Source of the DNA: Escherichia coli
GTDB lineage: Bacteria > Pseudomonadota > Gammaproteobacteria > Enterobacterales > Enterobacteriaceae
DNA: 64,000 nucleotides
Reading direction: 5' to 3' (one strand)
Assembly (NCBI RefSeq): GCF_036507355.1
Contig: NZ_AP027877.1
This document shows positions 1 to 64,000 of this stretch, one piece after another. A program made the translations under genes and the position numbers. The notes below the pieces were generated by a model that saw only the letters and a program-made list of their open reading frames with translations, had not been told where the DNA came from and ran no database searches. Numbering within the stretch: position 1 is the first letter of the stretch; the number at the start of each line of letters is the position of its first letter.

Positions 1-703
1 GTTCCACGCACTGTTCGTGGAACTCGTTGTGATGACGGAATGAGACCAGGTAACGCAGCAGTTTTTCTCTGTCAATTTGGTGTCCACGATACTGAATTTG
101 GATCGAACCCCAATCTGGTTGATGGGTGATCAGGCAGTTTGATTTCAGCAGGTGGCTGACGAGCGTCTCTTCCACTACTTTTTCACCACTGGTGGCATTC
201 TCCAGATAGTCAGTAGTGAATTCATAGTTATCGATAGTGATATCCTGGTCATCAATGCAAGTGCCATTGAAATGACCTATCGGCTGGCCTTCCAGTTCAT
301 CAAGACGATATAACGCCACGCTAACCTTACCCTGAGCGCAAGTGCTTAAGTCGCGCTCCAGCGTCTGGCGCACCTCATCCCAGTTATTAAAACGCGTCTG
401 GTTAAAACTGTTGAGATAAAGCTTAAAACTCTTCGACTCAATCAGATTTACGCTGGTGTAATCAAGTTCAACATGACCGACAGCGACCTGCGGCAAACCT
501 TTCGCATTCAGCCAGGAAAGTTCATACAGCGTCCAGATATCCGTACCGTGAAAAGGCAGGTTATCCGCTTTCAGACCCAGCGGGTCGCGATTCAGGCTGC
601 GTGGAACGCCTTGCAGTAGGCTGGTGTCATAGGTATCCCGGTAATCGGTTGATTTTCCAAGAGTCAGGCCCGCAAGTGCCTGATGGTTTGCATAAGAAGA
701 CAT
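1..703 (-). CDS. queF: NADPH-dependent 7-cyano-7-deazaguanine reductase QueF, partial (3' end runs off the window start)
   Basis: Reverse-strand ATG at 701-703 opens an uninterrupted frame reading [26 protein letters not shown]... to position 1; not in ORF track because no stop lies in the window. Confidence 0.85.
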
Positions 704-770
704 GTTTCACCGTCATAAACCAGATAAACTAAACGACAAGTGTATCTGGTTTAAGTGAAGAGAGAAATTA

Positions 771-1316
771 GTGGACGATTTGACCGCACAAGCCCTGAAA
801 GATTTTACTGCACGCTACTGCGATGCGTGGCATGAAGAGCATAAAAGCTGGCCGTTAAGTGAGGAACTGTACGGCGTTCCTTCACCGTGCATTATTTCAA
901 CTACTGAAGATGCCGTATACTGGCAACCCCAGCCGTTTACCGGGGAACAAAATGTAAACGCGGTTGAACGCGCTTTTGATATTGTGATACAACCCACAAT
1001 TCATACCTTTTATACGACTCAGTTTGCCGGGGATATGCACGCGCAGTTTGGCGATATCAAACTGACATTGCTGCAAACCTGGAGTGAAGACGACTTCCGT
1101 CGGGTGCAGGAAAATCTGATTGGTCATCTGGTGACTCAGAAAAGGCTAAAACTGCCACCCACGCTATTTATCGCGACGCTGGAAGAAGAGTTAGAGGTCA
1201 TCTCGGTGTGTAATCTCTCCGGTGAAGTGTGTAAAGAGACGCTGGGAACACGTAAACGGACGCATTTAGCCTCAAATCTTGCGGAATTCCTTAATCAACT
1301 TAAGCCTCTTCTGTAA
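771..1316 (+). CDS. syd: SecY-interacting protein Syd
   Basis: 181-aa ORF in track; sequence recognised as Syd. Confidence 0.9.
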
Positions 1317-1335
1317 TCCAAATACCCCATCTGGT

Positions 1336-1353
1336 TGTGAGAGATCTCTTACA
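1336..1353. promoter_or_regulatory. 18-bp inverted repeat TGTGAGAGATCTCTTACA upstream of csrB, matching the UvrY/SirA box
   Basis: Near-perfect palindrome read directly, about 175 bp upstream of the csrB 5' end. Confidence 0.6.
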
Positions 1354-1526
1354 GACTCTGTAGGAGATCGCCAGGAAATAAGCGAATACTTAAAAAGATA
1401 AGAATCGCTATTTTCATTTAAAAACAACATGTTGCTTGTTAATTCCTAACTTTCATATGAAATTTTCCTTAAGGCATTGTCTGTAAGCGCCTTGTAAGAC
1501 TTCGCGAAAAAGACGATTCTATCTTC

Positions 1527-1893
1527 GTCGACAGGGAGTCAGACAACGAAGTGAACATCAGGATGATGACACTTCTGAAGGACACACCAGGATGGTGTTT
1601 CAGGGAAAGGCTTCTGGATGAAGCGAAGAGGATGACGCAGGACGCGTTAAAGGACACCTCCAGGATGGAGAATGAGAACCGGTCAGGATGATTCGGTGGG
1701 TCAGGAAGGCCAGGGACACTTCAGGATGAAGTATCACATCGGGGTGGTGTGAGCAGGAAGCAATAGTTCAGGATGAACGATTGGCCGCAAGGCCAGAGGA
1801 AAAGTTGTCAAGGATGAGCAGGGAGCAACAAATGTAGCTGGAATGCTGCGAAACGAACCGGGAGCACTGTGAATACAGTGCTCCCTTTTTTTA
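1527..1893 (+). ncRNA. csrB: CsrB small RNA (CsrA-sequestering)
   Basis: About 370 nt with more than a dozen CAGGATG/AGGA motifs, no long ORF, ending in a GC hairpin (ggagcactgt...acagtgctcc) plus T-run at 1861-1893. Confidence 0.85.
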
Positions 1894-1937
1894 TTCCTGC
1901 TATCCTTCGCGGCAGTTTTTCTTATTGAGGTTGCTTT

Positions 1938-2267
1938 ATGACCACTCATGACCGCGTTCGTCTCCAGTTGCAGGCGCTTGAAGCGTTACTGCGTGAACAT
2001 CAGCACTGGCGAAACGATGAACCCCAGCCGCATCAATTTAATAGTACCCAACCGTTCTTTATGGACACCATGGAACCACTGGAGTGGTTGCAGTGGGTGC
2101 TGATCCCGCGAATGCACGATTTGTTAAATAACAACCAGCCGTTACCGGGCGCTTTTGCCGTTGCTCCCTATTATGAAATGGCGCTGGCGACGGACCATCC
2201 GCAACGCGCGCTTATTCTGGCTGAGTTGGAAAAACTGGATGCTCTTTTTGCGGATGATGCGAGCTAA
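1938..2267 (+). CDS. yqcC: DUF446 family protein YqcC
   Basis: 109-aa ORF; stop overlaps truC start (TAATG). Confidence 0.85.
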   Translation: MTTHDRVRLQLQALEALLREHQHWRNDEPQPHQFNSTQPFFMDTMEPLEWLQWVLIPRMHDLLNNNQPLPGAFAVAPYYEMALATDHPQRALILAELEKLDALFADDAS

Positions 2268-3049
2268 TGCTGGAAATACTCTATCAGGATGAATGGCTGG
2301 TTGCGGTAAATAAACCCTCCGGCTGGCTGGTTCACCGCAGCTGGCTGGATCGCGACGAGAAAGTAGTGGTCATGCAAACCGTGCGTGACCAGATAGGCCA
2401 GCATGTTTTTACTGCTCATCGTCTGGACCGACCAACTTCTGGTGTGTTGTTGATGGGATTATCCAGCGAGGCCGGACGGCTGCTGGCACAACAGTTTGAA
2501 CAGCACCAAATCCAGAAATGTTACCATGCGATTGTGCGCGGCTGGTTGATGGAAGAAGCGGTGCTGGATTATCCACTGGTGGAAGAACTGGACAAAATCG
2601 CTGATAAATTTGCCCGCGAAGATAAAGGCCCGCAGCCAGCAGTGACGCATTATCGCGGTCTGGCGACCGTAGAAATGCCGGTAGCGACCGGACGTTACCC
2701 GACCACGCGCTACGGCCTGGTGGAACTGGAGCCGAAAACCGGACGCAAACATCAGCTTCGCCGACATCTTGCCCATTTGCGTCATCCGATTATTGGCGAT
2801 AGCAAACATGGCGATTTACGCCAGAATCGCAGCGGTGCTGAGCATTTTGGTCTTCAGCGGTTAATGCTGCATGCCAGTCAGTTGTCATTGACGCATCCTT
2901 TCACTGGCGAGCCGCTGACTATTCACGCGGGCCTGGACGACACCTGGATGCAGGCGTTATCACAATTTGGCTGGCGCGGTCTGCTTCCTGAAAATGAAAG
3001 GGTTGAGTTCAGTGCGCCATCGGGTCAGGATGGAGAGATAAGTTCCTAA
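2267..3049 (+). CDS. truC: tRNA pseudouridine(65) synthase TruC
   Basis: 260-aa ORF with RluA-family motifs (HRLDRPTSG). Confidence 0.9.
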   Translation: MLEILYQDEWLVAVNKPSGWLVHRSWLDRDEKVVVMQTVRDQIGQHVFTAHRLDRPTSGVLLMGLSSEAGRLLAQQFEQHQIQKCYHAIVRGWLMEEAVLDYPLVEELDKIADKFAREDKGPQPAVTHYRGLATVEMPVATGRYPTTRYGLVELEPKTGRKHQLRRHLAHLRHPIIGDSKHGDLRQNRSGAEHFGLQRLMLHASQLSLTHPFTGEPLTIHAGLDDTWMQALSQFGWRGLLPENERVEFSAPSGQDGEISS

Positions 3050-3066
3050 TCTAGGGAGAAAACGGT

Positions 3067-3516
3067 ATGGCGGAAATTGGTATTTTTGTCGGCACCATGT
3101 ACGGAAATTCGCTGTTAGTGGCGGAAGAAGCAGAAGCAATTCTGACCGCACAGGGCCACAAAGCAACGGTATTTGAAGATCCTGAATTAAGCGACTGGCT
3201 GCCCTATCAGGATAAGTATGTTCTGGTGGTTACGTCCACGACCGGGCAGGGCGACCTTCCTGATAGCATTGTGCCGCTCTTTCAGGGAATCAAAGATAGT
3301 CTGGGCTTCCAGCCGAATCTGCGTTATGGCGTGATTGCGCTCGGCGACAGCAGTTATGTAAATTTCTGCAATGGCGGCAAACAGTTCGATGCCTTGTTGC
3401 AGGAACAGAGCGCTCAGCGGGTTGGCGAAATGCTGTTGATTGACGCCAGTGAGAACCCGGAACCGGAAACGGAATCAAATCCGTGGGTCGAACAGTGGGG
3501 CACGCTGTTGTCCTGA
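3067..3516 (+). CDS. yqcA: Flavodoxin YqcA
   Basis: 149-aa ORF, flavodoxin-like ([10 protein letters not shown] motif). Confidence 0.85.
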
Positions 3517-3570
3517 TATGTTCAGCGAGCGGTAAATGTCGTTTTAGCGGTGCTGAATCGAATCTTTTTA

Positions 3571-3624
3571 GGCAAATGCCAGTAAAAACTGCTTCATAGC
3601 GCGGATTTTTACTGGCGTTTGCCT
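3571..3624 (+). terminator. Long inverted repeat (ggcaaatgccagtaaaaa ... tttttactggcgtttgcc) downstream of yqcA
   Basis: Arms are reverse complements with one mismatch. Confidence 0.45.
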
Positions 3625-3950
3625 GGAGTCAAGCGATCCATTTCATACTCTTCTTTATTTCTTCGTTTTAACCCTTCCTTTCTTGTTCTTGTTTTCATTT
3701 CCGTGAAGTGGATTCCACCGTCCAGGGCTAATGCCAAAATCGGGCCTCATTGAACGCATTAATGTTGTGTTGTTGCACGGTGAGCCGCTATGGCGCGCTT
3801 TTTATACTGCTATTGCCAGATATAAACACGCGCCGTATTCGGCGAACGACCTATAAAAACGGCAAAAAACACCCTACGTCACCTCTGATTTCCTGGCGAT
3901 GTCGCAGTCCAGAGTGAGCGTGGCTAACGCGAATTTTCAGGAGTGCAACA

Positions 3951-5303
3951 ATGAGTTCTTTAAGTCAGGCTGCGAGCCGTGTGGAAAAACGCACGAATGC
4001 TCGTTACTGGATAGTGGTGATGTTGTTTATCGTCACATCCTTCAACTACGGCGACCGCGCTACGCTTTCTATTGCCGGTTCGGAAATGGCCAAAGATATC
4101 GGCCTTGATCCCGTGGGAATGGGCTATGTGTTCTCTGCCTTCTCATGGGCTTATGTTATCGGGCAGATCCCTGGTGGTTGGTTGCTGGATCGTTTTGGTT
4201 CAAAACGCGTCTACTTCTGGTCGATCTTTATCTGGTCGATGTTTACCTTGCTGCAAGGCTTCGTCGATATCTTTAGTGGATTCGGCATTATCGTTGCCCT
4301 GTTTACTCTGCGCTTCCTGGTCGGGCTTGCTGAAGCGCCATCTTTCCCCGGCAACAGTCGCATTGTTGCGGCCTGGTTTCCGGCGCAGGAAAGGGGAACG
4401 GCGGTGTCGATTTTTAACTCCGCTCAATACTTCGCAACGGTGATCTTCGCGCCGATTATGGGCTGGCTGACGCATGAAGTGGGCTGGTCACACGTCTTCT
4501 TCTTTATGGGCGGTCTGGGCATTGTCATCAGCTTTATCTGGTTGAAAGTCATCCACGAGCCAAATCAATATCCGGGGGTAAATCAGAAAGAGCTGGAGTA
4601 CATCGCCGCGGGTGGCGCGCTGATCAATATGGATCAGTAAAACACCAAAGTTAAAGTGCCGTTCAGCGTGAAGTGGGGGCAGATCAAACAACTGCTCGGG
4701 TCACGGATGATGATCGGCGTTTATATTGGTCAGTACTGTATCAACGCCCTGACTTACTTTTTCATTACCTGGTTTCCGGTTTATCTGGTGCAGGTGCGTG
4801 GGATGTCGATTCTGAAAGCGGGCTTTGTGGCTTCCGTTCCGGCGGTTTGCGGTTTTATCGGCGGTGTGCTGGGTGGGATTATTTCCGACTGGCTGATGCG
4901 CCGCACGGGATCGCTGAACATTGCGCGTAAAACACCGATCGTAATGGGCATGTTGCTGTCGATGGTGATGGTGTTCTGCAACTACGTCAACGTTGAGTGG
5001 ATGATCATCGGCTTTATGGCGCTGGCCTTCTTCGGTAAGGGCATTGGGGCGCTGGGTTGGGCAGTAATGGCAGATACCGCACCAAAAGAGATCAGCGGTC
5101 TTTCCGGTGGCCTGTTCAACATGTTCGGTAACATTTCTGGCATCGTCACGCCAATCGCAATTGGTTATATCGTTGGCACGACTGGCTCCTTTAATGGGGC
5201 GCTGATTTATGTTGGTGTTCATGCCTTAATCGCGGTACTGAGCTACCTGGTGCTGGTGGGCGATATCAAGCGTATCGAGCTGAAACCTGTCGCGGGGCAA
5301 TAA
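3951..5303 (+). pseudogene. gudP: Glucarate/galactarate MFS transporter GudP, interrupted by one in-frame TAA at 4638-4640
   Basis: Track ORFs 3951-4640 and 4656-5303 are in the same frame and together give a full 12-TM MFS protein; only one stop codon separates them. Confidence 0.75.
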
Positions 5304-5304
5304 G

Positions 5305-6645
5305 ATGACGACACAATCCAGTCCTGTTATTACTGATATGAAAGTCATTCCGGTCGCCGGGCATGACAGCATGTTGCTCAATATTGGTGGTGCGCATAAC
5401 GCATACTTCACCCGCAATATCGTGGTACTCACCGATAACGCCGGGCATACCGGCATTGGTGAAGCACCGGGCGGAGAGGTGATTTATCAAACACTGGTCG
5501 AAGCTATTCCGATGGTGCTGGGCCAGGAAGTTGCGCGCCTGAATAAAGTGGTTCAGCAGGTGCATAAAGGTAATCAGGCCGCCGATTTTGATACCTTCGG
5601 CAAAGGTGCCTGGACTTTTGAATTGCGCGTTAATGCCGTAGCGGCGCTGGAAGCCGCCTTGCTTGACCTGTTAGGTAAGGCGCTGAATGTTCCGGTCTGC
5701 GAACTGTTAGGGCCAGGCAAGCAACGCGAGGCTATTACCGTCCTCGGTTATCTGTTTTATATCGGTGATCGGACCAAAACCGATCTTCCTTATCTGGAAA
5801 ATACGCCGGGCAACCATGAGTGGTATCAGTTGCGGCATCAGAAAGCGATGAACAGCGAAGCCGTTGTGCGTCTGGCGGAAGCCTCACAGGATCGCTACGG
5901 CTTTAAAGATTTTAAACTTAAGGGCGGCGTGTTACCTGGCGAGCAAGAAATCGACACTGTTCGTGCATTGAAGAAACGCTTCCCGGATGCGCGGATTACC
6001 GTTGATCCCAACGGTGCATGGCTGCTTGATGAAGCCATTTCTCTGTGCAAAGGGCTGAATGATGTTCTCACCTATGCCGAAGATCCATGTGGCGCAGAAC
6101 AGGGCTTCTCCGGACGTGAAGTGATGGCGGAGTTTCGGCGGGCGACCGGCTTGCCCGTTGCGACTAACATGATCGCCACCAACTGGCGCGAAATGGGTTA
6201 TGCGGTGATGCTCAATGCGGTAGATATTCCACTTGCCGATCCGCACTTCTGGACGCTTTCCGGTGCAGTCCGCGTGGCGCAGCTTTGCGACGACTGGGGG
6301 CTGACCTGGGGCTGCCATTCTAATAACCATTTCGATATCTCTCTGGCGATGTTTACCCATGTGGGCGCGGCGGCACCGGGTAATCCTACCGCTATCGATA
6401 CCCACTGGATTTGGCAGGAGGGCGATTGTCGCCTGACCCAAAATTCGCTGGAGATTAAAAACGGAAAAATTGCCGTTCCTGATGCGCCCGGTCTGGGCGT
6501 GGAACTGGACTGGGAACAGGTACAAAAGGCACATGAGGCCTATAAACGTCTGCCTGGCGGTGCGCGTAACGACGCAGGCCCGATGCAGTACCTGATCCCC
6601 GGCTGGACCTTTGACCGTAAACGTCCCGTTTTCGGCCGTCATTGA
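5305..6645 (+). CDS. gudX: Glucarate dehydratase-related protein GudX
   Basis: 446-aa enolase-superfamily ORF, paralogous to the next gene. Confidence 0.9.
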
Positions 6646-6665
6646 TTCTGAAAAAGGACATAAAT

Positions 6666-8006
6666 ATGAGCTCTCAATTTACGACGCCTGTTGTTACTGA
6701 AATGCAGGTCATCCCGGTGGCGGGCCATGACAGTATGCTGATGAATCTGAGTGGTGCACACGCACCGTTCTTCACGCGTAATATTGTGATTATCAAAGAT
6801 AATTCTGGTCACACTGGCGTAGGGGAAATTCCCGGCGGCGAGAAAATCCGTAAAACGCTGGAAGATGCGATTCCGCTGGTAGTGGGTAAAACGCTGGGTG
6901 AATACAAAAACGTTCTGACGCTGGTGCGTAATACTTTTGCCGATCGTGATGCTGGTGGGCGCGGTTTGCAGACATTTGATTTGCGTACCACTATTCATGT
7001 AGTTACCGGGATAGAAGCGGCAATGCTGGATCTGCTGGGGCAGCATCTGGGGGTTAACGTGGCATCCCTGCTGGGCGATGGTCAACAGCGTAGCGAAGTC
7101 GAAATGCTCGGTTATCTGTTCTTCGTCGGTAATCGCAAAGCCACACCTCTGCCGTATCAAAGCCAGCCGGATGACTCATGCGACTGGTATCGCCTGCGTC
7201 ATGAAGAAGCGATGACGCCGGATGCGGTGGTGCGCCTGGCGGAAGCGGCGTATGAAAAATATGGCTTCAACGATTTCAAACTGAAAGGCGGTGTACTGGC
7301 CGGGGAAGAAGAGGCCGAGTCTATTGTGGCACTGGCGCAACGCTTCCCGCAGGCGCGTATTACGCTCGATCCTAACGGTGCCTGGTCGCTGAACGAAGCG
7401 ATTAAAATTGGTAAATACCTGAAAGGTTCGCTGGCTTATGCAGAAGATCCGTGTGGTGCGGAGCAAGGTTTCTCCGGGCGTGAAGTGATGGCAGAGTTCC
7501 GTCGCGCGACTGGCCTGCCGACTGCAACCAATATGATCGCCACCGACTGGCGGCAGATGGGCCATACGCTCTCGTTACAATCCGTTGATATCCCGCTGGC
7601 GGATCCGCATTTCTGGACGATGCAAGGTTCGGTACGTGTGGCGCAAATGTGCCATGAATTTGGCCTGACCTGGGGTTCGCACTCTAACAACCACTTCGAT
7701 ATTTCCCTGGCGATGTTTACCCATGTTGCCGCCGCTGCACCGGGTAAAATTACTGCTATTGATACGCACTGGATTTGGCAGGAAGGCAATCAGCGCCTGA
7801 CCAAAGAACCGTTTGAGATCAAAGGCGGGCTGGTACAGGTGCCAGAAAAACCGGGGCTGGGTGTAGAAATCGATATGGATCAAGTGATGAAAGCCCATGA
7901 ACTGTATCAGAAACACGGGCTTGGCGCGCGTGACGATGCGATGGGAATGCAGTATCTGATTCCTGGCTGGACGTTCGATAACAAGCGCCCGTGCATGGTG
8001 CGTTAA
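6666..8006 (+). CDS. gudD: Glucarate dehydratase GudD
   Basis: Start placed at [10 protein letters not shown] (ATG 6666) after an AGGA-type RBS; the track start at 6642 overlaps the gudX stop. Confidence 0.9.
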
Positions 8007-8018
8007 GACAGAAAACCA

Positions 8019-8046
8019 AAACCGGCTCTGTCAGGAGCCGGTTTGA
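8019..8046 (+). terminator. Rho-independent terminator after gudD
   Basis: Hairpin aaccggctc...gagccggtt followed by a T-run. Confidence 0.6.
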
Positions 8047-8068
8047 GACTGATGCCAAACACAAAATT

Positions 8069-8166
8069 GCCTGATGCGCTACGCTTATCAGGCCTAAATG
8101 CTTTTTAATTTATTGAATTTAATTGGTTTTGTAGGCCGGATAAGGCGTTAACGCCGCATCCGGCAT
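8069..8166. repeat. REP/BIME-type palindromic elements between gudD and barA
   Basis: gcctgatgcgctacgcttatcaggcc and gtaggccggataaggcgttaacgccgcatccggc match the REP consensus. Confidence 0.7.
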
Positions 8167-8238
8167 AAACACAGGCACTTTGTCACCAATCTGAAACCAG
8201 CGTCATAAAAAGCCGATTGCTACTCGACAAGACATCCA

Positions 8239-10995
8239 TTACCCGAGAATTTTGCTGGCTTCGCGCGCGACATTATCCATCTCGTCCAACAGTTCCAGCA
8301 GCTCCGGCTCCAAATCTTCTTCTTTAGTACCGCTACGTAACTGTTGTTCGATCAGTTGGCAGAGATTCTTCATACGCGGCACACCGCTATAGCCGCAACT
8401 GCCATGCAGTTTATGAATCAAATCAACCAGGCCTTCCGGGTTTTCTCCAACCAGCTGTTCCTCAACTTTGTTGCGAACTTCAGGCAGGAAATCGAGTAAC
8501 ATTTGCAGCATATCGCGCGCCAGATCGGTTTTTCCTGCTGCCTGGCGTAGTGCCAGTTGCCAGTCGAGGGTCGCATTCGGGTTCACCACAATTTCGTTGA
8601 CTTCGGGCGTCACGACGCGAGAGGAAATACCGCTGCCAGGCTTGTAGCGCAACAGCAAATTATGCAATCGCTCTTCTTCAATCGGTTTCGCCAGATAATC
8701 ACTCATCCCTGCGCCAAGCAGCTTCTCTTTTTGCCCGGCCATTGCATGCGCCGTTACCGCGATAACCGGCGTTTGTTGCTGATGGGGGAGTTGGTGGATG
8801 AGTTCGCAGGCCCGAATGCCATCCATGTCCGGCATTTGAATATCCATTAAGATCAAATCGAACGGCATCTGTTTCGCCCGTTCAACCGCCTGATGCCCGC
8901 TATCGCAAAGCTCCACATGTTGCACCATATCTTCCAGCAATGCGCCGATAAGTTTCAGGTTAGCGGGGTTGTCATCAACCGCCATGACTGTCATTGCCAG
9001 CTTACTTTCATCGGTTACAGGCAAAAGCGTGTTTTGTTTGTGATGACAAAATTCCGTCAGGGCAGGCAACAGGCGCGTAGGTGTTAATGGTTTCAGCAGA
9101 CACGCGCCGATACCATCTTGCTTGAGTTTTTCAGCATTGACTTGTGCATGGCAAGGAAGTGCCAGCATCAGGAAATCGGTCATCGATACCGCTTTCGCTA
9201 ATCGCTCATGTTGCATTGTTAGCGGCTCGCGGAAGGTCACCGCGATGCCTAACAACATCATGTCGTAATGCGCGGGAGGCAGCGCGGAGAACGTTGGGCT
9301 ATAAACCACTTCCAGCGGCGTTTCACTTAAAATATCCAGCGTGCATTGCGCTGCTGCGGAGTTTGGTTCGACATAGGCCAGGCGTTTACCGGCGAGGCAC
9401 TGGGTGGATGGCCCTTCAATAATAATGTTCGGGTTCAGATCGAGATTAATGTGGAACCAGAAAGTTGAACCGCGATTCGGCTGGCTATGGAACGAAATAT
9501 CGCCGCCCATTTCATTAACCAGTTTTTGTGTAATCACCAGCCCCAGCCCGGTGCCACCATGACGGCGGGAAATACTGGCATCAGCCTGTCGGAAGGCCTG
9601 GAATAAGCGCGATTGATCGCGTTCAGGAATACCAATGCCGGTATCCCGAATCTGCACTTCAATCTGCACTTTGGTATTACTCAGCGCACGTTTTTCTACC
9701 AGAATATCAATGTTGCCATTCTCGGTGAATTTAATTGCATTCCCCACCAGGTTAGTGATGATTTGCTGTAATCGCAGTGGGTCGCCGATCACGTTATCAG
9801 GCACGTCGCTTTTAATATTGAGCGTCAGTTCCAACCCTTTATCGTGAGAAGAATGTGCCAGCAGAGTAACGACTTCATCCAGCGTGCTGCGTAGTGGGAA
9901 TGGAATACTTTCCAGAATCAGCTTACCTGCTTCCAGTTTCGAGAAGTCGAGAACATCATTAATAATTGCCAGCAAATTATTTGCCGAACGTTCAATCGTA
10001 TTCAGGTGATCGCGCTGCGTTGGTGTTAATTCTGTTTTCAGCGTCAGGCGGGTAAAGCCAATAACACCATTCAGTGGTGTACGCAGCTCGTGTGACATAT
10101 TTGCCAGAAACTCGGATTTAATACGCGCCGCTTCCTGGGCGCGCTTTTTCGCCAGATCCAACTCAACGTTCTGAATTTCCATCTGCTCCAGCGTTTCACG
10201 CAGATCGGACGTCGCCTGGTCGATATTGTGCTGCATCTCTTCGTGATAAGCAGCCAGCGACATTGCCATCGAGTTGATACCGTTTTTCAGCATATCCAGC
10301 TCGCCGAGCATAAATCCTTCCACCCGGCTGTCGAGTTGCCCGCGACGGATGCGGTCGACGGTATTCACCATGTTGCGAATCGGACCGGTTACATCGCGCA
10401 TTAAGCGCCAGCCAAAAATAAGCGCAATACCGATACAAAACAGCATCATCACGCTGGAAATAAAGATCTCTTTATATTGCTGCAAGCGAACCGATTTAAG
10501 ATCCAGCTCAAGCGCAATATATCCCAACATATTTTGACTATTTTTGGCATCGCTACTGGGCGATTCGTCGGGGGAGTAACTCTCAGAAATAATCGGCGTG
10601 CGGAGGATCATAATATCGCCGTCACGAGTGACAGTGAGCTGGCGAGGAAACGGCACGTTGCTGCCGAGCTGCATTGATGAGGGATCAAGATGAAAATTGG
10701 AGGTGACAAAGAGTCGGTTATTTTCATCATAAACCGAAATCGCGCGAACAATATCGGAATGGCGACGATGCAGTACGCTTATTAACTGACCGATAGATTC
10801 GCGATTTTGCAGGCTCATGCCATATTCAGTAGAAACTGCAAGCGGCTCAATAATGCTGGCACCGGCATCTTCCAGTTGACGCTGCAAGTCGTTATAGCGA
10901 TGCACGACGAAAAAGATACTCAGCAATAAACCAATAAGGACGGTCGGTGCCAGGATCAGAATCATCATGCGTGCGCGCAGGCTGTAGTTGGTCAT
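8239..10995 (-). CDS. barA: Hybrid sensor histidine kinase BarA
   Basis: 918-aa ORF with HAMP, HisKA/HATPase, receiver and HPt regions. Confidence 0.95.
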
Positions 10996-11051
10996 GGAGT
11001 TCCGTTATGGGACAATTAAGGTCACACTGTTAAATTGAGAAAGTCTCGCCA

Positions 11052-12353
11052 ATGGCGCAATTCTACTCTGCAAAACGACGCACGACGACGCGTCAGATCA
11101 TAACCGTTTCAGTCAACGACCTCGACTCTTTTGGTCAGGGCGTGGCGCGACATAACGGCAAAACGCTATTTATCCCCGGATTATTGCCGCAGGAAAACGC
11201 GGAAGTTACTGTTACTGAAGATAAAAAACAGTATGCCCGCGCTAAAGTCGTACGCCGGTTAAGCGATAGCCCGGAACGCGAAACGCCACGCTGTCCTCAT
11301 TTTGGCGTATGCGGCGGCTGTCAGCAACAACACGCCAGCGTGGATTTACAGCAGCGAAGCAAAAGTGCGGCACTCGCCCGATTAATGAAACACGAAGTCT
11401 CTGAAGTGATCGCCGATGTTCCCTGGGGCTATCGCCGTCGCGCGCGTTTAAGTCTGAATTACTTACCGAAAACACAGCAACTTCAGATGGGGTTTCGCAA
11501 AGCGGGCTCCAGTGACATTGTCGACGTTAAACAATGCCCCATTTTAGTGCCCCAACTTGAAGCATTGCTGCCCAAAGTCAGGGCATGCCTGGGCAGCTTA
11601 CAAGCTATGCGCCATCTTGGTCATGTTGAACTGGTACAGGCAACCAGCGGCACGCTGATGATTTTGCGCCATACCGCACCGCTAAGTTCGGCAGATCGCG
11701 AAAAACTGGAACACTTTTCGCATTCTGAAGGCCTGGATCTGTATCTTGCCCCCGATAGTGAGATACTCGAAACCGTCTCTGGTGAGATGCCCTGGTATGA
11801 CTCAAACGGGTTGCGCTTAACTTTTAGCCCGCGCGATTTTATTCAGGTCAATGCGGGTGTGAACCAAAAAATGGTAGCGCGTGCGTTGGAATGGCTGGAT
11901 GTGCAACCTGAAGATCGCGTACTGGATCTGTTCTGTGGTATGGGCAACTTTACACTGCCATTGGCGACACAAGCAGCCAGTGTCGTGGGTGTAGAAGGTG
12001 TTCCGGCGCTGGTGGAAAAAGGCCAGCAGAATGCGCGTCTTAATGGCTTACAGAATGTGACGTTTTATCATGAAAATCTTGAAGAAGATGTCACAAAGCA
12101 GCCGTGGGCGAAAAACGGCTTCGATAAAGTGTTGCTGGACCCCGCGCGAGCAGGTGCCGCAGGTGTTATGCAGCAAATTATAAAACTGGAACCTATTCGT
12201 ATAGTTTATGTATCCTGTAACCCTGCAACGCTGGCTCGGGATAGCGAAGCGTTATTAAAAGCAGGATATACCATTGCGCGACTGGCGATGCTGGATATGT
12301 TCCCACACACGGGACATCTGGAATCGATGGTACTTTTCTCGCGCGTTAAATAG
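11052..12353 (+). CDS. rlmD: 23S rRNA (uracil1939-C5)-methyltransferase RlmD
   Basis: 433-aa ORF with an Fe-S Cys cluster and SAM-MTase fold motifs. Confidence 0.9.
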
Positions 12354-12400
12354 TTGCGATTTGCCGATTTCGGCAGGTCTGGTCCCTAAAGGAGAGGACG

Positions 12401-14635
12401 ATGGTTGCGGTAAGAAGTGCACATATCAATAAGGCTGGTGAATTTGATCCGGAAAAATGGATCGCAAGTCTGGGTATTACCAGCCAGAAGTCGTGTGAGT
12501 GCTTAGCCGAAACCTGGGCGTATTGTCTGCAACAGACGCAGGGGCATCCGGATGCCAGTCTGTTATTGTGGCGTGGTGTTGAGATGGTGGAGATCCTCTC
12601 GACATTAAGTATGGACATTGACACGCTGCGGGCGGCGCTGTTGTTCCCTCTGGCTGATGCCAACGTGGTCAGCGAAGATGTGCTGCGTGAGAGCGTCGGT
12701 AAGTCGGTCGTTAACCTTATTCACGGCGTGCGTGATATGGCGGCGATCCGCCAGCTGAAAGCGACGCACACTGATTCTGTTTCCTCCGAACAGGTCGATA
12801 ACGTTCGCCGGATGTTATTGGCGATGGTCGATGATTTTCGCTGCGTGGTCATCAAACTGGCGGAGCGTATTGCTCATCTGCGTGAAGTAAAAGATGCGCC
12901 GGAAGATGAACGCGTACTGGCGGCAAAAGAGTGCACTAATATCTACGCGCCGCTGGCGAACCGTCTTGGGATTGGGCAACTGAAATGGGAGCTGGAAGAT
13001 TACTGCTTCCGTTATCTCCACCCGACCGAATATAAACGCATCGCAAAACTGTTGCATGAACGCCGTCTCGACCGCGAACACTATATCGAAGAGTTTGTCG
13101 GCCATCTGCGCGCTGAGATGAAAGCTGAAGGCGTTAAAGCTGAAGTGTATGGTCGTCCGAAACACATCTACAGCATCTGGCGCAAAATGCAGAAAAAGAA
13201 TCTCGCCTTCGATGAGCTGTTTGATGTGCGTGCGGTACGTATTGTCGCCGAGCGTTTACAGGATTGTTATGCCGCACTGGGGATAGTGCACACTCACTAT
13301 CGCCACCTGCCGGATGAGTTTGACGATTATGTCGCTAACCCGAAACCAAACGGTTATCAGTCTATTCATACCGTGGTTCTGGGGCCGGGTGGAAAAACCG
13401 TTGAGATCCAAATCCGCACCAAACAGATGCATGAAGATGCAGAGTTGGGTGTTGCTGCGCACTGGAAATATAAAGAGGGCGCGGCTGCTGGCGGCGCACG
13501 TTCGGGACATGAAGACCGGATTGCCTGGCTGCGTAAACTGATTGCGTGGCAGGAAGAGATGGCTGATTCCGGCGAAATGCTCGACGAAGTACGTAGTCAG
13601 GTGTTTGACGACCGGGTGTATGTCTTTACGCCGAAAGGTGATGTCGTTGATTTACCTGCGGGATCAACGCCGCTGGACTTCGCTTACCACATCCACAGTG
13701 ATGTCGGACACCGCTGTATCGGGGCAAAAATTGGCGGGCGCATTGTGCCGTTCACCTACCAGCTGCAAATGGGCGACCAGATTGAAATTATCACCCAGAA
13801 ACAGCCGAACCCCAGCCGTGACTGGTTAAACCCAAACCTCGGTTACGTCACAACCAGCCGTGGGCGTTCGAAAATTCACGCCTGGTTCCGTAAACAGGAC
13901 CGTGACAAAAACATTCTGGCTGGGCGGCAAATCCTTGACGACGAGCTGGAACATCTGGGGATCAGCCTGAAAGAAGCAGAAAAACATCTGCTGCCGCGTT
14001 ACAACTTCAATGATGTCGACGAGTTGCTGGCGGCGATTGGTGGAGGGGATATCCGTCTCAATCAGATGGTGAACTTCCTGCAATCGCAATTTAATAAGCC
14101 GAGTGCCGAAGAGCAGGACGCCGCCGCGCTGAAGCAACTTCAGCAAAAAAGCTACACGCCGCAAAACCGCAGTAAAGATAACGGTCGTGTGGTGGTTGAA
14201 GGTGTCGGTAACCTGATGCACCACATCGCGCGCTGCTGCCAGCCGATTCCTGGAGATGAGATTGTCGGCTTCATTACCCAAGGACGCGGTATTTCAGTAC
14301 ACCGCGCCGATTGCGAACAACTGGCGGAACTGCGCTCCCATGCGCCAGAACGCATTGTTGACGCGGTATGGGGCGAGAGCTACTCCGCCGGATATTCGCT
14401 GGTGGTCCGCGTGGTGGCTAATGATCGTAGTGGGTTGTTACGTGATATCACGACCATTCTCGCCAATGAGAAAGTGAACGTGCTTGGCGTTGCCAGCCGT
14501 AGCGACACCAAACAGCAACTGGCGACCATCGACATGACCATTGAGATTTACAACCTGCAGGTGCTGGGTCGCGTGCTGGGTAAACTCAACCAGGTGCCGG
14601 ATGTTATCGACGCGCGTCGGTTGCACGGCAGTTAG
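12401..14635 (+). CDS. relA: GTP pyrophosphokinase RelA
   Basis: 744-aa ORF. Confidence 0.95.
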   Translation: MVAVRSAHINKAGEFDPEKWIASLGITSQKSCECLAETWAYCLQQTQGHPDASLLLWRGVEMVEILSTLSMDIDTLRAALLFPLADANVVSEDVLRESVGKSVVNLIHGVRDMAAIRQLKATHTDSVSSEQVDNVRRMLLAMVDDFRCVVIKLAERIAHLREVKDAPEDERVLAAKECTNIYAPLANRLGIGQLKWELEDYCFRYLHPTEYKRIAKLLHERRLDREHYIEEFVGHLRAEMKAEGVKAEVYGRPKHIYSIWRKMQKKNLAFDELFDVRAVRIVAERLQDCYAALGIVHTHYRHLPDEFDDYVANPKPNGYQSIHTVVLGPGGKTVEIQIRTKQMHEDAELGVAAHWKYKEGAAAGGARSGHEDRIAWLRKLIAWQEEMADSGEMLDEVRSQVFDDRVYVFTPKGDVVDLPAGSTPLDFAYHIHSDVGHRCIGAKIGGRIVPFTYQLQMGDQIEIITQKQPNPSRDWLNPNLGYVTTSRGRSKIHAWFRKQDRDKNILAGRQILDDELEHLGISLKEAEKHLLPRYNFNDVDELLAAIGGGDIRLNQMVNFLQSQFNKPSAEEQDAAALKQLQQKSYTPQNRSKDNGRVVVEGVGNLMHHIARCCQPIPGDEIVGFITQGRGISVHRADCEQLAELRSHAPERIVDAVWGESYSAGYSLVVRVVANDRSGLLRDITTILANEKVNVLGVASRSDTKQQLATIDMTIEIYNLQVLGRVLGKLNQVPDVIDARRLHGS

Positions 14636-14650
14636 GCAGAAATTTGCTCG

Positions 14651-14695
14651 TATCTACAATGTAGATTGATATATACTGTATCTACATATGATAGC
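14651..14695. promoter_or_regulatory. mazEF promoter-operator with alternating palindrome
   Basis: tatctacaatgtagattgatatatactgtatctacatatgata immediately upstream of mazE. Confidence 0.6.
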
Positions 14696-14712
14696 GGTTT
14701 GAGGAAAGGGTT

Positions 14713-14961
14713 ATGATCCACAGTAGCGTAAAGCGTTGGGGAAATTCACCGGCGGTGCGGATCCCGGCTACGTTAATGCAGGCGCTCAATCTGAATATTG
14801 ATGATGAAGTGAAGATTGACCTGGTGGATGGCAAATTAATTATTGAGCCAGTGCGTAAAGAGCCCGTATTTACGCTTGCTGAACTGGTCAACGACATCAC
14901 GCCGGAAAACCTCCACGAGAATATCGACTGGGGAGAGCCGAAAGATAAGGAAGTCTGGTAA
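14713..14961 (+). CDS. mazE: Antitoxin MazE
   Basis: 82-aa ORF; TAATG overlap with mazF. Confidence 0.95.
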
Positions 14962-15296
14962 TGGTAAGCCGATACGTACCCGATATGGGCGATCTGATTT
15001 GGGTTGATTTTGACCCGACAAAAGGTAGCGAGCAAGCCGGACATCGTCCGGCTGTTGTCCTGAGTCCGTTCATGTACAACAACAAAACAGGTATGTGTCT
15101 GTGTGTTCCTTGTACAACGCAATCAAAAGGATATCCGTTCGAAGTTGTTTTATCCGGTCAGGAACGTGATGGCGTAGCGTTAGCTGATCAGGTAAAAAGT
15201 ATCGCCTGGCGGGCAAGAGGAGCAACGAAGAAAGGAACGGTTGCCCCAGAGGAATTACAACTCATTAAAGCCAAAATTAACGTACTGATTGGGTAG
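14961..15296 (+). CDS. mazF: mRNA interferase toxin MazF
   Basis: 111-aa ORF. Confidence 0.95.
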   Translation: MVSRYVPDMGDLIWVDFDPTKGSEQAGHRPAVVLSPFMYNNKTGMCLCVPCTTQSKGYPFEVVLSGQERDGVALADQVKSIAWRARGATKKGTVAPEELQLIKAKINVLIG

Positions 15297-15367
15297 GTGT
15301 TACTAACTCACTTCTATTCTGGTCACAGGTTTCCACCTGACAGACCCGCAATTTTCAGGACATTCTA

Positions 15368-16159
15368 ATGAATCAAATCGACCGTTTGCTCACTATTATG
15401 CAGCGCCTGCGCGACCCGGAAAACGGCTGCCCGTGGGATAAAGAGCAGACATTTTCTTCTATTGCGCCTTACACCCTTGAAGAAACCTACGAGGTGCTGG
15501 ACGCTATTGCCCGCGAAGACTTTGACGATCTGCGCGGTGAACTCGGCGATCTGCTGTTCCAGGTGGTGTTTTACGCACAAATGGCCCAGGAAGAAGGGCG
15601 CTTTGATTTTAATGATATTTGCGCCGCGATTAGCGATAAATTAGAACGCCGTCATCCACATGTTTTTGCTGACGGTTCTGCCGGAAACAGCCGCGAAGTT
15701 CTCGCCCGTTGGGAGGAGATCAAAACCGAAGAGCGCGCGCAGAAAGCGCAGCATTCGGCGCTGGACGATATTCCTCGTAGTTTACCCGCCTTAATGCGTG
15801 CGCAAAAAATCCAGAAACGTTGCGCCAACGTTGGCTTCGATTGGACGACGCTTGGTCCGGTAGTCGATAAAGTCTACGAAGAGATCGACGAGGTGATGTA
15901 CGAAGCGCGGCAGGCTGTTGTCGACCAGGCTAAACTGGAGGAGGAAATGGGGGACCTGCTGTTTGCCACGGTCAATCTGGCTCGTCATTTAGGGACAAAA
16001 GCGGAAATCGCATTGCAAAAAGCGAACGAAAAATTCGAGCGTCGTTTTCGCGAAGTGGAGCGTATTGTTGCCGCGCGTGGACTGGAAATGACAGGTGTTG
16101 ACCTCGAAACAATGGAAGAAGTCTGGCAACAGGTAAAACGGCAGGAAATTGATCTCTAA
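15368..16159 (+). CDS. mazG: Nucleoside triphosphate pyrophosphohydrolase MazG
   Basis: 263-aa ORF. Confidence 0.9.
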   Translation: MNQIDRLLTIMQRLRDPENGCPWDKEQTFSSIAPYTLEETYEVLDAIAREDFDDLRGELGDLLFQVVFYAQMAQEEGRFDFNDICAAISDKLERRHPHVFADGSAGNSREVLARWEEIKTEERAQKAQHSALDDIPRSLPALMRAQKIQKRCANVGFDWTTLGPVVDKVYEEIDEVMYEARQAVVDQAKLEEEMGDLLFATVNLARHLGTKAEIALQKANEKFERRFREVERIVAARGLEMTGVDLETMEEVWQQVKRQEIDL

Positions 16160-16371
16160 GGGAATTACGCGGTCAAGCGCCATTTGTGTCATTTTTTAAA
16201 TGACAAGCGCTTGATTTGCGTCAAAAACATTTACCCCAAAGGGGCTATTTTCTCACTCCTGATTTCAATAGTGCGCTGGCGAAGAGGAGGGATAATGAAA
16301 GTTTGTGGCACAGGTCATGTTCGGGTATACTGCTTTCCCGTCCTGGTTATTCCATCGTCTTTTCAACCTAA

Positions 16372-18024
<1,653 letters not shown>

Positions 18025-18096
18025 GTAAAAAAGTTAGAACGGCAACGCGTACCCTGGGTACGCGTTGTTTGTCTGGAGTTTCAGTTTAACTAGTGA

Positions 18097-19410
<1,314 letters not shown>

Positions 19411-19430
19411 GACTGACTTAACGTCTTAAT

Positions 19431-19461
19431 AAAAAACCCGCTTCTTGAAGCGGGTTTTTTT
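19431..19461 (+). terminator. Rho-independent terminator after eno
   Basis: aaaaaacccgcttcttgaagcgggttttttt. Confidence 0.8.
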
Positions 19462-19465
19462 ATCT

Positions 19466-19828
19466 TCACATTTTGAGTTCAGTAAGCAGAGCGATAACAT
19501 TAATAAATGTTATTCCCACCAGGATAAGTATCCGAACAATTTTTCTGCTATTCCTTACATTGCTGACAAAATCATTATGAGAAATATTGGATGAATATTT
19601 TCGTTGATGGACTTTATAATCCCAAAGAAGATCATTTGCCTCAGGTATTGGGTTAATCAGACTGTAGATGCAAAAGTATACAAACGTATCTAAAGCAAGC
19701 AGTGATGTTATCAGTTGAAATAATTCATCGCCCTGGAAGGCTTTATTAAGCCAAATCATTCCAGCAGCACCGAATAAGCCAAATACAAATTTACTTAATC
19801 GCGGATGATTCGCTAAAATCTTACTCAT
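19466..19828 (-). CDS. Hypothetical small membrane protein (about 3 hydrophobic segments), AT-rich, no recognisable family
   Basis: 120-aa ORF in track; GC visibly below neighbours; function not inferable. Confidence 0.45.
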   Translation of the reverse strand: MSKILANHPRLSKFVFGLFGAAGMIWLNKAFQGDELFQLITSLLALDTFVYFCIYSLINPIPEANDLLWDYKVHQRKYSSNISHNDFVSNVRNSRKIVRILILVGITFINVIALLTELKM

Positions 19829-19863
19829 ATTTTCTTACCTTCCCTGTAATCTGTTTTTAAGTC

Positions 19864-20766
19864 TTACCATCTTCCTGACGCGCCGCCACCGCCGGATGAA
19901 CCGCCGCCACCGCTGAAATTGTCATTGTCGAAAGAGGATGAAGAGGAAGAAGACGATGACGAATGCCAGGAGGCCGAGTTGCTTCTTTCGTAGCGTGACG
20001 GTCGGTTTGCACTACGCATTGAATCACGCACCTTTCTGCCGAAAGGTGTGAAAGCGATAGCTACGACCAGGAATGGAGTGGCGAAACATAATAATGTGGC
20101 AAGAATTCCCCAGCTCCCGCTATATCCAGCGATGGGAAGTACAAAGGCCAGTATTATGGCAGCAAAGCAAATCACTCCCAGCGTTTTGATATATCCTCTG
20201 GCAGAAATAAACGTCAGTACTATCGCCCAGACTAACAGAGCCCACCAACCGCTAAAGGGTAAAGGATGATCGGGCGATGTATTATTGACTAAATCATTTC
20301 CTGATAGTCGGGTTTCAATATCACCAATACCTTGTTGCAAGCCGACAGCAAGGTCGCCCTTTTTAAACGCTGGAATAATACTGTTGCGTATAATTTGCCC
20401 GGACTGCGCATCCGTCAGAATACCCTCAAGTCCGTAGCCAATTTCAATATGTACTGTATGATCTTGCTAGGCAACTACCAGTAAAATACCGTCATCAAGA
20501 TTCTTATGACCGGGCTGCCAACGCTCGAATACCCGCGTTGCGTACTGCTCGATGGTTTCGTCGCCTGTTGTATCAACCACTAACACGACCAACTGTGCGT
20601 GTTTTTTTTGTGTCAGGGCTTTAATCTGGTTGGTCAGGGTGTTTACTTCGCTGTTTGTTAATGTGCCGGTTAAGTCATTCACATACTTGGGTGATTCAGG
20701 TACTGGAATTTGTGTGGCAAACACAGATGAACAGAAGAAAGCCGTAAGGAAGATAAAATTTCGCAT
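19864..20766 (-). pseudogene. ygcG: TPM-domain protein YgcG homolog, interrupted by one in-frame TAG at 20467-20469
   Basis: Track ORFs 20467-20796 and 19864-20340 share a frame; translation through the stop continues the TPM domain (…LLVVA*QDHTVHIEIGYGLEG…); signal peptide start MRNFIF, Gly/Ser-rich C-tail. Confidence 0.7.
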
Positions 20767-20779
20767 AGAACTTCCCCGC

Positions 20780-21400
20780 TTAATGAGCATTAGCATTCTG
20801 GCTAAAATCTATTGTTGGGGCTTTACTTACTGCGGCGACATCATCCGGCAAATAATTTTTCTTTGGTGTGTAATCCATGACCTTTGCGGTTAATACAGCG
20901 GGGAATTTGCGGATAGTGACATTATATTGTTCAATGGCTTTAATATATCTTCCTCGCGCAACGGCAATTCTATTCTCACTTCCTTCGAGCTGTACCATTA
21001 AGTTTTGATAGAGCTCTTGAGCCTTTAACTCAGGGTAACGCTCACTAATTATCGTTAACTGACCGAGAGTGCGAGTCACCTGCGCCTGGGCCTGTTGCCA
21101 GGCTTGTAATTTTTGTGCATCTCCGGGAGCTTGCTGAAGATCGCTGCTGGCGCGATTAGCCTGGCTACGAGCCAATGTTACGGCTTCCAAAACGTCTTTT
21201 TCATGGTTGGAATAACCTTTAATACTGGCGACAAGATTAGGAATAAGATCGGCGCGACGTTGATATTGATTTAATACCTCAGACCAGGAGGCGTTAACCT
21301 GCTCATCATAGGTTTGAATATCGTTATATCCACAGCCTGATAAATTGAAAATAAATATAATTAAGATGAATATCCTGAGCATGTTTAAATCCTTTTTCAT
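20780..21400 (-). CDS. LemA family protein, probable lipoprotein (alternative start 21382, MLRIF…LSGC lipobox)
   Basis: 206-aa ORF; stop 14 bp upstream of the ygcG start, so the two look co-transcribed; low GC. Confidence 0.7.
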   Translation of the reverse strand: MKKDLNMLRIFILIIFIFNLSGCGYNDIQTYDEQVNASWSEVLNQYQRRADLIPNLVASIKGYSNHEKDVLEAVTLARSQANRASSDLQQAPGDAQKLQAWQQAQAQVTRTLGQLTIISERYPELKAQELYQNLMVQLEGSENRIAVARGRYIKAIEQYNVTIRKFPAVLTAKVMDYTPKKNYLPDDVAAVSKAPTIDFSQNANAH

Positions 21401-21554
21401 TAATTCCTTAAAACATAATACGCCGCTTCATTTTATTCTTTATGATCTAATGCACTTTTTGCCTTAAACCTGCCTGTAACAGAATGTTAATAAGACATGA
21501 TTGTTGCGGCAGGATCTGCAATAATTAACAATTATCCACTTCACAGAGAATGCT

Positions 21555-22226
21555 ATGCAGTACCCGATTAACGAGATGTTCCAGACCCTGCAAGGTGAGG
21601 GTTACTTTACCGGCGTCCCCGCCATTTTTATTCGTTTACAGGGATGCCCGGTTGGCTGTGCCTGGTGCGACACCAAACACACCTGGGAAAAGCTTGAGGA
21701 TCGGGAAGTCTCCCTTTTCAGCATTCTGGCGAAGACCAAAGAGAGTGATAAGTGGGGGGCGGCGAGCAGTGAAGACTTGTTGGCTGTCATTAGTCGCCAG
21801 GGATACACCGCGCGGCATGTGGTGATTACGGGTGGTGAGCCTTGCATTCATGATTTGCTACCACTGACTGATCTGCTCGAAAAGAACGGTTTTAGCTGCC
21901 AGATCGAGACCAGTGGTACTCATGAGGTACGCTGCACACCGAATACCTGGGTTACCGTATCGCCAAAGCTGAACATGCGCGGCGGCTATGAAGTGTTGTC
22001 ACAGGCACTGGAGCGAGCCAACGAAATCAAGCATCCAGTGGGGCGCGTACGCGATATTGAAGCACTGGATGAACTATTGGCAACGCTGACCGATGATAAA
22101 CCGCGAGTCATTGCACTGCAGCCGATTAGCCAAAAGGATGATGCCACACGATTGTGCATTGAAACCTGCATTGCGCGTAATTGGCGTTTGTCGATGCAAA
22201 CACATAAATATCTAAATATTGCCTGA
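21555..22226 (+). CDS. queE: 7-carboxy-7-deazaguanine synthase QueE
   Basis: 223-aa radical-SAM ORF (CxxxCxxC-like cluster). Confidence 0.9.
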   Translation: MQYPINEMFQTLQGEGYFTGVPAIFIRLQGCPVGCAWCDTKHTWEKLEDREVSLFSILAKTKESDKWGAASSEDLLAVISRQGYTARHVVITGGEPCIHDLLPLTDLLEKNGFSCQIETSGTHEVRCTPNTWVTVSPKLNMRGGYEVLSQALERANEIKHPVGRVRDIEALDELLATLTDDKPRVIALQPISQKDDATRLCIETCIARNWRLSMQTHKYLNIA

Positions 22227-22565
22227 TTAAACATTTATAAGCGTTATAAATGGGTGGAACCTGTAAAGACTTCTACTCATTTATATTCTTTGTCGCCTCT
22301 GAAAACTCCTCCATTTTACCCATCCAGGGCTAATCATTAGCATTCTCTACAAATTCTGTGGTGTTAATTTTTTGTTGGAGTGAAAATTATTGCGGTAAAG
22401 TTTGGTAGATTTTAGTTTGTATAGAATTATTTTAAATATTTGCCTTTTTAATCAATGGGTTAAGTGCTCTTTAACATAATGGATGTGTTGTTTGTGTGAT
22501 ACTGTAAAGTTGGTAGATTGTGACTGGCTTAAAAAATCATTAATTAATAATAGGTTATGTTTAGA

Positions 22566-22777
22566 GAGTTCCCCGCGCCAGCGGGGATAAACCGGAGAGA
22601 GTCCAGTATCAATCCCGCGATCCGCAGAGTTCCCCGCGCCAGCGGGGATAAACCGCCGTTGCGGATCTTGAGTAGTGCCACGTCACCGAGTTCCCCGCGC
22701 CAGCGGGGATAAACCGGGTACAAAAGAGGCCCCATTCTGGCAGGGCTCGAGTTCCCCGCGCCAGCGGGGATAAACCA
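22566..22777 (+). CRISPR. Type I-E CRISPR array: 4 repeats of 29 bp (GAGTTCCCCGCGCCAGCGGGGATAAACCG) and 3 spacers of 32 bp, AT-rich leader upstream
   Basis: Repeats at 22566, 22627, 22688 and 22749 (61-bp period); last repeat ends in A; degenerate repeat remnant near 22867-22888. Confidence 0.95.
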
Positions 22778-23244
22778 CCATATAACCCGTTATCTCTTTC
22801 TCAAGTTTTTATATTAGCAGTACTTGTAATAAGCAACATATCCACGTAACACCTCATGTTCAAAATAGTTCCCCATGCCAGATAAGTTCACAATTATCGA
22901 TACAAAAAATTAAATTTAATCAAAGTGTTATTTGTATAATTCTTAAGCCGTTAAGAAATTTTAATCTATTATTTTTTTAATATTAATTAATGCCTGTTAA
23001 TTTTTTCTTTAGTATAACAGTGTATTTTTTAAGCTTGTTATTCATTGATTAAGTAATAAATCTGGAAATTTGTCTTTGTTTTGAGGCTAATGAGTGGTTT
23101 TACATAACCGCCTCTATACGCTGTTGATGAATAGTTCTTATGAATAAAGATATCCAGTTCATACTTTAAGTGAAAATTGATAAAGTGCGATTCGTATTGT
23201 CTTTTATTCTAAAGACATCGAGTGTAGTTAATATTCCTTGTAAA

Positions 23245-23368
23245 AACAGGGATAAACCGAACTAGTTAAAGTTTTTATTATGTTCCCTGCATCAGCGGGG
23301 ATAAACCGGACTTGTTATCATTTTTTAAGTTGTCGAACTTATGTTCCCCGCGCCAGCGGGGATAACCA
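23245..23368 (+). CRISPR. Degenerate, vestigial CRISPR array (2-3 mutated repeats, one 32-bp spacer)
   Basis: Partial repeat ending ggataaaccg at 23259, mutated repeats at 23280-23308 and 23341-23368 flanking a 32-bp spacer. Confidence 0.7.
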
Positions 23369-23414
23369 TTCAGGTATGTTCAGGCCGGGCAGTTTCCCGC
23401 CCGGTTTTCCTCAC

Positions 23415-24893
23415 TTACGCATTCGACCAGCTCTGGATCGAATCCGCATTTCCCAATTCCCCATGCATCACTTCATACGATTTTTTCAGAATCACATCAG
23501 TATGTTTGGTTAGGTCTTTGAAAATGCCTTTATTCATCGCGTCGTAGCGTTTGGCATTGCTCTCAATCGGTATAAAGATATCTTTCACGCGAACCATTTT
23601 ATCGACAGCCGTTGCGTAATCCGGGTATAGCCCCAGACCTACCGCGGTATTAATCGCTGCCCCCAGACTTGCACAACCGTTAATGGCGTTACGTCGTGCC
23701 GGAAGGTTGAACACGTCGGCAAAAATCTGCATAAACAGATCGCTGTTCGAACCGCCGCCAGTAATGATCACATGCTTCGCAAAGTGATTCATTTCATTAC
23801 ACATATTGTCGTAATTGTTCTTCAGCGTCAGCGCCACGCTTTCCAGTATCGAACGATATATCCATGCGTAATCCATGCTGGAATCAAAGCCGATCATAAT
23901 CCCGCGTTTGTACGGTTCCCACGGATTGGTCAGCCAGTCCAGCACCGTCATCAGCCCATTACAGCCAGGTGGCACACTAGAGGCTTTCTTGTTGAGTAAA
24001 TCTTCCGGTGAAAGATCCTGCGCCCTGGCATCCTGAATTAACGACTCGCCCAACATGTCGCGCAGCCAGCTCACCGTCCACATGCCTTTGCGAATACCGT
24101 AACCTTCATACAGCAATGTTTGCGGAATAGAAGACATAATCGGCCAGTACGCCACCGGATCTTTCGGCAAGGCTTTGCCGTTCATCATCAATGCGATGTA
24201 AGTGCCAAGAGAAATTACCGCAGTTTCATCATCCAGTAATCCGGCCCCCAGAGCTTCTACCGGTTTATCACTGGTGGTACAAACAACCGGCAGTCCTGCC
24301 GGGAAATGTGTCGCCAGTGCGGCTTGTGGTGTGATATGTCCGAGGACGGTGCCAGGCATTTGCACATCAAACAGCATATGACGAGGGATATTAAACTTCT
24401 CCATTACCGCAGCATCTTCGCTCCATGCCCAGCTCTTATAATCCACCGGCCACTGACCAAAATAGTTGGCGATATTGTCTTTAAACTCGCCGGTTAAGCG
24501 ATGCGTCAGATAACCCGAAAAAGAGGTGACATATGCCACGTCAGGATTCGTAGGTTCGTAAGGGCGTGTAACGCGTGCATCCTGCCAGCTAATCAATGGC
24601 GCAGCTGGCGTGCCATCGGCTTTCAATAACGCACGGCAGCAACGGATGGATCCCAGACCAATACCGACAATATCTTCTTTATTCCCGGCAAACTGACTCA
24701 TCAAATCGTGACCGGCAAAACATAATGATGCCCATAAATCGTCGTCAGGATGTTCTGCAGTATCGGCATCTGGCGTGTGCATCGGCTGCAATAAACCTTT
24801 GCCTTCGCAAACCACATTACCTTCCAGATCGTACATCACCACTTTTGTGCTCTGACTTCCGCCATCAATCCCTATGATATATTTTTTCGACAT
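23415..24893 (-). CDS. ygcE: FGGY-family carbohydrate kinase YgcE
   Basis: 492-aa ORF. Confidence 0.85.
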   Translation of the reverse strand: MSKKYIIGIDGGSQSTKVVMYDLEGNVVCEGKGLLQPMHTPDADTAEHPDDDLWASLCFAGHDLMSQFAGNKEDIVGIGLGSIRCCRALLKADGTPAAPLISWQDARVTRPYEPTNPDVAYVTSFSGYLTHRLTGEFKDNIANYFGQWPVDYKSWAWSEDAAVMEKFNIPRHMLFDVQMPGTVLGHITPQAALATHFPAGLPVVCTTSDKPVEALGAGLLDDETAVISLGTYIALMMNGKALPKDPVAYWPIMSSIPQTLLYEGYGIRKGMWTVSWLRDMLGESLIQDARAQDLSPEDLLNKKASSVPPGCNGLMTVLDWLTNPWEPYKRGIMIGFDSSMDYAWIYRSILESVALTLKNNYDNMCNEMNHFAKHVIITGGGSNSDLFMQIFADVFNLPARRNAINGCASLGAAINTAVGLGLYPDYATAVDKMVRVKDIFIPIESNAKRYDAMNKGIFKDLTKHTDVILKKSYEVMHGELGNADSIQSWSNA

Positions 24894-24919
24894 GATTTTT
24901 CTCCTGTAATTTTCCTGGC

Positions 24920-26197
24920 TTACTTGCTGCTAGCTATTGCGGGGGCGCTATCAGCAGTACGAATTTTTTGGAACAGCAAAAAGGTAAAGACGATCACCAT
25001 GCCGAGTGCCGCCATGCCCATCAGCCACATGTTGCGGTAGGCTTCTGCTGCGGGCAGGGTGTCCTGCCAGTGGCCGATAATCGGGTAAACGAAGACATCC
25101 GGCAGGAATCCAATCACCGAACAAATACCTACCGTGGTGCCCATAATGTAAGACGGTGTTCTCGCTTCGCCAGGGCAGGCCCAGTACAGCCCGCGTGAGG
25201 CGTAACAGGTGAATCCCAGCAGTAAAATCAGGCCAATCCCCATCGCGACCGATTGCGGGTTAGAGTTCGTGACGAGCAGGGCAGTTAACGCCAGCAGGCC
25301 GAGTACGGAAAGGATTTGGATCACGCGGGTAGGGGATTTCACTTTGCTGTAGGTGGTGATTATGCCGCCAAGTGGGCCGCACAGCGCGCGGAATATTTTG
25401 TTGATCACAATCCCCATGTAGCTCGCCGCCACCAGCGACATGCCGTACATTTCGGTCAGATAGTTGGTGGAGTAACTCAGAATGGCGTAGATGGTGAAGA
25501 CACCAAAAATCACCATGCTGCAATACCAGGTGGTGCTGATGCGCAAAACGGCCAGGATGTCGCTAAGCTGGAATGACTGTTTTTCTTCGTTATTGGCACT
25601 ACGCAGGTTATTGTTATCGCTAACAAAAAACCAGCACAGAAGCCCCAACAAGATGTAAACCACACTGTAGATGATAATGACCGTTTTCAGGCTGGCGCTG
25701 TCATCCGGTGCAAAGCGAGAAAAGACCCACATGGTAAACACCGCCAGCGACATTACACCGACGCCGCGCAGCCCTTCCATCCAGCCCATAATTTTCCCTT
25801 GCTCGCTATGATCGCCAAGCAACGATGCGGCTTTAATCGACACCGACCACAGCATTAAAATCGTTGTTATCGCAAAGGCGACCTGAATACAGAGCATTAC
25901 CCACAGCGGTGGATACGTTGCCATTAACAGACCCAGTAATCCGGTAATGATCATCGCGGAAGTAATCATTTTGCGGTGTGAAAATTTATCGGCAATAACG
26001 CCGCTGGGGGCATAAAGAATAATAGCCGCAATACCAAAGGTACTCATTATTAAACCTATCTCGGTATTGCTGAATCCCATAAATTTCGCCATGGGAATTT
26101 GATAAATATAACGTAAATAAGCCAGGTCGAAACTAACGCCGCCGCTAAAACTAATTATCGCGAGGGTTATCCAACGGCGATATGAGTTGTGTTGCAT
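24920..26197 (-). CDS. yqcE: MFS transporter YqcE
   Basis: 425-aa multi-TM ORF. Confidence 0.85.
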   Translation of the reverse strand: MQHNSYRRWITLAIISFSGGVSFDLAYLRYIYQIPMAKFMGFSNTEIGLIMSTFGIAAIILYAPSGVIADKFSHRKMITSAMIITGLLGLLMATYPPLWVMLCIQVAFAITTILMLWSVSIKAASLLGDHSEQGKIMGWMEGLRGVGVMSLAVFTMWVFSRFAPDDSASLKTVIIIYSVVYILLGLLCWFFVSDNNNLRSANNEEKQSFQLSDILAVLRISTTWYCSMVIFGVFTIYAILSYSTNYLTEMYGMSLVAASYMGIVINKIFRALCGPLGGIITTYSKVKSPTRVIQILSVLGLLALTALLVTNSNPQSVAMGIGLILLLGFTCYASRGLYWACPGEARTPSYIMGTTVGICSVIGFLPDVFVYPIIGHWQDTLPAAEAYRNMWLMGMAALGMVIVFTFLLFQKIRTADSAPAIASSK

Positions 26198-26440
26198 ATC
26201 GTATTCCCATTTGTAATAGACAAAAAAAAGAGAAAAGTAAGCCGCCCTTTCAGGTGGATTACTTTTCTCAGGTCTCTAGTAATTGAAATAATAAATAACA
26301 TGGAAAGCAGAGGTGTTGTGTGAGAGTAATCACGCTTCTGCTTTTTAAAACTATTTGATAATGCGAATATCACACTGTGATTACGATCACATTAGCAGTT
26401 ATGTCCTTATGCTAAAAATTATCTCCAGTTACCAGAGATA

Positions 26441-27571
26441 ATGAGAAAGGTAACTGAGAATATGCAGGCGACGGCGCAATGTGGCGTTCCGCTGGAGGTG
26501 CTGGAAAACGCGTTGCGTGAAAAAGGTTACACCACGGGGCATTCTCCGCAGTCAAAGCCGCTGGCGCAGATGGGCGGCCTGGTAGCAACCCGCAGTATCG
26601 GGCAGTTCTCCACACTCTACGGCGCAATCGAAGATATGGTCGTTGGTCTGGAAGCAGTATTGGCTGATGGCACCGTGACACGTATTAAAAACGTGCCACG
26701 CCGCGCGGCTGGCCCGGACATTCGTCACATCATCATCGGCAACGAAGGTGCATTGTGCTATATCACTGAAGTAACAGTGAAAATCTTTAAATTCACCCCG
26801 GAAAACAACCTCTTCTACGGCTATATCCTGGAAGACATGAAAACCGGCTTCAACATCCTGCGTGAAATCATGGTGGAAGGGTATCGTCCGTCGATCGCTC
26901 GTTTGTATGACGCTGAAGATGGCACCCAACACTTCACGCATTTTGCCGACGGAAAATGCGTGCTGATCTTTATGGCTGAAGGTAACCCTCGCATTGCGAA
27001 GGCGACGGGCGAAGGGATTGCGGAAATCGTTGCCCGCTACCCGCAATGCCAACGCGTGGACAGCAAGCTGATCGAAACCTGGTTTAACAACCTGAACTGG
27101 GGACCGGATAAAGTGGCTGCCGAACGTGTGCAGATCCTCAAAACCGGCAACATGGGCTTTACTACCGAAGTGTCCGGCTGCTGGAGCTGCATCCACGAAA
27201 TCTACGAAAGCGTTATTAACCGTATTCGTACCGAGTTCCCGCACGCCGACGACATCACTATGCTGGGCGGTCACTCCTCTCATAGCTATCAGAACGGCAC
27301 CAACATGTACTTCGTCTACGACTACAACGTTGTCAACTGTAAGCCGGAAGAGGAAATCGACAAGTACCACAATCCGCTCAACAAAATCATTTGCGAAGAA
27401 ACCATTCGCCTCGGTGGTTCGATGGTGCACCACCACGGTATCGGTAAACATCGCGTTCACTGGAGCAAGCTGGAACACGGCAGCGCGTGGGCGTTGCTGG
27501 AAGGGCTGAAAAAGCAATTCGATCCTAACGGCATTATGAATACGGGTACTATCTATCCGATTGAAAAATAA
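26441..27571 (+). CDS. ygcU: FAD-linked oxidase YgcU homolog, apparently lacking about 100 N-terminal residues of the FAD-binding domain
   Basis: 376-aa ORF begins inside the PCMH-type FAD-binding region; the preceding in-frame sequence is closed by stops. Confidence 0.6.
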   Translation: MRKVTENMQATAQCGVPLEVLENALREKGYTTGHSPQSKPLAQMGGLVATRSIGQFSTLYGAIEDMVVGLEAVLADGTVTRIKNVPRRAAGPDIRHIIIGNEGALCYITEVTVKIFKFTPENNLFYGYILEDMKTGFNILREIMVEGYRPSIARLYDAEDGTQHFTHFADGKCVLIFMAEGNPRIAKATGEGIAEIVARYPQCQRVDSKLIETWFNNLNWGPDKVAAERVQILKTGNMGFTTEVSGCWSCIHEIYESVINRIRTEFPHADDITMLGGHSSHSYQNGTNMYFVYDYNVVNCKPEEEIDKYHNPLNKIICEETIRLGGSMVHHHGIGKHRVHWSKLEHGSAWALLEGLKKQFDPNGIMNTGTIYPIEK

Positions 27572-27664
27572 TGTGTCAGGCAGCGTTCCGCGATGATGGG
27601 GCGTTGCCTTTTCGGCTTCTCAGGCGAGAAGCCGTTCTTATTACCGGACAATGAAGGGGTAAAG

Positions 27665-29002
27665 ATGAACACTTCACCGGTGCGAATGGATGATTTACCA
27701 CTTAACCGTTTTCACTGTCGAATTGCTGCGCTCACTTTCGGCGCACACCTGACCGACGGTTATGTTCTCGGCGTCATTGGTTACGCCATTATTCAACTTA
27801 CGCCCGCCATGCAACTGACGCCGTTTATGGCGGGAATGATCGGCGGCTCGGCGCTCCTTGGTTTGTTTCTTGGCAGCCTGGTTCTTGGGTGGATCTCCGA
27901 CCATATTGGTCGGCAAAAAATCTTCACCTTCAGCTTTTTGCTGATTACGCTCGCTTCGTTCCTGCAATTTTTTGCCACCACGCCAGAGCATCTTATTGGA
28001 CTGCGCATTTTGATCGGCATTGGTCTGGGAGGCGATTACTCAGTAGGTCACACCTTGCTGGCTGAATTTTCCCCGCGCCGCCATCGCGGTGTTTTGCTGG
28101 GCGCATTCAGCGTGGTGTGGACCGTAGGCTATGTGCTGGCAAGTATTGCCGGACATCACTTTATTTCCGAAAACCCGGAGGCCTGGCGCTGGCTGCTGGC
28201 ATCGGCAGCTCTGCCCGCGTTGTTGATTACGTTATTACGCTGGGGAACGCCAGAATCGCCACGCTGGCTACTGCGCCAGGGGCGTTTTGCAGAAGCTCAC
28301 GCTATCGTGCATCGCTATTTTGGTCCCCATGTTTTACTGGGCGATGAAGTGGCAACGGCGACCCATAAACACATCAAAACCTTGTTCTCTTCACGCTACT
28401 GGCGGCGCACGGCGTTTAACAGCGTCTTCTTTGTCTGCCTCGTAATCCCATGGTTTGTGATTTATACCTGGCTGCCAACTATCGCCCAGACTATTGGTCT
28501 GGAAGATGCGCTGACTGCCAGCCTGATGCTTAATGCGTTGTTAATTGTGGGCGCGCTGCTGGGATTAGTTCTGACGCACCTGCTGGCACATCGCAAATTT
28601 TTGCTGGGAAGTTTTTTGCTGCTGGCGGCAACGCTGGTAGTAATGGCCTGTTTGCCTTCCGGCAGTTCATTAACGCTGCTGCTTTTTGTTCTCTTCAGCA
28701 CCACCATTTCGGCAGTCAGTAATCTGGTGGGCATTTTGCCTGCGGAAAGTTTTCCTACTGACATTCGCTCGCTGGGCGTCGGTTTTGCCATCGCCATGAG
28801 TCGGTTGGGGGCGGCGGTAAGTACTGGCCTGCTGCCGTGGGTGCTGGCGCAGTGGGGAATGCAAGTCACCTTATTGCTCCTGGCGGCAGTGTTGTTGGTT
28901 GGTTTTGTTGTAACCTGGCTATGGGCACCAGAAACCAAAGCACTCCCGCTGGTGGCGGCGGGAAATGTAGGAGGTGCGAATGAACATTCTGTTAGCGTTT
29001 AA
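27665..29002 (+). CDS. ygcS: MFS sugar transporter YgcS
   Basis: Start placed at MNTSPVRM inside the 469-aa track ORF. Confidence 0.8.
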   Translation: MNTSPVRMDDLPLNRFHCRIAALTFGAHLTDGYVLGVIGYAIIQLTPAMQLTPFMAGMIGGSALLGLFLGSLVLGWISDHIGRQKIFTFSFLLITLASFLQFFATTPEHLIGLRILIGIGLGGDYSVGHTLLAEFSPRRHRGVLLGAFSVVWTVGYVLASIAGHHFISENPEAWRWLLASAALPALLITLLRWGTPESPRWLLRQGRFAEAHAIVHRYFGPHVLLGDEVATATHKHIKTLFSSRYWRRTAFNSVFFVCLVIPWFVIYTWLPTIAQTIGLEDALTASLMLNALLIVGALLGLVLTHLLAHRKFLLGSFLLLAATLVVMACLPSGSSLTLLLFVLFSTTISAVSNLVGILPAESFPTDIRSLGVGFAIAMSRLGAAVSTGLLPWVLAQWGMQVTLLLLAAVLLVGFVVTWLWAPETKALPLVAAGNVGGANEHSVSV

Positions 29003-29759
29003 AGCCGAACCGGATGCCGGAATGCTGGCGGAAAAAGAGTGGCAGGCGGCGGCTCAGGGTAATAGCGGACCGGATATTTCGCTACTGCGAAGTTTACTCG
29101 GTGCTGATGAACAGGCTGCCGCCGCGCTGCTGTTGGCGCAGAGAAAAAACGGTACGTCGATGTCTTTAACCGCGTTGAGCATGGGGGATGAACGGGCGTT
29201 GCACTGGCTGCGCTATCTCATGGCTCTTGGGTTTGAGGAAGCTGTATTGCTGGAGACGGCGGCAGATCTGCGCTTTGCGCCGGAATTTGTCGCTCGCCAT
29301 ATTGCCGAATGGCAGCGTCAGAATCCGCTGGATCTGATAATTACCGGCTGCCAAAGCAGCGAAGGGCAGAATGGGCAAACGCCATTTTTGCTGGCGGAAA
29401 TGCTGGGCTGGCCTTGCTTCACCCAGGTGGAGCGTTTCACTCTCGACGCGCCGTTTATCACCCTCGAACAGCGTACTGAACATGGGCTGCGCTGTTGCCG
29501 GGTTCGCTTGCCTGCGGTGATTGCCGTGCGTCAGTGTGGTGAAGTGGCCTTGCCAGTACCGGGAATGCGCCAGCGAATGGCTGCGGGGAAAGCAGCAATT
29601 ATCCGTAAAACTGTTGCTGTCGAATTGCCAGCGATGCAGTGTCTGCAACTGGCAAGAGCAGAGCAACGACGCGGAGCGACGTTGATTGATGGGCAAACGG
29701 TAGCAGAAAAAGCGCAAAAGCTATGGCAGGACTATTTACGCCAAAGGATGCAGCCATGA
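28974..29759 (+). CDS. ygcR: Electron-transfer-flavoprotein beta-subunit-like protein YgcR (start possibly 28980)
   Basis: 261-aa ORF. Confidence 0.8.
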   Translation: MRMNILLAFKAEPDAGMLAEKEWQAAAQGNSGPDISLLRSLLGADEQAAAALLLAQRKNGTSMSLTALSMGDERALHWLRYLMALGFEEAVLLETAADLRFAPEFVARHIAEWQRQNPLDLIITGCQSSEGQNGQTPFLLAEMLGWPCFTQVERFTLDAPFITLEQRTEHGLRCCRVRLPAVIAVRQCGEVALPVPGMRQRMAAGKAAIIRKTVAVELPAMQCLQLARAEQRRGATLIDGQTVAEKAQKLWQDYLRQRMQP

Positions 29760-30616
29760 ATATCGCAATTGTGACAATAAATCAGGAGAATGCCGCATTA
29801 GCGGGCTGGCTGGCGGCGCAGGATGTCAGCGGTTGTACCCTGGCGCACTGGCAAATAGAACCACAGCCCGTAGTGGTGGAACAGGTGCTGGATGCGCTGG
29901 TGGAACAGTGGCAGCGAACGCCTGCGAACGTTGTTCTCTTTCCGCCGGGAACGTTTGGCGATGAACTGTCGACCCGGCTGGCCTGGCGTTTACATGGTGC
30001 AAGCATCTGCCAGGTGACTTCGTTAGAGATTCCAATCGTAAGCGTGCGCAAATCCCACTGGGGAAATGCGCTAACGGCGACGCTGCAAACAGAAAAACGC
30101 CCGCTATGTCTTTCCCTGGCGCGCCAGGCGGGAGCAGATAAAAATGCCACGTTGCCCTCTGGTATGCAGCAACTGAACATAGTCCCAGGTGCGCTTCCGG
30201 ACTGGCTGGTTAGCATAGAGAACCTGAAAAATGTTACTCGCGACCCATTAGCTGAGGCCAGACGGGTGCTGGTGGTGGGGCAGGGCGGAGAGGCAGATAA
30301 CCAGGAAATTGCTATGCTGGCAGAAAAGCTGGGAGCCGAAGTAGGCTACAGTCGGGCACGAGTGATGAACGGTGGCGTTGATGCCGAAAAAGTGATTGGT
30401 ATTTCCGGACATCTGCTGGCACCTGAGGTGTGTATTGTTGTTGGCGCATCCGGTGCGGCAGCGTTAATGGCGGGCGTAAGCAATAGCAAGTTTGTGGTGG
30501 CGATTAATCATGACGCCAGCGCAGCGGTATTTTCACAGGCAGATGTTGGCGTGGTTGATGACTGGAAAGTGGTGCTGGAGGCACTGGTGACAACCATTCA
30601 CGCAGAATGCCAATAA
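29756..30616 (+). CDS. ygcQ: Electron-transfer-flavoprotein alpha-subunit-like protein YgcQ
   Basis: Start placed at MNIAIVT inside the 297-aa track ORF. Confidence 0.8.
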   Translation: MNIAIVTINQENAALAGWLAAQDVSGCTLAHWQIEPQPVVVEQVLDALVEQWQRTPANVVLFPPGTFGDELSTRLAWRLHGASICQVTSLEIPIVSVRKSHWGNALTATLQTEKRPLCLSLARQAGADKNATLPSGMQQLNIVPGALPDWLVSIENLKNVTRDPLAEARRVLVVGQGGEADNQEIAMLAEKLGAEVGYSRARVMNGGVDAEKVIGISGHLLAPEVCIVVGASGAAALMAGVSNSKFVVAINHDASAAVFSQADVGVVDDWKVVLEALVTTIHAECQ

Positions 30617-30620
30617 CGTG

Positions 30621-30728
30621 CTGCCGGATGATCCTGCCTACGGTTCTGGCCTGGGGACTTGTAGGCCTGATAAGACGCGTCAAGCGTCGCATCAGGCGCT
30701 GAATGTCGGATGTGGCGTGCGGCCTACA
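30621..30728. repeat. REP/BIME palindromic elements
   Basis: gtaggcctgataagacgcgtcaagcgtcgcatcaggc and related copies. Confidence 0.7.
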
Positions 30729-30763
30729 AATCAAACCAAATTCAATTGGTTACGATTATCCCG

Positions 30764-31339
30764 TCAAAGCAATTTTTTCGCTAATGTCCAGACTCCGGTA
30801 TTCGTGGTGGAAAGCGCCACGACACCCGCGTTAATCGCATTACGCGCATCTTCTTCATCGCATACCAGCCCGCCAGCAATCAGCGGTTGGCGGATTTTTT
30901 CCGTCACCCAGCCCAGCACTTTGGGCATGCAGCCTGGCAGGATCTCAATACAATCCGGATTCGATTGCGCAACTTGCTTATCAATGTTGTGAAACGAAAT
31001 CGAATCAACAATAAACAGGCGATGAATACAGAAAAAACCTTCCGCTCTTGCCGCTTTTAGCATCGATGCTTTGGTGCTGATAATTCCATCCGCCTCGGTC
31101 ACCAGTTTCAAAAACTGAATCACGACTTCTTTATTTGACGCGCCTTCCAGCAAATCGACATGAATAAAAGCATATTTCCCGGCGTTCTTAATCTTTTTAA
31201 CGATTTGACTAATGGTGCAGATATTGCCGTACAACACGGAAATAAATTGGCATTCAGAATCGATTGCCAGTTGCAGGCTGGCATTATCTTTAACGGCAGC
31301 AATCACCGGATTCTGGCGGAGCAGGTGTAAGAGGGGCAT
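30764..31339 (-). CDS. ygcP: GlpP-like glycerol-3-phosphate-responsive antiterminator family protein YgcP
   Basis: 191-aa ORF. Confidence 0.8.
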   Translation of the reverse strand: MPLLHLLRQNPVIAAVKDNASLQLAIDSECQFISVLYGNICTISQIVKKIKNAGKYAFIHVDLLEGASNKEVVIQFLKLVTEADGIISTKASMLKAARAEGFFCIHRLFIVDSISFHNIDKQVAQSNPDCIEILPGCMPKVLGWVTEKIRQPLIAGGLVCDEEDARNAINAGVVALSTTNTGVWTLAKKLL

Positions 31340-31355
31340 AAATTATCCTTATTAT

Positions 31356-31616
31356 TTATCCAAAGCGGTAGGTGATGCCGAATCCGGAAGGTGGATAGCG
31401 CCACTGTTGTAGTGTGGATTCGTCGCACAGCAAACGGCAGGTGCCACACTCCAGGCAACTGCGATAGTCAATACGTAAGTCACCTTCTGGTGTGAGCGAA
31501 AAAAGACCTGCCGGACAGGCGTTAATCAACCGTTCTGCCGTCTGGCGCTCAACGGAGTCAGCCGGAACAATGTGCGGCGCATCAGCAACGCGCCAGAGAT
31601 TACGGGCTACAGACAT
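31356..31616 (-). CDS. ygcO: Ferredoxin-like protein YgcO (FixX-like)
   Basis: Start placed at MSVARNLW; Cys cluster CLECGTC. Confidence 0.75.
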   Translation of the reverse strand: MSVARNLWRVADAPHIVPADSVERQTAERLINACPAGLFSLTPEGDLRIDYRSCLECGTCRLLCDESTLQQWRYPPSGFGITYRFG

Positions 31617-32878
31617 CGCAGACTCCTGATAACATCGCCCGCCAGATGCCACAGGCCGTGACGACGTAAATGGCGCCAGAATAACTGGCGCAGCGGTGGA
31701 ACAGGTTTATCACCCTGATCCCATAAATCGCGGGAAATATCCTGCATTAACGCAGGCCACGCCCGATACCAGCCAGGGCGTTGCAAAAGCGCCGGAACAT
31801 GCTGATAACGCTGTAGAACATCCCACAGCAGGCTGCGCTCGACGTTGTGATGATAAAGCGGAAACAGATTTTGCGGCTCACAGTGCTGGCAGGCGCTTAT
31901 CAGCGTTTGTGCCGCCGCCTGTGCGCCAGTCAGCGCCATATCCATGCCGCGCACGGAGATTCCGGTATTGACGCAACTGCGTAACGCATCGCCCACCAGC
32001 AGCCAGCCGTTACCGGCGTATTGTACCGGCATACTGTGCAAGCCACCTTCTGGCACCAGATGCGCACCATACTCCAGTGATTCCGTGTTTTTGATAAGCG
32101 GGCGAACTGCCGGATGCGCTTTAAAGCGAGCCAGCAGCTCGCTTGCCGGAACACGCCTTTGCGTAAGGGAAGAGAGTGGGCAAACAATCCCTAACGAGAG
32201 CGTTTGTTGATTAGTATAAAGAAATGCGCCGCCGGGTAAGTCATCACAGATCCCGCCGCTGAACAGCAACGCTGCGCCTTCGTTATTCTCCAGATGAAAA
32301 CGTTCTTCAATAGCGGATGTTTCCAGCGACAGCACTTCTTTGATCCCCAACGCCATCGCTTCGCCAGCAGGACGAGTCACTAACCCGTGACGTTCAGCCA
32401 GGACGCTGTTGGCACCTTCTGCCAGCACCACATAACGGGCGCGGAGAATATCGTCACCACAAATGACACCACACACCCTGCCGTTTTCTTCATACAGTGC
32501 ATCCACCGTCGCACCAGGGATGCATTCGACACCTTCTTTTTCGGCTTCGGCAACCAGCCACGGATCGAACCGTGCACGTAATACACTCCAGGATTCACCG
32601 CCGGGCTGTAAGCTGGAAAACGTCGTTGCACCATCCGGCGTTAACAGGGAAAGGCTTTCGTGAGTGATGCGTCGTTCAAGAGGCGCGGTCAGATGAAATT
32701 GCGGGAGGAGTTCCGCGAGTGCATGGGTATATAACCGCCCGCCGGAAAGATTTTTGCTGCCGGGGATTTCAGCGCGTTCCAGTAACAAAACGGATAAACC
32801 CGCTCGCGCGCAGCGTAACGCGCAAGCGGTGCCTGCAATACCGGCACCAATAATAATAATGTCGCAGTCGTCTTCCAT
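31607..32878 (-). CDS. ygcN: FAD-dependent oxidoreductase YgcN (FixC-like)
   Basis: Start placed at MEDDCDIIIIGAG (Rossmann GxGxxG). Confidence 0.8.
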   Translation of the reverse strand: MEDDCDIIIIGAGIAGTACALRCARAGLSVLLLERAEIPGSKNLSGGRLYTHALAELLPQFHLTAPLERRITHESLSLLTPDGATTFSSLQPGGESWSVLRARFDPWLVAEAEKEGVECIPGATVDALYEENGRVCGVICGDDILRARYVVLAEGANSVLAERHGLVTRPAGEAMALGIKEVLSLETSAIEERFHLENNEGAALLFSGGICDDLPGGAFLYTNQQTLSLGIVCPLSSLTQRRVPASELLARFKAHPAVRPLIKNTESLEYGAHLVPEGGLHSMPVQYAGNGWLLVGDALRSCVNTGISVRGMDMALTGAQAAAQTLISACQHCEPQNLFPLYHHNVERSLLWDVLQRYQHVPALLQRPGWYRAWPALMQDISRDLWDQGDKPVPPLRQLFWRHLRRHGLWHLAGDVIRSLRCL

Positions 32879-32955
32879 GTCATGCCCCAGATATCCAGAA
32901 CACAACACCCTAACATAGCGTTACTTAAGGGAAATTGACCGCCGACACACTCTTA

Positions 32956-33321
32956 TCATTCGCCGCGATAGATACAACCAGCGGTGCAGGTTTCTTTTAC
33001 CATCACCGCACTTAACAGCGGCACAACGGGTTTAACCTGATCCCAAATCCATTTTGCTAAAACTTCGCTGGTCGGGTTTTCCAGGCCTGGAATATCATTG
33101 AGATAATGGTGATCGAGGCGCTCATAAGTTGGCTTAAACGCTGCTTTCAGTTCAGCGAAATCGATAATCCAGCCCGTATGCGGATCGACTTCCCCGGTAA
33201 TTTCCAGTCGCACCATAAAGGAATGCCCGTGCAGGCGACCACATTTATGCCCTTCCGGGACGTGTGGTAAGCGGTGAGCGGCTTCGAAGGTGAAATCTTT
33301 AAATAACGTGGTGGACATCAT
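32956..33321 (-). CDS. queD: 6-carboxy-5,6,7,8-tetrahydropterin synthase QueD
   Basis: 121-aa product starting [20 protein letters not shown] inside the longer track ORF. Confidence 0.85.
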
Positions 33322-33636
33322 AATTTCTCTACAGGACGATAAAACCGCCGTAGAGTACCGGAAAGGCTGTTTTTTCGCATTATCTAAAACGACTTTGTTG
33401 CGCAAAATCGCTGATTTATCTTAATGATTGGCTAAATTCATTTGTTTTTCATTAGGTTGGTTAATCTATTTTGTTGTTAAAGACTATTGCTAAAACAGGT
33501 TAGTCGATTTGGTTATTAGTTATCGCTATCCCGTCTTTAATCCACACCGTTCACCCCGTTAACCTTACCTTCTCTTCTGTTTTATGGGCGCTGACAGGGC
33601 GCAGAAACAGCTTTGCTTACTGGAACATAACGACGC

Positions 33637-35436
33637 ATGACGACACAGGTCCCACCTTCCGCGTTGCTTCCGTTGAACCCGGAGCAACTGGCACGCCTTC
33701 AGGCGGCCACGACCGATTTAACTCCCACCCAGCTTGCCTGGGTTTCTGGCTATTTCTGGGGCGTGCTCAATCAGCAGCCTGCTGCGCTTGCAGCGACGCC
33801 AGCGCCAGCCGCAGAAATGCCGGGTATAACTATTATCTCTGCTTCGCAAACCGGCAATGCGCGCCGGGTTGCTGAAGCATTACGCGATGATTTATTGACG
33901 GCAAAACTGAACGTTAAGCTGGTGAACGCGGGCGACTATAAATTCAAACAAATCGCCAGCGAAAAACTGCTTATCGTGGTGACGTCAACGCAAGGAGAAG
34001 GGGAACCGCCGGAAGAAGCCGTCGCGCTGCATAAGTTCCTGTTCTCCAAAAAAGCGCCGAAGCTGGAAAACACCGCGTTTGCCGTGTTTAGCCTCGGCGA
34101 TAGTTCTTATGAATTTTTCTGCCAGTCCGGGAAAGATTTTGACAGCAAGCTGGCGGAACTGGGCGGTGAACGCCTGCTCGACCGTGTCGATGCCGACGTT
34201 GAATACCAGACCGCTGCCAGCGAGTGGCGCGCCCGCGTGGTTGATGCGCTTAAATCGCGTGCGCCTGTCGCGGCACCTTCGCAATCCGTCGCTACTGGCG
34301 CGGTAAATGAAATCCACACCAGCCCGTACAGCAAAGACGCGCCGCTGGTGGCTAGCCTCTCTGTTAACCAGAAAATTACCGGGCGTAACTCTGAAAAAGA
34401 CGTTCGCCATATCGAAATTGACTTAGGTGACTCTGGCCTGCGCTATCTGCCGGGCGACGCGCTGGGCGTGTGGTATCAGAACGATCCGGCACTGGTGAAA
34501 GAACTTGTCGAACTGCTGTGGCTGAAAGGTGATGAAACTGTCACCGTTGACGGCAAAACGCTGACCCTGAGCGAAGCGCTACAGTGGCACTTCGAACTGA
34601 CGGTTAACACCACCAATATTGTTGAGAACTATGCCACGCTTACCCGCAGTGAAACGCTGCTGCCGCTGGTGGGCGATAAAGCGAAGTTGCAGCATTACGC
34701 CGCGACCACGCCGATTGTCGATATGGTGCGTTTCTCTCCGGCACAGCTTGATGCTGACGCGCTGATTAACCTGCTGCGCCCGCTGACGCCGCGCCTCTAT
34801 TCCATCGCCTCATCGCAGGCTGAAGTGGAAAGTGAAGTGCACGTCACCGTTGGTGTCGTTCGTTATGACATTGAAGGCCGCGCCCGTGCGGGTGGTGCCT
34901 CCAGCTTCCTCGCGGACCGCGTGGAAGAAGAGGGTGAAGTCCGCGTCTTTATCGAACATAACGACAACTTCCGCCTGCCCGCTAACCCGGAAACCCCGGT
35001 GATTATGATTGGCCCAGGCACCGGCATCGCGCCGTTCCGCGCCTTTATGCAGCAACGCGCCGCCGACGAAGCGCCGGGCAAAAACTGGCTGTTCTTTGGC
35101 AACCCGCACTTTACGGAAGATTTCCTCTACCAGGTGGAATGGCAGCGTTACGTCAAAGAGGGCGTGCTGACACGTATCGATCTCGCCTGGTCGCGCGATC
35201 AAAAAGAAAAAGTTTACGTACAAGACAAACTGCGCGAACAGGGCGCGGAGCTGTGGCGCTGGATCAATGACGGTGCCCACATTTATGTCTGCGGCGACGC
35301 TAATCGCATGGCGAAAGACGTTGAGCAGGCACTTCTGGAAGTGATTGCCGAATTTGGTGGCATGGACACCGAAGCGGCGGATGAATTTTTAAGTGAGCTG
35401 CGCGTAGAGCGCCGTTATCAGCGAGATGTCTACTAA
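33637..35436 (+). CDS. cysJ: Sulfite reductase (NADPH) flavoprotein alpha subunit
   Basis: 599-aa ORF; TAATG overlap with cysI. Confidence 0.95.
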
Positions 35437-37148
35437 TGAGCGAAAAACATCCAGGGCCTTTAGTGGTCGAAGGAAAACTGACAGACGCCGAGCGCATGAA
35501 GCTTGAAAGCAACTACCTGCGCGGCACCATTGCGGAAGATTTAAACGACGGTCTGACCGGCGGCTTTAAGGGCGACAACTTCCTGCTGATCCGCTTCCAC
35601 GGCATGTATCAGCAGGATGACCGCGACATCCGCGCCGAACGTGCTGAACAGAAGCTGGAGCCGCGCCATGCGATGCTGTTGCGCTGCCGTCTGCCGGGTG
35701 GAGTTATCACCACCAAACAGTGGCAGGCGATCGATAAATTTGCCGGTGAAAACACCATCTATGGCAGCATTCGCCTGACCAACCGCCAGACATTCCAGTT
35801 CCACGGCATTCTGAAAAAGAACGTCAAACCGGTGCACCAGATGCTGCACTCGGTCGGTCTTGATGCGCTGGCGACCGCTAACGACATGAACCGTAACGTA
35901 CTCTGCACCTCGAACCCTTACGAGTCGCAGCTGCACGCAGAAGCGTACGAGTGGGCGAAGAAAATATCTGAACATCTGCTGCCTCGTACCCGCGCGTATG
36001 CGGAGATCTGGCTCGATCAGGAAAAAGTCGCCACCACTGATGAAGAACCGATCCTCGGCCAGACCTACCTGCCGCGTAAATTCAAAACCACGGTAGTGAT
36101 CCCGCCACAGAACGATATCGATCTGCACGCCAACGACATGAACTTCGTGGCAATCGCCGAAAACGGCAAGCTGGTGGGCTTTAACCTGCTGGTGGGCGGT
36201 GGGCTTTCCATCGAACACGGCAACAAGAAAACCTACGCCCGCACCGCGAGTGAGTTTGGCTATCTGCCGCTGGAGCATACGCTGGCAGTGGCGGAAGCCG
36301 TCGTGACAACTCAGCGTGACTGGGGTAACCGAACCGATCGTAAAAATGCCAAAACCAAATACACGCTGGAGCGCGTGGGGGTTGAGACGTTTAAAGCGGA
36401 AGTGGAGCGTCGCGCGGGGATCAAATTCGAGCCGATTCGCCCGTATGAGTTTACCGGACGCGGAGATCGTATTGGCTGGGTTAAGGGCATTGATGATAAC
36501 TGGCACCTGACGCTGTTTATCGAAAATGGTCGCATCCTTGATTATCCGGGGCGTCCGCTGAAAACCGGCCTGCTGGAGATCGCGAAGATCCACAAAGGTG
36601 ATTTCCGCATTACGGCGAACCAGAATCTGATCATCGCCGGTGTGCCGGAAAGCGAGAAAGCGAAGATCGAGAAGATCGCCAAAGAGAGCGGGTTAATGAA
36701 TGCCGTCACGCCGCAGCGTGAAAACTCAATGGCCTGCGTCTCGTTCCCGACTTGCCCGCTGGCGATGGCGGAAGCGGAGCGTTTCCTGCCGTCTTTTATC
36801 GACAACATCGATAATTTAATGGCGAAACATGGTGTCAGCGATGAGCATATCGTGATGCGTGTAACAGGCTGCCCGAACGGTTGTGGTCGCGCGATGCTGG
36901 CGGAAGTGGGCCTGGTGGGTAAAGCGCCGGATCGCTACAACCTGCATCTTGGCGGCAACCGCATTGGGACACGTATCCCACGGATGTATAAAGAAAACAT
37001 CACCGAGCCGGAAATCCTGGCGTCGCTTGATGAACTGATAGGGCGCTGGGCGAAAGAGCGCGAAGCGGGTGAAGGCTTCGGCGACTTTACGGTGCGTGCG
37101 GGCATCATTCGCCCGGTGCTCGATCCGGCGCGCGATTTGTGGGATTAA
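35436..37148 (+). CDS. cysI: Sulfite reductase hemoprotein beta subunit
   Basis: 570-aa ORF. Confidence 0.95.
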
Positions 37149-37163
37149 CCATCAGCCCGGTCT

Positions 37164-37200
37164 TGTAGGCCTGATAAGACGTGTGAGCGTCGCATCAGGC
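37164..37200. repeat. REP element between cysI and cysH
   Basis: tgtaggcctgataagacgtgtgagcgtcgcatcaggc. Confidence 0.7.
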
Positions 37201-37221
37201 AAGGCAAACAGTGAGGAATCT

Positions 37222-37956
37222 ATGTCCAAACTCGATCTAAACGCCCTGAACGAACTGCCGAAGGTAGATCGCATTCTGGCGCTGGCGGAAACTAACGCCC
37301 AACTGGAAAAATTGGACGCTGAAGGCCGCGTAGCCTGGGCGCTGGATAATCTGCCCGGTGAATATGTGCTTTCTTCCAGCTTCGGCATTCAGGCGGCGGT
37401 GAGCCTGCATCTGGTGAATCAGATTCGCCCGGATATTCCAGTGATCCTCACCGATACCGGTTACTTGTTCCCGGAAACCTACCGCTTTATTGACGAGTTA
37501 ACGGACAAACTCAAGCTCAACCTGAAAGTGTACCGTGCTACCGAAAGCGCAGCCTGGCAGGAAGCACGCTACGGCAAACTGTGGGAGCAGGGCGTTGAAG
37601 GCATTGAAAAGTACAATGACATCAACAAAGTCGAACCGATGAACCGGGCGCTGAGAGATCTGAATGCGCAAACGTGGTTTGCTGGCCTGCGCCGCGAACA
37701 ATCCGGCAGCCGCGCCAATTTACCGGTGCTGGCAATTCAGCGTGGCGTATTTAAAGTGCTGCCGATTATCGACTGGGATAACCGAACGATATATCAGTAT
37801 CTGCAAAAACATGGCCTGAAATATCACCCATTATGGGACGAAGGATATTTATCGGTGGGCGATACCCATACAACCCGTAAATGGGAACCCGGCATGGCGG
37901 AAGAAGAAACGCGTTTCTTTGGCTTAAAAAGGGAATGTGGGTTACACGAAGGGTAA
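37222..37956 (+). CDS. cysH: Phosphoadenosine phosphosulfate reductase
   Basis: 244-aa product starting [14 protein letters not shown] inside the longer track ORF. Confidence 0.9.
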
Positions 37957-38219
37957 ATATTGCCGGATAAATTAAACGCCTCTGTCAGAAATGATGGGGG
38001 CGTTTTTATTTTGCGAGCAGCATTCCTGATTTTAAACGTGAACGCCGCTGGAAGAATTATCAGGTATAGAATGGCGTCGGGTGCTTGAGGCTGTCTGGCG
38101 TTAAGCATTCGCGAGGTTCCAGATGGACAAAAGCCCCAGGCGATATTTCTATCAACCTGAGGCTCGCGTTCGAACGTAGCAATTCGGATGTTAGTCTCTT
38201 CTTTGCAGGGAGGCAAGAC

Positions 38220-38372
38220 ATGCTAACAAAATATGCCCTTGTGGCAATCATAGTACTGTGTTGTACAGTACTGGGATTCACGCTCATGGTAGGCGACTCG
38301 TTATGTGAGTTGAATATCAGAGAGCGTGGTATGGAGTTTAAGGCAGTTCTCGCTTACGAATCGAAGAAGTAG
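38220..38372 (+). CDS. Hok/Gef-family type I toxin (50 aa)
   Basis: [50 protein letters not shown]: single TM segment then the SLCE..IR…AYES.K signature; AGGGAGG RBS 7 nt upstream. Confidence 0.75.
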
Positions 38373-38761
38373 CCACCACGTGGGGGTAAAACCCCGCGTA
38401 TTGAATTGTGATGGTTTGGTCTCCTGCACCCTTTTTTAAATTTATATTTTTTATGTGAATATATTGTCTCTATTTATTATTATGAATTTCAAATGAAAAT
38501 CATAAATTTATTCACAATATAAATGTTTTATTGGCTGATATATATCACAGATAATTTTTAAAATATGCGTAAATATCCTTTAAGTTTACTGAAGGATAAA
38601 AATATTGTGACTTTCTTTGATTTCTGGGGAAAAACCCGACGCGACGAGAAAGAAGGGGGTGACGACTATCACCTTCTTTGCTGGCATTCGCTGGATGTGG
38701 CCGCGATGGGCTATTTAATGGTTAAAAGAAATTGCTTCGGGCTGGCGGTAATGACTCCAAC

Positions 38762-39265
38762 TTATTGATAGTGTTTTATGTTCAGATAATGCCCGATGAC
38801 TTTGTCATGCAGCTCCACCGATTTTGAGAACGACAGCGACTTCCGTCCCAGCCGTGCCAGGTGCTGCCTCAGATTCAGGTTATGCCGCTCAATTCGCTGC
38901 GTATATCGCTTGCTGATTACGTGCAGCTTTCCCTTCAGGCGGGATTCATACAGCGGCCAGCCATCCGTCATCCATATCACCACGTCAAAGGGTGACAGCA
39001 GGCTCATAAGACGCCCCAGCGTCGCCATCGTGCGTTCACCGAATACGTGCGCAACAACCGTCTTCCGGAGCCTGTCATACGCGTAAAACAGCCAGCGCTG
39101 GCGCGATTTAGCCCCGACATAGCCCCACTGTTCGTCCATTTCCGCGCAGACGATGACGTCACTGCCCGGCTGTATGCGCGAGGTTACCGACTGCGGCCTG
39201 AGTTTTTTAAGTGACGTAAAATCGTGTTGAGGCCAACGCCCATAATGCGGGCTGTTGCCCGGCAT
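38762..39265 (-). CDS. insB: IS1 InsB (expressed as InsAB' by a -1 frameshift)
   Basis: 167-aa ORF overlapping insA in the -1 frame. Confidence 0.9.
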
Positions 39266-39459
39266 CCAACGCCATTCATGGCCATATCAATGATTTTCTG
39301 GTGCGTACCGGGTTGAGAAGCGGTGTAAGTGAACTGCAGTTGCCATGTTTTACGGCAGTGAGAGCAGAGATAGCGCTGATGTCCGGCGGTGCTTTTGCCG
39401 TTACGCACCACCCCGTCAGTAGCTGAACAGGAGGGACAGCTGATAGAAACAGAAGCCAC
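39184..39459 (-). CDS. insA: IS1 InsA
   Basis: 91-aa [26 protein letters not shown]…. Confidence 0.9.
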
Positions 39460-41451
39460 TGGAGCACCTCAAAAACACCATCATACACTAAATCAGTAAG
39501 TTGGCAGCATCACCCGGGCTGGCTGATTATTTTCGTCAATTAGGGATTTCTGACAAGGAACAGGCGGCTCAATTTTTCGCCTGGTTGTTGTGCTGGCACG
39601 ATATTGGAAAATTTGCCCGCTCATTTCAGCAACTTTACCTGCACCCACAACTCAAGGTTCCGGAAGGCGCAAGAAAGAATTACGAAAAGATCTCTCATTC
39701 AACGCTGGGCTACTGGTTGTGGCATCATTATTTAAGTGAATGCGAAGAATTGCTTCCTGCCTCTTCACTCTCTACTCGCAAACTTAAACGTGTAATAGCG
39801 ATGTGGATGCCCATGACTACCGGGCATCATGGTCGGCCCCCTGACCGTATTGATGAACTGGATAATTTTCTGCCTGAAGACAAAGTTGCCGCGCGAGATT
39901 TTCTCCTTGAAATCAAGGCACTGTGTCCGCTCATAGAGATTCCCACATTCTGGGATAATGACGAGGGAGTTGAACTTTTAAAACAACTTTCCTGGTATAT
40001 CTCTGCAACAGTCGTACTTGCAGACTGGACGGGTTCGTCAACGCGATTTTTTCCACGCGTCGCACACCCAATGGATATTAAAGATTACTGGCAGAAAACT
40101 TTAGTTCAGGCTCAAAACGCCTTAACCGTCTTTCCTCCAAAAGCAGAAACCGCACCTTTCACCGGAATTAATACGCTGTTTCCTTTTATTGAGCACCCGA
40201 CACCATTACAGCAAAAGGTGCTGGATCTGGATATCAGCCAGCCAGGGCCACAGTTATTTATTCTGGAAGACGTGACTGGCGCAGGTAAAACAGAAGCGGC
40301 GCTTATCCTGGCGCACAGGTTGATGGCTGCGAGGAAAGCACAGGGTTTGTTTTTTGGCCTGCCAACAATGGCAACGGCCAATGCCATGTACGATCGGCTG
40401 GTCAAAACCTGGCTTGCTTTCTATTCGCCAGAGTCCCGCCCCAGCCTGGTGCTGGCACACAGTGCCCGCACATTAATGGACCGCTTTAATGAATCACTCT
40501 GGTCCGGTGATTTAGTCGGGTCAGAAGAACCGGATGAACAAGCGTTCAGTCAAGGATGTGCAGCCTGGTTTGCCGACAGTAACAAGAAGGCTTTACTGGC
40601 TGAAATTGGCGTCGGCACGCTGGATCAGGCGATGATGGCGGTGATGCCGTTCAAACATAATAATCTGCGGCTTCTGGGGCTGAGTAACAAAATCCTGCTG
40701 GCTGATGAGATCCACGCCTGTGACGCTTACATGTCATGCATTCTTGAAGGGCTGATCGAGCGGCAGGCGCGTGGTGGAAACAGCGTCATTTTGCTTTCTG
40801 CTACGTTATCCCAACAGCAGCGCGACAAACTCGTCGCCGCCTTTGCGCGTGGCACAGAGGGCCAGCAAGAAGCTCCGTTCCTTGAAAAGGATGATTACCC
40901 CTGGCTGACGCATGTCACGAAATCCGATGTGAACTCACACCGGGTAGCGACGCGCAAAGACGTTGAGCGTAGCGTCAGCGTGGGTTGGCTTCATAGTGAA
41001 CAAGAGAGTATTGCGCGTATCGAATCGGCGGTAAGTCAGGGAAAATGCATCGCCTGGATCCGCAATTCTGTCGATGACGCTATTAAGGTTCATCGTCAGC
41101 TGCTTGCCCGCGGCGTCATTCCCGCTTCCAGCCTTTCACTCTTTCATAGCCGCTTTGCTTTTAGCGATCGCCAGCGAATCGAAACGGAAACGCTGGCACG
41201 CTTTGGTAAAAATTGTAATTTAAAAAGATCATCGCAAGTCATTGTTTGTACACAAGTAATTGAGCAAAGTGTGGATATTGACCTGGACGAAATGATCTCC
41301 GACCTTGCCCCCATTGATTTGCTGATCCAGCGAGCGGGGCGATTACAGCGACATATCCGCGATATTAATGGTCAGTTAAAGCGTGACGGAAAAGACGAGC
41401 GTTCCCCTCCTGAATTGCTGATTCTGGCCCCCGTCTGGGACGACGCTCCTG

Positions 41452-41781
41452 GTGACGAATGGTTCGGCAGTGCCATGCGTACGCGCCTTTACAGAGGCCG
41501 CGCTTAAAGTCTCACCAACCGGAAAACAAAACAGCTTTGCCAGCCGTGCCTACGCCTCCTGGGCGCTGGCGGAAAAAGGCACTGTTCAACCGCGTTCTCT
41601 GGCGGCGGCTTTCTATGAACCCATTAATGGTACCCGTCAGTTAGATGTGGCGGTGCAGCGTATTACAACGCTTCGCGAAAACATGAATACGGTCTACGAA
41701 CAGAAGACTGAATGCGCAAGTTTTGACGTGATGAACAAACAGGGAAGCATGAAGGACGTACTGGACTTTATCTGCGCGTAA
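41452..41781 (+). pseudogene. 3' remnant of a cas gene, most plausibly the end of cas7/casC fused out of frame to cas3
   Basis: 109-aa frame ending 10 bp before the cas5 ATG, the position casC occupies in an intact I-E operon; the alternative reading is a frameshifted cas3 tail. Confidence 0.4.
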
Positions 41782-41791
41782 GGGGCGGCTT

Positions 41792-42973
<1,182 letters not shown>

Positions 42974-43069
42974 GTTATGTGTTCTTTAAAAATAAGGAAA
43001 TGTTTGAATTTAGTTGGTAGATTGTTGATGTGGAATAAATTTGTTTAAAAACAGATATGTATGCTTAGT

Positions 43070-43281
43070 GTGTTCCCGGCGCCAGCGGGGATAAACCGAC
43101 GAGGGGCTCGTTATTCGGGAAATTACAAAAGTGTTCCCCGCGCCAGCGGGGATAAACCGGCCCAGGGATTTGTTCAATCCAGCGTGCCGCTGTGTTCCCC
43201 GCATCAGCGGGGATAAACCGGGCGCACTGGATGCGATGATGGATATCACTTAGAATTCCCCGCCCCTGCGGTAGAACTCCC
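43070..43281 (+). CRISPR. Type I-E CRISPR array next to cas2: 3 repeats GTGTTCCC(C/G)GCGCCAGCGGGGATAAACCG plus a degenerate terminal repeat, 3 spacers of 32 bp
   Basis: Repeats at 43070, 43131 and 43192, degenerate repeat at 43253; 61-bp period; AT-rich leader at 42974-43069. Confidence 0.95.
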
Positions 43282-43301
43282 AGCTCCCATTTTCAAACCC
43301 A

Positions 43302-44339
43302 TCAAGACGCCTTCGCCAACTCTTTCACCAGAGGTAGCATTATCCGCATAACGTCACGGCAGCGACGTTCTATTCTTCCAGGAAGTGCCTTATCAATATG
43401 CTGTTGATTATCCAGTCTTACGTCATGCCAGCTATTTCCCGCAGGGAATGCGGCTGTTTTTGCGCGTTGCTGATAACCATCCTTATTCCCAAGATTCCAG
43501 TTAGTCGCTTCCACCGAAAGTACAGCAATGCCCGCTTTGTCGAATATTTCTGCGTCATTACAACACCCAGTGCCTTTCGGATAATTTTTATTCAAACCCG
43601 GATTGGTCGTTGCGGCAATTCCATGACTACGCGCAATTGCCAGCGCCCTGTCGCGCGTTAATTTCCTTACTGCTTCAGGTGTTTTTACGCCACTGTTGAA
43701 ATACAGCTTATCGCCAACGATCAGATTATCGAGATTAATCACCAATAAAGTATTTTTCTTTTCGGTATCACTCATGCGCTTGAGGAAATTCTCAGCGCCT
43801 AATTTCCCTTCTTCTTCGCCACTGGTTGCTACAAAACGAATGCCATATTCGGTTGGCGTATTTTTCAGGCGTTCTGCCAGCTCCAGCATGACACCTAAAC
43901 CTGCGGCATTATCATCCATTCCTTGTAACGTCAGCCCGCCGAGATTGGCATCTGCATCTGCGTCGCTCTGCGGGGCATAGGTATCCAGATGCGCCATAAT
44001 AATGATCTGCTGCGGCGCTTTGCCTTCATGAGCGGCAATCACCGTACTTCCCGTCACGTTGTGCCAGTTTTTGCGGTTATCGCGGGCGGTATAAATATAT
44101 CGGCTATTAAACGTACGAATATCACTGCGGTAACCCATTTGCTGAAACTGTTGCCGAATATAATCGGCAGATAACATTTCTGCAGGAGTTCCGGTCATGC
44201 GTCCCGGAAAGAAAGTGGCAATATGTCGCGCCTGTGTATTGGCAAAATCGCCAGGTTTAGGTGACGAGGCGTGTACGGGGAGAATAAAGCATACGCCGAG
44301 CGCCAGGGCAGCGGTACGGTGGCGCAATGCGGAAAACAT
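43302..44339 (-). CDS. iap: Alkaline phosphatase isozyme conversion aminopeptidase
   Basis: 345-aa ORF with signal peptide. Confidence 0.85.
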   Translation of the reverse strand: MFSALRHRTAALALGVCFILPVHASSPKPGDFANTQARHIATFFPGRMTGTPAEMLSADYIRQQFQQMGYRSDIRTFNSRYIYTARDNRKNWHNVTGSTVIAAHEGKAPQQIIIMAHLDTYAPQSDADADANLGGLTLQGMDDNAAGLGVMLELAERLKNTPTEYGIRFVATSGEEEGKLGAENFLKRMSDTEKKNTLLVINLDNLIVGDKLYFNSGVKTPEAVRKLTRDRALAIARSHGIAATTNPGLNKNYPKGTGCCNDAEIFDKAGIAVLSVEATNWNLGNKDGYQQRAKTAAFPAGNSWHDVRLDNQQHIDKALPGRIERRCRDVMRIMLPLVKELAKAS

Positions 44340-44590
44340 AGTGAGTCCTTAAATACCATGCAAATTTTTTTACCGCCATAGTATGAAACTGCCGCTGCGC
44401 TAAAACAATTTCAAATCTTCCTAAACGCCCGAAATCCGGTGCCTTAAGCACTTTTTGATATTAGCTTTGCCAAATCGTTATTCCGTTAAGGAACTACTCA
44501 TTCTAATTGGTAATTTCATTCGTTCTCTTACGCTCCCTATAGTCGAAACATCTGATGGCAAGAAAATAGCGGTATTGCAAAGGAACGGTT

Positions 44591-45499
44591 ATGGATCAAA
44601 TACGACTTACTCACCTGCGGCAACTGGAGGCGGAAAGCATCCACATTATTCGCGAGGTGGCGGCAGAATTCTCAAATCCGGTGATGCTCTACTCTATCGG
44701 TAAAGATTCCAGCGTCATGCTGCATCTGGCGCGCAAGGCGTTTTATCCAGGTACGCTGCCTTTCCCGTTGCTGCATGTCGATACCGGCTGGAAATTCCGC
44801 GAGATGTATGAGTTCCGCGATCGTACGGCGAAAGCCTACGGCTGCGAGCTGCTGGTGCATAAAAACCCGGAAGGCGTGGCGATGGGGATTAATCCATTCG
44901 TGCACGGCAGCGCGAAACATACCGATATTATGAAGACCGAAGGCCTGAAGCAGGCGCTGAATAAATACGGTTTTGATGCCGCCTTCGGTGGTGCGCGCCG
45001 CGACGAAGAGAAATCCCGTGCTAAAGAGCGTATCTACTCTTTCCGTGATCGCTTCCATCGCTGGGACCCGAAAAATCAGCGCCCGGAGCTGTGGCACAAC
45101 TATAACGGGCAGATTAACAAAGGCGAAAGCATCCGCGTTTTCCCGCTCTCTAACTGGACCGAGCAGGATATCTGGCAATACATCTGGCTGGAAAATATCG
45201 ACATTGTTCCGTTGTATCTCGCTGCGGAACGTCCGGTTCTGGAACGCGACGGTATGTTGATGATGATTGATGACAACCGTATCGACCTGCAACCGGGCGA
45301 AGTGATTAAAAAACGGATGGTGCGTTTCCGTACGCTGGGCTGCTGGCCGCTGACCGGTGCGGTGGAGTCAAATGCACAAACGCTGCCGGAGATCATCGAA
45401 GAGATGCTGGTTTCCACCACCAGTGAACGTCAGGGGCGCGTGATTGACCGCGACCAGGCTGGTTCTATGGAGCTGAAAAAACGTCAGGGGTATTTTTAA
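44591..45499 (+). CDS. cysD: Sulfate adenylyltransferase subunit 2
   Basis: 302-aa ORF. Confidence 0.95.
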
Positions 45500-45500
45500 G

Positions 45501-46928
45501 ATGAACACCGCACTTGCACAACAAATCGCCAATGAAGGCGGCGTCGAAGCCTGGATGATTGCGCAACAACATAAAAGCCTGCTGCGTTTTCTGACCTGTG
45601 GTAGCGTCGATGACGGCAAAAGTACCCTGATTGGTCGTCTGCTGCACGATACCCGCCAAATCTATGAAGATCAGCTCTCATCGCTGCATAACGACAGCAA
45701 ACGACACGGTACCCAGGGCGAGAAACTGGATTTGGCGTTGCTGGTGGATGGCCTGCAAGCTGAACGCGAACAGGGTATTACTATCGACGTGGCTTACCGT
45801 TATTTCTCTACCGAGAAGCGTAAATTTATTATCGCCGACACCCCCGGGCACGAGCAGTATACCCGCAATATGGCGACCGGCGCCTCAACGTGTGAGCTGG
45901 CGATCTTATTGATCGACGCCCGTAAAGGCGTGCTCGATCAAACCCGTCGTCACAGTTTTATCTCCACGCTGCTGGGGATCAAACATCTGGTCGTAGCGAT
46001 CAACAAAATGGATCTGGTGGATTACAGTGAAGAGACATTCACCCGCATTCGTGAAGACTACCTGACTTTCGCCGAACAGTTACCTGGCAATCTGGATATT
46101 CGCTTTGTGCCGCTCTCTGCGCTGGAAGGCGACAACGTGGCTTCGCAAAGTGAAAGTATGCCGTGGTACAGCGGTCCGACACTGCTCGAAGTGCTGGAAA
46201 CCGTGGAGATCCAGCGAGTGGTGGATGTCCAGCCAATGCGCTTCCCGGTGCAGTACGTTAACCGCCCAAATCTCGATTTTCGTGGCTACGCCGGAACGCT
46301 GGCATCCGGTCGCGTGGAAGTCGGGCAACGTGTAAAAGTGCTGCCCTCTGGTGTGGAATCAAACGTCGCGCGGATCGTGACTTTTGATGGCGATCGCGAA
46401 GAAGCCTTTGCCGGAGAAGCGATCACCTTGGTGCTGACGGATGAGATCGATATCAGCCGTGGTGATCTGCTGCTGGCGGCAGACGAAGCGTTACCAGCTG
46501 TGCAGAGCGCGTCGGTGGATGTGGTATGGATGGCGGAACAGCCGCTTTCCCCGGGCCAGAGTTATGACATCAAAATTGCCGGTAAGAAGACGCGTGCTCG
46601 TGTTGATGGCATTCGTTATCAGGTTGATATTAATAACCTTACCCAACGCGAAGTTGAAAACCTGCCGCTGAACGGCATCGGCTTGGTGGATCTCACTTTT
46701 GACGAGCCACTGGTGTTAGATCGTTATCAGCAAAACCCGGTTACCGGTGGGCTGATTTTTATCGATCGCCTGAGCAATGTGACCGTAGGTGCCGGTATGG
46801 TGCATGAGCCAGTTAGCCAGGCAACTGCTGCGCCATCTGAATTTAGTGCATTCGAACTGGAATTGAATGCCCTGGTTCGCCGCCACTTTCCACACTGGGG
46901 CGCGCGCGATTTGCTGGGGGATAAATAA
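45501..46928 (+). CDS. cysN: Sulfate adenylyltransferase subunit 1 (GTPase)
   Basis: 475-aa ORF with GTP-binding motifs. Confidence 0.95.
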
Positions 46929-47533
46929 TGGCGCTGCATGACGAAAACGTCGTCTGGCATAGCCATCCGGTCACTGTGCAACAACGCGAGCTACACCACG
47001 GTCATCGTGGTGTAGTGCTGTGGTTTACCGGCCTCTCCGGGTCCGGTAAATCAACGGTCGCCGGGGCGCTGGAGGAGGCGTTACATAAACTCGGCGTCAG
47101 TACGTATCTGCTGGATGGCGATAATGTTCGCCACGGATTATGCAGCGATCTCGGTTTTAGCGATGCCGATCGTAAAGAGAATATCCGTCGCGTCGGTGAA
47201 GTGGCGAATTTGATGGTTGAAGCCGGACTGGTGGTGCTGACCGCATTTATCTCGCCACACCGCGCCGAACGCCAGATGGTTCGCGAACGCGTAGGAGAAG
47301 GGCGCTTTATCGAAGTGTTTGTCGATACGCCGCTGGCGATTTGCGAAGCCCGCGATCCAAAAGGCTTATATAAGAAAGCGCGTGCCGGTGAACTGCGCAA
47401 CTTTACGGGAATAGATTCCGTTTACGAAGCGCCTGAATCGGCAGAAATTCATCTCAATGGTGAACAATTAGTAACAAATTTGGTACAGCAATTATTAGAT
47501 CTGTTGAGACAGAACGATATTATCAGATCCTGA
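46928..47533 (+). CDS. cysC: Adenylyl-sulfate kinase
   Basis: 201-aa ORF with P-loop GLSGSGKST. Confidence 0.95.
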
Positions 47534-47582
47534 GACACCACCGGGTTTCCATGCCCGGTTCGTCAAAGTAACAGGATCAAAT

Positions 47583-47906
47583 ATGCGTAATAGCCATAAC
47601 ATTACACTAACAAATAACGACAGCCTTACTGAGGATGAAGAAACCACATGGTCACTGCCTGGTGCCGTGGTCGGTTTTATCTCCTGGTTATTTGCGCTGG
47701 CGATGCCGATGTTGATTTATGGCTCTAACACGCTGTTCTTCTTTATCTACACCTGGCCTTTCTTTCTTGCGCTGATGCCCGTCGCGGTAGTGGTGGGGAT
47801 TGCGCTGCATTCATTGATGGACGGAAAGCTACGCTACAGTATTGTTTTCACCCTGATGACAGTAGGCATTATGTTTGGCGCACTGTTTATGTGGCTACTG
47901 GGCTAA
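47583..47906 (+). CDS. ygbE: Inner membrane protein YgbE
   Basis: 107-aa hydrophobic ORF. Confidence 0.8.
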   Translation: MRNSHNITLTNNDSLTEDEETTWSLPGAVVGFISWLFALAMPMLIYGSNTLFFFIYTWPFFLALMPVAVVVGIALHSLMDGKLRYSIVFTLMTVGIMFGALFMWLLG

Positions 47907-48099
47907 TTTGTACTTTCCCGTCTCCTCTGTTCATAATTCAAACCGTAACTAATAATGAGATTATGTTCTGCACGCCCTGGGTATACGTAACAATGGACAA
48001 ATGTGGTACATTTGCCCGCGTTGTCGCGGTATCCCCAACAGAGGATGTAGAGTCGTCTTCGGATGCATGGGATGATGATGCCGTTTTTCAGGGGGCAGG

Positions 48100-48411
48100 A
48101 TGGGTAAACTAACGCTGCTGTTGCTGGCTATTCTGGTCTGGCTACAGTATTCGCTGTGGTTCGGTAAGAACGGTATACATGACTATACCCGCGTCAATGA
48201 TGATGTGGCGGCACAGCAAGCTACAAACGCGAAACTTAAAGCGCGAAACGATCAACTTTTTGCCGAAATTGACGATCTCAATGGCGGCCAGGAGGCGCTC
48301 GAAGAGCGTGCGCGTAATGAACTCAGCATGACCAGGCCGGGCGAAACGTTTTATCGTCTGGTGCCTGACGCGTCGAAGCGCGCACAGTCTGCGGGGCAAA
48401 ACAATCGATAA
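48100..48411 (+). CDS. ftsB: Cell division protein FtsB
   Basis: 103-aa ORF with TM segment and coiled coil. Confidence 0.9.
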
Positions 48412-48429
48412 ATCAGCCCGGGAATTAAC

Positions 48430-49140
48430 ATGGCAACCACTCATTTGGATGTTTGCGCCGTGGTTCCGGCGGCCGGATTTGGCCGTCGAATGCAAACGGA
48501 ATGTCCTAAGCAATATCTCTCAATCGGTAATCAAACCATTCTTGAACACTCGGTGCATGCGCTGCTGGCGCATCCCCGGGTGAAACGTGTCGTCATTGCC
48601 ATAAGTCCTGGCGATAGCCGTTTTGCACAACTTCCTCTGGCGAATCATCCGCAAATCACCGTTGTAGATGGCGGTGATGAGCGTGCCGATTCCGTGCTGG
48701 CAGGTTTGAAAGCCGCTGGCGACGCGCAGTGGGTATTGGTGCATGACGCCGCTCGTCCTTGTCTGCATCAGGATGACCTCGCGCGATTGTTGGCGTTGAG
48801 CGAAACCAGCCGCACGGGAGGGATCCTAGCCGCACCAGTGCGCGATACTATGAAACGTGCCGAACCGGGCAAAAATGCCATTGCTCATACCGTTGATCGC
48901 AACGGCTTATGGCACGCGCTGACGCCGCAATTTTTCCCTCGTGAGCTGTTACATGACTGTCTGACGCGCGCTCTAAATGAAGGCGCGACTATTACCGACG
49001 AAGCCTCGGCGCTGGAATATTGCGGATTCCATCCTCAGTTGGTCGAAGGCCGTGCGGATAACATTAAAGTCACGCGCCCGGAGGATTTGGCACTGGCCGA
49101 GTTTTACCTCACCCGAACCATCCATCAGGAGAATACATAA
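48430..49140 (+). CDS. ispD: 2-C-methyl-D-erythritol 4-phosphate cytidylyltransferase
   Basis: 236-aa ORF. Confidence 0.95.
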
Positions 49141-49619
49141 TGCGAATTGGACACGGTTTTGACGTACACGCCTTTGGCGGTGAAGGCCCAATTATCATTG
49201 GTGGCGTACGCATTCCTTACGAAAAAGGATTGCTGGCGCATTCTGATGGCGACGTGGCGCTCCATGCGTTGACCGATGCATTGCTTGGCGCGGCGGCGCT
49301 GGGGGATATCGGCAAGCTGTTCCCGGATACCGATCCGGCATTTAAAGGTGCCGATAGCCGCGAGCTGCTACGCGAAGCCTGGCGTCGTATTCAGGCGAAG
49401 GGTTATACCCTTGGCAACGTCGATGTCACTATCATCGCTCAGGCACCGAAGATGTTGCCGCACATTCCACAAATGCGCGTGTTTATTGCCGAAGATCTCG
49501 GCTGCCATATGGATGATGTTAACGTGAAAGCCACTACTACGGAAAAACTTGGATTTACCGGACGTGGGGAAGGGATTGCCTGTGAAGCGGTGGCGCTACT
49601 CATTAAGGCAACAAAATGA
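49140..49619 (+). CDS. ispF: 2-C-methyl-D-erythritol 2,4-cyclodiphosphate synthase
   Basis: 159-aa ORF; TAATG overlap with ispD. Confidence 0.95.
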
Positions 49620-50645
49620 TTGAGTTTGATAATCTCACTTACCTCCACGGTAAACCGCAAGGCACCGGGCTGCTGAAAGCCAATCCGGAAGACTTTGTGG
49701 TGGTGGAAGATTTGGGCTTTGAGCCTGATGGTGAAGGTGAGCATATTCTGGTTAGAATCCTCAAAAACGGCTGCAATACCCGTTTTGTGGCGGATGCACT
49801 GGCGAAATTCCTGAAAATTCATGCCCGTGAAGTCAGCTTTGCTGGGCAAAAAGACAAACATGCTGTTACAGAACAGTGGTTATGCGCTCGCGTGCCGGGC
49901 AAGGAAATGCCCGATCTGAGCGCCTTTCAACTGGAAGGCTGCCAGGTGCTGGAGTATGCGCGGCACAAGCGCAAGCTGCGTTTAGGGGCGCTGAAAGGTA
50001 ACGCCTTTACCCTGGTTCTGCGCGAAGTGAGCAATCGCGATGACGTTGAACAACGTCTGATCGATATTTGCGTAAAAGGTGTACCGAACTACTTCGGTGC
50101 CCAACGTTTTGGGATTGGCGGTAGCAACTTGCAGGGCGCGCTGCGCTGGGCGCAAACCAATACTCCGGTGCGCGATCGCAATAAACGGAGTTTTTGGTTG
50201 TCGGCAGCCCGCAGTGCGTTGTTTAATCAGATTGTTGCTGAGCGCCTCAAAAAAGCAGACGTTAATCAAGTTGTTGACGGCGATGCGCTACAATTAGCCG
50301 GACGTGGTAGCTGGTTTGTCGCAACCACCGAAGAACTGGCGGAATTACAGCGTCGCGTCAACGATAAAGAGCTGATGATAACCGCCGCATTGCCGGGCAG
50401 TGGCGAATGGGGAACTCAGCGTGAAGCGCTGGCATTCGAACAAGCAGCTGTCGCCGCAGAAACTGAATTACAAGCTTTACTGGTGCGCGAAAAAGTTGAA
50501 GCCGCGCGCAGAGCGATGCTGCTGTATCCGCAACAATTAAGCTGGAACTGGTGGGATGACGTCACCGTAGAGATCCGTTTCTGGCTTCCGGCGGGTAGTT
50601 TTGCAACCAGCGTTGTCAGGGAACTTATCAACACAACAGGTGATT

Positions 50646-50665
<20 letters not shown>
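49616..50665 (+). CDS. truD: tRNA pseudouridine(13) synthase TruD
   Basis: 349-aa ORF. Confidence 0.9.
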
Positions 50666-52027
<1,362 letters not shown>

Positions 52028-52166
52028 AACGTGAGGAAATACCTGGATTTTTCCTGGTTATTTTGCCGCAGGTCAGCGTATCGTGAACATCTTTTCCAGT
52101 GTTCAGTATGGTGCCCTGCACGGTAATTATGTCACTGGTTATTAACCAATTTTTCCTGGGGGATAA

Positions 52167-53306
52167 ATGAGCGCGGGAAGCCCAAAATTCACCGTTCGCC
52201 GCATTGCGGCTTTGTCACTGGTTTCGCTATGGCTGGCAGGCTGTTCTGACACTTCAAATCCACCGGCACCGGTCAGTTCCGTCAATGGCAATGCGCCTGC
52301 AAATACCAATTCTGGTATGTTGATTACGCCGCCGCCGAAAATGGGGACGACGTCTACAGCGCAGCAACCGCAAATTCAGCCGGTACAGCAGCCACAAATT
52401 CAGGCTACTCAACAACCGCAAATCCAGCCAGTGCAGCCAGTAGCTCAGCAGCCGGTACAGATGGAAAACGGACGCATCGTCTATAACCGTCAGTATGGGA
52501 ACATTCCGAAAGGCAGTTATAGCGGCAGTACATACACCGTGAAAAAAGGCGACACACTTTTCTATATCGCCTGGATTACTGGCAACGATTTCCGTGACCT
52601 TGCTCAGCGCAACAATATTCAGGCACCATACGCGCTGAACGTTGGTCAGACCTTACAGGTGGGGAATGCTTCCGGTACGCCAATCACTGGCGGAAATGCC
52701 ATTACCCAGGCCGACGCAGCAGAGCAAGGAGTTGTGATCAAGCCTGCACAAAATTCCACCGTTGCTGTTGCGTCGCAACCGACAATTACGTATTCTGAGT
52801 CTTCGGGTGAACAGAGTGCTAACAAAATGTTGCCGAACAACAAGCCAACTGCGACCACGGTCACAGCGCCTGTAACGGTACCAACAGCAAGCACAACCGA
52901 GCCGACTGTCAGCAGTACATCAACCAGTACGCCTATCTCCACCTGGCGCTGGCCGACTGAGGGCAAAGTGATCGAAACCTTTGGCGCTTCTGAGGGGGGC
53001 AACAAGGGGATTGATATCGCAGGCAGCAAAGGACAGGCAATTATCGCGACCGCAGATGGCCGCGTTGTTTATGCTGGTAACGCGCTGCGCGGCTACGGTA
53101 ATCTGATTATCATCAAACATAATGATGATTACCTGAGTGCCTACGCCCATAACGACACAATGCTGGTCCGGGAACAACAAGAAGTGAAGGCGGGGCAAAA
53201 AATAGCAACCATGGGTAGCACCGGAACCAGTTCAACACGCTTGCATTTTGAAATTCGTTACAAGGGGAAATCCGTAAACCCGCTGCGTTATTTGCCGCAG
53301 CGATAA
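52167..53306 (+). CDS. nlpD: Murein hydrolase activator lipoprotein NlpD (LysM and M23 domains); rpoS promoters are known to lie within it
   Basis: 379-aa ORF with lipobox LAGC and Q/P-rich tandem repeats. Confidence 0.9.
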
Positions 53307-53368
53307 ATCGGCGGAACCAGGCTTTTGCTTGAATGTTCCGTCAAGGGATCACGGGTAGGAGCCACCTT

Positions 53369-54361
53369 ATGAGTCAGAATACGCTGAAAGTTCATGATTT
53401 AAATGAAGATGCGGAATTTGATGAGAACGGAGTTGAGGTTTTTGACGAAAAGGCCTTAGTAGAAGAGGAACCCAGTGATAACGATTTGGCCGAAGAGGAA
53501 CTGTTATCGCAGGGAGCCACACAGCGTGTGTTGGACGCGACTCAGCTTTACCTTGGTGAGATTGGTTATTCACCACTGTTAACGGCCGAAGAAGAAGTTT
53601 ATTTTGCGCGTCGCGCACTGCGTGGAGATGTCGCCTCTCGCCGCCGGATGATCGAGAGTAACTTGCGTCTGGTGGTAAAAATTGCCCGCCGTTATGGCAA
53701 TCGTGGTCTGGCGTTGCTGGACCTTATCGAAGAGGGCAACCTGGGGCTGATCCGCGCGGTAGAGAAGTTTGACCCGGAACGTGGTTTCCGCTTCTCAACA
53801 TACGCAACCTGGTGGATTCGCCAGACGATTGAACGGGCGATTATGAACCAAACCCGTACTATTCGTTTGCCGATTCACATCGTAAAGGAGCTGAACGTTT
53901 ACCTGCGAACCGCACGTGAGTTGTCCCATAAGCTGGACCATGAACCAAGTGCGGAAGAGATCGCAGAGCAACTGGATAAGCCAGTTGATGACGTCAGCCG
54001 TATGCTTCGTCTTAACGAGCGCATTACCTCGGTAGACACCCCGCTGGGTGGTGATTCCGAAAAAGCGTTGCTGGACATCCTGGCCGATGAAAAAGAGAAC
54101 GGTCCGGAAGATACCACGCAAGATGACGATATGAAGCAGAGCATCGTCAAATGGCTGTTCGAGCTGAACGCCAAACAGCGTGAAGTACTGGCACGTCGAT
54201 TCGGTTTGCTGGGGTACGAAGCGGCAACACTGGAAGATGTAGGTCGTGAAATTGGCCTCACCCGTGAACGTGTTCGCCAGATTCAGGTTGAAGGCCTGCG
54301 CCGTTTGCGCGAAATCCTGCAAACGCAGGGGCTGAATATCGAAGCGCTGTTCCGCGAATAA
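53369..54361 (+). CDS. rpoS: RNA polymerase sigma factor RpoS (codon 33 is GAG, intact)
   Basis: 330-aa product starting [14 protein letters not shown] inside the longer track ORF. Confidence 0.95.
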
Positions 54362-54378
54362 GTAAGCATCTGTCAGAA

Positions 54379-54412
54379 AGGCCAGTCTCAAGCGAGGCTG
54401 GCCTTTTTCTTT
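54379..54412 (+). terminator. Rho-independent terminator after rpoS
   Basis: aaggccagtctcaagcgaggctggcctttttcttttg. Confidence 0.8.
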
Positions 54413-54480
54413 TGTTTGGGAAGCTTGTGTTTTTGTCGCCTGGATAAGACACGTCAGCGTCCTACCCGGCAATTTGCATC

Positions 54481-54888
54481 CTATGTGTTCATCATCTTGC
54501 GCACCAGCTGCACAAACAGCTCCTGCTCTTCTGCACTCAAACGCCCCAAAAATTCCTCATCCACGCTGTCACCAATCGGTATCGCCGCAGCAAGTATCTT
54601 TTCTCCTTCGGCAGTCAGCCAGACAAAGCGACGCCGCTTGTCAGCGGCATCATGTTCACGTCTGACTAAGCCACGATTCTCCATTCTTGCCAACATTTCT
54701 GCCAACGTTGCTTTGGTGCTGACTGCTGCTTCTATCAGTGCCACCTGTTCGATACCAGGCTTATCAGCAATGGCGCGCATCACCGCATACTGTGGTTTGG
54801 TCAGGTCAGGTAACTCGTGCTGCCAGCGAGCCGTGTGCTGCTGAAAAAGCTGTCGTAACTGATGGAACGCTTTATTTCGTAACGCCAT
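54481..54888 (-). CDS. MarR/SlyA-family transcriptional regulator, divergent from the decarboxylase operon
   Basis: 135-aa ORF with winged-helix region. Confidence 0.8.
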   Translation of the reverse strand: MALRNKAFHQLRQLFQQHTARWQHELPDLTKPQYAVMRAIADKPGIEQVALIEAAVSTKATLAEMLARMENRGLVRREHDAADKRRRFVWLTAEGEKILAAAIPIGDSVDEEFLGRLSAEEQELFVQLVRKMMNT

Positions 54889-55003
54889 GTAAACTCCGGG
54901 CTAATTCTCTGTCGCTATCATAGCGGTTTTTTAGTGACGAAGAAGATGTTGTTACTTTTCAATCCTTGCCGCTGTGGAAATGAAGGAGTATGTTAATAAT
55001 AAC

Positions 55004-55017
55004 GTTCGTATACGAAC
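55004..55017. promoter_or_regulatory. Perfect 14-bp palindrome GTTCGTATACGAAC, candidate MarR operator
   Basis: Read directly; 18 bp upstream of the ecdB ATG in the divergent intergenic region. Confidence 0.4.
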
Positions 55018-55034
55018 AATTAAGAGAATAAGCA

Positions 55035-55628
55035 ATGAAACTGATCGTCGGGATGACAGGGGCTACCGGTGCGCCTCTTGGTGTGGCATTACTGCAAGCG
55101 CTGCGGGAGATGCCGAATGTCGAGACTCATCTGGTGATGTCGAAGTGGGCGAAAACCACCATTGAACTGGAAACGCCTTACAGCGCCCGCGATGTTGCTG
55201 CCCTCGCTGACTTCAGCCATAACCCGGCGGATCAGGCGGCGACCATCTCCTCAGGTTCCTTTCGTACCGACGGCATGATCGTTATTCCGTGCAGTATGAA
55301 AACGCTCGCCGGTATCCGCGCTGGTTACGCCGATGGCCTGGTAGGGCGCGCGGCGGACGTCGTGCTCAAAGAAGGCCGCAAACTGGTGCTGGTGCCGCGT
55401 GAAATGCCGCTTAGCACCATCCATCTCGAAAATATGCTCGCACTTTCACGCATGGGCGTGGCGATGGTGCCGCCGATGCCTGCCTTTTATAACCATCCCG
55501 AAACGGTAGATGACATTGTCCACCATGTAGTAGCCCGCGTGCTGGATCAATTTGGCCTCGAACATCCCCACGCCAGGCGCTGGCAAGGATTGCCGCAGGC
55601 CCGGAATTTTTCTCAGGAGAATGAATAA
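55035..55628 (+). CDS. ecdB: UbiX-like flavin prenyltransferase (Pad1/EcdB)
   Basis: 197-aa ORF MKLIVGMTGATGAPLG…. Confidence 0.85.
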   Translation: MKLIVGMTGATGAPLGVALLQALREMPNVETHLVMSKWAKTTIELETPYSARDVAALADFSHNPADQAATISSGSFRTDGMIVIPCSMKTLAGIRAGYADGLVGRAADVVLKEGRKLVLVPREMPLSTIHLENMLALSRMGVAMVPPMPAFYNHPETVDDIVHHVVARVLDQFGLEHPHARRWQGLPQARNFSQENE

Positions 55629-57055
55629 TGGCATTTGATGATTTACGCAGCTTTTTACAGGCGCTTGATGACCACGGCCAGTTACTGAAAATCAGCGAAG
55701 AGGTGAACGCGGAACCGGATCTGGCAGCAGCAGCTAACGCCACCGGGCGTATCGGTGACGGCGCGCCCGCGCTGTGGTTTGATAATATTCGCGGCTTTAC
55801 CGATGCCCGCGTGGCAATGAACACCATCGGTTCCTGGCAGAACCACGCGATTTCCCTCGGCCTGTCGCCAAACACCCCGGTCAAAAAGCAGATTGATGAG
55901 TTTATCCGCCGCTGGGATAACTTCCCGATTGCCCCGGAGCGCCGCGCCAATCCAGCCTGGGCGCAGAACACCGTCGATGGCGACGAGATCAACCTGTTCG
56001 ATATCCTGCCGCTGTTTCGTTTAAACGATGGCGATGGCGGTTTCTATCTCGACAAAGCGTGCGTGGTTTCCCGCGATCCGCTCGACCCGGATAACTTCGG
56101 CAAGCAGAACGTCGGCATCTACCGCATGGAAGTGAAGGGCAAGCGTAAGCTCGGCCTGCAACCGGTGCCGATGCACGATATCGCCCTGCATCTGCATAAA
56201 GCGGAAGAGCGCGGTGAAGATCTGCCGATTGCGATCACGCTCGGTAACGATCCGATCATCACGCTGATGGGGGCCACGCCGCTGAAATACGAACAGTCTG
56301 AGTATGAAATGGCAGGTGCGCTGCGTGAAAGCCCGTACCCGATCGCCACCGCCCCGCTGACCGGTTTTGATGTGCCGTGGGGTTCAGAAGTGATCCTCGA
56401 AGGGGTCATCGAAAGCCGTAAACGCGAAATCGAAGGGCCGTTCGGTGAGTTTACCGGACACTACTCCGGCGGGCGTAACATGACCGTGGTGCGCATCGAT
56501 AAAGTCTCTTACCGCACCAGGCCGATTTTCGAATCGCTGTACCTCGGCATGCCGTGGACCGAAATCGACTACCTGATGGGGCCAGCCACCTGTGTGCCGC
56601 TGTATCAGCAACTTAAAGCCGAGTTCCCGGAAGTACAGGCGGTGAACGCCATGTACAACCACGGCCTGCTGGCGATTATCTCCACCAAAAAACGCTACGG
56701 CGGCTTTGCCCGCGCGGTGGGCCTGCGTGCGATGACCACGCCGCACGGTCTGGGCTACGTAAAGATGGTGATTATGGTCGATGAAGACGTTGACCCGTTC
56801 AACCTGCCGCAGGTGATGTGGGCGCTCTCCTCGAAAGTAAATCCGGCAGGGGATTTGGTGCAGTTGCCGAATATGTCCGTGCTGGAACTCGACCCTGGCT
56901 CAAGCCCGGCGGGGATCACCGACAAGCTGATTATCGACGCCACCACGCCTGTCGCCCCGGACAACCGTGGTCACTACAGCCAGCCGGTGGTGGATTTGCC
57001 GGAAACCAAAGCCTGGGCTGAAAAACTGACCGCTATGCTGGCCGCACGTAAATAA
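55628..57055 (+). CDS. ecdC: UbiD-family (prFMN-dependent) decarboxylase (YclC/EcdC)
   Basis: 475-aa ORF; TAATG overlap with ecdB. Confidence 0.85.
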   Translation: MAFDDLRSFLQALDDHGQLLKISEEVNAEPDLAAAANATGRIGDGAPALWFDNIRGFTDARVAMNTIGSWQNHAISLGLSPNTPVKKQIDEFIRRWDNFPIAPERRANPAWAQNTVDGDEINLFDILPLFRLNDGDGGFYLDKACVVSRDPLDPDNFGKQNVGIYRMEVKGKRKLGLQPVPMHDIALHLHKAEERGEDLPIAITLGNDPIITLMGATPLKYEQSEYEMAGALRESPYPIATAPLTGFDVPWGSEVILEGVIESRKREIEGPFGEFTGHYSGGRNMTVVRIDKVSYRTRPIFESLYLGMPWTEIDYLMGPATCVPLYQQLKAEFPEVQAVNAMYNHGLLAIISTKKRYGGFARAVGLRAMTTPHGLGYVKMVIMVDEDVDPFNLPQVMWALSSKVNPAGDLVQLPNMSVLELDPGSSPAGITDKLIIDATTPVAPDNRGHYSQPVVDLPETKAWAEKLTAMLAARK

Positions 57056-57065
57056 GGAGAACAAG

Positions 57066-57302
57066 ATGATTTGTCCACGTTGTGCCGATGAACAGATTGA
57101 AGTGATGGCGAAATCGCCGGTGAAAGATGTCTGGACGGTATATCAGTGCCAGCATTGCCTTTATACCTGGCGCGATACCGAACCGCTACGTCGCATCAGC
57201 CGCGAACATTATCCCGAAGCGTTCCGCATGACGCAGAAAGATATTGATGACGCGCCAATGGTGCCGAGCATTCCGCCGCTGCTGGCGGCAGATAAGCGCT
57301 AA
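57066..57302 (+). CDS. ecdD: Small zinc-ribbon subunit of the decarboxylase (BsdD/VdcD-like, EcdD)
   Basis: 78-aa ORF with CPRC…CQHC. Confidence 0.75.
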   Translation: MICPRCADEQIEVMAKSPVKDVWTVYQCQHCLYTWRDTEPLRRISREHYPEAFRMTQKDIDDAPMVPSIPPLLAADKR

Positions 57303-57310
57303 TAAAAAGT

Positions 57311-57338
57311 GCCGGGTAGTGGCTTTGCTTTACCCGGC
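57311..57338. terminator. Hairpin between the convergent ecdD and pphB
   Basis: gccgggta…tacccggc stem. Confidence 0.5.
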
Positions 57339-57342
57339 CTCA

Positions 57343-57999
57343 TTACTTTATTTTATAAAATGACAGCCGCCCGCTTTTCGGCGATCCGGTATCAATATAA
57401 ATCTGGTTAGCGAACGTCTGAATGTTATCAAGCATCATATGTCCAAATATAAAATAATCAGCGCCGTTTATTTGTTGTAACTCGCCATTAAGAGATTTCT
57501 GCACACGATCAACAGGCCAAAGTAATTCGCTCTCCGCTATTTGTTTGCCAAAGAGATATTCATTGCCCGGATAATCCGCATGTGCGATGACATATTTTAT
57601 AATGTCGTTGGTAATTTCAATAATATGTGGAAGTTGATGAAATTTCAGCAATAGACCTATAGCTTCTTTTTGTTCCATATCATTTAACTCAAAGAACCAG
57701 TCACCACCGCTGGCAAGCCACATATTGCCATCGCCGGTCGCGAACGCATCCAGCGCCATTGCTTCGTGGTTGCCTTTAACGGAGATAAACCAGGGCTGGT
57801 TTAGCAGGCGCAGGACGTCAAGACTCTCCGGCCCACGATCAATATTATCGCCGACAGAAATAAGTAAGTCGGTTTCGGGGAAAAAAGAGAGTTGATGTAA
57901 GCGGGATTGTAATAACTGATATTCACCATGAATATCACCAACGACCCATATATGGCGATAGTGATGGGCATTGATTTTTTGATAGCGTGTAGATGGCAT
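57343..57999 (-). CDS. pphB: Serine/threonine protein phosphatase 2 (PphB/PrpB)
   Basis: 218-aa ORF with metallophosphatase motifs GDIHG and GNHE. Confidence 0.9.
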   Translation of the reverse strand: MPSTRYQKINAHHYRHIWVVGDIHGEYQLLQSRLHQLSFFPETDLLISVGDNIDRGPESLDVLRLLNQPWFISVKGNHEAMALDAFATGDGNMWLASGGDWFFELNDMEQKEAIGLLLKFHQLPHIIEITNDIIKYVIAHADYPGNEYLFGKQIAESELLWPVDRVQKSLNGELQQINGADYFIFGHMMLDNIQTFANQIYIDTGSPKSGRLSFYKIK

Positions 58000-58104
58000 G
58001 GTTTTACCCTGTAAAATAAGCTTTCCTATTATACAGGGTATTTTTATTTGATTCGTCAGCTGTAGATAATATTCCCGATAGTATTTTTCTACCGGGAATT
58101 ATAA

Positions 58105-60666
58105 TTACACCAGACTCTTCAAGCGATAAATCCACTCCAGCGCCTGACGCGGGGTGAGTGAATCCGGATCGAGGTTTTCCAGTGCCTCGACCGCAGGCGA
58201 GGTTTCTTCTGGCACTGACAGCAAAGACATTTGCGTACCATCCACTTGCGTAGCGGCGGCGTTCGGCGAAATGCTTTCCAGCTCACGCAGTTTTTGCCGT
58301 GCGCGCTTAATAACCTCTTTTGGCACGCCGGCCAGAGCTGCAACCGCCAGGCCGTAGCTTTTGCTCGCCGCGCCATCCTGCACGCTATGCATAAAGGCAA
58401 TGGTGTCGCCGTGCTCCAGTGCATCGAGATGCACGTTGGCGACGCCTTCCATTTTCTCCGGTAACTGGGTCAGCTCGAAATAGTGGGTAGCAAACAGCGT
58501 CAATGCCTTAATCTTATTCGCCAGATTTTCCGCGCACGCCCATGCCAGTGACAGACCATCGTAAGTGGACGTTCCACGCCCGATCTCATCCATTAACACC
58601 AGACTGTATTCGGTGGCGTTATGTAAAATATTGGCGGTTTCAGTCATCTCCACCATAAAGGTTGAGCGCCCGGAAGCCAGGTCATCTGCCGCGCCTACGC
58701 GGGTAAAGATGCGATCGATAGGTCCAATCTCGACTTTTTGTGCCGGTACATAGCTGCCGATGTAGGCCATCAGCGCAATCAGTGCGGTCTGGCGCATATA
58801 GGTACTTTTACCGCCCATGTTCGGGCCGGTAATAATCAACATCCGGCGCTGCGGTGACAGATTCAGCGGGTTGGCGATAAATGGCTCGTTCAGCACCTGT
58901 TCAACCACCGGATGGCGGCCTTCGGTAATGCGAATGCCCGGTTTATCAATAAAGGTCGGGCAGGTGTAGTTCAGGGTATAGGCCCGTTCCGCCAGGTTCA
59001 CCAGCACGTCGAGTTCCGCCAGCGCGCTCGCGCTCTGTTGCAACGCTTCCAGATGCGGCAACAGCAGGTCGAACAGCTCTTCATAAAGCTGTTTTTCCAG
59101 AGCCAGTGCTTTGCCTTTTGAAGTGAGGACTTTATCTTCGTACTCTTTTAGCTCTGGAATGATGTAGCGCTCGGCGTTTTTCAGCGTCTGGCGACGCATA
59201 TAGTTGATAGGTGCCAGATGGCTTTGCCCACGGCTGATTTGAATGTAGTAGCCGTGCACCGCATTAAAGCCAACTTTTAGCGTGTCCAGGCCGGTACGTT
59301 CACGCTCGCGGACTTCCAGACGCTCCAGATAATCGGTCGCGCCGTCAGCCAGCGCGCGCCACTCATCCAGCTCTTCGTTATAGCCCGATGCGATAACACC
59401 ACCGTCGCGTACCAGCACCGGCGGTGTGTCGATGATTGCTCGCTCCAGCAGATCGCGCAGCTCGGCAAACTCGCCCATCTTCTCACGCAGCGCCTGTACC
59501 GGTGCACTATCGACAGTTTCTAACTGCGCACGCAGCTCCGGCAGTTGCTGGAAAGCGTGGCGCATACGGGCCAGATCGCGTGGGCGAGCGGTACGCAACG
59601 CCAGACGCGCCAGAATACGTTCCAGGTCGCCGACCTGACGCAGTACCGGCTGTAGCTCGGCGGTGAAATCCTGCAATGCGCCAATAGTTTGCTGGCGCTC
59701 AAGCAACACGCGGGTATCGCGCACTGGCATATGCAGCCAGCGTTTCAGCATACGGCTGCCCATCGGCGTGACGGTGCAGTCGAGCACAGAAGCCAGCGTA
59801 TTTTCCGCACCACCCGCCAGGTTCTGGGTGATTTCCAGATTACGACGCGTCGCGGCATCCATAATGATGCTGTCCTGCTCACGTTCCATGGTGATGGAAC
59901 GAATATGCGGCAGAGTCGTACGTTGGGTATCTTTCGCATACTGCAACAGACAACCGGCAGCACAAAGTCCGCGCGGCGCGTTCTCGACGCCAAAACCGAC
60001 CAGATCGCGAGTGCCAAATTGCAGATTCAACTGCTGGCGCGCGGTGTCGATTTCAAACTCCCACAGCGGGCGACGGCGCAGGCCGCGACGGCCTTCAATT
60101 AACGACATTTCAGCAAAATCTTCTGCATACAGCAATTCCGCAGGATTAGTGCGTTGCAGTTCTGCCGCCATCGTTTCCCGGTCAGCCGGTTCGCTCAGGC
60201 GAAAACGCCCGGAGCTGATATCCAGCGTCGCGTAGCCGAAACCTTTGCTGTCCTGCCAGATAGCCGCCAGCAGGTTGTCCTGACGCTCCTGCAACAGGGC
60301 TTCATCGCTGATGGTGCCTGGCGTAACGATACGCACAACTTTGCGCTCAACCGGACCTTTGCTGGTCGCCGGATCGCCAATTTGTTCGCAGATGGCAACG
60401 GACTCGCCCTGATTCACCAGTTTGGCGAGGTAGTTTTCCACCGCATGGTAGGGAATCCCCGCCATCGGGATCGGCTCTCCCGCCGAAGCACCGCGTTTGG
60501 TCAGTGAAATATCCAGCAGTTGCGACGCGCGTTTTGCGTCGTCATAAAACAGTTCATAAAAATCACCCATCCGGTAAAACAGCAGGATCTCGGGATGCTG
60601 GGCTTTCAGCTTGAGATACTGCTGCATCATGGGCGTATGGGCGTCGAAATTTTCTATTGCACTCAT
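58105..60666 (-). CDS. mutS: DNA mismatch repair protein MutS
   Basis: 853-aa ORF. Confidence 0.97.
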
Positions 60667-60952
60667 GGGGTTATGTCCGGTTCCCTGATATTAAATGGGG
60701 TGTGATGGTTTTTATTTTCGTTGTAATCACATAAGGCGCACATGATACCGGAGTTAATCATTTCAGGGGAAGAAGCGAACGGCGAGTTCTTGATGCTGGT
60801 TCCGGGAAAGATGCTGTTTTGCAGCTTTTGCGTGATGCTTATGAAGCAAGTACGCAAAATTGCGTCGGTTGAATAAACCTCCTCCTTCAGAGCCATAGTC
60901 CCCTTTCAAATTAAGTTGTAGTATAAATACACCTTAAGAGTATGGAGGCAGC

Positions 60953-61297
60953 ATGTCCGGCAAGCGTATCTCTCGTGAAAAACTGACGATTAAAAAAATG
61001 ATCGATCTTTATCAAGCGAAATGCCCGCAGGCGTCAGCGGAGCCGGAGCATTACGAGGCGTTGTTTGTTTACGCGCAAAAGCGGCTGGATAAATGTGTGT
61101 TCGGCGAAGAGAAGCCAGCCTGTAAGCAGTGTCCGGTGCACTGTTACCAGCCTGCAAAGCGTGAGGAGATGAAACAGATTATGCGTTGGGCCGGGCCGAG
61201 AATGCTGTGGCGTCATCCGATCTTAACCGTGCGTCATCTCATCGATGACAAGCGTCCGGTGCCAGAGTTGCCAGAAAAATATCGTCCAAAGAAATAA
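60953..61297 (+). CDS. ygbA: Nitrous-oxide-stimulated promoter family protein YgbA
   Basis: 114-aa Cys-rich ORF. Confidence 0.8.
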   Translation: MSGKRISREKLTIKKMIDLYQAKCPQASAEPEHYEALFVYAQKRLDKCVFGEEKPACKQCPVHCYQPAKREEMKQIMRWAGPRMLWRHPILTVRHLIDDKRPVPELPEKYRPKK

Positions 61298-61335
61298 ATC
61301 TGCCGGAGAGCCATACTCTCCGGCAAATAAGGCGC

Positions 61336-61764
61336 TTACGTTTTGGTAGCAATCAGGATTGCTGATGCTTTGATCAACGCAATAACGCGTGAGCCAGTGG
61401 TAAGTTTCATTTCATCCTGACTTTCATTTGTTACCACTGCCACAATTTCAAAACCCGCATCCGTTTTGATATGGACAGTGGCGTTCACTGCGCCTTCGGT
61501 GATTGTCGACACGCTGCCAGCAAACTGGTTGCGAGCAGAGAATTTCAGTCCACAGTCTTCCGTGGCCAGCGTTACCCACGGGGCTTTAATCAGGGCAATC
61601 GCTTCTTTCCCTTTTGCCAGCCCCAGAGCCTGTTGGCTGCTGTGTGTAACAATCGCCACCAGTTTTGCACCACCTGCCAGCGTCAGTTCTACTTCGTCAT
61701 TCACCGCGCCCATTGCTACTGCGCTAACTGTTCCGGTTAATTGATTTCTTGCTGAAACTGCCAT
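61336..61764 (-). CDS. Tandem TOBE (Mop-like molbindin) domain protein
   Basis: Start placed at MAVSARNQ (ATG 61764) after an AAGGAGG RBS; two repeated halves (ARNQLTGTVS / ARNQFAGSVS); 45 bp downstream of the fhlA stop on the same strand. Confidence 0.7.
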   Translation of the reverse strand: MAVSARNQLTGTVSAVAMGAVNDEVELTLAGGAKLVAIVTHSSQQALGLAKGKEAIALIKAPWVTLATEDCGLKFSARNQFAGSVSTITEGAVNATVHIKTDAGFEIVAVVTNESQDEMKLTTGSRVIALIKASAILIATKT

Positions 61765-61808
61765 ACTGCCTCCTTTCATTGAATGTTGATCGAGTATAAC
61801 CACATCTG

Positions 61809-63923
61809 TTAAATCAATGCCGATTTATCAATTCCCAGTCGCTTCATCCGTGACAGCAGGGTCGTGCGTTTCAGCCCCAGACGTTGCGCAGCGCCTTTAG
61901 GCCCGGCAACCACGCCGTTAGTTTCTTTCAGCACGCGAACAATCAACTGATATTCATCTTCGCCCTCCTGAGCGACAACCGTTGCGGCAGGCGGCGTTTC
62001 AGGCTCCGGTAAAGCAATATCTGGCAATGACAGCTGCAGCACGTTGCCGCGTGTTAGCAATACCGCGCGCTCAATGACGTTTTCCAGTTCGCGTACGTTA
62101 CCCGGCCACTCCATATTGCTCAAGGTGCGCAACGTCTCGGCAGGAATGCTGTCGATATTGCGCCCCAGACGACGGGCAATTTTGAAGGTAAAGGCTTTCG
62201 CCAGCAGCGGAATATCTTCCGGACGCTCGCGTAGTGGCGGAAGGTGAATCGGGAATACGTTCAGGCGGTAATAGAGATCGCTACGGAACTCACGGTCGGC
62301 GACCATTTTTTTCAGATCGCGGTTAGTCGCGGCGATTAGACGCACGTCCGTCTGAATGATTTTGTTGCTGCCGAGGCGTTCAAACTCCTGTTCCTGCAAT
62401 ACACGCAGCAACTTCGGCTGTAACTCCAGTGGCATATCGCCCACTTCGTCGAGGAACAGGGAGCTTTTATCCGCCAGTTCAAAACGACCGATACGCTGGG
62501 CGCTGGCACCGGTAAAAGCCCCACGCTCATGACCAAACAGATCGCTCTCCAGCAATCCGGCAGGCATCGCCGCGCAGTTCATTTTGACCATGCGGCGATT
62601 ATTACGCCCACTGAGATTATGGATAGCACGGGCAATCAGCTCTTTACCCGTGCCAGTTTCACCGAGGATCAGCACGGTACTGTCACTTTGCGCCACCATT
62701 TCAACTTGTTTAAGCACGCTGTACATGGCTTCGCTGCGGCCAATAATCTCGCCAAATTCACTATCAACATTGTTGAGCTGCTCGGTCAGGGCGAGGTTTT
62801 CATCAACCAGCCGTTCTTTCAGACGATGGATTTCCTGATAGGCGAGGGCGTTATCGACAGCGATTGCCACACGTTCGGCAATCTGGCGCAGTAAATTCAG
62901 ATTGGTAGTGGTAAACACTTTCTCTTCACATTGCGCCAGTTTCAGCACGCCCAGCATGGTGTCGCCAGACATCAGCGGTAACAGGCACAAGGTTTGAATC
63001 TGGTTGCCCCAGGTGTCGAACAACATGCGTTCATAGGGGGCTAAATCATCCCGCTCGTGGAGATTAATCAGCAGCATCTCTTTACTTTTGAACACGCGTT
63101 CGGTGAGGGTTCCGGCTTCATCGACTTCGCTCTGTTCGTGGGCGGGATGCTGTTTATCAAGATAGTGAGTGGAGTAGATGTTGAGTTTGTTTTTACGGTG
63201 GCTGCGTAAGACGATACTGATATCGTCAATATCGAAATAGTAATGGATTTCTTTGGCGACTTCGCTGACCAGTTCGTCCATATCCAGGCGGGAAAGCACC
63301 GCGTTGGTGATGGCGACCAGGATGCGGAAGTTATCGCGTTCCCGGCATAACAACTCATAGTCGACATTGTTAACGACGCGACTCTGGATTTGTTCGGTGA
63401 CGACAGAAACGATCTGCGTAAATGTTTGCAGACGATTGAACTCTTTTTCGCTCCAGGGGCGATCGTCATAACGAATAAATTCACAGCCACCAAAAATATG
63501 CCCTTCCGCCGCCAGTGGCATCAGGCAATAGTGAGCAAATTTTGGGTATAGCCCACCTGCGGCCAGCTGCGGCCAGGTTTCACAAAATTCTTCGTAACTG
63601 CAATGCAGCGTATCAGGGCGCGACAAAATGCTGCGTACCGGACCGTGTGCCAGAACAGTTTCGTCTTCATATTTAATGGGGGTGTCTTTTTCACGCGATG
63701 CGTAATAAGACGCACGTTGAGTCTGCGCTTGCCACAACACAATAGCCGCGTTGTCGGCGAGCGCAGAACGCTTTACCAGTTGCGAAAGAGCCTCACACAG
63801 CGAGGCCAGATCGGGCTGCTGCAATAGTGTCCGAGTGATGTCGAACAACCCTTGCTGTCCGAGATCACTCATCGGTGTATATGACATTTTGTTCTTCCAG
63901 GAAAGCACCGCAAAGCGGTGCAA
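61809..63923 (-). CDS. fhlA: Formate hydrogenlyase transcriptional activator FhlA (sigma-54-dependent)
   Basis: 704-aa ORF with GAF, AAA+ (GETGTGKE, GAFTGA) and HTH regions. Confidence 0.95.
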   Translation of the reverse strand: MHRFAVLSWKNKMSYTPMSDLGQQGLFDITRTLLQQPDLASLCEALSQLVKRSALADNAAIVLWQAQTQRASYYASREKDTPIKYEDETVLAHGPVRSILSRPDTLHCSYEEFCETWPQLAAGGLYPKFAHYCLMPLAAEGHIFGGCEFIRYDDRPWSEKEFNRLQTFTQIVSVVTEQIQSRVVNNVDYELLCRERDNFRILVAITNAVLSRLDMDELVSEVAKEIHYYFDIDDISIVLRSHRKNKLNIYSTHYLDKQHPAHEQSEVDEAGTLTERVFKSKEMLLINLHERDDLAPYERMLFDTWGNQIQTLCLLPLMSGDTMLGVLKLAQCEEKVFTTTNLNLLRQIAERVAIAVDNALAYQEIHRLKERLVDENLALTEQLNNVDSEFGEIIGRSEAMYSVLKQVEMVAQSDSTVLILGETGTGKELIARAIHNLSGRNNRRMVKMNCAAMPAGLLESDLFGHERGAFTGASAQRIGRFELADKSSLFLDEVGDMPLELQPKLLRVLQEQEFERLGSNKIIQTDVRLIAATNRDLKKMVADREFRSDLYYRLNVFPIHLPPLRERPEDIPLLAKAFTFKIARRLGRNIDSIPAETLRTLSNMEWPGNVRELENVIERAVLLTRGNVLQLSLPDIALPEPETPPAATVVAQEGEDEYQLIVRVLKETNGVVAGPKGAAQRLGLKRTTLLSRMKRLGIDKSALI

Positions 63924-64000
63924 AAGGTCATTGACTAACTATAGGAGATTTAGAATTTTATTAGCATATACGCGGAAGCGGTTCGGCGTGTGGTAAATCG

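Follow-up and report, generated by a model that had tools for sequence, protein, structure and literature searches.

The hok/sok family is the textbook type I toxin-antitoxin system, and its R1 representative, hok/sok (parB), is plasmid-borne and stabilizes its plasmid. By contrast, hokX, the member considered here, is chromosomal and has no demonstrated phenotype. The name hokX was given to the gene at the cysH-iap region, which was first seen in E. coli B (PMC7232551), and a pair made of hok and sokX adjoins cysH in 90% of urinary isolates (PMC12736100). Toxicity was seen in 42 of the 45 Hok homologues tested in one study (bioRxiv 10.1101/2025.08.07.668861), and Pedersen and Gerdes (1999), as cited in later work, found that chromosomal hokA, hokB, and hokC gave no post-segregational or rifampicin-induced killing.

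R1 hok/sok and hokX share the order of their parts, with a tac-type element at the 5′ end of the mRNA followed by a leader that holds both the Sok target and the antisense promoter. In both, the −35 box of sok lies over the hok Shine-Dalgarno region, a G+C-rich hairpin stands just after the stop codon, and a fold-back element is found about 60 nt beyond that stop. However, the R1 Hok peptide is only 40% identical to HokX, and R1 possesses a mok ATG at −57, in frame, together with a separate terminator hairpin after the fold-back element, neither of which is present in hokX. The closest paralogue is hokE/sokE, with about 79% DNA identity to hokX over unit positions 53 to 296 and 40 of 50 peptide residues identical (80%), compared with 32 to 48% peptide identity for HokA, HokB, HokC, and R1 Hok. 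Although hokE and hokX occupy different genomic sites (ybdK-entD and cysH-cas3, respectively), they are alike in lacking a canonical mok ATG, in having an ATG at −97 to −100 preceded by GAGG or AGG, and in carrying UACG at codon 46.

We analyzed a 64,000-nucleotide stretch of E. coli DNA (contig NZ_AP027877.1, assembly GCF_036507355.1), hereafter called the window, and conclude with a probability of about 90% that its region from 38079 to about 38437 is hokX/sokX, a type I toxin-antitoxin locus of the E. coli chromosome. The hokX ORF lies between cysH, which ends at 37956 and is followed by a terminator at 37974-38005 in our promoter/terminator scan, and cas3, which starts at 38565. Both this genomic position (cysH-iap/cas3) and the leader are those of hokX/sokX in other E. 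coli strains. An initial annotation of the window had recognized an intact Hok-family toxin ORF between cysH and cas3, and profile matches in Pfam and Rfam as well as synteny bear this out; it named the family correctly, but it missed that the locus is the already known hokX/sokX. Likewise, the span it proposed, 38085 to 38400, corresponds to a real locus, but the true unit is slightly larger, extending from about 38067 (the −10 box) or 38079 (the predicted 5′ end) to about 38437, where the fold-back element ends and a T-run follows. The edge of the module is placed at this same T-run, at about 38437, since strains that have cas3 downstream and those that have iap there cease to be homologous at this point. 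hokX/sokX has been described and named before, and the window copy is an ordinary, structurally intact member of a well-studied family.

The locus is widespread. A 601-base query around hokX was placed in 5425 of 5426 complete E. coli genomes, where the RefSeq annotation under the match reads "Hok/Gef family protein," and the RefSeq orthologues bearing this name sit between cysH and cas3 or iap. Coverage of the unit itself (38079-38450) is 80% or more in 4147 of the 5426 genomes (about 76%), the best matches among them reaching 99.2 to 99.5% identity. Public databases contain a peptide identical to HokX of the window under the title "Hok/Gef family protein [Escherichia coli]," and its neighbors are arranged as cysI-cysH-hok-cas3 or cysH-hok-iap. 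HokX differs from the window peptide by 0 to 3 residues in O157:H7, NRG857c, BL21(DE3), and other strains, and frameshifts and stops are absent from the 17 copies examined. K-12 MG1655 is different, in that its cysH-cas3 spacer holds only the noncoding RNA sokX (b4701); aligned with the window, K-12 has a near-identical leader as far as the hok ATG, beyond which the similarity is lost and the coding region is gone.

The hokX coding sequence occupies 38220-38372 on the plus strand, from ATG 38220 to TAG 38370-38372, and encodes 50 amino acids. Its Shine-Dalgarno sequence, GGGAGG, lies at 38208-38213, 6 nt before the ATG, in agreement with the earlier reading of a 50-codon ORF with a strong ribosome-binding site. 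The Hok/Gef signature that had been read by eye is likewise confirmed by the Pfam profile HOK_GEF (PF01848), which matches HokX over its full length (model positions 1-42 of 42; score, 39.7; E=3.7e-10). The NCBIfam HokA and Hok-family models match as well, at scores below their curated cutoffs (53.6 versus 89 and 40.1 versus 73, respectively). HokX has an N-terminal transmembrane helix, its hydrophobic stretch covering residues 5 to 24, and carries C29 in the sequence SLCEL (the LCE motif of the family, with the conserved periplasmic Cys) and Y46 in an AYES motif. With its length of about 50 residues, its profile match, its transmembrane helix, and its cysteine, HokX belongs to the Hok/Gef toxin family. 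By analogy with other Hok systems, HokX would be toxic and would be regulated by SokX.

The Y46 codon deserves separate mention. It is a TAC followed by G (UACG, 38355-38358, plus strand), in the context GCTTACGAA, which is common to hokX, hokE, hokC, and R1 hok, and it is a candidate site for A-to-I editing by TadA, through which Y46 would become C. Editing at position 46 has been reported in hokC, hokD, and hokE, where it supplies a Cys and reaches about 40% in hokE, and HokB toxicity requires a C29-C46 disulfide (PMC12214031). In TadA-edited Hok mRNAs, the UACG motif lies at the Tyr codon of position 29 or 46. The local RNA fold at the hokX UACG site is weak, no more stable than those of shuffled sequences. 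Since editing is reported in these three paralogues, since the site context is identical, and since HokX has C29, editing of Y46 in hokX is a reasonable expectation.

The segment upstream of the coding sequence (38079-38235, plus strand) matches the whole of the Rfam model RF01794, named "sok," at positions 1-157 (105.3 bits versus a gathering score of 59; E=1e-24). This model also matches hokB, hokC, hokE, R1 hok, and another hokX allele, always on the strand of the hok coding sequence; its matches lie opposite the annotated sokC, sokB, and sokE, and the model ends at the hok start region. The Rfam family named "sok" is a model of the hok-sense leader, and strand calls derived from RF01794 should be inverted. 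We had considered a sense-strand antitoxin as an explanation for the plus-strand match, but this is ruled out by the position of the model on the hok strand at every reference locus; for the same reason, the match is evidence for a hok leader. The window thus contains the conserved leader of hok mRNAs.

On the minus strand, the K-12 annotation of sokX, transferred through a sequence alignment (A1), maps to 38123-38180, with the 5′ end near 38180. The initial annotation had expected a Sok-like antisense RNA on this strand somewhere within 38100-38230, and the mapped position falls inside that interval. SokX has an unpaired 5′ tail, a long hairpin that would serve as a terminator, and a U-run, and its fold (−23.7 kcal/mol) is more stable than those of all 200 shuffled sequences (−13.3 ± 2.6 kcal/mol; 0/200 as stable; z=−4.05). 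Its putative promoter, at 38188-38217 on the minus strand, consists of a −35 box TTGCCT (38217-38212) and a −10 box TAACAT (38193-38188) separated by an 18-nt spacer. This promoter is proposed from its sequence and from its position in the family layout: the −35 box and the hok Shine-Dalgarno region overlap, an arrangement also seen in the R1-type locus (TTGCGC/TATCCT). A consensus promoter scan left it uncalled and flagged TTGCCA/TAGCAT at 38247-38220 instead. A cis-encoded antisense Sok RNA of about 60 nt, with a promoter in the leader, is therefore laid out in the window, its transcription being predicted.

The promoter of hokX itself would comprise the −10 box TAGAAT at 38067-38072 (plus strand), which has no good −35 box and lies 6 nt upstream of the predicted 5′ end of the mRNA. 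In hokA, hokB, hokC, hokE, and R1 hok, the conserved GG(G/C)(U)GC at the 5′ end is likewise preceded, at equal spacing, by a −10-like hexamer. Our consensus promoter/terminator scan did not call the hok promoter either, so that the hok and sok promoters are both putative assignments made by positional conservation only.

To place the ends of the transcript, the window was set beside seven other loci: hokX, hokA, hokC, and the two hokE copies of NRG857c, hokB of K-12, and an R1-type plasmid hok; NRG857c has no IS elements at these hok loci. In all of them, a start of the form GG(G/C)(U)GC(U/C)UGA(G/A)(G/A) is found 141 to 168 nt before the hok ATG. In the window, this is the tac-type element GGGUGCUUGAGGCU at 38079-38092 (plus strand), whose 5′ motif is identical or near-identical in all of the hok loci compared and which, as the first position of RF01794 and from minimum free energy (MFE) folds and duplex statistics, is the predicted 5′ end of the hokX mRNA. 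The element has two alternative partners: in the full-length RNA, GGGUGCUUGAGGCU pairs with a 3′ fold-back element, and the alternative is pairing with 38130-38137, which forms a 5′ hairpin. The latter is the stem-loop of the "activated" leader fold (GGG.GCUU...AAGCCCC, 38079-38137, plus strand; −23.7 kcal/mol, z=−2.29), and the RNAalifold consensus of seven hok mRNAs keeps this 5′ helix, with changes on both sides of the pairs at columns 15-63, 18-60, 20-58, and 7-71.

The 3′ partner is an fbi-type fold-back element at 38418-38437 (plus strand; GGUCUC-CU-GCACCC, then a T-run), where the full-length hokX mRNA probably ends. The duplex joins 38079-38084 (GGGUGC) to 38426-38431 (GCACCC) and 38087-38092 (GAGGCU) to 38418-38423 (GGUCUC). 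The energy of this 5′-3′ duplex, −22.3 kcal/mol, compares with −11.9 ± 2.5 kcal/mol for shuffled 3′ segments, none of 300 being as good. The fold-back element ends 58 to 64 nt after the stop codon in all eight loci compared (59 nt in the window). In the MFE fold of 38079-38440, the 5′ end is closed on the 3′ end, and shortening the RNA to 38400 or 38420 frees the 5′ hairpin. Compensatory differences accompany this pairing: GGGUGC/GCACCC in hokX corresponds to GGCGC/GCGCC in R1, C7-G in hokB and hokE to U7-A in hokC, and G12-C in hokC to A12-U in hokA and hokB. RNAalifold, run on a MAFFT alignment of the seven hok mRNAs, returned the 5′ hairpin and not the 5′-3′ closure; in this alignment, MAFFT had set the fold-back elements of hokE and R1 one column out of register. 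Because of this misregister, the fold-back was judged by duplex energies and by eye, and the compensatory changes are not a formal covariation statistic. No hairpin-plus-U terminator was found after the fold-back element in our promoter/terminator scan. The hok mRNA fold-back elements, which the initial annotation had singled out as a feature its reading depended on, are thus present by MFE folding, by duplex energy, and by the eight-locus comparison, and a tac/fbi-type closure of the hokX mRNA is what these computations predict.

RNAalifold also returned a long-range helix between columns 114-120 and 381-387 of the alignment (A2), equivalent in the window to about 38169-38175 and 38412-38418. 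This helix pairs the site of the canonical mok start with sequence immediately 5′ of the fold-back element, and several of its pairs change on both sides across paralogues. It may represent a second closure of the full-length mRNA.

The G+C-rich hairpin just after the stop codon (GGGG-N6-CCCC, 38378-38399, plus strand) is kept in all of the hok loci compared and is uninterrupted in the window. The same hairpin is a recurrent site of IS186/IS421 insertion, as seen in hokX of BL21(DE3) and CH4796 and in hokC and hokE of K-12. In BL21(DE3), the match to the window breaks off within the hairpin, at 38394, and gives way to an IS186/IS421 end; this insertion in the hokX 3′ untranslated region of E. 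coli B severs the fold-back element, and IS186 severs it likewise about 20 nt after the stop in K-12 hokC and hokE. The hokX copy of strain CH4796 also carries IS186/IS421 in its post-stop hairpin, with the fold-back element severed in the same way. No such insertion is present in hokX of the window. The initial annotation had remarked that hok loci of laboratory strains are often inactivated, which is correct for some: K-12 is without the hokX coding region, and E. coli B has IS186/IS421. We also observed that the window hairpin carries a private C-to-T change at 38381 (CCACCACGTGGGGG; the other 16 intact hokX copies that we examined have CCACCACGCGGGG), by which a C-G pair becomes U-G without loss of the helix.

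Another insertion sequence, IS1, lies nearby, at 38747-39514, flanked by a 9-bp target duplication (CGGGCTGGC, at 38738-38746 and 39515-39523). By analogy with the IS elements at hokA, hokC, and hokE of K-12 and hokX of E. coli B, we considered whether it inactivates hokX; this was ruled out by its location, since it sits within cas3 and is separated from the fold-back element and the module edge by about 310 nt, and by its own target duplication. IS1 should have no effect on the hokX module.

The neighboring type I-E CRISPR-Cas locus (38565-42973) is degenerate, its cas3 being split by this IS1. Once IS1 is removed, the gene matches full-length cas3 only to nucleotide 2140 and meets a stop after 721 codons (41505-41507). 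A Cas1-like ORF (41820-42683) and a Cas2-like ORF (42680-42973) directly follow the truncated cas3, so that the Cascade genes appear to have been deleted, and iap and cysD come next. In GCA_905398585.1, the same 721-amino-acid cas3 product adjoins an identical Hok peptide. Since hok genes are not enriched near defense systems, the proximity of hokX to cas3 is probably incidental.

The mechanism that we propose for hokX takes its steps from R1 hok/sok and its chromosomal homologues, whereas the coding sequence, the homology of leader and peptide, and the structures, as computed, are shown by the analysis. The transcript ends, promoters, and SokX boundaries are predictions transferred from homologous loci. 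A weak promoter, with its −10 box at 38067-38072, would produce an mRNA of about 360 nt, from 38079 to about 38437. In this full-length mRNA, the 5′ end (GGGUGC..GAGGCU) would pair with 38418-38431, leaving the message closed and untranslatable. Slow 3′ trimming would then remove the fold-back element, upon which the 5′ end would refold into the 38079-38137 hairpin and the leader would open. The short, unstable SokX (38180 to 38123, minus strand) would pair with the opened leader and mark the duplex for cleavage, Hok being made only when SokX is depleted. Hok would enter the inner membrane and collapse the membrane potential. Full toxicity may also require TadA editing of codon 46 from UAC to UIC, changing Tyr to Cys and permitting a C29-C46 disulfide.

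The part of the canonical layout that hokX does not share is mok, an ORF ahead of hok that begins within the Sok target, extends to or over the hok start, and thereby couples translation. In R1 hok, hokC, and hokA, the mok ATG lies 57 to 60 nt before the hok ATG, is preceded by GAGG, and opens a frame that runs in phase into hok; in hokB, the mok ATG is at −58 and its frame overlaps hok out of phase. A start at −57 to −60 is absent from both hokX and hokE, hokX having TCG where hokB has ATG. What hokX of the window has is an 18-codon upstream ORF at 38123-38179 (plus strand), with AGG 6 nt before its ATG, which is a truncated form of a 34-codon mok-like ORF. In BL21, O26, and other strains, this ORF keeps its 34 codons and its stop TAA overlaps hok codons 2-3. 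In the window, a 1-nt deletion together with TAG 38177-38179 ends it after 18 codons, 40 nt before hok. The distal half survives as a 12-codon ORF (38188-38226, plus strand) that has no Shine-Dalgarno sequence of its own and whose TAA (38224-38226) overlaps hok codons 2-3 (ATGCTAA).

The counterpart of ATG 38123 in hokE is its ATG at −97 to −100. Whereas the window ORF stops short, the hokE ORF runs into or across hok: in K-12 and in the first NRG857c copy, it enters hok in frame (83 amino acids), and the second NRG857c copy has it in a different frame that overlaps hok (62 amino acids). NRG857c carries hokE as a tandem duplication (577301-577957) with identical peptides, and a 1-nt indel in the leader shifts the frame of the upstream ORF between the copies. 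The state of the hokX upstream ORF is also polymorphic across the 5426 complete genomes. Haplotype A, the window type, in which TAG cuts the ORF, was found in 1014 of them; haplotype B, in which TAA cuts it, in 569; and haplotype C, in which it is open, in 3181, these being counts of exact 42/43-mer matches, and that of haplotype C taking in K-12-type remnants without a hok coding region. The segment that distinguishes the haplotypes, 38163-38187, encodes the 5′ tail of SokX and its target. In the window allele, the ORF from 38123 neither reaches nor overlaps the hok start; for this reason, we lower the claim that the locus is a complete canonical hok/mok/sok system, while its identification as a gene for a Hok toxin paired with a Sok antisense RNA is unaffected. 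We found nothing relevant on mokX or mokE in the literature.

The initial annotation had located a mok-like coupling element elsewhere, in the in-frame extension of hokX to 38085; ribosomes entering there would be carried into hok and would yield an N-terminally extended Hok. Indeed, the hok frame is open in the window allele from TTG 38085 to 38372 (a 95-amino-acid ORF), and an in-frame mok is what R1 hok, hokC, and hokA have. However, this TTG is the sole start, no ATG, GTG, or TTG being present in the hok frame between 38088 and 38220; it is without a Shine-Dalgarno sequence and falls within GGGUGCUUGAGG, the conserved 5′ element, so that 6 nt separate it from the predicted start of the mRNA. 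Moreover, in hokX alleles with a 142-nt leader, the hok frame is closed by a stop 20 codons upstream and has no start, so that the open frame of the window can be regarded as a by-product of the 1-nt deletion in its haplotype. We therefore rejected the extension (38085-38219) as mok and consider this reading very improbable. The proposal that the hokX ORF is a chance ORF in an intergenic spacer, unrelated to hok, has a probability close to nil: short ORFs are common (85 are listed in 5 kb), but the Pfam and Rfam E values, the 80% identity to HokE, and the synteny and annotation kept in thousands of genomes rule it out.

The main rival to a working hokX/sokX locus accepts its structural integrity and holds that it is functionally silent, a decaying relic in which hokX is not translated and SokX has no target to repress. 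Intact structure is no guarantee of activity, since the chromosomal hok loci tested in the 1999 study, as cited in later work, gave no killing. The absence of an ATG at −57 to −60 from hokX and hokE, where R1 hok, hokA, hokB, and hokC have one, points in the same direction, as do the early end of the window upstream ORF, 40 nt before the hok ATG, the restriction of its TAG haplotype to far fewer genomes than the open form, the loss of the whole coding sequence in K-12, and the repeated insertion of IS186 at the locus. On the other hand, the peptide is highly conserved across alleles, the 17 copies having 0 to 3 substitutions and being free of frameshifts and stops; the unit is kept in about three-quarters of complete E. 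coli genomes; the fold-back and Sok elements are unbroken; and hok has its own strong GGGAGG site. We regard silence as possible but doubtful and keep to the reading of the locus as hokX/sokX, structurally intact in the window.

For hokX/sokX, the ORF from 38123 may act as a substitute for mok. Given that TAG 38177 cuts this ORF, the hokX copy of the window may be poorly translated despite its intact coding sequence, and if the ORF does act like mok, the window allele would be uncoupled. More speculatively, and with odds that we place well below even, the hokX/hokE subfamily could have swapped the canonical mok for a coupling ORF that starts about 40 nt further upstream, at an ATG located in the 5′ hairpin, on its 3′ arm, and that, irrespective of frame, remains open as far as the hok start or beyond it. 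E. coli is polymorphic for this ORF, and the haplotypes could be natural on/off or specificity variants of hokX control.

As a named locus carried by most E. coli, hokX/sokX adds little weight beyond a correct annotation, and the polymorphic mok-like ORF of the hokX/hokE subfamily is the only possibly new angle. Since the window copy has no IS186 and keeps all of its RNA elements, it would be a reasonable choice for experiments on a chromosomal hok locus. The absence of a canonical mok start, together with the polymorphic substitute ORF, offers a concrete and testable explanation for the possible silence of some chromosomal hok loci.

Follow-up and report, generated by a model that had tools for sequence, protein, structure and literature searches.

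Insertion of IS1 into cas genes is an already known, ordinary phenomenon. The cases closest to ours were described by Sheng et al. in 2023 (Nat Commun 14:4366, PMC10359306). In experiments, IS1 insertions into cas genes, including those of the type I-E system of Escherichia coli, rescue cells from CRISPR toxicity, and such insertions also occur naturally. The element in those cases is 768 bp long and has imperfect repeats of 23 bp, the arrangement insA-A6C-insB', and a 9-bp target duplication. A duplication of this length was the commonest outcome (78% of events), and GC-rich targets were also documented. The other described system for comparison is the group of degenerate type I-E loci of E. 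coli between cysH and iap, which have the order cysJIH-hok-cas3-casABCDE-cas1-cas2-CRISPR-iap.

In the present study, we analyzed an IS1 insertion in the cas3 gene within a 64-kb stretch of E. coli DNA, which is called the window below. The locus has the same position, gene order, and repeat sequence as the degenerate cysH-iap loci. The insertion agrees with the cases of Sheng et al. in the element and its duplication, in the target class (type I-E cas genes), and in the disruption of the reading frame. It differs from them in that the target was non-functional beforehand, so the scheme in which an IS inactivates immunity is inapplicable, and in that the 9-bp target is unusually GC-rich (8/9).

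The window is a part of the E. coli chromosome that extends from around the gud genes and barA, across cysJIH, as far as the hyp genes. It is colinear with strain D8. The housekeeping genes share up to 99.6% identity with those of E. coli. Shigella genomes are rich in IS1, and for this reason a Shigella origin was considered; it was rejected as unsupported on the basis of the single IS1 and the lack of other sizeable repeats in the window, the colinearity with D8, and the identity of the housekeeping genes to those of E. coli. Compared with D8, about 1.25 kb is missing from the window at 26455 (ygcW region), and between eno and queE a segment of 445 bp (19419-19864) replaces about 2.1 kb that contains two TPM-domain genes.

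The initial annotation, made from the sequence alone, described a complete 768-bp IS1 with both inverted repeats, insA, insB, and the A6C motif, bounded by an intact 9-bp duplication. Reading of the sequence and a scripted check gave the same positions throughout, and all of these parts are present, as follows.

38738-38746: left copy of the 9-bp target-site duplication, CGGGCTGGC, present once in the relatives with an empty site
38747-39514, minus strand: complete IS1 (IS1A type), 768 bp, with the transposase genes on the strand opposite cas3 (scripted sequence check and Pfam)
38747-38769: right inverted repeat of IS1, 23 bp, insB-proximal, GGTAATGACTCCAACTTATTGAT, matching the other end at 18 of 23 positions
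38762-39265, minus strand: insB reading frame, the DDE catalytic part of InsAB' (ORF and Pfam)
39184-39459, minus strand: insA, 91 amino acid residues, GTG start (ORF and Pfam)
39202-39208, minus strand: A6C (AAAAAAC), the predicted -1 programmed frameshift site between insA and insB' (sequence)
39492-39514: left inverted repeat of IS1, 23 bp, insA-proximal, GGTGATGCTGCCAACTTACTGAT, which matches when reverse-complemented
39515-39523: right copy of the 9-bp target-site duplication, CGGGCTGGC

The length and the ends are those of IS1, which is about 768 bp long and terminates in imperfect inverted repeats of about 23 bp. The A6C motif sits inside TTAAAAAAC (39202-39210, minus strand), and the insB frame is in the -1 phase relative to insA, consistent with the two-ORF organization with A6C that characterizes the IS1 family. 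In the Pfam search, InsA matched PF03811 and PF12759 (Zn_ribbon_InsA and HTH_Tnp_IS1), and InsB matched PF03400 (DDE_Tnp_IS1) over its full length (1-131 of 131, E = 2e-78). All 768 bases are identical to those of a copy in E. coli JMK_KBN3987 (NZ_CP180393.1), which is annotated by PGAP as an IS1A-family transposase with programmed frameshift. Judging from this complete identity and from the recent insertion discussed below, the copy in the window is apparently active. Neither a second IS1 copy nor any other sizeable repeated element was found within the 64-kb window.

The interrupted gene and its upstream neighbor are arranged as follows.

38220-38372, plus strand: ORF of a Hok/Gef-family toxin between cysH and cas3
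38565-38746, plus strand: 5' fragment of cas3, codons 1-60 and two bases of codon 61 (ORF; start as annotated in TUM13936)
39522-41481, plus strand: cas3 resuming at the third base of codon 61 and reaching codon 714, with the remainder of the HD domain, the helicase core, and PF22590 (Pfam and comparison with TUM13936)

The ATG at 38565 corresponds to the annotated start in E. coli TUM13936, whose operon is intact. IS1 is placed after the second base of codon 61 (Ala). The interrupted frame enters the end of IS1 and stops at 38768, which gives an ORF of 67 amino acid residues, 61 of them native. When 38747-39523 is removed in silico, ...NCFGLA and DYFRQLG... are rejoined in frame, exactly as the initial annotation had proposed as a check. 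The restored protein contains PF18019 (Cas3_HD) at residues 21-237, PF00270 at 288-355, and PF22590 at 566-672 (Pfam), which is the domain series of a type I-E Cas3: the HD nuclease, then the SF2 helicase core and the C-terminal helicase lobe. Codon 61 lies within Cas3_HD, so the placement of the insertion in the HD domain also holds. More precisely, the insertion comes after the first conserved histidine of this domain and ahead of its H-D dyad (residues 85-86), which we take to be the one in the motif WHDIGKF.

The restored frame is, however, not that of a full-length cas3: the excised ORF ends at codon 721, as against about 899 codons in the same allele family. The homology to cas3 stops at codon 714, and past this codon the frame continues out of frame into cas7e sequence, with a stop at 41507. 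Excision of IS1, as an in-silico 'repair' of the gene, would not yield a functional cas3, and the relevance of the finding lies mainly in correct annotation. The end of the ORF at codon 721 and the missing Cascade genes went unmentioned in the initial annotation.

Comparison with the intact operon of TUM13936 revealed two deletions. The first, of 3.52 kb, fused codon 714 of cas3 to nucleotide 755 of cas7e (junction at about 41481) and took casA and casB together with the C-terminus of Cas3 and most of cas7e. The second, of 1.41 kb, fused nucleotide 86 of cas5e to nucleotide 117 of cas1 (junction at about 41877) and took the whole of cas6e together with most of cas5e and the 5' end of cas1. Both junctions show microhomology of just 1-2 nucleotides and no IS. 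Downstream of cas3, the following parts remain.

41481-41877, plus strand: remnant between the two deletions, cas7e from nucleotide 755 to its end and the first 86 nucleotides of cas5e (Pfam Cas_CT1975 on an ORF of 109 amino acid residues)
41877-42683, plus strand: cas1 without its first 116 nucleotides (ORF, Pfam, and comparison with TUM13936)
42680-42973, plus strand: cas2, an intact ORF of 97 amino acid residues (ORF and Pfam)
43070-43222, plus strand: residual CRISPR array of three repeats and two spacers, adjoining iap (repeat-consensus search)

The locus therefore does not contain the complete set of cas3, casA-E (cse1, cse2, cas7, cas5, and cas6e), cas1, cas2, and array, as casA, casB, and cas6e are absent and cas7e, cas5e, and cas1 are truncated; cas2 and the three-repeat array are the only intact parts. 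A second CRISPR array with four repeats is located at 22566-22777, and two degenerate repeats follow about 500 bp further (23282-23369). The CRISPR arrays were found by the repeat-consensus search and were not reported by Tandem Repeats Finder.

The same deletion architecture was located by an exact-protein look-up of the Cas1 fragment of 287 amino acid residues and the Cas3 of 721 residues. Compared with the other degenerate type I-E loci between cysH and iap, the deletion pair of this lineage was matched only in draft and Logan assemblies; none of 5,426 complete E. coli genomes contained it as one piece.

The initial annotation had also suggested a comparison with isolates of the same lineage that lack the insertion. 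For this comparison, the window minus 38747-39523 was aligned to the IS1-free contigs of this lineage found by the protein look-up, which come from two NCBI assemblies and two Logan assemblies. All alignments were gap-free from end to end.

L005 (GCA_905398585.1, also L015): 12,864 bp aligned, 3 mismatches
L006 (Logan ERR3330519): 7,341 bp aligned, 1 mismatch
L007 (Logan SRR31122001): 7,063 bp aligned, 0 mismatches, insertion site not spanned
L016 (GCA_016660925.1): 5,166 bp aligned, 1 mismatch
L017 (Logan SRR31122001): 3,809 bp aligned, 1 mismatch

Each of the four site-spanning contigs (L005, L006, L016, and L017), which differ from the excised window by 1-3 mismatches, contains a single copy of the 9-mer. 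The mismatch common to these four is at 38381, where the window has T and all four have C. This position, 9 bp past the Hok/Gef-family toxin ORF, is the only window-private base in the compared region. The empty site also occurs in many complete E. coli genomes, where the match is exactly 777 bp shorter than a query that includes IS1.

Two given 9-mers are identical by chance with a probability of 4^-9 (about 4e-6). The flanking pair in the window is a true target-site duplication, because natural relatives carry the single 9-mer and no IS1; the IS1 family duplicates 8-9 bp of its target, which the matching empty site has once. In the strain of the window, the insertion is both recent and derived. 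Recency had been proposed in the initial annotation on the ground that the duplication is intact. We retain the conclusion and replace its ground: the insertion is recent because the relatives with an empty site are nearly identical to the window, whereas an intact duplication is poor evidence for dating because 18 bases carry almost no dating information.

The IS1-free relatives also fix the order of events. They encode the same truncated Cas3 of 721 amino acid residues, the same cas7e remnant of 109 residues, and the same Cas1 fragment of 287 residues. Both deletions are common to L005, L006, and L016, and L017, whose end at about 41650 lies short of the second junction, covers the first alone. 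Since the IS1-free relatives share the deletions, the deletions are older than IS1, and the element entered a pseudogene in a defunct CRISPR-Cas locus. The loss of CRISPR-Cas in this lineage is thus due to the two older deletions, and the insertion should not be counted as a case of IS inactivation of CRISPR immunity.

From these observations, we consider it very probable that IS1 came recently, by simple insertion, from elsewhere in the genome or its plasmids into an already dead type I-E cas3, most likely with neutral effect. Frameshifting that produces InsAB', binding of the terminal repeats, a 9-bp stagger, and gap repair are established IS1 biology. For the insertion in the window, the anatomy, the empty site of the relatives, the order of events, and the position in the domain are shown by the sequences, and we infer the frameshift and the staggered cut in the following way. 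An active IS1 of the IS1A type elsewhere in the E. coli genome or on one of its plasmids would have been the donor for the insertion at codon 61 of cas3. A -1 ribosomal frameshift at A6C would fuse InsA to InsB' and give the DDE transposase InsAB', which would bind both 23-bp terminal repeats and join the 3' ends of IS1 to the target, whose strands would be cut with a 9-bp offset. Two single-stranded gaps would result, and their repair would produce the flanking duplication of CGGGCTGGC. The insertion truncates the Cas3 frame after 61 native residues (67-residue product). The Cascade genes were already gone, and therefore no CRISPR function was left for IS1 to abolish; judging from the gene content, the insertion is most likely selectively neutral.

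Some features count against a simple insertion, namely the GC-rich 9-bp target and the lack of a donor IS1 within the 64-kb window. IS1 prefers A+T-rich targets, and a G+C content of 8/9 (89%) is atypical for it. The 25 bp on either side of the target have a G+C content of 38%, forming a locally A+T-rich pocket, and a promoter region with 12-25% G+C lies about 150 bp upstream.

Alternatively, the insertion might have been selected for switching off CRISPR-Cas immunity, for example to tolerate a targeted plasmid or to escape self-targeting, according to the model of Sheng et al. (2023). The documented rescue from CRISPR toxicity by IS1 in cas genes (PMC10359306) and the occurrence of IS1 within cas3 or next to it in several complete genomes of E. 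coli speak for such selection, but IS1-free relatives that are otherwise nearly identical already lacked casA, casB, and cas6e, the greater part of cas7e and cas5e, the 5' end of cas1, and the C-terminus of Cas3, and no interference activity remained to select against. We therefore regard selection as very unlikely at this site.

It is just as improbable that IS1 is ancestral and was excised precisely from the genomes of the IS1-free relatives by slippage from one 9-bp repeat to the other. This event would leave exactly the single 9-mer that was observed. Precise excision of IS elements between target duplications does occur, but it is very rare, and the empty site is present in at least four separate samples (GCA_905398585.1, GCA_016660925.1, ERR3330519, and SRR31122001). 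Furthermore, three of the four samples are identical to each other across the region, the window has a private SNP, and the filled site was found in no other sequence searched. A left-junction query of 140 bp gave no single-piece full match in the 5,426 complete E. coli genomes, the exact 42-nt junction pattern had 0 matches in species-representative genomes and 0 in JGI metagenome contigs, and an exact look-up of the 67-residue Cas3-IS1 fusion ORF found nothing on record.

An assembly artefact, in which a repeat copy was misplaced in cas3, is extremely improbable: IS1 is a multicopy element, with a median of about 10 places per genome in E. coli, and misassembly classically arises at repeats, but a misplaced repeat would not yield an exact 9-bp duplication at the IS1 termini with flanks colinear to the empty site.

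The IS1 in cas3 is a clean textbook case of simple insertion, for which sister isolates document the empty site, and it could serve as a strain-specific marker within the lineage.

IS1 has entered the same part of the chromosome on other occasions. In complete E. coli genomes, we mapped eight further independent insertions of IS1 to the cysH-hok-cas3 region, in the strains JMK_KBN3987, G3X16-2, XJ5.2, NRZ99027-2, S171-1/EC20-72C-1, PSJ-42, F3, and ES4. In all of them, IS1 is located within, or a short way upstream of, a cas3 of the same allele family as that in the window, and the positions all differ from that in the window, which indicates independent events. Intact 9-bp duplications were found in three (AACCCCGCG, GGTCTCCTG, and TACTGGCAG) and an 8-bp duplication in one. 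The remaining four have no duplication and show an IS1-adjacent deletion or rearrangement, which extends to cas2 in S171-1 and to cysD in F3, lies within hok in PSJ-42, and lies beside a Tn3-like element in ES4. In the case of S171-1, IS1 is at 4079-4846 of the sequence compared and has no target duplication; its far flank is the 3' end of cas2, indicating an IS1-adjacent deletion of the whole cas operon, and IS421 is located just upstream of cas3. The same insertion is present in EC20-72C-1. The IS1 end in these two strains is 12 bp upstream of the site in the window, in the same orientation.

An IS1 hotspot at cas3 was considered and rejected. With about 10 places per genome, 5,426 genomes are predicted to give tens of matches per 3 kb, and 8-10 events are no excess. 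Nor did the 12-bp pair indicate a hotspot, as one such pair among about 10 events in about 2.5 kb has a chance probability of about 0.4. An orientation bias was also dismissed: the common orientation of the eight insertions is an artefact of the search, because the query held IS1 one way and the pieces were joined only on one strand.

We consider it unlikely that the 5' end of this cas3 allele, with its two independent insertions 12 bp apart in one orientation and a very A+T-rich promoter region upstream that may be H-NS-bound, is a preferred landing site of IS1, and that an outward promoter formed as an IS1/cas3 hybrid could transcribe the remnant cas genes. A putative promoter-like match does lie over the IS1/cas3 junction (39501-39530, plus strand), with a -35 TTGGCA in the left end of IS1, a spacer of 18 nucleotides, and a -10 GATTAT in cas3. 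This match is weak (9/12 consensus positions) and points into the cas3 remnant.

What the first reader, a model, noticed from the sequence alone, without database searches (positions are those of the whole stretch)
43070..43281. cas2-proximal array spacers
The spacers are acgaggggctcgttattcgggaaattacaaaa, gcccagggatttgttcaatccagcgtgccgct and ggcgcactggatgcgatgatggatatcactta, the last bordered by a degenerate terminal repeat. The first repeat carries CCCGGCGCC instead of CCCCGCGCC. Three spacers is very short for this locus, which fits long inactivity or array contraction.
Basis: seen in the sequence. Interest (0 to 1): 0.35.

Follow-up and report, generated by a model that had tools for sequence, protein, structure and literature searches.

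The report
Relic E. coli CRISPR1 array
This is the well-known CRISPR array next to cas2 and iap in E. coli, here reduced to three old spacers and stranded beside a cas operon wrecked by two deletions and an IS1 insertion, so it is an ordinary decayed immune locus.

Summary
Window 43070-43281 holds three 29-nt type I-E repeats, three 32-nt spacers and a degenerate terminal repeat (18/29 matches to the consensus). It lies between cas2 and iap, behind a leader identical to that of O157:H7. Repeat 1 does carry CCCGGCGCC.

Spacer 3, the loop-variant repeat before it and the terminal repeat form the ancestral trailer of the species. Spacer 3 is in 4250 of 5426 complete E. coli genomes, including K-12. 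Spacers 2 and 3 together occur in 308 genomes (the O157:H7/O55:H7 group). Spacer 1 belongs to this lineage; the only other copy (31/32) sits deep in the array of strain GF131. No spacer has a detectable phage, plasmid or metagenome target.

IS1 splits cas3. One deletion removes the cas3 3' end, casA, casB and most of cas7. A second removes most of cas5, all of cas6e and the first 39 codons of cas1. Only cas2 is intact. Without Cas6e, Cascade or Cas3 the array cannot give immunity.

The repeat 1 mutation is found only in this lineage and weakens the hairpin. It was never copied into a newer repeat, so no spacer was added after it arose. "Long inactivity" is supported; contraction is possible but not shown. 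This is already known biology and of low interest.

The parts
42974..43069 (+). AT-rich CRISPR1 leader (L2 / cas-E2 type) between the cas2 stop codon and repeat 1
   Evidence: 100% identical to the O157:H7 F6667 leader. The last 30 nt plus repeat 1 are found in 849 E. coli genomes, each with exactly one mismatch, consistent with the repeat 1 variant.
43070..43098 (+). Repeat 1, the leader-proximal repeat, with a C9>G change (CCCGGCGCC) in the 5' arm of the hairpin stem
   Evidence: The predicted hairpin drops from -15.2 to -10.9 kcal/mol with a G.G mismatch in the stem. The variant is absent from all 849 E. coli genomes with this leader and present in L005, L006 and L007.
43099..43130 (+). Spacer 1, ACGAGGGGCTCGTTATTCGGGAAATTACAAAA, specific to this lineage
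   Evidence: No exact copy in 5426 complete E. coli genomes. One 31/32 copy lies third from the trailer in the array of strain GF131. No protospacer was found in phages, plasmids, IMG/VR or JGI metagenomes.
43131..43159 (+). Repeat 2, an exact match to the GTGTT-type I-E consensus
43160..43191 (+). Spacer 2, GCCCAGGGATTTGTTCAATCCAGCGTGCCGCT, shared with the O157:H7/O55:H7 group
   Evidence: Identical in O157:H7 F6667 and in the O55:H7-like strain FDAARGOS_946. Spacers 2 and 3 occur together in 308 of 5426 genomes.
43192..43220 (+). Repeat 3, a loop variant (GCCA>ATCA) with the stem intact
   Evidence: Hairpin energy -14.4 kcal/mol. The same variant repeat precedes the same spacer in K-12 C600 and in O157:H7.
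43221..43252 (+). Spacer 3, GGCGCACTGGATGCGATGATGGATATCACTTA, the ancestral trailer spacer of the species
   Evidence: Found once per genome in 4250 of 5426 complete E. coli genomes, always on the chromosome. K-12 C600 has it at 31/32 in the same terminal position.
43253..43281 (+). Degenerate terminal repeat, GAATTCCCCGCCCCTGCGGTAGAACTCCC
   Evidence: 18/29 matches to the consensus. Nearly the same sequence ends the arrays of O157:H7 and K-12, followed by the same trailer CAGCTCCCATTTTCAAACCCA.
42680..42973 (+). cas2e, the only intact cas gene
   Evidence: TIGR01873 E=1.8e-39. The 97-aa product is identical to O157:H7 Cas2e.
41820..42683 (+). Chimeric cas1e ORF: 19 foreign residues read from out-of-frame cas5 sequence, then Cas1 residues 40-307
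   Evidence: The deletion 2 junction is at about 41876/41877. The product aligns to residues 40-304 of E. coli Cas1 3NKD. TIGR03638 matches profile positions 36-268 of 269.
41482..41877 (+). Remnant between the two deletions: the last 300 nt of cas7e and the first 86 nt of cas5e
   Evidence: Corresponds to L003 7673-8068. TIGR01869 matches only profile positions 248-325 of 325. Junction sequences are shown.
39515..41481 (+). Internal fragment of cas3, cut at the 5' end by IS1 and at the 3' end by deletion 1
   Evidence: Corresponds to L003 2186-4152. The Cas3 HD and helicase-core domains match, but only profile positions 52-665 of 878.
38747..39514 (-). Full-length IS1 (768 bp) inserted in cas3, flanked by the 9-bp target duplication CGGGCTGGC
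   Evidence: It is absent from the otherwise 99.9-100% identical assemblies L005 and L006, so it is the most recent event.
38565..38746 (+). First 182 nt of cas3, upstream of IS1
   Evidence: Mapped from the cas3 start in L003 (2013) and L005 (3523).
43302..44339 (-). iap, the conserved gene flanking the trailer end of CRISPR1
   Evidence: NF007568 E=6.5e-213. The protein is identical to BED21185.1 of E. coli.
22566..22777 (+). Partner I-E array (CRISPR2 locus): four GAGTT-type repeats and three spacers

Best explanation
This is the E. coli type I-E CRISPR1 array, also called CRISPR2.1 or the iap array, in a vestigial state. It was built by polarised spacer addition at the leader end. Its base is the species-wide ancestral module (loop-variant repeat, spacer 3, degenerate terminal repeat). 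Above that lies spacer 2, shared with the O157:H7/O55:H7 group, and on top lies one lineage-specific spacer.

In a working system the leader drives a pre-crRNA. Cas6e cuts it at each repeat hairpin, and Cascade plus Cas3 use the 61-nt crRNAs to destroy matching DNA. Cas1-Cas2 add new spacers by duplicating repeat 1. Here that machinery is gone. cas6e, casA and casB are deleted. cas7 and cas5 are stubs. cas3 is truncated and also split by IS1. cas1 has lost its first 39 codons. The array therefore most likely can be neither processed, used nor extended.

Shown: the array anatomy, the sharing of its spacers, the cas lesions and their relative order (deletion 1, then deletion 2, then IS1), and that the repeat 1 mutation belongs only to this lineage.

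Inferred: loss of interference and of adaptation; that the repeat 1 mutation arose after the last integration, because repeat 2 is consensus; and that the array is a neutral relic kept by slow turnover.
For: - Anatomy and position.
- Ancestral trailer: spacer 3 is in 4250 of 5426 genomes, once per genome. K-12 C600 has the same module at its array end.
- Spacers 2 and 3 occur together in 308 genomes and in O157:H7 and O55:H7-type arrays.
- Cas lesions were mapped base by base against the intact O157:H7 operon. Domain scans show only fragments of Cas3 and Cas7 and a Cas1 starting at residue 40. Cas2 is identical to that of O157:H7.
- IS1 has a 9-bp target duplication and is missing from the near-identical sister assemblies.
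- Metagenome contig L011 carries deletion 1 but reads on into cas5 past the deletion 2 junction.
- The repeat 1 variant is absent from 849 genomes with this leader and weakens the hairpin by about 4.3 kcal/mol.
- The partner array is also short.
- Literature: repeat number tracks cas integrity, and the trailer spacers are the conserved ones (PMC2886076). IS elements and deletions reshape the CRISPR-I locus of E. coli (PMC3903273).
Against: - Only 64 kb of the genome is visible, so a second I-E cas set elsewhere cannot be formally excluded. Touchon & Rocha found I-E cas genes only beside CRISPR1 (PMC2886076).
- No expression data exist. The promoter scan found no sigma-70 consensus in the leader at its strict threshold, which says nothing either way.
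- O157:H7 has a complete annotated cas operon and an array of the same length. Shortness therefore need not result from the cas decay seen here.
- The truncated Cas1 keeps its catalytic C-terminal domain. Loss of adaptation is inferred, not shown.
Confidence: 0.9

Rival explanations
1. The array was once much longer and shrank to three spacers. Recombination between identical repeats removed internal spacers after, or while, the cas genes decayed.
For: Arrays in the same spacer 2 + spacer 3 group can be long: FDAARGOS_946 has 14 spacers above the same trailer. The spacer 1 homologue in GF131 lies under eight newer spacers, so spacer 1 may be old rather than the last one acquired. Touchon & Rocha conclude that periods without cas activity are associated with spacer loss (PMC2886076).
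Against: No genome in the searched sets shows spacer 1 in a longer array above spacer 2. O157:H7 strains with intact cas operons have equally short arrays. The four assemblies of this lineage are identical, so no ongoing loss is visible.
Confidence: 0.3
2. The array is still used. It is transcribed and processed in trans by another I-E Cas set elsewhere in the genome or on a plasmid, so it still gives immunity.
For: The leader is intact and identical to that of O157:H7. Repeats 2 and 3 keep full hairpins. CRISPR2 is normally served in trans by the cas genes beside CRISPR1 (PMC2886076).
Against: In E. coli, I-E cas genes were found only beside CRISPR1 (PMC2886076), and that copy is destroyed here. 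None of the spacers matches any phage or plasmid in the searched sets. The first repeat has drifted.
Confidence: 0.03
3. Spacer 1 reached this array by recombination with a different array, or arrived with the incoming cas-E2 module, rather than by ordinary acquisition in this lineage. The array would then be a mosaic.
For: The only other copy of spacer 1 (31/32, same register) sits in GF131 between GTGTT-type repeats, just above GAGTT-type repeats and a different trailer. Almendros et al. argue that the cas-E2 module entered at the array and brought at least one CRISPR unit (PMC3903273).
Against: Independent capture of the same PAM-defined protospacer gives the same boundaries and fits the one-base difference. 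O157:H7 and O55:H7 arrays have other spacers at this position. Only two arrays carry the spacer.
Confidence: 0.15

Closest known systems
E. coli K-12 CRISPR1 (CRISPR2.1, iap-adjacent) array
   Same: The genomic position is the same, between cas2 and iap. Repeats are 29 nt and spacers 32 nt. The trailer module is the same: loop-variant repeat GTGTTCCCCGCATCAGCGGGGATAAACCG, spacer GGCGCACTGGATGCGATGATGGATATCACTT(G/A), degenerate terminal repeat and trailer sequence.
   Different: K-12 C600 has 13 spacers, GAGTT-type repeats, the L1 leader and an annotated cas2 next to the array. The window has 3 spacers, GTGTT-type repeats, the L2 leader and a wrecked operon.
E. coli O157:H7 / O55:H7 CRISPR1 arrays (cas-E2 type)
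   Same: The leader is identical. Spacers 2 and 3, repeat 3 and the terminal repeat are identical. O157:H7 F6667 has an array of exactly the same length, 328 bp between cas2 and iap. The cas genes are of the same variant, at 95-99% DNA identity.
   Different: The leader-proximal spacer differs, and O157:H7 has a consensus repeat 1. The O157:H7 operon is annotated as complete from cas3 to cas2.
Degraded or orphan I-E loci described in Shigella and in E. coli B/BL21 (Touchon & Rocha 2010; Almendros et al. 2014)
   Same: The cas genes are inactivated by IS insertion and internal deletions, while the array and leader persist. Few repeats remain where only relics of the cas genes are left (PMC2886076; PMC3903273).
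   Different: The particular breakpoints (cas3 to cas7, cas5 to cas1) and the IS1 site are specific to this lineage or strain. The source is labelled E. coli, not Shigella.
IS-mediated inactivation of CRISPR-Cas (Nat Commun 2023, PMC10359306)
   Same: A natural IS transposition into a cas nuclease gene (abstract seen).
   Different: Here IS1 landed in a cas3 gene already disabled by a deletion. It is a late neutral hit, not the inactivating event.

Membership tests
Type I-E CRISPR array of E. coli (CRISPR1 / CRISPR2.1) | 29-nt repeats matching the consensus G(A/T)GTTCCCCGCGCCAGCGGGGATAAACCG | tested here: met
   Three repeats match at 28/29, 29/29 and 27/29. Zero matches are expected by chance.
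Type I-E CRISPR array of E. coli (CRISPR1 / CRISPR2.1) | Unique spacers of 32-33 nt, giving a 61-nt period | tested here: met
   Spacing is 61 and 61 nt. All three spacers are 32 nt.
Type I-E CRISPR array of E. coli (CRISPR1 / CRISPR2.1) | Palindromic repeat that forms the hairpin bound by Cas6e | tested here: met
   Repeats 2 and 3 fold into a 7-bp stem with a 4-nt loop (-15.2 and -14.4 kcal/mol). Repeat 1 is weakened to -10.9 kcal/mol by a G.G mismatch.
Type I-E CRISPR array of E. coli (CRISPR1 / CRISPR2.1) | AT-rich leader on the cas2 side and a degenerate terminal repeat on the iap side | tested here: met
   The leader is 100% identical to that of O157:H7. The terminal repeat matches at 18/29 and is shared with K-12 and O157:H7.
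Type I-E CRISPR array of E. coli (CRISPR1 / CRISPR2.1) | Location between cas2e and iap in the cysH-cysD interval | tested here: met
   cas2e lies at 42680-42973, iap at 43302-44339 (-), with cysH upstream and cysD downstream.
Functional type I-E CRISPR-Cas system | Complete cas3-casA-casB-cas7-cas5-cas6e-cas1-cas2 operon | tested here: not met
   casA, casB and cas6e are absent. cas7, cas5, cas3 and cas1 are truncated, and IS1 sits in cas3.
Functional type I-E CRISPR-Cas system | Transcription of the array and processing into 61-nt crRNAs | not testable with these tools
   No expression data are available. The consensus promoter scan found nothing in the leader, which is uninformative.
Functional type I-E CRISPR-Cas system | Spacers matching mobile-element protospacers flanked by a PAM | tested here: not met
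   No match for spacers 1-3 in 50,697 phage records, 72,556 plasmid records, IMG/VR or (spacer 1 only) JGI metagenomes. The single plasmid-set hit to spacer 3 is a 4.8-Mb chromosome filed as a plasmid (H56).

The most novel reading that the evidence does not exclude
Spacer 1 occurs in only two arrays that are otherwise unrelated: this lineage and strain GF131. In both it sits close to the boundary between the newer GTGTT-type repeats and the older trailer. It may therefore be one of the CRISPR units that travelled with the cas-E2 module when that module replaced cas-E1, or a marker of recombination between arrays. That would make it a physical trace of the module exchange proposed by Almendros et al.
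Probability: 0.12. Interest if true: 0.25.

Novelty: already known. Interest (0 to 1): 0.1.

Why it matters
It matters little beyond annotation. The locus is a clean, datable example of how an E. coli CRISPR-Cas system dies: an internal deletion, a second deletion, drift of the first repeat, then an IS1 hit, while the ancient trailer spacers persist. The three-spacer allele, with a lineage-specific leader-end spacer and a lineage-specific repeat 1 SNP, could serve as a typing marker for this uncommon lineage. No complete RefSeq E. coli genome exceeds 98.8% identity over the flanking 19.7 kb. It also warns against reading array length alone as evidence of activity, because O157:H7 has a complete annotated operon and the same array length.

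Tried and rejected
- **Shigella origin.** I suspected this because of the IS1 and the cas decay, and because no complete RefSeq E. coli genome matched closely. I rejected it. The Iap and Cas7-fragment proteins are exact matches to BED21185.1 and BED21181.1 of an E. coli record of 4,643,937 bp, and the window holds only one IS1.
- **Protospacer searches, all negative.** For the three CRISPR1 spacers I tried blastn word-11 against phages and plasmids and exact scans of IMG/VR. For spacer 1 I also tried a pattern degenerate at the 6n positions and at the GF131 variant base, against IMG/VR and JGI metagenomes, and a mismatch-tolerant search of 5426 E. coli genomes for chromosomal or prophage targets. 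That last search found only the GF131 array.
- **Full-text paper search** for the spacer sequences found 0 papers.
- **Rfam.** No CRISPR repeat family matched at the gathering threshold or at E<=1. The two weak hits (snoR135, Chlorobi-1) are chance.
- **Shared breakpoint with GF131.** BLAST seemed to show the GF131 cas3 truncation ending where deletion 1 begins. I rejected this: GF131 reads about 30 nt further into cas3 before joining a repeat.
- **Promoter scan** of the leader found no consensus site, which is uninformative.

Full report
**Observation**

The repeat finder reports three 29-nt direct repeats spaced 61 nt apart, at 43070, 43131 and 43192. The 29 nt at 43253-43281 (GAATTCCCCGCCCCTGCGGTAGAACTCCC) match the consensus at 18/29 positions. 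That is a typical degenerate terminal repeat and falls below the tool's threshold. The three spacers are each 32 nt and read exactly as quoted.

The consensus GTGTTCCCCGCGCCAGCGGGGATAAACCG, with up to 3 mismatches, matches 7 times in the window against 0.00 expected in shuffles. Three matches are this array. The other four form a second array at 22566-22777.

Repeat 1 carries CCCGGCGCC. Repeat 3 carries a second variant, CGCATCAGCG.

**Context**

- Upstream on the same strand lies cas2e (42680-42973; TIGR01873, E=1.8e-39).
- Downstream on the opposite strand lies iap (43302-44339; NF007568, E=6.5e-213).
- The 96-nt AT-rich stretch between cas2 and repeat 1 is 100% identical to the CRISPR1 leader of O157:H7 strain F6667.

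This is therefore the classical E. coli CRISPR1 (CRISPR2.1) locus, oriented leader to trailer on the + strand. The window is from E. coli. Its Iap protein and its Cas7-fragment ORF are exact matches to BED21185.1 and BED21181.1 (locus tag VEE46_09490) on a 4,643,937-bp record. It is an uncommon lineage: over the flanking 19.7 kb, no complete RefSeq E. coli genome exceeds 98.8% identity.

**Spacer history**

*Spacer 3.* It occurs once per genome, always on the chromosome, in 4250 of 5426 complete E. coli genomes. In K-12 C600 it is the last spacer (31/32). There it is preceded by the same loop-variant repeat and followed by a near-identical degenerate repeat and the same trailer. The module of repeat 3, spacer 3 and the terminal repeat is thus the ancestral anchor of the species. 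This matches Touchon & Rocha's finding that the trailer-end spacers are the conserved ones (PMC2886076).

*Spacer 2.* Spacers 2 and 3 together occur in 308 genomes. These include O157:H7 and O55:H7-type strains, whose arrays range from 3 to 14 spacers above the same base.

*Spacer 1.* It has no exact copy in the 5426 genomes. A mismatch-tolerant search found a single 31/32 copy. That copy is third from the trailer in the array of strain GF131, with different neighbours and a different trailer.

*Targets.* None of the three spacers has a detectable target:
- no match in 50,697 phage records;
- no match in 72,556 plasmid records, apart from a 4.8-Mb chromosome filed as a plasmid;
- no exact match in IMG/VR;
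- for spacer 1, no match to a pattern relaxed at the 6n positions, in IMG/VR or JGI metagenomes.

**The cas operon is wrecked**

I mapped the window onto the intact O157:H7 F6667 operon (annotation, BLAST, junction sequences).

1. **IS1 insertion.** A full-length 768-bp IS1 sits at 38747-39514, flanked by the 9-bp duplication CGGGCTGGC. It splits cas3 after nt 182.
2. **Deletion 1.** It removes 3,520 bp: the 3' end of cas3, all of casA and casB, and the first 756 nt of cas7. The junction is at 41481/41482.
3. **Deletion 2.** It removes about 1,405 bp: all but the first 86 nt of cas5, all of cas6e, and the first 116 nt of cas1. The junction is at about 41876/41877, with a 2-nt GA microhomology.

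Domain scans agree. The Cas3 ORF covers profile positions 52-665 of 878. The Cas7 ORF covers only positions 248-325 of 325.

The 'Cas1' ORF is a chimera. Its first 19 residues are foreign. The rest aligns to residues 40-304 of the solved E. coli Cas1 structure 3NKD. Only Cas2 is intact, and it is identical to that of O157:H7.

**Order of events**

Three independent assemblies are 99.95-100% identical to the window: L005 from GCA_905398585.1, L006 and L007. L005 and L006 span both deletion junctions, and L007 (which begins at window 41621) spans the second. All three include repeat 1 with its variant, and L005 and L007 carry the complete identical array. L005 and L006, which span the insertion site, lack the IS1. 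The IS1 hit is therefore the most recent event and is specific to this strain.

A 574-bp metagenome contig (L011) carries the deletion 1 junction but reads on into cas5 beyond the deletion 2 junction. Deletion 1 thus came first, or at least exists on its own.

**Repeat 1**

The C-to-G change replaces the fourth pair of the 7-bp stem with a G.G mismatch. The predicted hairpin energy goes from -15.2 to -10.9 kcal/mol. The repeat 3 change lies in the loop and leaves the stem intact (-14.4 kcal/mol).

All 849 complete E. coli genomes with this leader differ from the 59-nt query (leader end plus repeat 1) by exactly one mismatch, so none carries the repeat 1 variant.

From established knowledge of I-E adaptation, each new repeat is a copy of the leader-proximal repeat. 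I cite this from memory (Yosef et al. 2012, NAR). A mutated repeat 1 next to a consensus repeat 2 therefore means that no spacer has been integrated since the mutation arose. This is inference, but it fits the disabled cas1.

**Mechanism**

In a working system:
- the leader drives a pre-crRNA;
- Cas6e cleaves at the base of each hairpin;
- Cascade and Cas3 carry out interference;
- Cas1-Cas2 extend the array at repeat 1.

Here Cas6e, Cse1 and Cse2 are missing. Cas7 and Cas5 are stubs, Cas3 is broken twice, and Cas1 lacks part of its N-terminal domain. The array is best read as a neutral relic that can be neither processed, used nor extended.

Touchon & Rocha report the same pattern. Repeat number is high with complete cas genes and falls to a few copies where only relics remain, and the repeat numbers of CRISPR1 and CRISPR2 are positively correlated across strains (PMC2886076). 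In this window CRISPR2 also has only three spacers. Almendros et al. describe IS-driven and deletion-driven variants of this locus and the two cas-E variants with their L1 and L2 leaders (PMC3903273). The window has the E2/L2 type with GTGTT repeats.

'Long inactivity' is supported by much stronger evidence than array length. 'Very short' needs tempering. CRISPR1 ranges from 1 to 28 repeats per genome, 433 repeats in 43 genomes. O157:H7 F6667 has a complete annotated operon and an array of identical length. Contraction remains possible, since relatives have up to 14 spacers over the same base and the GF131 copy of spacer 1 is deep in its array. It is not demonstrated.

**Novelty**

This is already known biology, in the locus where CRISPR repeats were first seen. 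The particular allele is new only in the trivial sense: spacer 1, the repeat 1 SNP, the two breakpoints and the IS1 site. Interest is low.

Noticed in passing
window 22717-22748 (third spacer of the CRISPR2 array at 22566-22777): The spacer GGTACAAAAGAGGCCCCATTCTGGCAGGGCTC matches traD of the F plasmid at 29/32, and essentially all of the ~4,680 plasmid records matched in that search, mostly conjugative, are this same traD match (all 29 traD-type rows listed are 29/32). In F the protospacer is preceded by ATG, a permissive I-E PAM from memory. The mismatches fall at spacer positions 14, 18 and 30; 18 and 30 are 6n positions that Cascade does not pair. With a working Cascade this spacer would probably target F-type plasmids.
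   Followed up: partly
window 38079-38235: A sok antitoxin RNA (Rfam RF01794, 105 bits) lies between cysH and cas3. A hok-family gene is annotated at the same place in O157:H7 and called in the sister assemblies. This fits the hok/sok element that Almendros et al. draw at this locus.
   Followed up: no
L008 (E. coli GF131, NZ_CP172134.1) 1-2700: In GF131 a truncated cas3 is joined directly to the first CRISPR repeat. casA to cas2 and the leader are all deleted, yet an 11-spacer array remains. This is another independent route to an orphan array.
   Followed up: partly
L011 (ENA metagenome contig ERZ926208, 574 bp): This contig carries the same cas3-cas7 deletion junction as the window (99.0% identity) but keeps cas5 beyond the window's second junction. 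It looks like an intermediate stage of the decay found in a metagenome.
   Followed up: partly
L004 (E. coli NRZ99027-2, NZ_OZ501666.1): An unrelated strain also has an IS1 in cas3 and a cas3-cas7 fusion, but at different positions (annotation, mapping). IS1 insertion in cas3 and cas3-to-cas7 deletions therefore recur independently in cas-E2 operons.
   Followed up: no
window 1536-1895: A full-length CsrB sRNA (RF00018, 384 bits). It serves only to place the window on the E. coli map.
   Followed up: no
window 52365-52429: A 24-nt tandem repeat, 2.7 copies at 70% match (CAACCGCAAATTCAGCCGACACAA). It lies in the stretch whose E. coli matches include nlpD among their annotated genes and is probably a coding repeat. 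I did not examine it.
   Followed up: no

Follow-up and report, generated by a model that had tools for sequence, protein, structure and literature searches.

The nlpD gene of Escherichia coli carries a run of similar glutamine- and proline-rich codons, which raises the question of whether this is a true tandem repeat that changes in length between strains or an invariant linker, and of what the repetition does for the protein. We examined this run in a 64,000-nucleotide stretch of E. coli DNA, referred to here as the window, in which the gene order is truD-surE-pcm-nlpD-rpoS and nlpD lies between pcm and rpoS (52167..53306, forward strand; 379 aa). The gene was identified from the list of open reading frames, from Pfam matches to LysM and Peptidase_M23 and from the RefSeq nlpD annotation of the homologous gene. 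[quoted passage not shown] The window protein has a signal peptide and lipobox LAGC (52167..52244, forward strand), read off the sequence as ...SLWLAGC26 followed by SDTS, with the codon of the lipidated Cys26 at 52242-52244 (forward strand; lipoprotein-signal role from PMC5533458); a LysM domain at aa 123-165 (52533..52661, forward strand; PF01476, E = 2.7e-12); and a C-terminal LytM/Peptidase_M23 domain at aa 279-372 (53001..53282, forward strand; PF01551, E = 4.6e-33). The LysM domain directs the septal localisation of NlpD (PMC5533458).

Several observations concern the gene as a whole. In the RefSeq/PGAP annotation nlpD begins at a TTG that lies 45 nt after the ATG and encodes 364 aa (window 52167-52214; loci L001-L005 and L008-L017), and the ATG start at 52167 gives the 379-aa form, the sequence named NLPD_ECOLI in UniProt; the two start choices put one NlpD protein into two 90% clusters of the protein collection (P0002 and P0005). 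Five of 5,426 complete E. coli genomes gave zero match to the 5' part of nlpD, and the sole match of O55:H7 DEC5A to the nlpD 5' probe was a spurious 49 bp in flhA, so that the gene is apparently deleted or disrupted in those five genomes and in DEC5A. The N-terminal ~80% of NlpD is joined to RpoS region 4 in one protein of 403 aa (P0087, with LysM and Sigma70_r4) and to UbiD-family (UbiD-like decarboxylase) sequence in two others (P0045 and P0092). These chimeras look like assembly artefacts or like natural deletions that took out the 3' end of nlpD along with some or all of rpoS.

Tandem Repeats Finder reported one array in nlpD (52365-52429; period 24, 2.7 copies, 70% matches, score 67), and a second repeat search recovered three 28-nt copies at a spacing of 24/24 with 71-86% identity. 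Read in frame on the forward strand, unit 1 (52362..52385; CAGCAACCGCAAATTCAGCCGGTA) is CAG CAA CCG CAA ATT CAG CCG GTA and encodes QQPQIQPV, unit 2 (52386..52409; CAGCAGCCACAAATTCAGGCTACT) is CAG CAG CCA CAA ATT CAG GCT ACT and encodes QQPQIQAT, and unit 3 (52410..52433; CAACAACCGCAAATCCAGCCAGTG) is CAA CAA CCG CAA ATC CAG CCA GTG and again encodes QQPQIQPV. Units 3 and 1 differ at 4 nt, and every change is synonymous. A degenerate fourth unit, QPVAQQPV (52434-52457, forward strand), follows, and a closing CAG (Q) ends the element at 52460. An earlier note, made from the letters of the window, had described three imperfect repeats of 24-27 bp at 52364-52437; three units are indeed present and the coordinates were correct to within 2-4 bases, but the period is exactly 24 bp and matches the codon register. 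The same note placed (QQPQIQPV)-type units in the NlpD linker, and this is where they lie, between Cys26 and LysM.

The three units are far from identical in DNA, and the exact words of at least 8 nt shared within the array are few: 12 nt at a spacing of 72, 11 nt at 48, 9 nt at 24, and 8 nt at spacings of 9 and 60. The 11-nt word CAACCGCAAAT occurs at 52365..52375 and 52413..52423 (spacing 48), and the 12-nt word CAGCCGGTACAG at 52377..52388 and 52449..52460 (spacing 72), all on the forward strand. The 8-nt word at a spacing of 9 belongs to a 9-bp mini-repeat, CAGCCAGTG CAGCCAGTA, encoding QPV QPV (52425..52442, forward strand). In the window, unit 1 ends in GTA instead of GTG, and it is this GTA that creates the 12-nt exact word. 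We also note that the 5' nlpD haplotype of the window (52167-52620, 454 bp) is matched at ≥99% identity in only 44 of 5,421 genomes, with 5,375 genomes at 95-99% identity and strain PS10-3 at 100%; the window carries a minority DNA haplotype, yet its protein is identical to that of K-12.

Because Q/P-rich coding sequence is low in complexity, the array might be a chance resemblance within a compositionally biased stretch. It is, however, the top-scoring tandem repeat of the 64-kb window, and in dinucleotide-preserving shuffles of the window none of 100 reached its score of 67 (best 61, mean maximum 43). The exact match between period and codon register and the existence of reciprocal deletion and duplication alleles with junctions inside the repeat, described below, also run against coincidence, and together with the shuffles they refute it, leaving this explanation a negligible probability. 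Apart from the array, one tandem repeat in the window scores ≥50, at 4216-4245 (15 bp x 2, 93% matches); its score of 53 falls inside the shuffled range, the maximum of which is 61.

Within the protein, the array occupies part of an N-terminal low-complexity linker (aa 27-101; 52245..52469, forward strand; 77% P/Q/S/T/N/G/A) that spans from Cys26 to the conserved ENGRIVYNR...LysM block, ahead of the first folded domain. The repeat segment, residues 66-98, is 48% Q and 21% P and makes up the distal third of this linker; it is the most variable stretch of NlpD across Enterobacteriaceae. NlpD has two linkers predicted to be disordered, the N-terminal one by DISOPRED, and a fusion of the N-terminal linker alone shows weak midcell enrichment (PMC5533458). 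An AlphaFold2 model built on a 17-sequence alignment had a mean pLDDT of 31 and was low in LysM and LytM as well; the assignment of disorder to the linker draws on composition and on the published predictions. When residues 29-64 are deleted, ~60% of NlpD stays in the inner membrane and function is impaired, which shows this part of the linker to be needed for efficient Lol-dependent targeting to the outer membrane (bioRxiv 10.1101/2021.01.05.425367); this deletion stops just before the repeat segment. As a separate observation, one E. coli NlpD allele of 340 aa (P0030) is without 39 aa of the second linker (QPTITY...VPTAS, between VAVAS and TTEP), indicating that the LysM-LytM linker too has natural in-frame length variants.

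We determined how often the array differs in length by searching 5,426 complete E. coli genomes, in 5,420 of which the region is present. Queries were the real allele and synthetic alleles, with E-value gates set to pass only near-full-length single megablast HSPs; the gates were checked against simulated alleles built solely on the background of the window, and the genomes were counted through these gates rather than read one by one. The reference-length gate passed 5,344 genomes, but the simulated control showed that it also lets ±9-bp alleles through, which places the reference length at ~5,333 of 5,420 genomes (98.4%). The remaining alleles are -48 bp (61 genomes), -9 bp (7), +9 bp (4), -72 bp (2) and +48 bp (1, strain PapRG-04-4), so that 75 of the 5,420 complete genomes carry one of these alleles. 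Synthetic queries for a -24 bp allele in three registers of units 1-3, a +24 bp allele in five registers and a +72 bp allele each returned 0 complete genomes; among longer alternating arrays +96 bp was likewise absent, and the +48 strain was the sole exception. These zeros hold for the alleles queried; the census did not extend to a -24 register taking out the degenerate fourth unit or to intermediate indels (-36 bp, for example). A further 12 of the 5,420 genomes, with ≥80% of the 219-bp probe covered and no long HSP, stand outside the allele counts.

Exact-sequence look-ups in a collection of ~15 billion proteins, made in the K-12 protein background and counted by contigs, extended this series. 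The reference allele was found on at least 1,000 contigs, followed by +3 aa (234), -16 aa (160), -3 aa (83), -8 aa (25, and two further singletons), -24 aa (20, with another 38 on a T228A background), -20 aa (14), +16 aa (6) and +8 aa (3). Single-unit steps, that is, the -8 and +8 aa alleles, appear only in this protein collection. On a non-K-12 background there is also a +24-aa allele (P0003, locus L007), and a relative ~91.5% identical in DNA (P0004, locus L006) has seven units by way of a perfect 72-bp block duplication.

The comparison across E. coli genomes proposed in the earlier note therefore shows that length is not identical in all strains, and its expectation that copy number could vary between strains holds to the extent of alleles from -72 to +48 bp, though these are rare. 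Its description of the repeats as slippage-prone is overstated, since the units are only 71-86% identical in DNA. The array is variable among strains, yet rarely so, and far from hypervariable. Every sequenced variant keeps the reading frame. These results also bear on whether the array could be a contingency locus, in which slippage would switch nlpD, and possibly read-through into downstream rpoS, on and off. In favour of such phase variation, the array sits in a gene of the nlpD-rpoS operon and its length variants recur, but a 24-bp unit means that whole-unit changes preserve the frame, the units are not near-identical as such a switch would need, and variants are confined to ~1.6% of genomes. 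Moreover, ~300 bp separate the end of the array from the -35 box of the main rpoS promoter, which lies downstream (coordinates from PMC1852560). The unit length, the in-frame alleles, the low identity between units and the distance to the rpoS promoter exclude a phase-variation switch, which we regard as very improbable.

The junctions of the variant alleles indicate where the changes arise. In seven of eight sequenced -48 carriers the junction unit starts as unit 1 and finishes as unit 3, and the +48 allele is the reciprocal chimera of this junction; the 11-nt word is the crossover site for most -48 alleles and for the +48 allele. The eighth -48 carrier, PEC145, has a different junction, with unit 1 kept whole. 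The 12-nt word is the crossover site of both the -72 alleles (Z142-6 and USMARC-49610) and the +72 allele (GCA_044690665). Deletion and duplication products thus both occur and are reciprocal at shared words, and breakpoints track the longest residual exact words (11 and 12 nt), not unit boundaries. The ±9-bp alleles probably come from the QPV-QPV mini-repeat, which they match in size and position, and the -20-aa allele, known as protein only, matches the 60-bp spacing of an 8-nt word and may have arisen there. Length changes mostly by 48, 72 or 9 bp; the positions of the longest words probably set these steps, the independent events being too few for proof. We infer from this pattern that slippage or unequal exchange probably acts over short homology, rather than single units being gained and lost one at a time.

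The -48 deletion recurs. Across ~8 kb each, the eight sequenced carriers represent at least five local haplotypes that are 28-117 SNPs apart, and PEC145 adds its distinct junction. Within O157:H7, the carrier TW14359 and a strain with three units are 3 SNPs apart per 8 kb. Among the 61 genomes with the -48 allele, 28 form one O157:H7 group that includes TW14359, EC4115, SS17, SS52, JEONG-1266, RM6067W and others, presumably the clade 8 / lineage I/II strains; the remaining carriers belong to several backgrounds.

We also record differences in and around rpoS in the genomes compared. The RpoS accession is WP_000081559.1 in O157:H7 TW14359 (L016, -48) and WP_000081550.1 in O157:H7 7636 (L015). 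Downstream of rpoS, the window has an ORF for a MarR-family regulator (54481-54888 and beyond, reverse strand; compare L014, L009 and L011), and related genomes have the MarR ORF followed by hydroxyarylic acid decarboxylase B/C/D genes; in K-12, P276M and PEC145, rpoS is followed directly by ygbN. This difference is the known variable rpoS-mutS segment, and the -48 nlpD allele is found with either arrangement. In the K-12 derivative ER1821R (L014), the annotation lists rpoS as a pseudogene because of an internal stop, which we take to be the familiar K-12 rpoS amber allele.

We compared the QQPQIQ core across seven units, the three of E. coli and the four distinct ones of L006: all six wobble positions vary, the other twelve positions are invariant and there is zero amino-acid change. 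The chance of six-for-six synonymous changes is ~2e-5 by a crude calculation that counts 3 of 18 sites as synonymous. The last two codons of the unit vary freely, encoding PV, AT, PI or SA in the seven units and SV in E. fergusonii. Such a pattern suggests that the repeat is old and has been conserved as a peptide as its DNA drifted apart. Divergence restricted to wobble positions leads to low DNA identity between units, which would in turn make slippage rare.

The same divergence speaks to the idea that the peptide is incidental and that the repeat acts as nucleic acid, either as RNA structure or as protein-binding DNA, on expression of nlpD-rpoS. Its place in the nlpD-rpoS operon is the sole hint of this. 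Scanning 51000-55000 against Rfam gave zero family matches, the repeat search found no inverted repeats in nlpD, and divergence between units at synonymous positions points to constraint on the peptide, not on the nucleotides; we accordingly give a nucleic-acid role hardly any credence.

The distribution in relatives shows how far the repeat extends. E. fergusonii and an unclassified Escherichia lineage also have three units. The Q/P-rich stretch of Salmonella, Citrobacter, Kosakonia, Enterobacter, Lelliottia and Atlantibacter is comparable in length, holds a single PQIQPVQ core and forms no clean array, and in Yersinia the region is absent (PMC2736372). As a side observation, in the NlpD of Salmonella bongori (P0055) the segment aligned to ITPPPKMG...PQIQPVQ reads NHTAAKNGNDDAADTATSAANSTCSA, which is similar in length and unlike every other homologue; it looks like the product of paired compensating frameshifts or of sequencing errors in the linker.

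Conservation of this kind is what would be expected if the QQPQIQ units were functional peptide motifs, for instance ones docking to a periplasmic or outer-membrane partner or to peptidoglycan, with copy number under selection. That six wobble positions vary across seven units and no amino acid does, that QQPQIQ is strictly conserved across units and Escherichia lineages, and that E. coli, E. fergusonii and the unclassified lineage each retain three units all suggest more than a generic spacer, as do the exact reference length in 98.4% of E. coli genomes and the weak midcell enrichment of the linker-only fusion (PMC5533458). Alleles with a single unit nevertheless persist (61 complete genomes, including the established O157:H7 group), as do -72 bp alleles in which the segment is reduced to one unit plus Q; other Enterobacteriaceae manage with one PQIQPVQ core and Yersinia with none, and there is no known partner. 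Only the peptide-motif reading still competes with a generic spacer, and we consider it unlikely.

What we consider probable is that the array is an old, imperfect, in-frame coding minisatellite that forms a flexible linker spacer and in which length changes are rare and tolerated. The three QQPQIQxx units and the degenerate fourth encode the last, Q/P-rich third of the N-terminal linker, through which the LysM and LytM domains are joined to the lipid anchor of NlpD. As a flexible, extended spacer, the segment may allow outer-membrane-anchored NlpD to reach septal peptidoglycan and activate AmiC, and as part of a disordered N-terminal stretch it may aid Lol-dependent sorting. Replication slippage or unequal exchange between the residual words (12 nt at 72, 11 nt at 48, 8 nt at 9) would occasionally change its length, yielding in-frame alleles, from about -24 to +24 aa, which are apparently tolerated and probably close to neutral. 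One could go further and propose that unit number tunes NlpD, through septal reach, the timing of AmiC activation or Lol sorting, that the 16-aa deletion of O157:H7 is adaptive and that the wobble-only divergence of the core reflects a specific interaction; we regard this as speculative and improbable.

The repeat is real, ordinary and already known since nlpD was first sequenced: the title of Ichikawa et al. 1994 (J Bacteriol 176:1630, cited in PMC2736372) mentions repeats in nlpD. Another study sequenced nlpD only in its 3' part, from -657 relative to rpoS (PMC1852560). Searches of the available literature found no report of length polymorphism of nlpD, of a 48-bp deletion in O157 or of a link to VNTR/MLVA typing. 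The function of NlpD is well studied, the significance of the present results is small, and the length polymorphism, at population level, is a small detail of a feature already on record. The additions are the census of length alleles, the location of breakpoints at residual exact words and the finding that the -48 deletion marks an O157:H7 group and recurs elsewhere. This 48-bp deletion could serve as a minor typing marker. Counted after the first, intact QQPQIQxx units number 0 to 4 in the natural alleles of E. coli and 6 in a related lineage, a series that is usable for testing linker length against function in an outer-membrane-anchored amidase activator.

Set against known systems, the window NlpD is identical to that of K-12 as a protein and alike in its pcm-nlpD-rpoS context, and differs in its DNA haplotype. 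The repeat segment (66-98) lies in one of the N-terminal linkers described as disordered for RcsF, Pal and NlpD (El Rayes et al., bioRxiv 10.1101/2021.01.05.425367); it is of low complexity and directly downstream of, and outside, the 29-64 deletion made in NlpD in that work. The array is like the coding minisatellites, or VNTRs, of bacterial envelope proteins in its head-to-tail in-frame units, its recurrent reciprocal length alleles and its lineage-marking allele, here the -48 allele in O157:H7. It has tandem copies beyond chance and varies between strains as a VNTR does, but mostly does not change by one unit at a time, and unlike the VNTRs used for typing its units are far more degenerate (71-86% identity) and the locus is far less variable (~1.6% non-reference). 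The (Glu-Pro)n/(Lys-Pro)n region of TonB is a proline-rich, periplasm-spanning spacer. By analogy, the NlpD segment is likewise P-rich and repetitive and probably provides an extended link from a membrane anchor to a periplasmic domain; it differs from the TonB spacer in being composed of Q/P/I/V and uncharged, and in having its anchor in the outer rather than the inner membrane.

Follow-up and report, generated by a model that had tools for sequence, protein, structure and literature searches.

The rpoS gene in the window, by which we mean the whole 64,000-nucleotide stretch of Escherichia coli DNA analysed here (contig NZ_AP027877.1), is very probably an ordinary natural-isolate allele that carries glutamate at codon 33, lies on a chromosome of a non-K-12 E. 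coli/Shigella type and encodes a complete sigma S protein of 330 residues. A full-length Glu33 rpoS is already known and is ordinary.

The rpoS reading frame and its start

The gene occupies 53369..54361 on the plus strand, from an ATG to a TAA stop codon at 54359..54361, and these 993 nt translate into 330 sense codons with no internal stops. Codon 33, at 53465..53467 (+), reads GAG (Glu) and is embedded in the segment L30, V31, E32, E33, E34, P35. A sequence-only reading of the same DNA had placed GAG at precisely these coordinates within an uninterrupted frame of 330 codons, and the direct read and the translation bear out both statements. That reading had also named alignment to reference rpoS alleles as a means of checking it. 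Against MG1655 the alignment is gap-free, with 330 codons in both genes, 990 of the 993 nucleotides identical and three different. Only one of the three alters the protein: nucleotide 97 is C in MG1655 (CAG, Q33) and G in the window (E33). The other two, in codons 273 and 330, are synonymous. Natural E. coli alleles are closer still, and the 993-nt coding sequence is 100% identical to that of many isolates with GAG at codon 33, including O157:H7 TR01.

The number of this codon would be wrong if translation actually began at an in-frame ATG at 53333, which opens a 342-residue ORF that is present in the mechanical ORF list. We see practically no chance that this is the true start. The coding sequence annotated by RefSeq is 993 nt long and, in the matching genomes listed, spans the same stretch as the gene described here; the MG1655 gene likewise has 993 nt, and its gap-free alignment to the window also supports a start at 53369. 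Position 1 of the NCBIfam RpoS equivalog model pairs with residue 1 of the 330-residue form, and the RpoS sequences deposited in the PDB begin with MSQNT or MGQNT. In addition, the ATG at 53369 is preceded at a distance of 7 nt by a putative Shine–Dalgarno sequence, AGGAG (53357..53361, +), which is the same in K-12; nothing comparable was noted upstream of 53333. Three ORFs antisense to rpoS (53367..53618, 53795..54472 and 53899..54261, all on the minus strand) were taken to arise mechanically from the balanced GC content of the coding region.

Identity of the sigma S protein

The product of the 330-codon frame matches the RpoS equivalog model NF004207 (NCBIfam) over its full length (positions 1–329 of 329) with 604.6 bits, where the cut-off is 394, and it matches TIGR02394 with 480.7 bits against a cut-off of 378.7. 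The Pfam sigma-70 regions follow one another in the order 1.2, 2, 3 and 4, all above their cut-offs: region 1.2 at residues 56–88 (PF00140), region 2 at residues 94–163 (PF04542), region 3 at residues 174–248 (PF04539) and region 4 at residues 262–315 (PF04545). Residue 33 precedes all four regions, the first of which begins at residue 56, and belongs to the acidic N-terminal part of the protein. The gene is also found in the surE–pcm–nlpD–rpoS context: the window is colinear with K-12 over 43130..54407, where pcm, nlpD and rpoS ORFs were found (names as in the K-12 annotation).

Codon 33 across E. coli genomes

The state of codon 33 in the species was surveyed with a 61-mer centred on rpoS nucleotide 97, in each of its base variants, against 5,426 complete E. 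coli genomes. The GAG form is found exactly in 4,821 of the 5,414 genomes that have a match, and these are natural isolates of all kinds; GAG is the majority or default state at this position, with a share of about 89% or more among complete genomes. The CAG form is found exactly in 173 genomes (MG1655, BW25113, DH10B, MC4100 and BW2952 among them) and the TAG form in 121 (among them W3110, EMG2, WG1, J53, NCM3722, HMS174 and S17-1). Nearly all of the matches listed for these two forms (60 of the 173 CAG and 60 of the 121 TAG genomes) are either laboratory derivatives of K-12 by name or genomes of K-12 size. One of the TAG genomes, BLR(DE3), derives from a B strain, and its amber codon was presumably acquired by transduction with K-12 DNA from near recA.

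These counts agree with the sequence-only reading on two further points, that some K-12 lineages carry an amber or glutamine codon at this position and that the window has the wild-type residue, in the sense that GAG is the state of natural isolates. The literature is in accord: PMC2700278, citing Atlung (2002) and Subbarayan and Sarkar (2004), describes K-12 strains as varying between an amber codon and Glu, Tyr or Gln, and describes GAG, on the strength of the same two studies, as frequent among natural non-K-12 isolates. The study itself found GAG in all of the VTEC strains that it examined.

The allele in the window is neither of the two K-12 variants, TAG or CAG. The amber allele of W3110, EMG2, WG1 and J53 shares the gene and the flanking 61-mer with the window, but its codon 33 is a stop, whereas in the window this codon is a sense codon and the frame stays open. 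We take this amber allele to be the one named rpoS396(Am) in strain catalogues. The history of the codon in K-12 may have comprised two steps, from GAG to TAG (amber) and then from TAG to CAG (Gln, a pseudo-reversion), each of which would require one base change at the same nucleotide. This path is suggested because the oldest K-12 stocks (EMG2 and WG1) carry TAG and MG1655-type strains carry CAG. No part of it would apply to rpoS in the window.

A separate question is whether the Glu33 and Gln33 proteins are equivalent. Sigma S with Glu33 might be measurably different from, and lower than, the Q33 form of MG1655 in activity or stability, and PMC6892915 does propose this residue as the reason why the RpoS i-modulon is less active in BL21(DE3), HS and Crooks than in MG1655. 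That link is a correlation across unrelated strains rather than the outcome of an allele exchange, and we give it little weight. Against such a difference are the normal catalase activity of VTEC strains with GAG (PMC2700278), the predominance of E33 among complete genomes and the position of residue 33 ahead of the first conserved region that Pfam matches. Both residues also occur in RpoS sequences deposited in the PDB, E33 in 5ipl and 18 other entries and Q33 in 6kj6. We take these entries to be RNA polymerase holoenzyme complexes, which would imply that the E33 and Q33 forms both assemble. Lower activity or stability of the E33 protein is therefore quite improbable in our judgment, and we would put no higher the broader idea that the natural Glu33 protein differs functionally from the Gln33 form, for example through an effect of the acidic N-terminal segment on stability or promoter use. 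Were E33 to differ, most of the knowledge gained with MG1655-type K-12 strains would be slightly off for RpoS output in natural lineages such as that of the window. In practical terms, the state of codon 33 can serve as a quick marker, and here it marks the sequence as not being that of a K-12 laboratory derivative.

Promoter, leader and terminator

The sequences expected to govern rpoS expression lie largely within nlpD (52167..53306, +), which hosts the rpoS promoter and leader and encodes 379 residues, the same length as in K-12 with no amino-acid differences. The putative main promoter, rpoSp (52768..52796, +), consists of TTGCGT and TATTCT separated by a spacer of 17 nt and is identical to that of MG1655. 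Its position inside nlpD was assigned from the known K-12 promoter; a simple promoter consensus scan did not flag it. The 5′ leader would extend over about 567 nt (52802..53368, +), through the nlpD coding sequence and the nlpD–rpoS spacer, and it contains two A-rich Hfq-binding motifs whose role is known from K-12, (AAN)4 at 53173..53184 (+) and A6 at 53197..53202 (+). The extent of the leader, the roles of the Hfq motifs and the assignment of the last ~140 nt to sRNA pairing and the inhibitory stem are presumed here to be as established in K-12.

Counted from the rpoS ATG, the stretch between −620 and −1 differs from MG1655 at only two sites, 53186 (−183) and 53207 (−162). Each change is silent in nlpD, and neither falls within an A-rich motif: the first follows (AAN)4 by 2 nt and the second follows A6 by 5 nt. 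An 81-mer carrying the two variants is found exactly in 4,279 of 5,417 genomes, so the window has the majority natural haplotype and K-12 the minority one. K-12 and the window have exactly the same final 140 nt of leader, where the ribosome-binding site and the region of sRNA pairing and the inhibitory stem are located.

Downstream of the gene, a terminator scan identified a predicted intrinsic terminator at 54375..54408 (+), a hairpin of 15 pairs (7 of them G-C) followed by a T-run with the tail CTTTTGTTTG. In an Rfam scan of the whole window, CsrB and a sok-like RNA were the sole matches, and neither overlaps rpoS.

Expected activity of sigma S

With a promoter region, leader, ribosome-binding site and terminator that are either identical to those of K-12 or of the majority haplotype, rpoS would be expected to be normally expressed and regulated and to yield an active sigma S. 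The sequence-only reading had gone further and held that the general stress response should be intact. That expectation is reasonable only within the limits of what can be seen, namely rpoS itself with its promoter region, leader and terminator, plus the full-length relA, barA and csrB of the window. The level and activity of RpoS also depend on RssB, ClpXP, Hfq, the small RNAs DsrA, RprA and ArcZ, Crl, and iraP, iraM and iraD. An intact stress response is something that we infer, because RssB, ClpXP, Hfq, DsrA, RprA, ArcZ, Crl and the Ira factors are encoded outside the window and because single missense changes or defects in trans can abolish activity with the frame untouched. A change at residue 128 of RpoS provides an example of activity lost without a change of frame (PMC5405132).

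An intact rpoS could thus coexist with a stress response attenuated through factors encoded elsewhere, such as a defect in Hfq, in the activating sRNAs or in Crl, or an over-active RssB/ClpXP. Two features of the window lend this idea some credence. Pseudogenization is scattered across it (IS1 in cas3, two cas deletions, gudP Q230*, an absent ygcW and a truncated ygcU), and the lineage is unusual, as no complete E. coli genome exceeds 99.3% identity over 19.4 kb. All of the stress and regulatory genes that are visible (rpoS, nlpD, relA, barA, csrB and mutS) are nevertheless full length, and nothing in the window is direct evidence of a defect in the RpoS pathway. We therefore consider attenuation unlikely, though less so than a functional difference between the E33 and Q33 proteins, and favor a functional sigma S acting in an otherwise normal response. 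The matter is of very little consequence. Laboratory stocks often carry rpoS mutations, as do some clinical isolates, and with no obvious lesion in the gene, the stress-resistance phenotypes of this strain would be expected to be RpoS-proficient unless there is a defect elsewhere in the genome.

The rpoS–mutS spacer

Homology to K-12 stops at 54407, directly after the rpoS terminator, and the variable rpoS–mutS spacer starts there. Over the next ~2.9 kb (54408..57343) the comparison with MG1655 found no K-12 homology. This segment encodes a MarR-family regulator (54481..54888, −; Pfam MarR) and three subunits of a non-oxidative hydroxyarylic acid decarboxylase, B (55035..55628), C (55628..57055) and D (57066..57302), which are named after the RefSeq annotation of genomes that match. 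Besides MarR, Pfam recognizes a Flavoprotein domain in the spacer. Beyond the segment lie pphB and then mutS. In K-12, ygbN to ygbI sit where the window has the cassette of MarR regulator and decarboxylase.

Of the 5,426 complete E. coli genomes, 801 carry this spacer variant over its full length, at a best identity of 98.4%. PMC4209514, citing LeClerc et al. (1999), describes a 2.9-kb form of the mutS–rpoS region in O157:H7 and Shigella dysenteriae. The spacer is a known polymorphic region, and the window has its O157:H7/S. dysenteriae-type 2.9-kb form. O157:H7 has the same type of spacer downstream of rpoS (MarR regulator, decarboxylase BCD, pphB and mutS), but the flanks of the window are not those of O157:H7: the best match is 98.4% for the spacer and 99.3% for the 19.4-kb upstream block.

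Lineage of the window

The blocks that flank the spacer in the window are 92–99% identical to MG1655. Membership of the K-12 lineage would entail ygbI–ygbN at the spacer and near-identity to MG1655; the window shows neither, and on this comparison we conclude that the window is not part of a K-12 genome. The K-12-specific polymorphism at codon 33 was therefore never to be expected here, and the comparison with K-12 at that position is largely beside the point.

The nearest of the 5,426 complete RefSeq E. coli genomes is 99.3% identical over positions 1–19400 of the window (19.4 kb), and over 37001–62000 the best complete E. coli match is 96.5% identical and in 7 pieces. These values indicate an unusual lineage that appears to have no representative among the 5,426 complete genomes. 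An exact-protein look-up did locate a near-identical locus in GCA_905398585.1, on contig CAJPYR010000008.1, with 1 mismatch in 7,428 nt. A Shigella origin may be suspected on account of the IS1, the gene decay, the O157:H7/S. dysenteriae-type spacer and the lack of a close match among the E. coli genomes.

Two further departures from K-12 lie upstream. At 19419..21348, a 1.9-kb replacement carries a LemA-family ORF (20780..21400, −) and a second ORF in the place where K-12 has ygcG and yqcG. At 26455, the window lacks a 1.25-kb segment of K-12 that holds ygcW and the beginning of ygcU, and a ygcU remnant of 376 aa is left.

Gene decay and neighboring loci

The type I-E CRISPR–Cas locus between cysH and iap (38565..43220) has decayed through an IS1 insertion and two deletions. 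The cas3 gene is split by an IS1 of 768 bp (38747..39514, −) flanked by a 9-bp target duplication, CGGGCTGGC. The deletions were defined against the intact locus of E. coli ETEC1748. The first, with its junction at 41481/41482, has removed the 3′ end of cas3, casA, casB and most of cas7e; a 30-nt probe across this cas3/cas7e junction had no match in the collection of species-representative genomes. The second, with its junction near 41877, has taken out cas6e entirely, together with most of cas5e and the 5′ end of cas1. The cas2 gene is intact (42680..42973), and the CRISPR array has only three repeats, at 43070, 43131 and 43192.

A hok/sok-type toxin–antisense locus (38079..38372) adjoins cysH, with an Rfam sok match of 105 bits and a Hok/Gef-family ORF at 38205..38372. 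At this position by cysH, K-12 has only the sokX RNA annotated. The glucarate/galactarate transporter gene gudP (3951..5303) carries a premature stop, Q230*, with TAA at 4638..4640 in place of the CAA of K-12, and now consists of two ORFs, one of 229 and one of 215 aa. Elsewhere in the window, the CsrB small RNA is full length (1536..1895; Rfam 384 bits, model positions 1–356 of 356), and barA (8239..10995, 918 aa) and relA (12401..14635, 744 aa) are intact.

Follow-up and report, generated by a model that had tools for sequence, protein, structure and literature searches.

The hosA-ecdBCD locus between rpoS and mutS in Escherichia coli: very probably a HosA-controlled hydroxyarylic acid decarboxylase operon

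The interval between rpoS and mutS in Escherichia coli was expected to be a polymorphic hotspot, and it is indeed a documented site of recombination (PMC4209514). The question raised by the strain considered here is what the genes found at this place do, how they are controlled, and whether they were gained by this lineage or lost by others. The analysed stretch of E. coli DNA, called the window in the following, comprises 64,000 nucleotides. An earlier reading of the letters (the original prediction) had placed a MarR-type regulator gene, divergent from coupled UbiX-like, UbiD-like and zinc-ribbon genes, between rpoS and pphB. Profile matches and matches to the sequences of solved structures both uphold this description, and we assign the locus with high confidence to the HosA-controlled non-oxidative hydroxyarylic acid decarboxylase operon (hosA plus ecdBCD; the HAD or kpdBCD operon). 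The cluster is intact and was correctly described, but it is an ordinary one, the operon, regulator, inducer, operator, substrates and variable placement between mutS and rpoS having all been published already.

The features of the locus are collected in Table 1. The predicted coordinates of the four reading frames agree exactly with the open reading frame list, and the cluster does lie between rpoS, which ends at 54361, and pphB. B, C and D are co-directional and form one unit in the order B-C-D, which is the same in the 66, out of 80 species loci, in which B was detected. The ORF coordinates give an overlap of one base between B and C (TAATG), with a GGAG ribosome-binding site 8 nt upstream of the C start, while the gap of 10 nt between C and D contains an AAGGAG ribosome-binding site. 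The GC content is 58% for B and C, compared to 51% for the window and 42% for pphB. Since a T run follows the hairpin between D and pphB on the minus strand, it is likely to be the pphB terminator.

Table 1. Coordinates of genes and sequence elements in and around the cluster (positions in the window).
Feature	Position	Strand	Description	Basis or location
rpoS terminator hairpin	54377-54406	+	13-nt arms, then T run	inverted repeat
hosA	54481-54888	-	MarR-family repressor sensing 4-hydroxybenzoate, 135 aa	ORF list, PDB identity
odd-length palindrome	54913-54925		CGCTATCATAGCG, conserved core	25 nt upstream of hosA start
putative BCD promoter	54966-54994	+	-35 TTGCCG (54966-54971), 17-nt spacer, -10 TATGTT (54989-54994)	conservation, spacing
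HosA operator	55004-55017		perfect 14-bp palindrome GTTCGTATACGAAC	17 nt upstream of B start, downstream of putative -10
B (ecdB / pad1)	55035-55628	+	UbiX-family flavin prenyltransferase making prenylated FMN, 197 aa	NCBIfam, PDB
C (ecdC / yclC / kpdC)	55628-57055	+	catalytic UbiD-family decarboxylase, 475 aa	NCBIfam, PDB
D (ecdD)	57066-57302	+	zinc-ribbon activator subunit of C, 78 aa	NCBIfam, PDB
D/pphB hairpin	57311-57338		GCCGGGTA, 12 nt, TACCCGGC; perfect 8-bp arms	inverted repeat between convergent genes
pphB	57343-57999	-	serine/threonine phosphatase 2	NCBIfam PRK09968, 464 bits (cut-off 332)
mutS	58105-60666	-		beyond pphB

We now turn to the enzyme subunits, whose families were called with NCBIfam profiles and their curated cut-offs. 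B scores 312.2 bits with the VdcB profile (cut-off 290) and 246 bits with that of the UbiX family (TIGR00421, cut-off 108.9), and is identical at 196 of 197 positions to Pad1 of E. coli O157:H7 (PDB 1SBZ). C reaches 785.3 bits with VdcC (NF041204, cut-off 650) and 413.8 bits with the UbiD family (TIGR00148, cut-off 244.85), while D reaches 120.6 bits with VdcD (cut-off 30). These assignments are far beyond chance, and the homology to UbiX and UbiD on which the original prediction stood is thus confirmed.

C is 54% identical to ShVdcC (PDB 7AE4, E 1e-159). In C, the residues of the catalytic E(D)-R-E motif (defined for UbiD enzymes in PMC8379154) are R166 (in NVGIYR) and E269 and E274 (in EGPFGEF), which align with the arginine and with E273/E278 of ShVdcC. 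D matches ShdD, which is chain a of PDB 7AE4, at E 3e-11, and its C3, C6, C28 and C31 form two CxxC knuckles that align with the zinc ligands of ShVdcD. At the interface of the two subunits, R36 and E39 are kept in D and their partners E29 and R131 in C, whereas of the three salt bridges reported for ShVdcC-ShVdcD one is not conserved (D173 being G171 in C, and R12 being E12 in D). VdcD has been reported to be required and to act allosterically (PMC8379154). Two other identities considered for C were rejected. An AroY-type protocatechuate decarboxylase is matched at only E 1e-27 and 7e-25 (5O3M and 5NY5), compared to 1e-159 for ShVdcC, and with the equivalog of the UbiD of ubiquinone biosynthesis, 4-hydroxy-3-polyprenylbenzoate decarboxylase (NF008175), C stays at 174 bits, below the cut-off of 788.

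The regulator was identified by a sequence search of the PDB, in which it matches HosA of the EPEC strain E2348/69 (PDB 8AGA) at 133 of 135 positions (E 2.7e-84). NCBIfam holds no HosA model and gave generic MarR-family matches only, all of them below their cut-offs, and a literature search for MarR or operator work on this decarboxylase yielded nothing specific. All six residues that bioRxiv 10.1101/2024.04.24.590444 names as 4-hydroxybenzoate contacts (H9, R12, F15, H18, K31 and D110) occur in the translation.

The operator was found with a palindrome script; the repeat finder did not list GTTCGTATACGAAC. The same sequence, flanks included, occurs in the oligonucleotides given as HosA binding site in the PMC6261655 supplement. 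Its arms, GTTCG and CGAAC, are unchanged in 51 of the 56 species aligned and differ by a single base in the remaining 5, in contrast to the central 4 bp and the flanks, which vary. In the same intergenic region between hosA and B, conservation across genera is seen for two blocks, CTTGYC and GTAnnTT. Because a strict sigma-70 consensus scan reported no promoter in this region, the hexamers of the BCD promoter were assigned from conservation and spacing. Closer to hosA, the core CTAT(C/G)ATAG of CGCTATCATAGCG is kept in about 90% of the 56 aligned intergenic regions, with variable flanks; it could possibly be the -10 hexamer for transcription of hosA (TATGAT, minus strand) or a site of autoregulation. 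According to papers citing Roy & Ranjan 2016, HosA represses both its own gene and the operon, 4-hydroxybenzoate relieves the repression, and the HosA site lies downstream of the transcription start. For HosA of UMN026, release from DNA by 4-hydroxybenzoate and derepression of the operon are reported.

The following working of the operon can be proposed, in which the gene content, order, coupling, families, near-identity of HosA and Pad1, key residues and the operator with its cross-genus conservation are observed here, and the literature supplies the repression by HosA, its relief by 4-hydroxybenzoate, the substrates used and the part played by D. Without inducer, a HosA dimer would sit on the operator, just downstream of the operon promoter, and block transcription; hosA itself would also be repressed. 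4-Hydroxybenzoate that enters the cell would bind at the dimer interface and cause HosA to leave the DNA, upon which B, C and D would be made from one translationally coupled transcript. B would then prenylate reduced FMN to prFMN, and C, with prFMN bound, would remove CO2 from 4-hydroxybenzoate to give phenol and, less well, from vanillate to give guaiacol, in a reaction that would be reversible. D would be the zinc-ribbon partner that holds the catalytic Glu-Arg-Glu loops of C in place. Tight repression would spare the cell's own 4-hydroxybenzoate, which is a precursor of ubiquinone. We infer that the copy in this strain would be active, and that its physiological role would be the detoxification of phenolic acids derived from plants or parabens, probably under low oxygen. 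E. coli is not known to degrade phenol. Nothing in the sequence is contrary to the assignment as a HosA-HAD operon.

It is instructive to compare the locus with known systems. The HosA-HAD operon of UMN026 and E2348/69 (Roy & Ranjan 2016, Biochemistry 55:1120) has the same regulator, for which several structures are available (PDB 8AGA, 8PQ4 and others), the same 14-bp operator with its flanks, and the same divergent layout. The window HosA differs from that of E2348/69 by two conservative substitutions (I98 for V and V126 for M). In that strain ygbN-ygbI comes after the operon ("pattern IV"); in the window the operon abuts pphB. The EcdBCD genes of O157:H7 (Lupa et al. 2005), from which the nearly identical Pad1 comes, agree with the window in gene set and chromosomal form. 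The window is not from O157:H7, and a complete-genome record that is 97.0% identical over the interval shares its layout. A 2.9-kb mutS-rpoS segment of O157:H7 was reportedly described by LeClerc et al. in 1999.

VdcCD/ShdCD of Sedimentibacter hydroxybenzoicus and BsdBCD of Bacillus subtilis follow the same logic of a UbiX-like B, a UbiD-like C bearing the E-R-E motif and a zinc-ribbon D bearing two CxxC knuckles, and the substrates of VdcCD and BsdBCD are likewise 4-hydroxybenzoate and vanillate (Marshall et al. 2021, PMC8379154). The differences from ShVdcC lie in the 54% identity of C and in the one C-D salt bridge that the window does not keep. The B. subtilis cluster is under the control of the LysR-type BsdA, in contrast to the MarR-type HosA here. 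The kpdBCD orthologues of Klebsiella and Enterobacter are closer, with C 96-97% identical, the same rpoS-mutS site and the same divergent regulator, and phenol is formed from 4-hydroxybenzoate in a lysate of E. coli with kpdBCD. Their intergenic region is, however, about 25 bp longer and has, directly ahead of the -35 element, a second operator-like site distal to the promoter, CGTATACGAAC. This site is also found in Kluyvera and Pseudocitrobacter, and is missing from the aligned intergenic regions of Escherichia and Citrobacter.

With two of the four proteins having nearly identical solved structures, the locus carries little weight as a discovery. Its interest lies elsewhere: the mutS-rpoS interval is a marker for the typing of E. 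coli lineages, HosA together with its operator serves as a biosensor for 4-hydroxybenzoate, a breakdown product of parabens, and the enzyme offers gut Enterobacteriaceae one way of making phenol from 4-hydroxybenzoate.

The segment was next compared with K-12 MG1655, in which ygbN-ygbI stands between rpoS and pphB and the operon is missing altogether. Homology between the two stops at 54407, the rpoS terminator hairpin being the last stretch in common on this side, and resumes at 57344, with pphB showing 94.9% nucleotide identity. The expectation that the cluster stands in the window instead of ygbI-ygbN is accordingly true of the window itself, but the two segments are independent of each other. 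The operon is present in 2,417 of 5,426 complete E. coli genomes and lies directly beside pphB, as here, in 801 of the 5,426. In some 1,600 of the 2,417 it does not, and the one genome of this kind that was opened carries both segments; going by that genome, about two thirds of the operon-bearing E. coli genomes would also keep ygbI-N. The closest complete E. coli genomes are at most 98.7% identical over the operon and at most about 98.5% over 24 kb, and the window is E. coli-like but mosaic.

The interval was also typed by in-silico PCR with the primers of Ewers 2014 (PMC4209514). The amplicons mutS-yclC (1318 bp) and slyA-nlpD (1393 bp) have the sizes predicted for EDL933, and the primers for o454 (ygbN), o388, f265 and o347 have no sites in the window. 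At the operon the arrangement is that of pattern I (O157:H7 / EHEC-1, Ewers 2014), in which the operon abuts pphB-mutS without o454, o388 and f265. The full fhlA-nlpD haplotype of EDL933 is not present, since fhlA-mutS measures 1674 instead of 1208 bp and fhlA-nlpD 9145 instead of 8679 bp. On the fhlA side, a c3292-like di-Mop/TOBE gene is located at 61336-61803, as in CFT073, while EDL933 is without it. The form described for O157:H7 was thus rightly recognized on the rpoS side, but the resemblance does not extend to the fhlA side.

What the operon acts on, and whether it contributes anything in this strain, can be discussed together. According to the review PMC6644310, citing Lupa 2005, recombinant EcdCD of O157:H7 takes 4-hydroxybenzoate best and then vanillate in vitro, and the reverse carboxylation has been demonstrated. 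The original prediction that the substrate in E. coli is not firmly established was therefore too cautious, since both the inducer of HosA and these in vitro substrates have been reported. An alternative is that the true substrate is another phenolic acid, such as protocatechuate or gallate, C then being an AroY- or LpdC-type enzyme rather than a decarboxylase of 4-hydroxybenzoate and vanillate. Related enterobacterial enzymes do take several hydroxybenzoates, and the substrate table of PMC6644310 has protocatechuate and gallate for the Klebsiella enzyme, while for that of O157:H7 the best substrate listed is 4-hydroxybenzoate. C, however, exceeds the VdcC cut-off, with the AroY structures (E 1e-25 to 1e-27) far behind ShVdcC, and the linked sensor HosA tells 4-hydroxybenzoate from close analogues. 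The enzyme purified from Enterobacter cloacae P240 (reportedly Matsui 2006) is presumably the orthologue of C. It is listed in the review table as a 4-hydroxybenzoate decarboxylase that takes neither vanillate nor gallate. We find another principal substrate very improbable. It can be mentioned that "Ecd" is the name of the O157:H7 enzyme in the review, that the same gene name has been applied to Enterobacter cloacae genes, and that a rumen proteomics paper mentions the housekeeping UbiD alone. As to the second point, more than half of the complete E. coli genomes are without the operon, which means that it is dispensable, and E. coli is without the second operator-like site that Klebsiella, Enterobacter and Kluyvera keep. 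One could therefore imagine a silent remnant that contributes nothing and is heading for loss as in K-12. This we consider hardly credible, because the four reading frames are intact and of full length, the catalytic, zinc-binding and ligand-binding residues are kept, and the operator and ribosome-binding sites are intact. In addition, dN/dS is low, at 0.016-0.067 for C, 0.03-0.10 for B, 0.05-0.17 for D and 0.06-0.10 for hosA, and at 0.045-0.17 within E. coli, so hosA-BCD is under purifying selection.

The origin of the segment was considered next. The patchy occurrence in E. coli, the higher GC content of B and C compared to the window, the location in a recombination hotspot, and the claim in the preprint 10.1101/2024.04.24.590444 of a transfer from Shigella dysenteriae would all suit a recent foreign island of 2.9 kb, inserted in O157:H7 and related lineages, for example from Shigella, an origin that older work had likewise put forward. 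The comparison with other genera makes this rather unlikely. Across 80 Enterobacterales species, the amino-acid identity of C is 88-99%, hosA is upstream and divergent in all 76 loci with enough upstream DNA, and the cluster has rpoS and/or mutS beside it in 54 of the 80. The order rpoS-hosA-B-C-D-mutS is found in Citrobacter, Klebsiella, Kluyvera, Enterobacter, Leclercia, Atlantibacter, Kosakonia, Cedecea, Franconibacter, Mangrovibacter and others, and the same cluster is inverted in Salmonella arizonae/diarizonae and Phytobacter. Relative to those genera, the dS of C is 0.8-1.0, similar to that of the measurable flanks (rpoS 0.96 for Atlantibacter, mutS 1.36 for Enterobacter). The D/pphB hairpin is also kept in Escherichia sp. 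E1V33 and Pseudocitrobacter, which share this junction with the window; in the junction alignment it is missing from K-12 and from the E. coli form with both the operon and ygbI-N. The hairpin marks the right-hand junction of the compact form, that is, the one with the operon directly beside pphB. In the Enterobacteriaceae the cluster has long been part of the rpoS-mutS interval, and the window keeps its compact form. Since it occupies the same site in many genera of the Enterobacteriaceae, K-12 would most likely have lost the operon, rather than O157:H7 having gained it. Vertical inheritance with repeated loss is the simplest reading, and recombinational re-import between E. coli lineages may have occurred.

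Taking these comparisons together, one can formulate a joint proposal, namely that the cluster is ancestral and was lost by K-12-type lineages, that the second operator was lost in Escherichia and Citrobacter, and that 11 of 76 species have dropped B. That the whole of it would hold in all three parts is, in our estimate, an even matter. The gene for B is indeed absent in 11 of the 76 species, which presumably rely on the housekeeping UbiX. The points on ancestry, second operator and loss of B are not stated in the published accounts found, and they leave the identity of the system unchanged. The cross-genus comparison modestly corrects the view that the segment was acquired specifically by pathogens. 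Finally, with the second operator-like site lost, repression of the operon in E. coli may rest on a single site and be less tight.

The span originally predicted for the operon, 54481-57302, runs exactly from the stop codon of the regulator gene hosA to that of ecdD. The observation is confirmed and its interpretation is supported by what follows. The decarboxylase genes are tightly packed: ecdB and ecdC overlap by one base (TAATG), with the GGAG ribosome-binding site of ecdC lying within the 3' end of ecdB, and ecdC and ecdD are separated by 10 nt that contain AAGGAG.

Coordinates of the operon, its control elements and other features discussed (protein genes of the rpoS-mutS interval from the ORF list)
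Feature	Coordinates	Strand	Size or remark
Degraded-looking type I-E CRISPR-Cas locus	39501-42683
iap	43302-44339
nlpD tandem repeat	52365-52429		24-nt repeat
rpoS	ends 54361
REP-like sequence GCCTGGATAAGACACGTCAGCGTCCTACCCGGC	54438-54470		between rpoS terminator and hosA stop codon
hosA (regulator)	54481-54888	-	135 aa
hosA-ecdB intergenic region			146 bp
CTAT(C/G)ATAG element	54914-54924		near hosA start
Position corresponding to distal operator-like site	54945-54962
Putative operon -35	54966-54971
Putative operon -10	54989-54994
Palindrome GTTCGTATACGAAC	55004-55017		14 bp, perfect
ecdB	55035-55628	+	197 aa
ecdC	55628-57055	+	475 aa
ecdD	57066-57302	+	78 aa
Hairpin between ecdD and pphB	57311-57338
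pphB	57343-57999	-	convergent with ecdD
mutS	58105-60666
di-Mop/TOBE gene	61336-61803	-	between ygbA and fhlA

All three subunits exceed the NCBIfam cut-offs of the Vdc families, with 312 bits for EcdB on VdcB (cut-off 290), 785 for EcdC on VdcC (650) and 120.6 for EcdD on VdcD (30). Among solved structures, EcdC matches ShVdcC of Sedimentibacter hydroxybenzoicus (7AE4) with E 1e-159 and 54% identity, EcdB is identical to Pad1 of E. coli O157:H7 (1SBZ) at 196 of 197 positions, and EcdD matches ShdD with E 3e-11. Two other assignments of EcdC were considered and rejected, namely the ubiquinone UbiD, for which its 174 bits fall far under the NCBIfam cut-off of 788, and the AroY type, whose structures reach only about 1e-25 compared to 1e-159 for ShVdcC. 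The residues named by Marshall et al. 2021 (PMC8379154) were then located in the subunits. EcdC retains R166, E269 and E274 as its catalytic arginine and glutamate pair, and EcdD the four zinc-binding cysteines (C3, C6, C28 and C31). Two of the three salt bridges described for the ShVdcC-ShVdcD interface are kept (R36/E39 of EcdD with E29/R131 of EcdC), while the third is gone on both sides.

The substrate had been predicted, by homology, to be a hydroxy-aromatic acid. This is right but understated, since recombinant EcdCD of O157:H7 is reported to take 4-hydroxybenzoate, with the highest activity, and vanillate (Payer et al., PMC6644310, Table 2), and the lysate of E. coli carrying Klebsiella kpdBCD converts 4-hydroxybenzoate to phenol (Saito et al., PMC6424909). 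The EcdCD entry of that Table 2 cites Lupa 2005 and Chamkha 2002 and also gives reverse carboxylation as demonstrated. The system is one already known in detail. It may serve to detoxify phenolic acids that come from the diet or from parabens, and tight repression would protect the cell's own ubiquinone precursor.

We now turn to the regulator. NCBIfam gives only generic MarR-family matches, and a PDB sequence search identifies the protein as HosA, with 133 of 135 residues identical to 8AGA from EPEC E2348/69. All six residues reported to hold 4-hydroxybenzoate (H9, R12, F15, H18, K31 and D110) are present. As cited in later papers, Roy & Ranjan 2016 showed that HosA represses its own gene and the decarboxylase operon, that 4-hydroxybenzoate releases it from DNA and raises operon expression several-fold, and that HosA distinguishes this compound (KD ~4.7 uM) from close analogues.

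A perfect palindrome lies 17 nt upstream of the ecdB start codon. It is the published HosA operator, because Cao et al. 2018 (PMC6261655) list in their supplement binding-site oligonucleotides that match it in both sequence and flanks. When the regulator-ecdB intergenic regions of 56 Enterobacterales species are aligned, the arms GTTCG/CGAAC are identical in 51 and one base off in the other 5, with variable flanks and a variable 4-bp centre, which is a clear phylogenetic footprint. A CTTGYC block is also conserved in the alignment, with TAnnTT 17 nt after it, and the pair fits a putative operon promoter at the positions given in the table; a strict promoter scan did not list it. This promoter would place the operator just past the start of transcription, and Roy & Ranjan 2016 reportedly put the palindromic site downstream of the start. 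The second conserved element, CTAT(C/G)ATAG, may be a site of autoregulation or else the -10 of hosA. In Klebsiella, Enterobacter, Kluyvera, Leclercia and Pseudocitrobacter, an operator-like site farther from ecdB, CGTATACGAAC (GAT-CGTRTRCGAAC), is found directly upstream of the -35 (in loci L023, L035 and L007 of the species scan, and others). Among the intergenic regions compared it is absent from Escherichia and Citrobacter, and that of E. coli is about 25 bp shorter than in the genera with the site.

The history of the cluster was examined by searching a single genome of each species with EcdC, and the best 80 of 243 relatives were taken. These are 80 loci from nearly as many distinct Enterobacterales species, whose EcdC proteins show 88-99% amino-acid identity. 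Wherever the upstream DNA is long enough (76 loci), a HosA-like gene lies divergent and upstream, and in 54 of the 80 loci rpoS and/or mutS are no more than 4 kb away, including those of Citrobacter, Klebsiella, Kluyvera, Enterobacter, Leclercia, Atlantibacter, Kosakonia, Cedecea, Franconibacter, Mangrovibacter and others. The cluster is inverted relative to rpoS in Salmonella arizonae/diarizonae and Phytobacter, and is located elsewhere in Rahnella, Pantoea, Erwinia and more distant taxa. The window shares the hairpin following ecdD with Escherichia sp. E1V33 and Pseudocitrobacter. The synonymous divergence (dS) of ecdC versus other genera is 0.8-1.0, similar in magnitude to the values for the flanking genes that were measurable (rpoS 0.96 versus Atlantibacter, mutS 1.36 versus Enterobacter). 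The simplest reading of these comparisons is that the cluster has long resided at the rpoS-mutS site and was lost in K-12-like lineages. This reading agrees with an older view that sees 'conservation and loss' in the region, and disagrees with a preprint (bioRxiv 10.1101/2024.04.24.590444) that claims a recent transfer of the cluster from Shigella. The dN/dS of ecdC is very low, 0.016-0.067.

Over the 80 species (loci L005-L084), EcdC is unusually conserved, its median amino-acid identity being 95.7%, compared to 93.4% for MutS and 80% for NlpD. Its dN/dS of about 0.02 points to strong functional constraint, although the gene is dispensable in many E. coli. Eleven species have no ecdB in the cluster, the regulator lying directly upstream of ecdC and ecdD (L030, L052, L054, L063, L064, L068, L072, L074, L076, L080 and L083); this suggests that the housekeeping UbiX presumably supplies prFMN there.

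Within E. coli, homology between the window and K-12 stops at 54407, just beyond the rpoS terminator, and restarts in the pphB stop codon at 57344. The prediction that K-12 MG1655 lacks the operon and has ygbN-ygbI between rpoS and pphB is borne out. That the operon stands there instead of these genes holds for the window versus K-12 but not as a general alternative. The operon is found in 2,417 of 5,426 complete genomes and adjoins pphB, as in the window, in 801. Operon and ygbI-N are independent presence/absence segments, because in the remaining ~1,600 genomes the operon is not directly beside pphB, and the one examined, O114:H49, has the operon followed by ygbN-ygbI. The best operon identity to any of the 5,426 genomes is at most 98.7%.

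When the typing primers of Ewers et al. 2014 (PMC4209514) are used for PCR in silico, the mutS-yclC and slyA-nlpD amplicons measure 1318 and 1393 bp, exactly as predicted for EDL933 ('pattern I'), while the ygb and CFT073-specific primers find no site in the window. The predicted O157:H7 form is therefore correct on the rpoS side. On the fhlA side of mutS, however, the window resembles CFT073, the fhlA-mutS amplicon being 1674 bp because of a di-Mop/TOBE (molybdenum-pterin-binding) gene. This gene is missing in K-12 and, by published amplicon sizes, EDL933, and present in CFT073-type strains, so that the window joins an O157-type rpoS side to a CFT073-type fhlA side and is a mosaic.

Some other features can be mentioned. 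The GC content of pphB is only 42% (GC3 0.42), lower than that of the window (51%) and of the adjacent decarboxylase genes (58%), and its identity to K-12 is 94.9%, versus 99.6% on the rpoS side. Among the 80 species it lies beside the operon in Escherichia and Pseudocitrobacter only, and one Klebsiella has a more distant copy ~0.5 kb off. Over the 24-kb stretch 40000-64000, the E. coli genomes that match best exceed the window in length by 5-6 kb. In the CRISPR-Cas locus, Cas3 is C-terminally truncated (profile positions 52-665 of 878) and directly followed by a Cas1e fragment, with no casA-E genes between the two and no CRISPR array detected ahead of iap. The REP-like sequence was recognized by eye, and the O114:H49 genome has a better-preserved version. 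Finally, the tandem repeat in nlpD encodes a QQPQIQ stretch, and the gene is strain-variable in length, with 1140 nt in the window but 1089-1095 nt in the three genomes it was compared with.

Follow-up and report, generated by a model that had tools for sequence, protein, structure and literature searches.

The palindrome and its genomic setting

The question raised by this locus is whether a short palindrome in the gap between a MarR-type regulator gene and a divergent operon is the operator of that regulator. The analysis covered a stretch of Escherichia coli DNA of 64,000 nucleotides, hereafter called the window. Upon reading the sequence, we found that GTTCGTATACGAAC, at positions 55004-55017, is a perfect palindrome of 7 + 7 bp with a spacer of 0, which can be divided into two arms and a central 4 bp (GTTCG-TATA-CGAAC). 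The palindrome does not extend past 14 bp, as C55003 and A55018 are not complementary. It is located inside the 146 bp (54889..55034) that separate the divergent MarR gene from ecdB, and 17 nt lie between its last base and the A of the ecdB ATG (55035). An earlier, sequence-only reading of this DNA had described a perfect 14-bp palindrome here, between the divergent regulator and the operon and 18 bp upstream of the ecdB start; the palindrome and its placement were borne out, and the distance is acceptable, with 17 nt intervening.

By count alone, a 14-bp palindrome is unremarkable in the window, in which five perfect ones were observed against 4.66 ± 1.86 expected from Markov shuffles. When the 146-bp intergenic region itself was shuffled, at least one perfect 14-bp palindrome was present in 1.3% of the trials (P ~0.013). 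The evidence that goes beyond chance is the cross-genus conservation of the site and the published binding data, which are described below.

The gene on the minus strand (hosA, 54481..54888) is an intact, uninterrupted open reading frame of 135 aa that adjoins the site, and its product matched the Pfam MarR family with an E-value of 5.9e-12. The protein was identical at 133 of 135 residues (98.5%) to the PDB entry 8aga, "Transcriptional regulator HosA", which is accompanied by six further entries, and some sources give the name HosA to homologues of the window protein. On this identity, the product of the divergent MarR gene is HosA, a MarR-family repressor; the form encoded here carries the I98 and V126 variants. 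On the plus strand, the first gene of the operon, ecdB (VdcB; 55035..55628), encodes a UbiX-type flavin prenyltransferase of 197 aa (NCBIfam NF041206, 312 bits against a cut-off of 290) and is annotated in RefSeq as "non-oxidative hydroxyarylic acid decarboxylases subunit B". It is followed by ecdC (VdcC; 55628..57055, plus strand), which encodes a UbiD-family decarboxylase subunit (NF041204, 785 bits against 650), and by ecdD (VdcD; 57066..57302, plus strand), which encodes a small subunit (NF041205, 120.6 bits against 30). With the MarR match and all three Vdc matches above their cut-offs, the gene identities proposed by the sequence-only reading hold.

The same four genes are annotated in E. 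coli in RefSeq, with rpoS on one side and pphB on the other. The segment was present in 2378 of 5426 complete E. coli genomes (~44%) and was absent from K-12, in which the match covered the pphB end only. The hosA-ecdBCD segment is strain-variable and lies in the polymorphic rpoS-mutS region; in the window, ecdD is followed by pphB and mutS (57343-57999 region), and in other E. coli sequences (L083, AREA_499) ygbN comes after the segment. The site controls a strain-variable operon that decarboxylates 4-hydroxybenzoate and related phenolic acids. The phenolic acid substrates include hydrolysed paraben preservatives.

Comparison with the published HosA operator

Cao et al. (2018; PMC6261655) used recombinant HosA of E. 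coli UMN026 and DNA "containing 14-bp TFBS of HosA", which they termed palindromic. Binding of HosA to this site was demonstrated by EMSA and BLI, 4-hydroxybenzoic acid (4-HBA) dissociated HosA from it, and a Kd of 4.74 uM for the binding of 4-HBA to UMN026 HosA was obtained by ITC (PMC6261655). The probes listed in Table S1 of that article have the arrangement TAATAATAAC-[site]-AATTAAGAGAATAA and also TAATAATAAC-[site]-AATTAAGAGAATAAAC, with flanks as in the window, and their wider flanks (...TTTTAATAATAAC-[site]-AATTAAGAGAATAAACA...) are likewise the same in the window. The exact string GTTCGTATACGAAC is contained in probe T_H of the same table. It was not found in the main texts of articles, and this supplementary table (PMC6261655 Table S1) was the only place in which the sequence was found; a full-text literature search that paired ecdB with MarR returned nothing relevant, and the apparent mentions of HosA in PMC13253662 proved to be part of an author's name, Hosaka.

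One detail of the table required interpretation. In the machine-read version of Table S1, both complementary oligonucleotides show the bold site as GTTTCGTATACGAAC (PMC6261655). This string cannot stand on both strands of a duplex, and it has 15 nt instead of 14; we therefore read it as an artefact of text extraction. The reading is supported by the 14 bp given in the main text, by the 14-mer in probe T_H and by the fact that the version with the 14-mer is natural genomic sequence. When the 59-nt probe was rebuilt with the 14-bp palindrome and matched against E. coli genomes, it was found at 59 of 59 nt, directly before the gene for subunit B. Identity was 100% in each of the 40 matches listed and reached at least 99% in 490 of the 1903 records that matched. 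Since the rebuilt probe is natural genomic sequence, the published HosA site is the palindrome of the window.

The UMN026 operator thus has the same 14-bp palindrome, the same flanks (TAATAATAAC ... AATTAAGAGAATAA) and the same position between hosA and subunit B. The two loci differ by a few strain-level substitutions, all outside the palindrome and none in the site; for example, the window has GTATGTTAAT where the probe has GTATTTTAAT, and AAGCAATG where the probe has AAACAATG. We conclude that the window site (55004..55017, unstranded) is the known HosA operator itself and not a lookalike, and that it is already known.

The primary HosA paper is Roy & Ranjan 2016 (Biochemistry 55:1120, pmid 26818787), as referenced in PMC6694116. 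According to the account of that work in bioRxiv 10.1101/2024.04.24.590444, HosA represses the hydroxyarylic acid decarboxylase (HAD) operon and autorepresses, 4-HBA releases HosA and induces the HAD operon, and the palindromic HosA site lies downstream of the transcription start site (TSS). For the near-identical UMN026 locus, site binding and release by 4-HBA are thus published (PMC6261655), as are, according to this secondary account, operon repression and autorepression. Both Cao et al. 2018 (PMC6261655) and Liang et al. 2019 (PMC6694116) used the HosA operator as the sensing element for 4-HBA, so that the HosA/operator pair is already in use as an in-vitro 4-HBA biosensor.

The sequence-only reading had proposed an operator for a MarR-type repressor that leaves DNA upon binding a phenolic ligand. 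The first part is supported by the identity of HosA, the published binding site and the comparative analysis, and the second by the published dissociation of UMN026 HosA by 4-HBA (PMC6261655). The experiments that it named are in essence already published for strain UMN026; a characterised operator was predicted correctly from sequence context alone.

Conservation of the operator across Enterobacteriaceae

A scan by HosA alignment, with one genome per species, yielded 80 loci with homologues 60-97% identical, spanning Escherichia, Citrobacter, Salmonella, Klebsiella, Enterobacter, Kluyvera, Kosakonia, Phytobacter, Lelliottia, Leclercia, Atlantibacter and Rahnella. A divergent ecdB was present in 75 of the 80 loci. 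The intergenic comparison, which ranged from Escherichia to Rahnella, comprised 75 regions, namely the window and 74 loci. The arms GTTCG...CGAAC were unchanged in 71 of these 75 regions, and the other four differed by G1->A only. Otherwise, variation within the site was confined to the central 4 bp, which read TATA in 26, TACA in 22, TATG in 10, TGTA in 9, CATA in 3 and TGTG in 1; this is as expected if a dimer reads the outer half-sites. When the window was compared with the 63 non-Escherichia loci, identity was 100% in the arms, 83% in the centre and 46% over the remainder of the intergenic region. Positions 55004-55017 were the top-ranked 14-nt segment of the intergenic region for conservation, with a score of 0.951 against a median of 0.684.

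At the level of sequence, the analysis shows the identity of the site and of the protein, together with strong purifying selection on the half-sites. Two features of MarR-family operators are found here: the half-sites are conserved along with the regulator across species, and the palindrome abuts the predicted core promoter. The conservation across Enterobacteriaceae also supports the transfer of the E. coli model to Klebsiella, Enterobacter, Salmonella, Citrobacter and Rahnella.

In five loci, the operon starts at ecdC and the palindrome is kept, 27-59 nt upstream of the ATG, which indicates that the site follows the promoter (the distance from the -10 element) and not the start codon. These loci (L052, L061, L067, L071 and L078), from Pluralibacter, Superficieibacter, Cedecea and one Rahnella, have the UbiD-type subunit C first, no ecdB/UbiX and a longer leader. 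In another locus (L069), the gap between hosA and ecdB is 598 bp long and the operator still lies 16 nt before ecdB.

A few individual genomes deserve mention. The E. coli O157:H7 strain F1273 (L081) carries GTTTGTATACGAAC, with C->T at the equivalent of window position 55007 and hence an arm reading GTTTG. We rejected this arm as a trait of the O157 lineage, since it was private to F1273 among the genomes checked. In O157:H7 strain ATCC 43890, the one other O157:H7 genome read, the site is normal; the remaining O157:H7/O145 genomes in the list each show a single difference somewhere in the 60-mer of F1273. The change in F1273 may be a mutation that relieves repression, or an error in the sequence. 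The metagenome-assembled genome "Citrobacter sp. HRGM_Genome_0066" contains two hosA copies (L001, L017), one Escherichia-like (97% HosA identity) and one Citrobacter-like, and the Escherichia-like copy has an extra A at about codon 14 of ecdB, an apparent frameshift; the two copies suggest a mixed bin.

Predicted promoters and proposed mechanism

The hexamers of the ecdB promoter were assigned from cross-genus conservation. The predicted -35 element is TTGCCG (54966..54971, plus strand), of which TTG (54966-68) was 100% conserved in the 63 non-Escherichia loci, and the predicted -10 element is TATGTT (54989..54994, plus strand), conserved as TAnnTT, with T1, A2 and T6 at 100% and T5 at 90%. 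The two are separated by 17 nt. A sigma-70 consensus scan called no promoter in the intergenic region, since its threshold is 9 matching positions out of 12 and this pair has 8. From the conserved -35 and -10 elements, the TSS of ecdB is predicted at ~55001-55002 (A55001/A55002), which would place the palindrome at ~+3 to +16; 9 nt lie between the conserved -10 element and its first base. This predicted position is consistent with the "downstream of TSS" statement given for the primary work in bioRxiv 10.1101/2024.04.24.590444. Sequence and alignment further revealed a Shine-Dalgarno-like AAGAG for ecdB (55022..55026, plus strand), which is GAGG in most other genera.

On the hosA side of the gap, we found a conserved TATNATAGC element (54916..54924, minus strand), which was 87-100% conserved across the 63 non-Escherichia loci with the exception of its central N. 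It is enclosed by a second palindrome, CGCTATCATAGCG (CGCTAT-C-ATAGCG; 13 bp, 54912-54924), located 24 nt upstream of the hosA ATG. Six T residues follow CGCTATCATAGCG on the plus strand, and the scan flagged 54911-54927 as terminator-like. Most likely, TATNATAGC contains the -10 element of the hosA promoter (TATGAT, minus strand, 54922..54917); alternatively, CGCTATCATAGCG / TATNATAGC could be a binding site for another factor.

The palindrome is very probably the operator of the adjacent divergent HosA, at which the repressor blocks the ecdBCD promoter until 4-hydroxybenzoate releases it. A HosA dimer would sit on the invariant half-sites GTTCG and CGAAC, the centres of which are ~9-10 bp apart, i.e., one helical turn, a spacing that suits a winged-helix dimer with its two recognition helices. 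Bound HosA would cover ~+3 to +16, within the polymerase footprint and just downstream of the ecdB promoter, and may sterically prevent open-complex formation or promoter clearance (escape). The ecdBCD genes, which encode a reversible 4-hydroxybenzoate/hydroxyarylic acid decarboxylase, would thereby be kept off. When 4-hydroxybenzoate is present in the cell, it would bind HosA, HosA would leave the DNA and the operon would be transcribed.

A second HosA-type site in other genera

Many of the loci contain a second HosA-type site, GATCG-N4-CGAAC, which precedes the -35 element by 2-4 nt and the proximal operator by 56-57 bp; a second copy of the motif upstream of -35 was found in ~27-35 loci. 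With at most one arm mismatch, this distal site is present in Enterobacter, Kluyvera, Lelliottia, Leclercia, Pseudocitrobacter and Pluralibacter, and with two in Klebsiella (loci L015, L020-L022, L028, L030, L038, L040-L049, L051, L052, L054-L058, L063-L065 and L068). No such site is present in Escherichia, Salmonella, Kosakonia or the Citrobacter freundii group. The intergenic region of the window itself has no second HosA site at up to two arm mismatches, and the segment that aligns with the distal site (GTTGTTACTTTTCA, 54948-54961) is unrelated in sequence. Compared with the two-site genera, Escherichia has ~27 bp fewer between the hosA-proximal block and the position of the distal site, and it is also without TTAAAA, the -35-like element of the hosA promoter in those genera. 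Across the 64-kb window, GTTCG-N4-CGAAC with at most one mismatch occurred three times against 2.4 expected. The one-mismatch matches at 7675 and 38162 were considered as further HosA sites and dropped, as they are no more than expected by chance.

It is conceivable, if rather doubtful, that two HosA sites (proximal and distal) are ancestral and that the single E. coli palindrome serves both operon repression and hosA autorepression, perhaps via a promoter on the minus strand. A possible candidate for such a promoter is TTAATT and TATTAT with a 16-nt spacer (55023..54996, minus strand), in which the spacer is the palindrome itself. If this is true, the single-operator arrangement would amount to a minor rewiring of a switch already known and not to a new kind of element. 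The additions that the present comparison makes to the known system are small: the cross-family consensus GTTCG-N4-CGAAC as read from the alignment, the distal site in many genera other than Escherichia and the conserved TATNATAGC element near the hosA start.

Alternative explanations for the palindrome

The palindrome could in principle act mainly as RNA, forming a hairpin with a 5-bp stem and a 4-nt loop (GUUCG-UAUA-CGAAC) at the start of the ecdB mRNA that stabilises the transcript or modulates translation. With the predicted TSS, the mRNA would begin with such a hairpin, and the variable central 4 nt would form its loop. The predicted folding energy was -3.4 kcal/mol for the hairpin by itself and -4.9 kcal/mol in context, and it held 81% of the ensemble; however, the hairpin is weak, with a z-score of -1.75 in context, and 13 of 200 shuffles folded just as well. 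The Shine-Dalgarno sequence and the ATG are both outside the stem, and since AAGAG is outside the palindrome, the hairpin cannot mask it. As the arms are invariant, they show no covariation, and a DNA site and an RNA stem cannot formally be told apart by conservation alone. There were no compensatory stem changes in the 75 intergenic regions, and arms that are fixed at the sequence level point to base-specific recognition by a protein. The second motif copy upstream of -35 would be outside the ecdB mRNA altogether, and direct binding of HosA to the palindrome DNA has been published (PMC6261655). We consider a mainly RNA-based function very unlikely; an RNA role could at most be secondary to that of the HosA operator. 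A scan also reported a minus-strand terminator at 55018..55003, which we rejected, as its stem has 5-6 bp at -3.4 kcal/mol and no minus-strand gene reads into it. Neither a terminator nor an RNA regulatory hairpin was supported by the features examined, including compensatory substitutions in the 75 sequences, of which there were none.

Another regulator, i.e., a MarR/SlyA paralogue or a global factor, might bind the site in place of HosA. E. coli MarR paralogues, e.g., SlyA and MarR, can cross-bind AT-rich palindromes, and we found no specific support for such a factor at this site. On the other side, the site co-occurred with hosA in all 80 of the loci retrieved by HosA homology, the whole segment is missing from E. 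coli strains without hosA-ecdBCD, such as K-12, and HosA binds this DNA in vitro (PMC6261655). Recognition by a factor other than HosA is therefore extremely improbable. That the palindrome arose by chance and has no function has next to no probability and is refuted by conservation and published binding: the window-wide counts (five 14-bp palindromes against 4.7; three near-matches to the motif against 2.4) fit chance, but a palindrome in this particular intergenic region has a P of ~0.013, the arms are 100% conserved over ~70 species against 46% identity elsewhere in the gap, and HosA binding is on record (PMC6261655).

Distant analogues of the HosA switch

We compared HosA with other MarR-family repressors of aromatic-acid catabolic genes, namely PcaV from Streptomyces coelicolor (PDB 4fht/4g9y), which responds to protocatechuate, and HpaR, the repressor of the homoprotocatechuate operon. 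As with HosA, a hydroxybenzoate-type ligand releases these repressors from a palindromic operator. PcaV was among the three closest solved structures after HosA (E = 3.3e-16), together with two unnamed MarR-family entries (2.4e-16 and 4.3e-16), and HosA matched the HpaR family with E = 2.6e-14 and 53 bits, below the cut-off of 121. Both are distant from HosA and have other target genes and operator sequences, and the likeness is drawn at the level of the regulator.

The best NCBIfam match of HosA, at 88 bits, was to the BagL/FevM MarR regulators, which lie beside UbiX/UbiD genes in the bagremycin/ferroverdin clusters of Streptomyces, and EcdB of the window also matched BagM/FevK with 342 bits; neither match reaches its family cut-off (230 and 420 bits, respectively). 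Those clusters are biosynthetic, whereas hosA-ecdBCD is catabolic, and the two are likened by their genes alone. Taken together, the HosA match to BagL/FevM and the EcdB match to BagM/FevK show that a MarR-UbiX-UbiD neighbourhood recurs.
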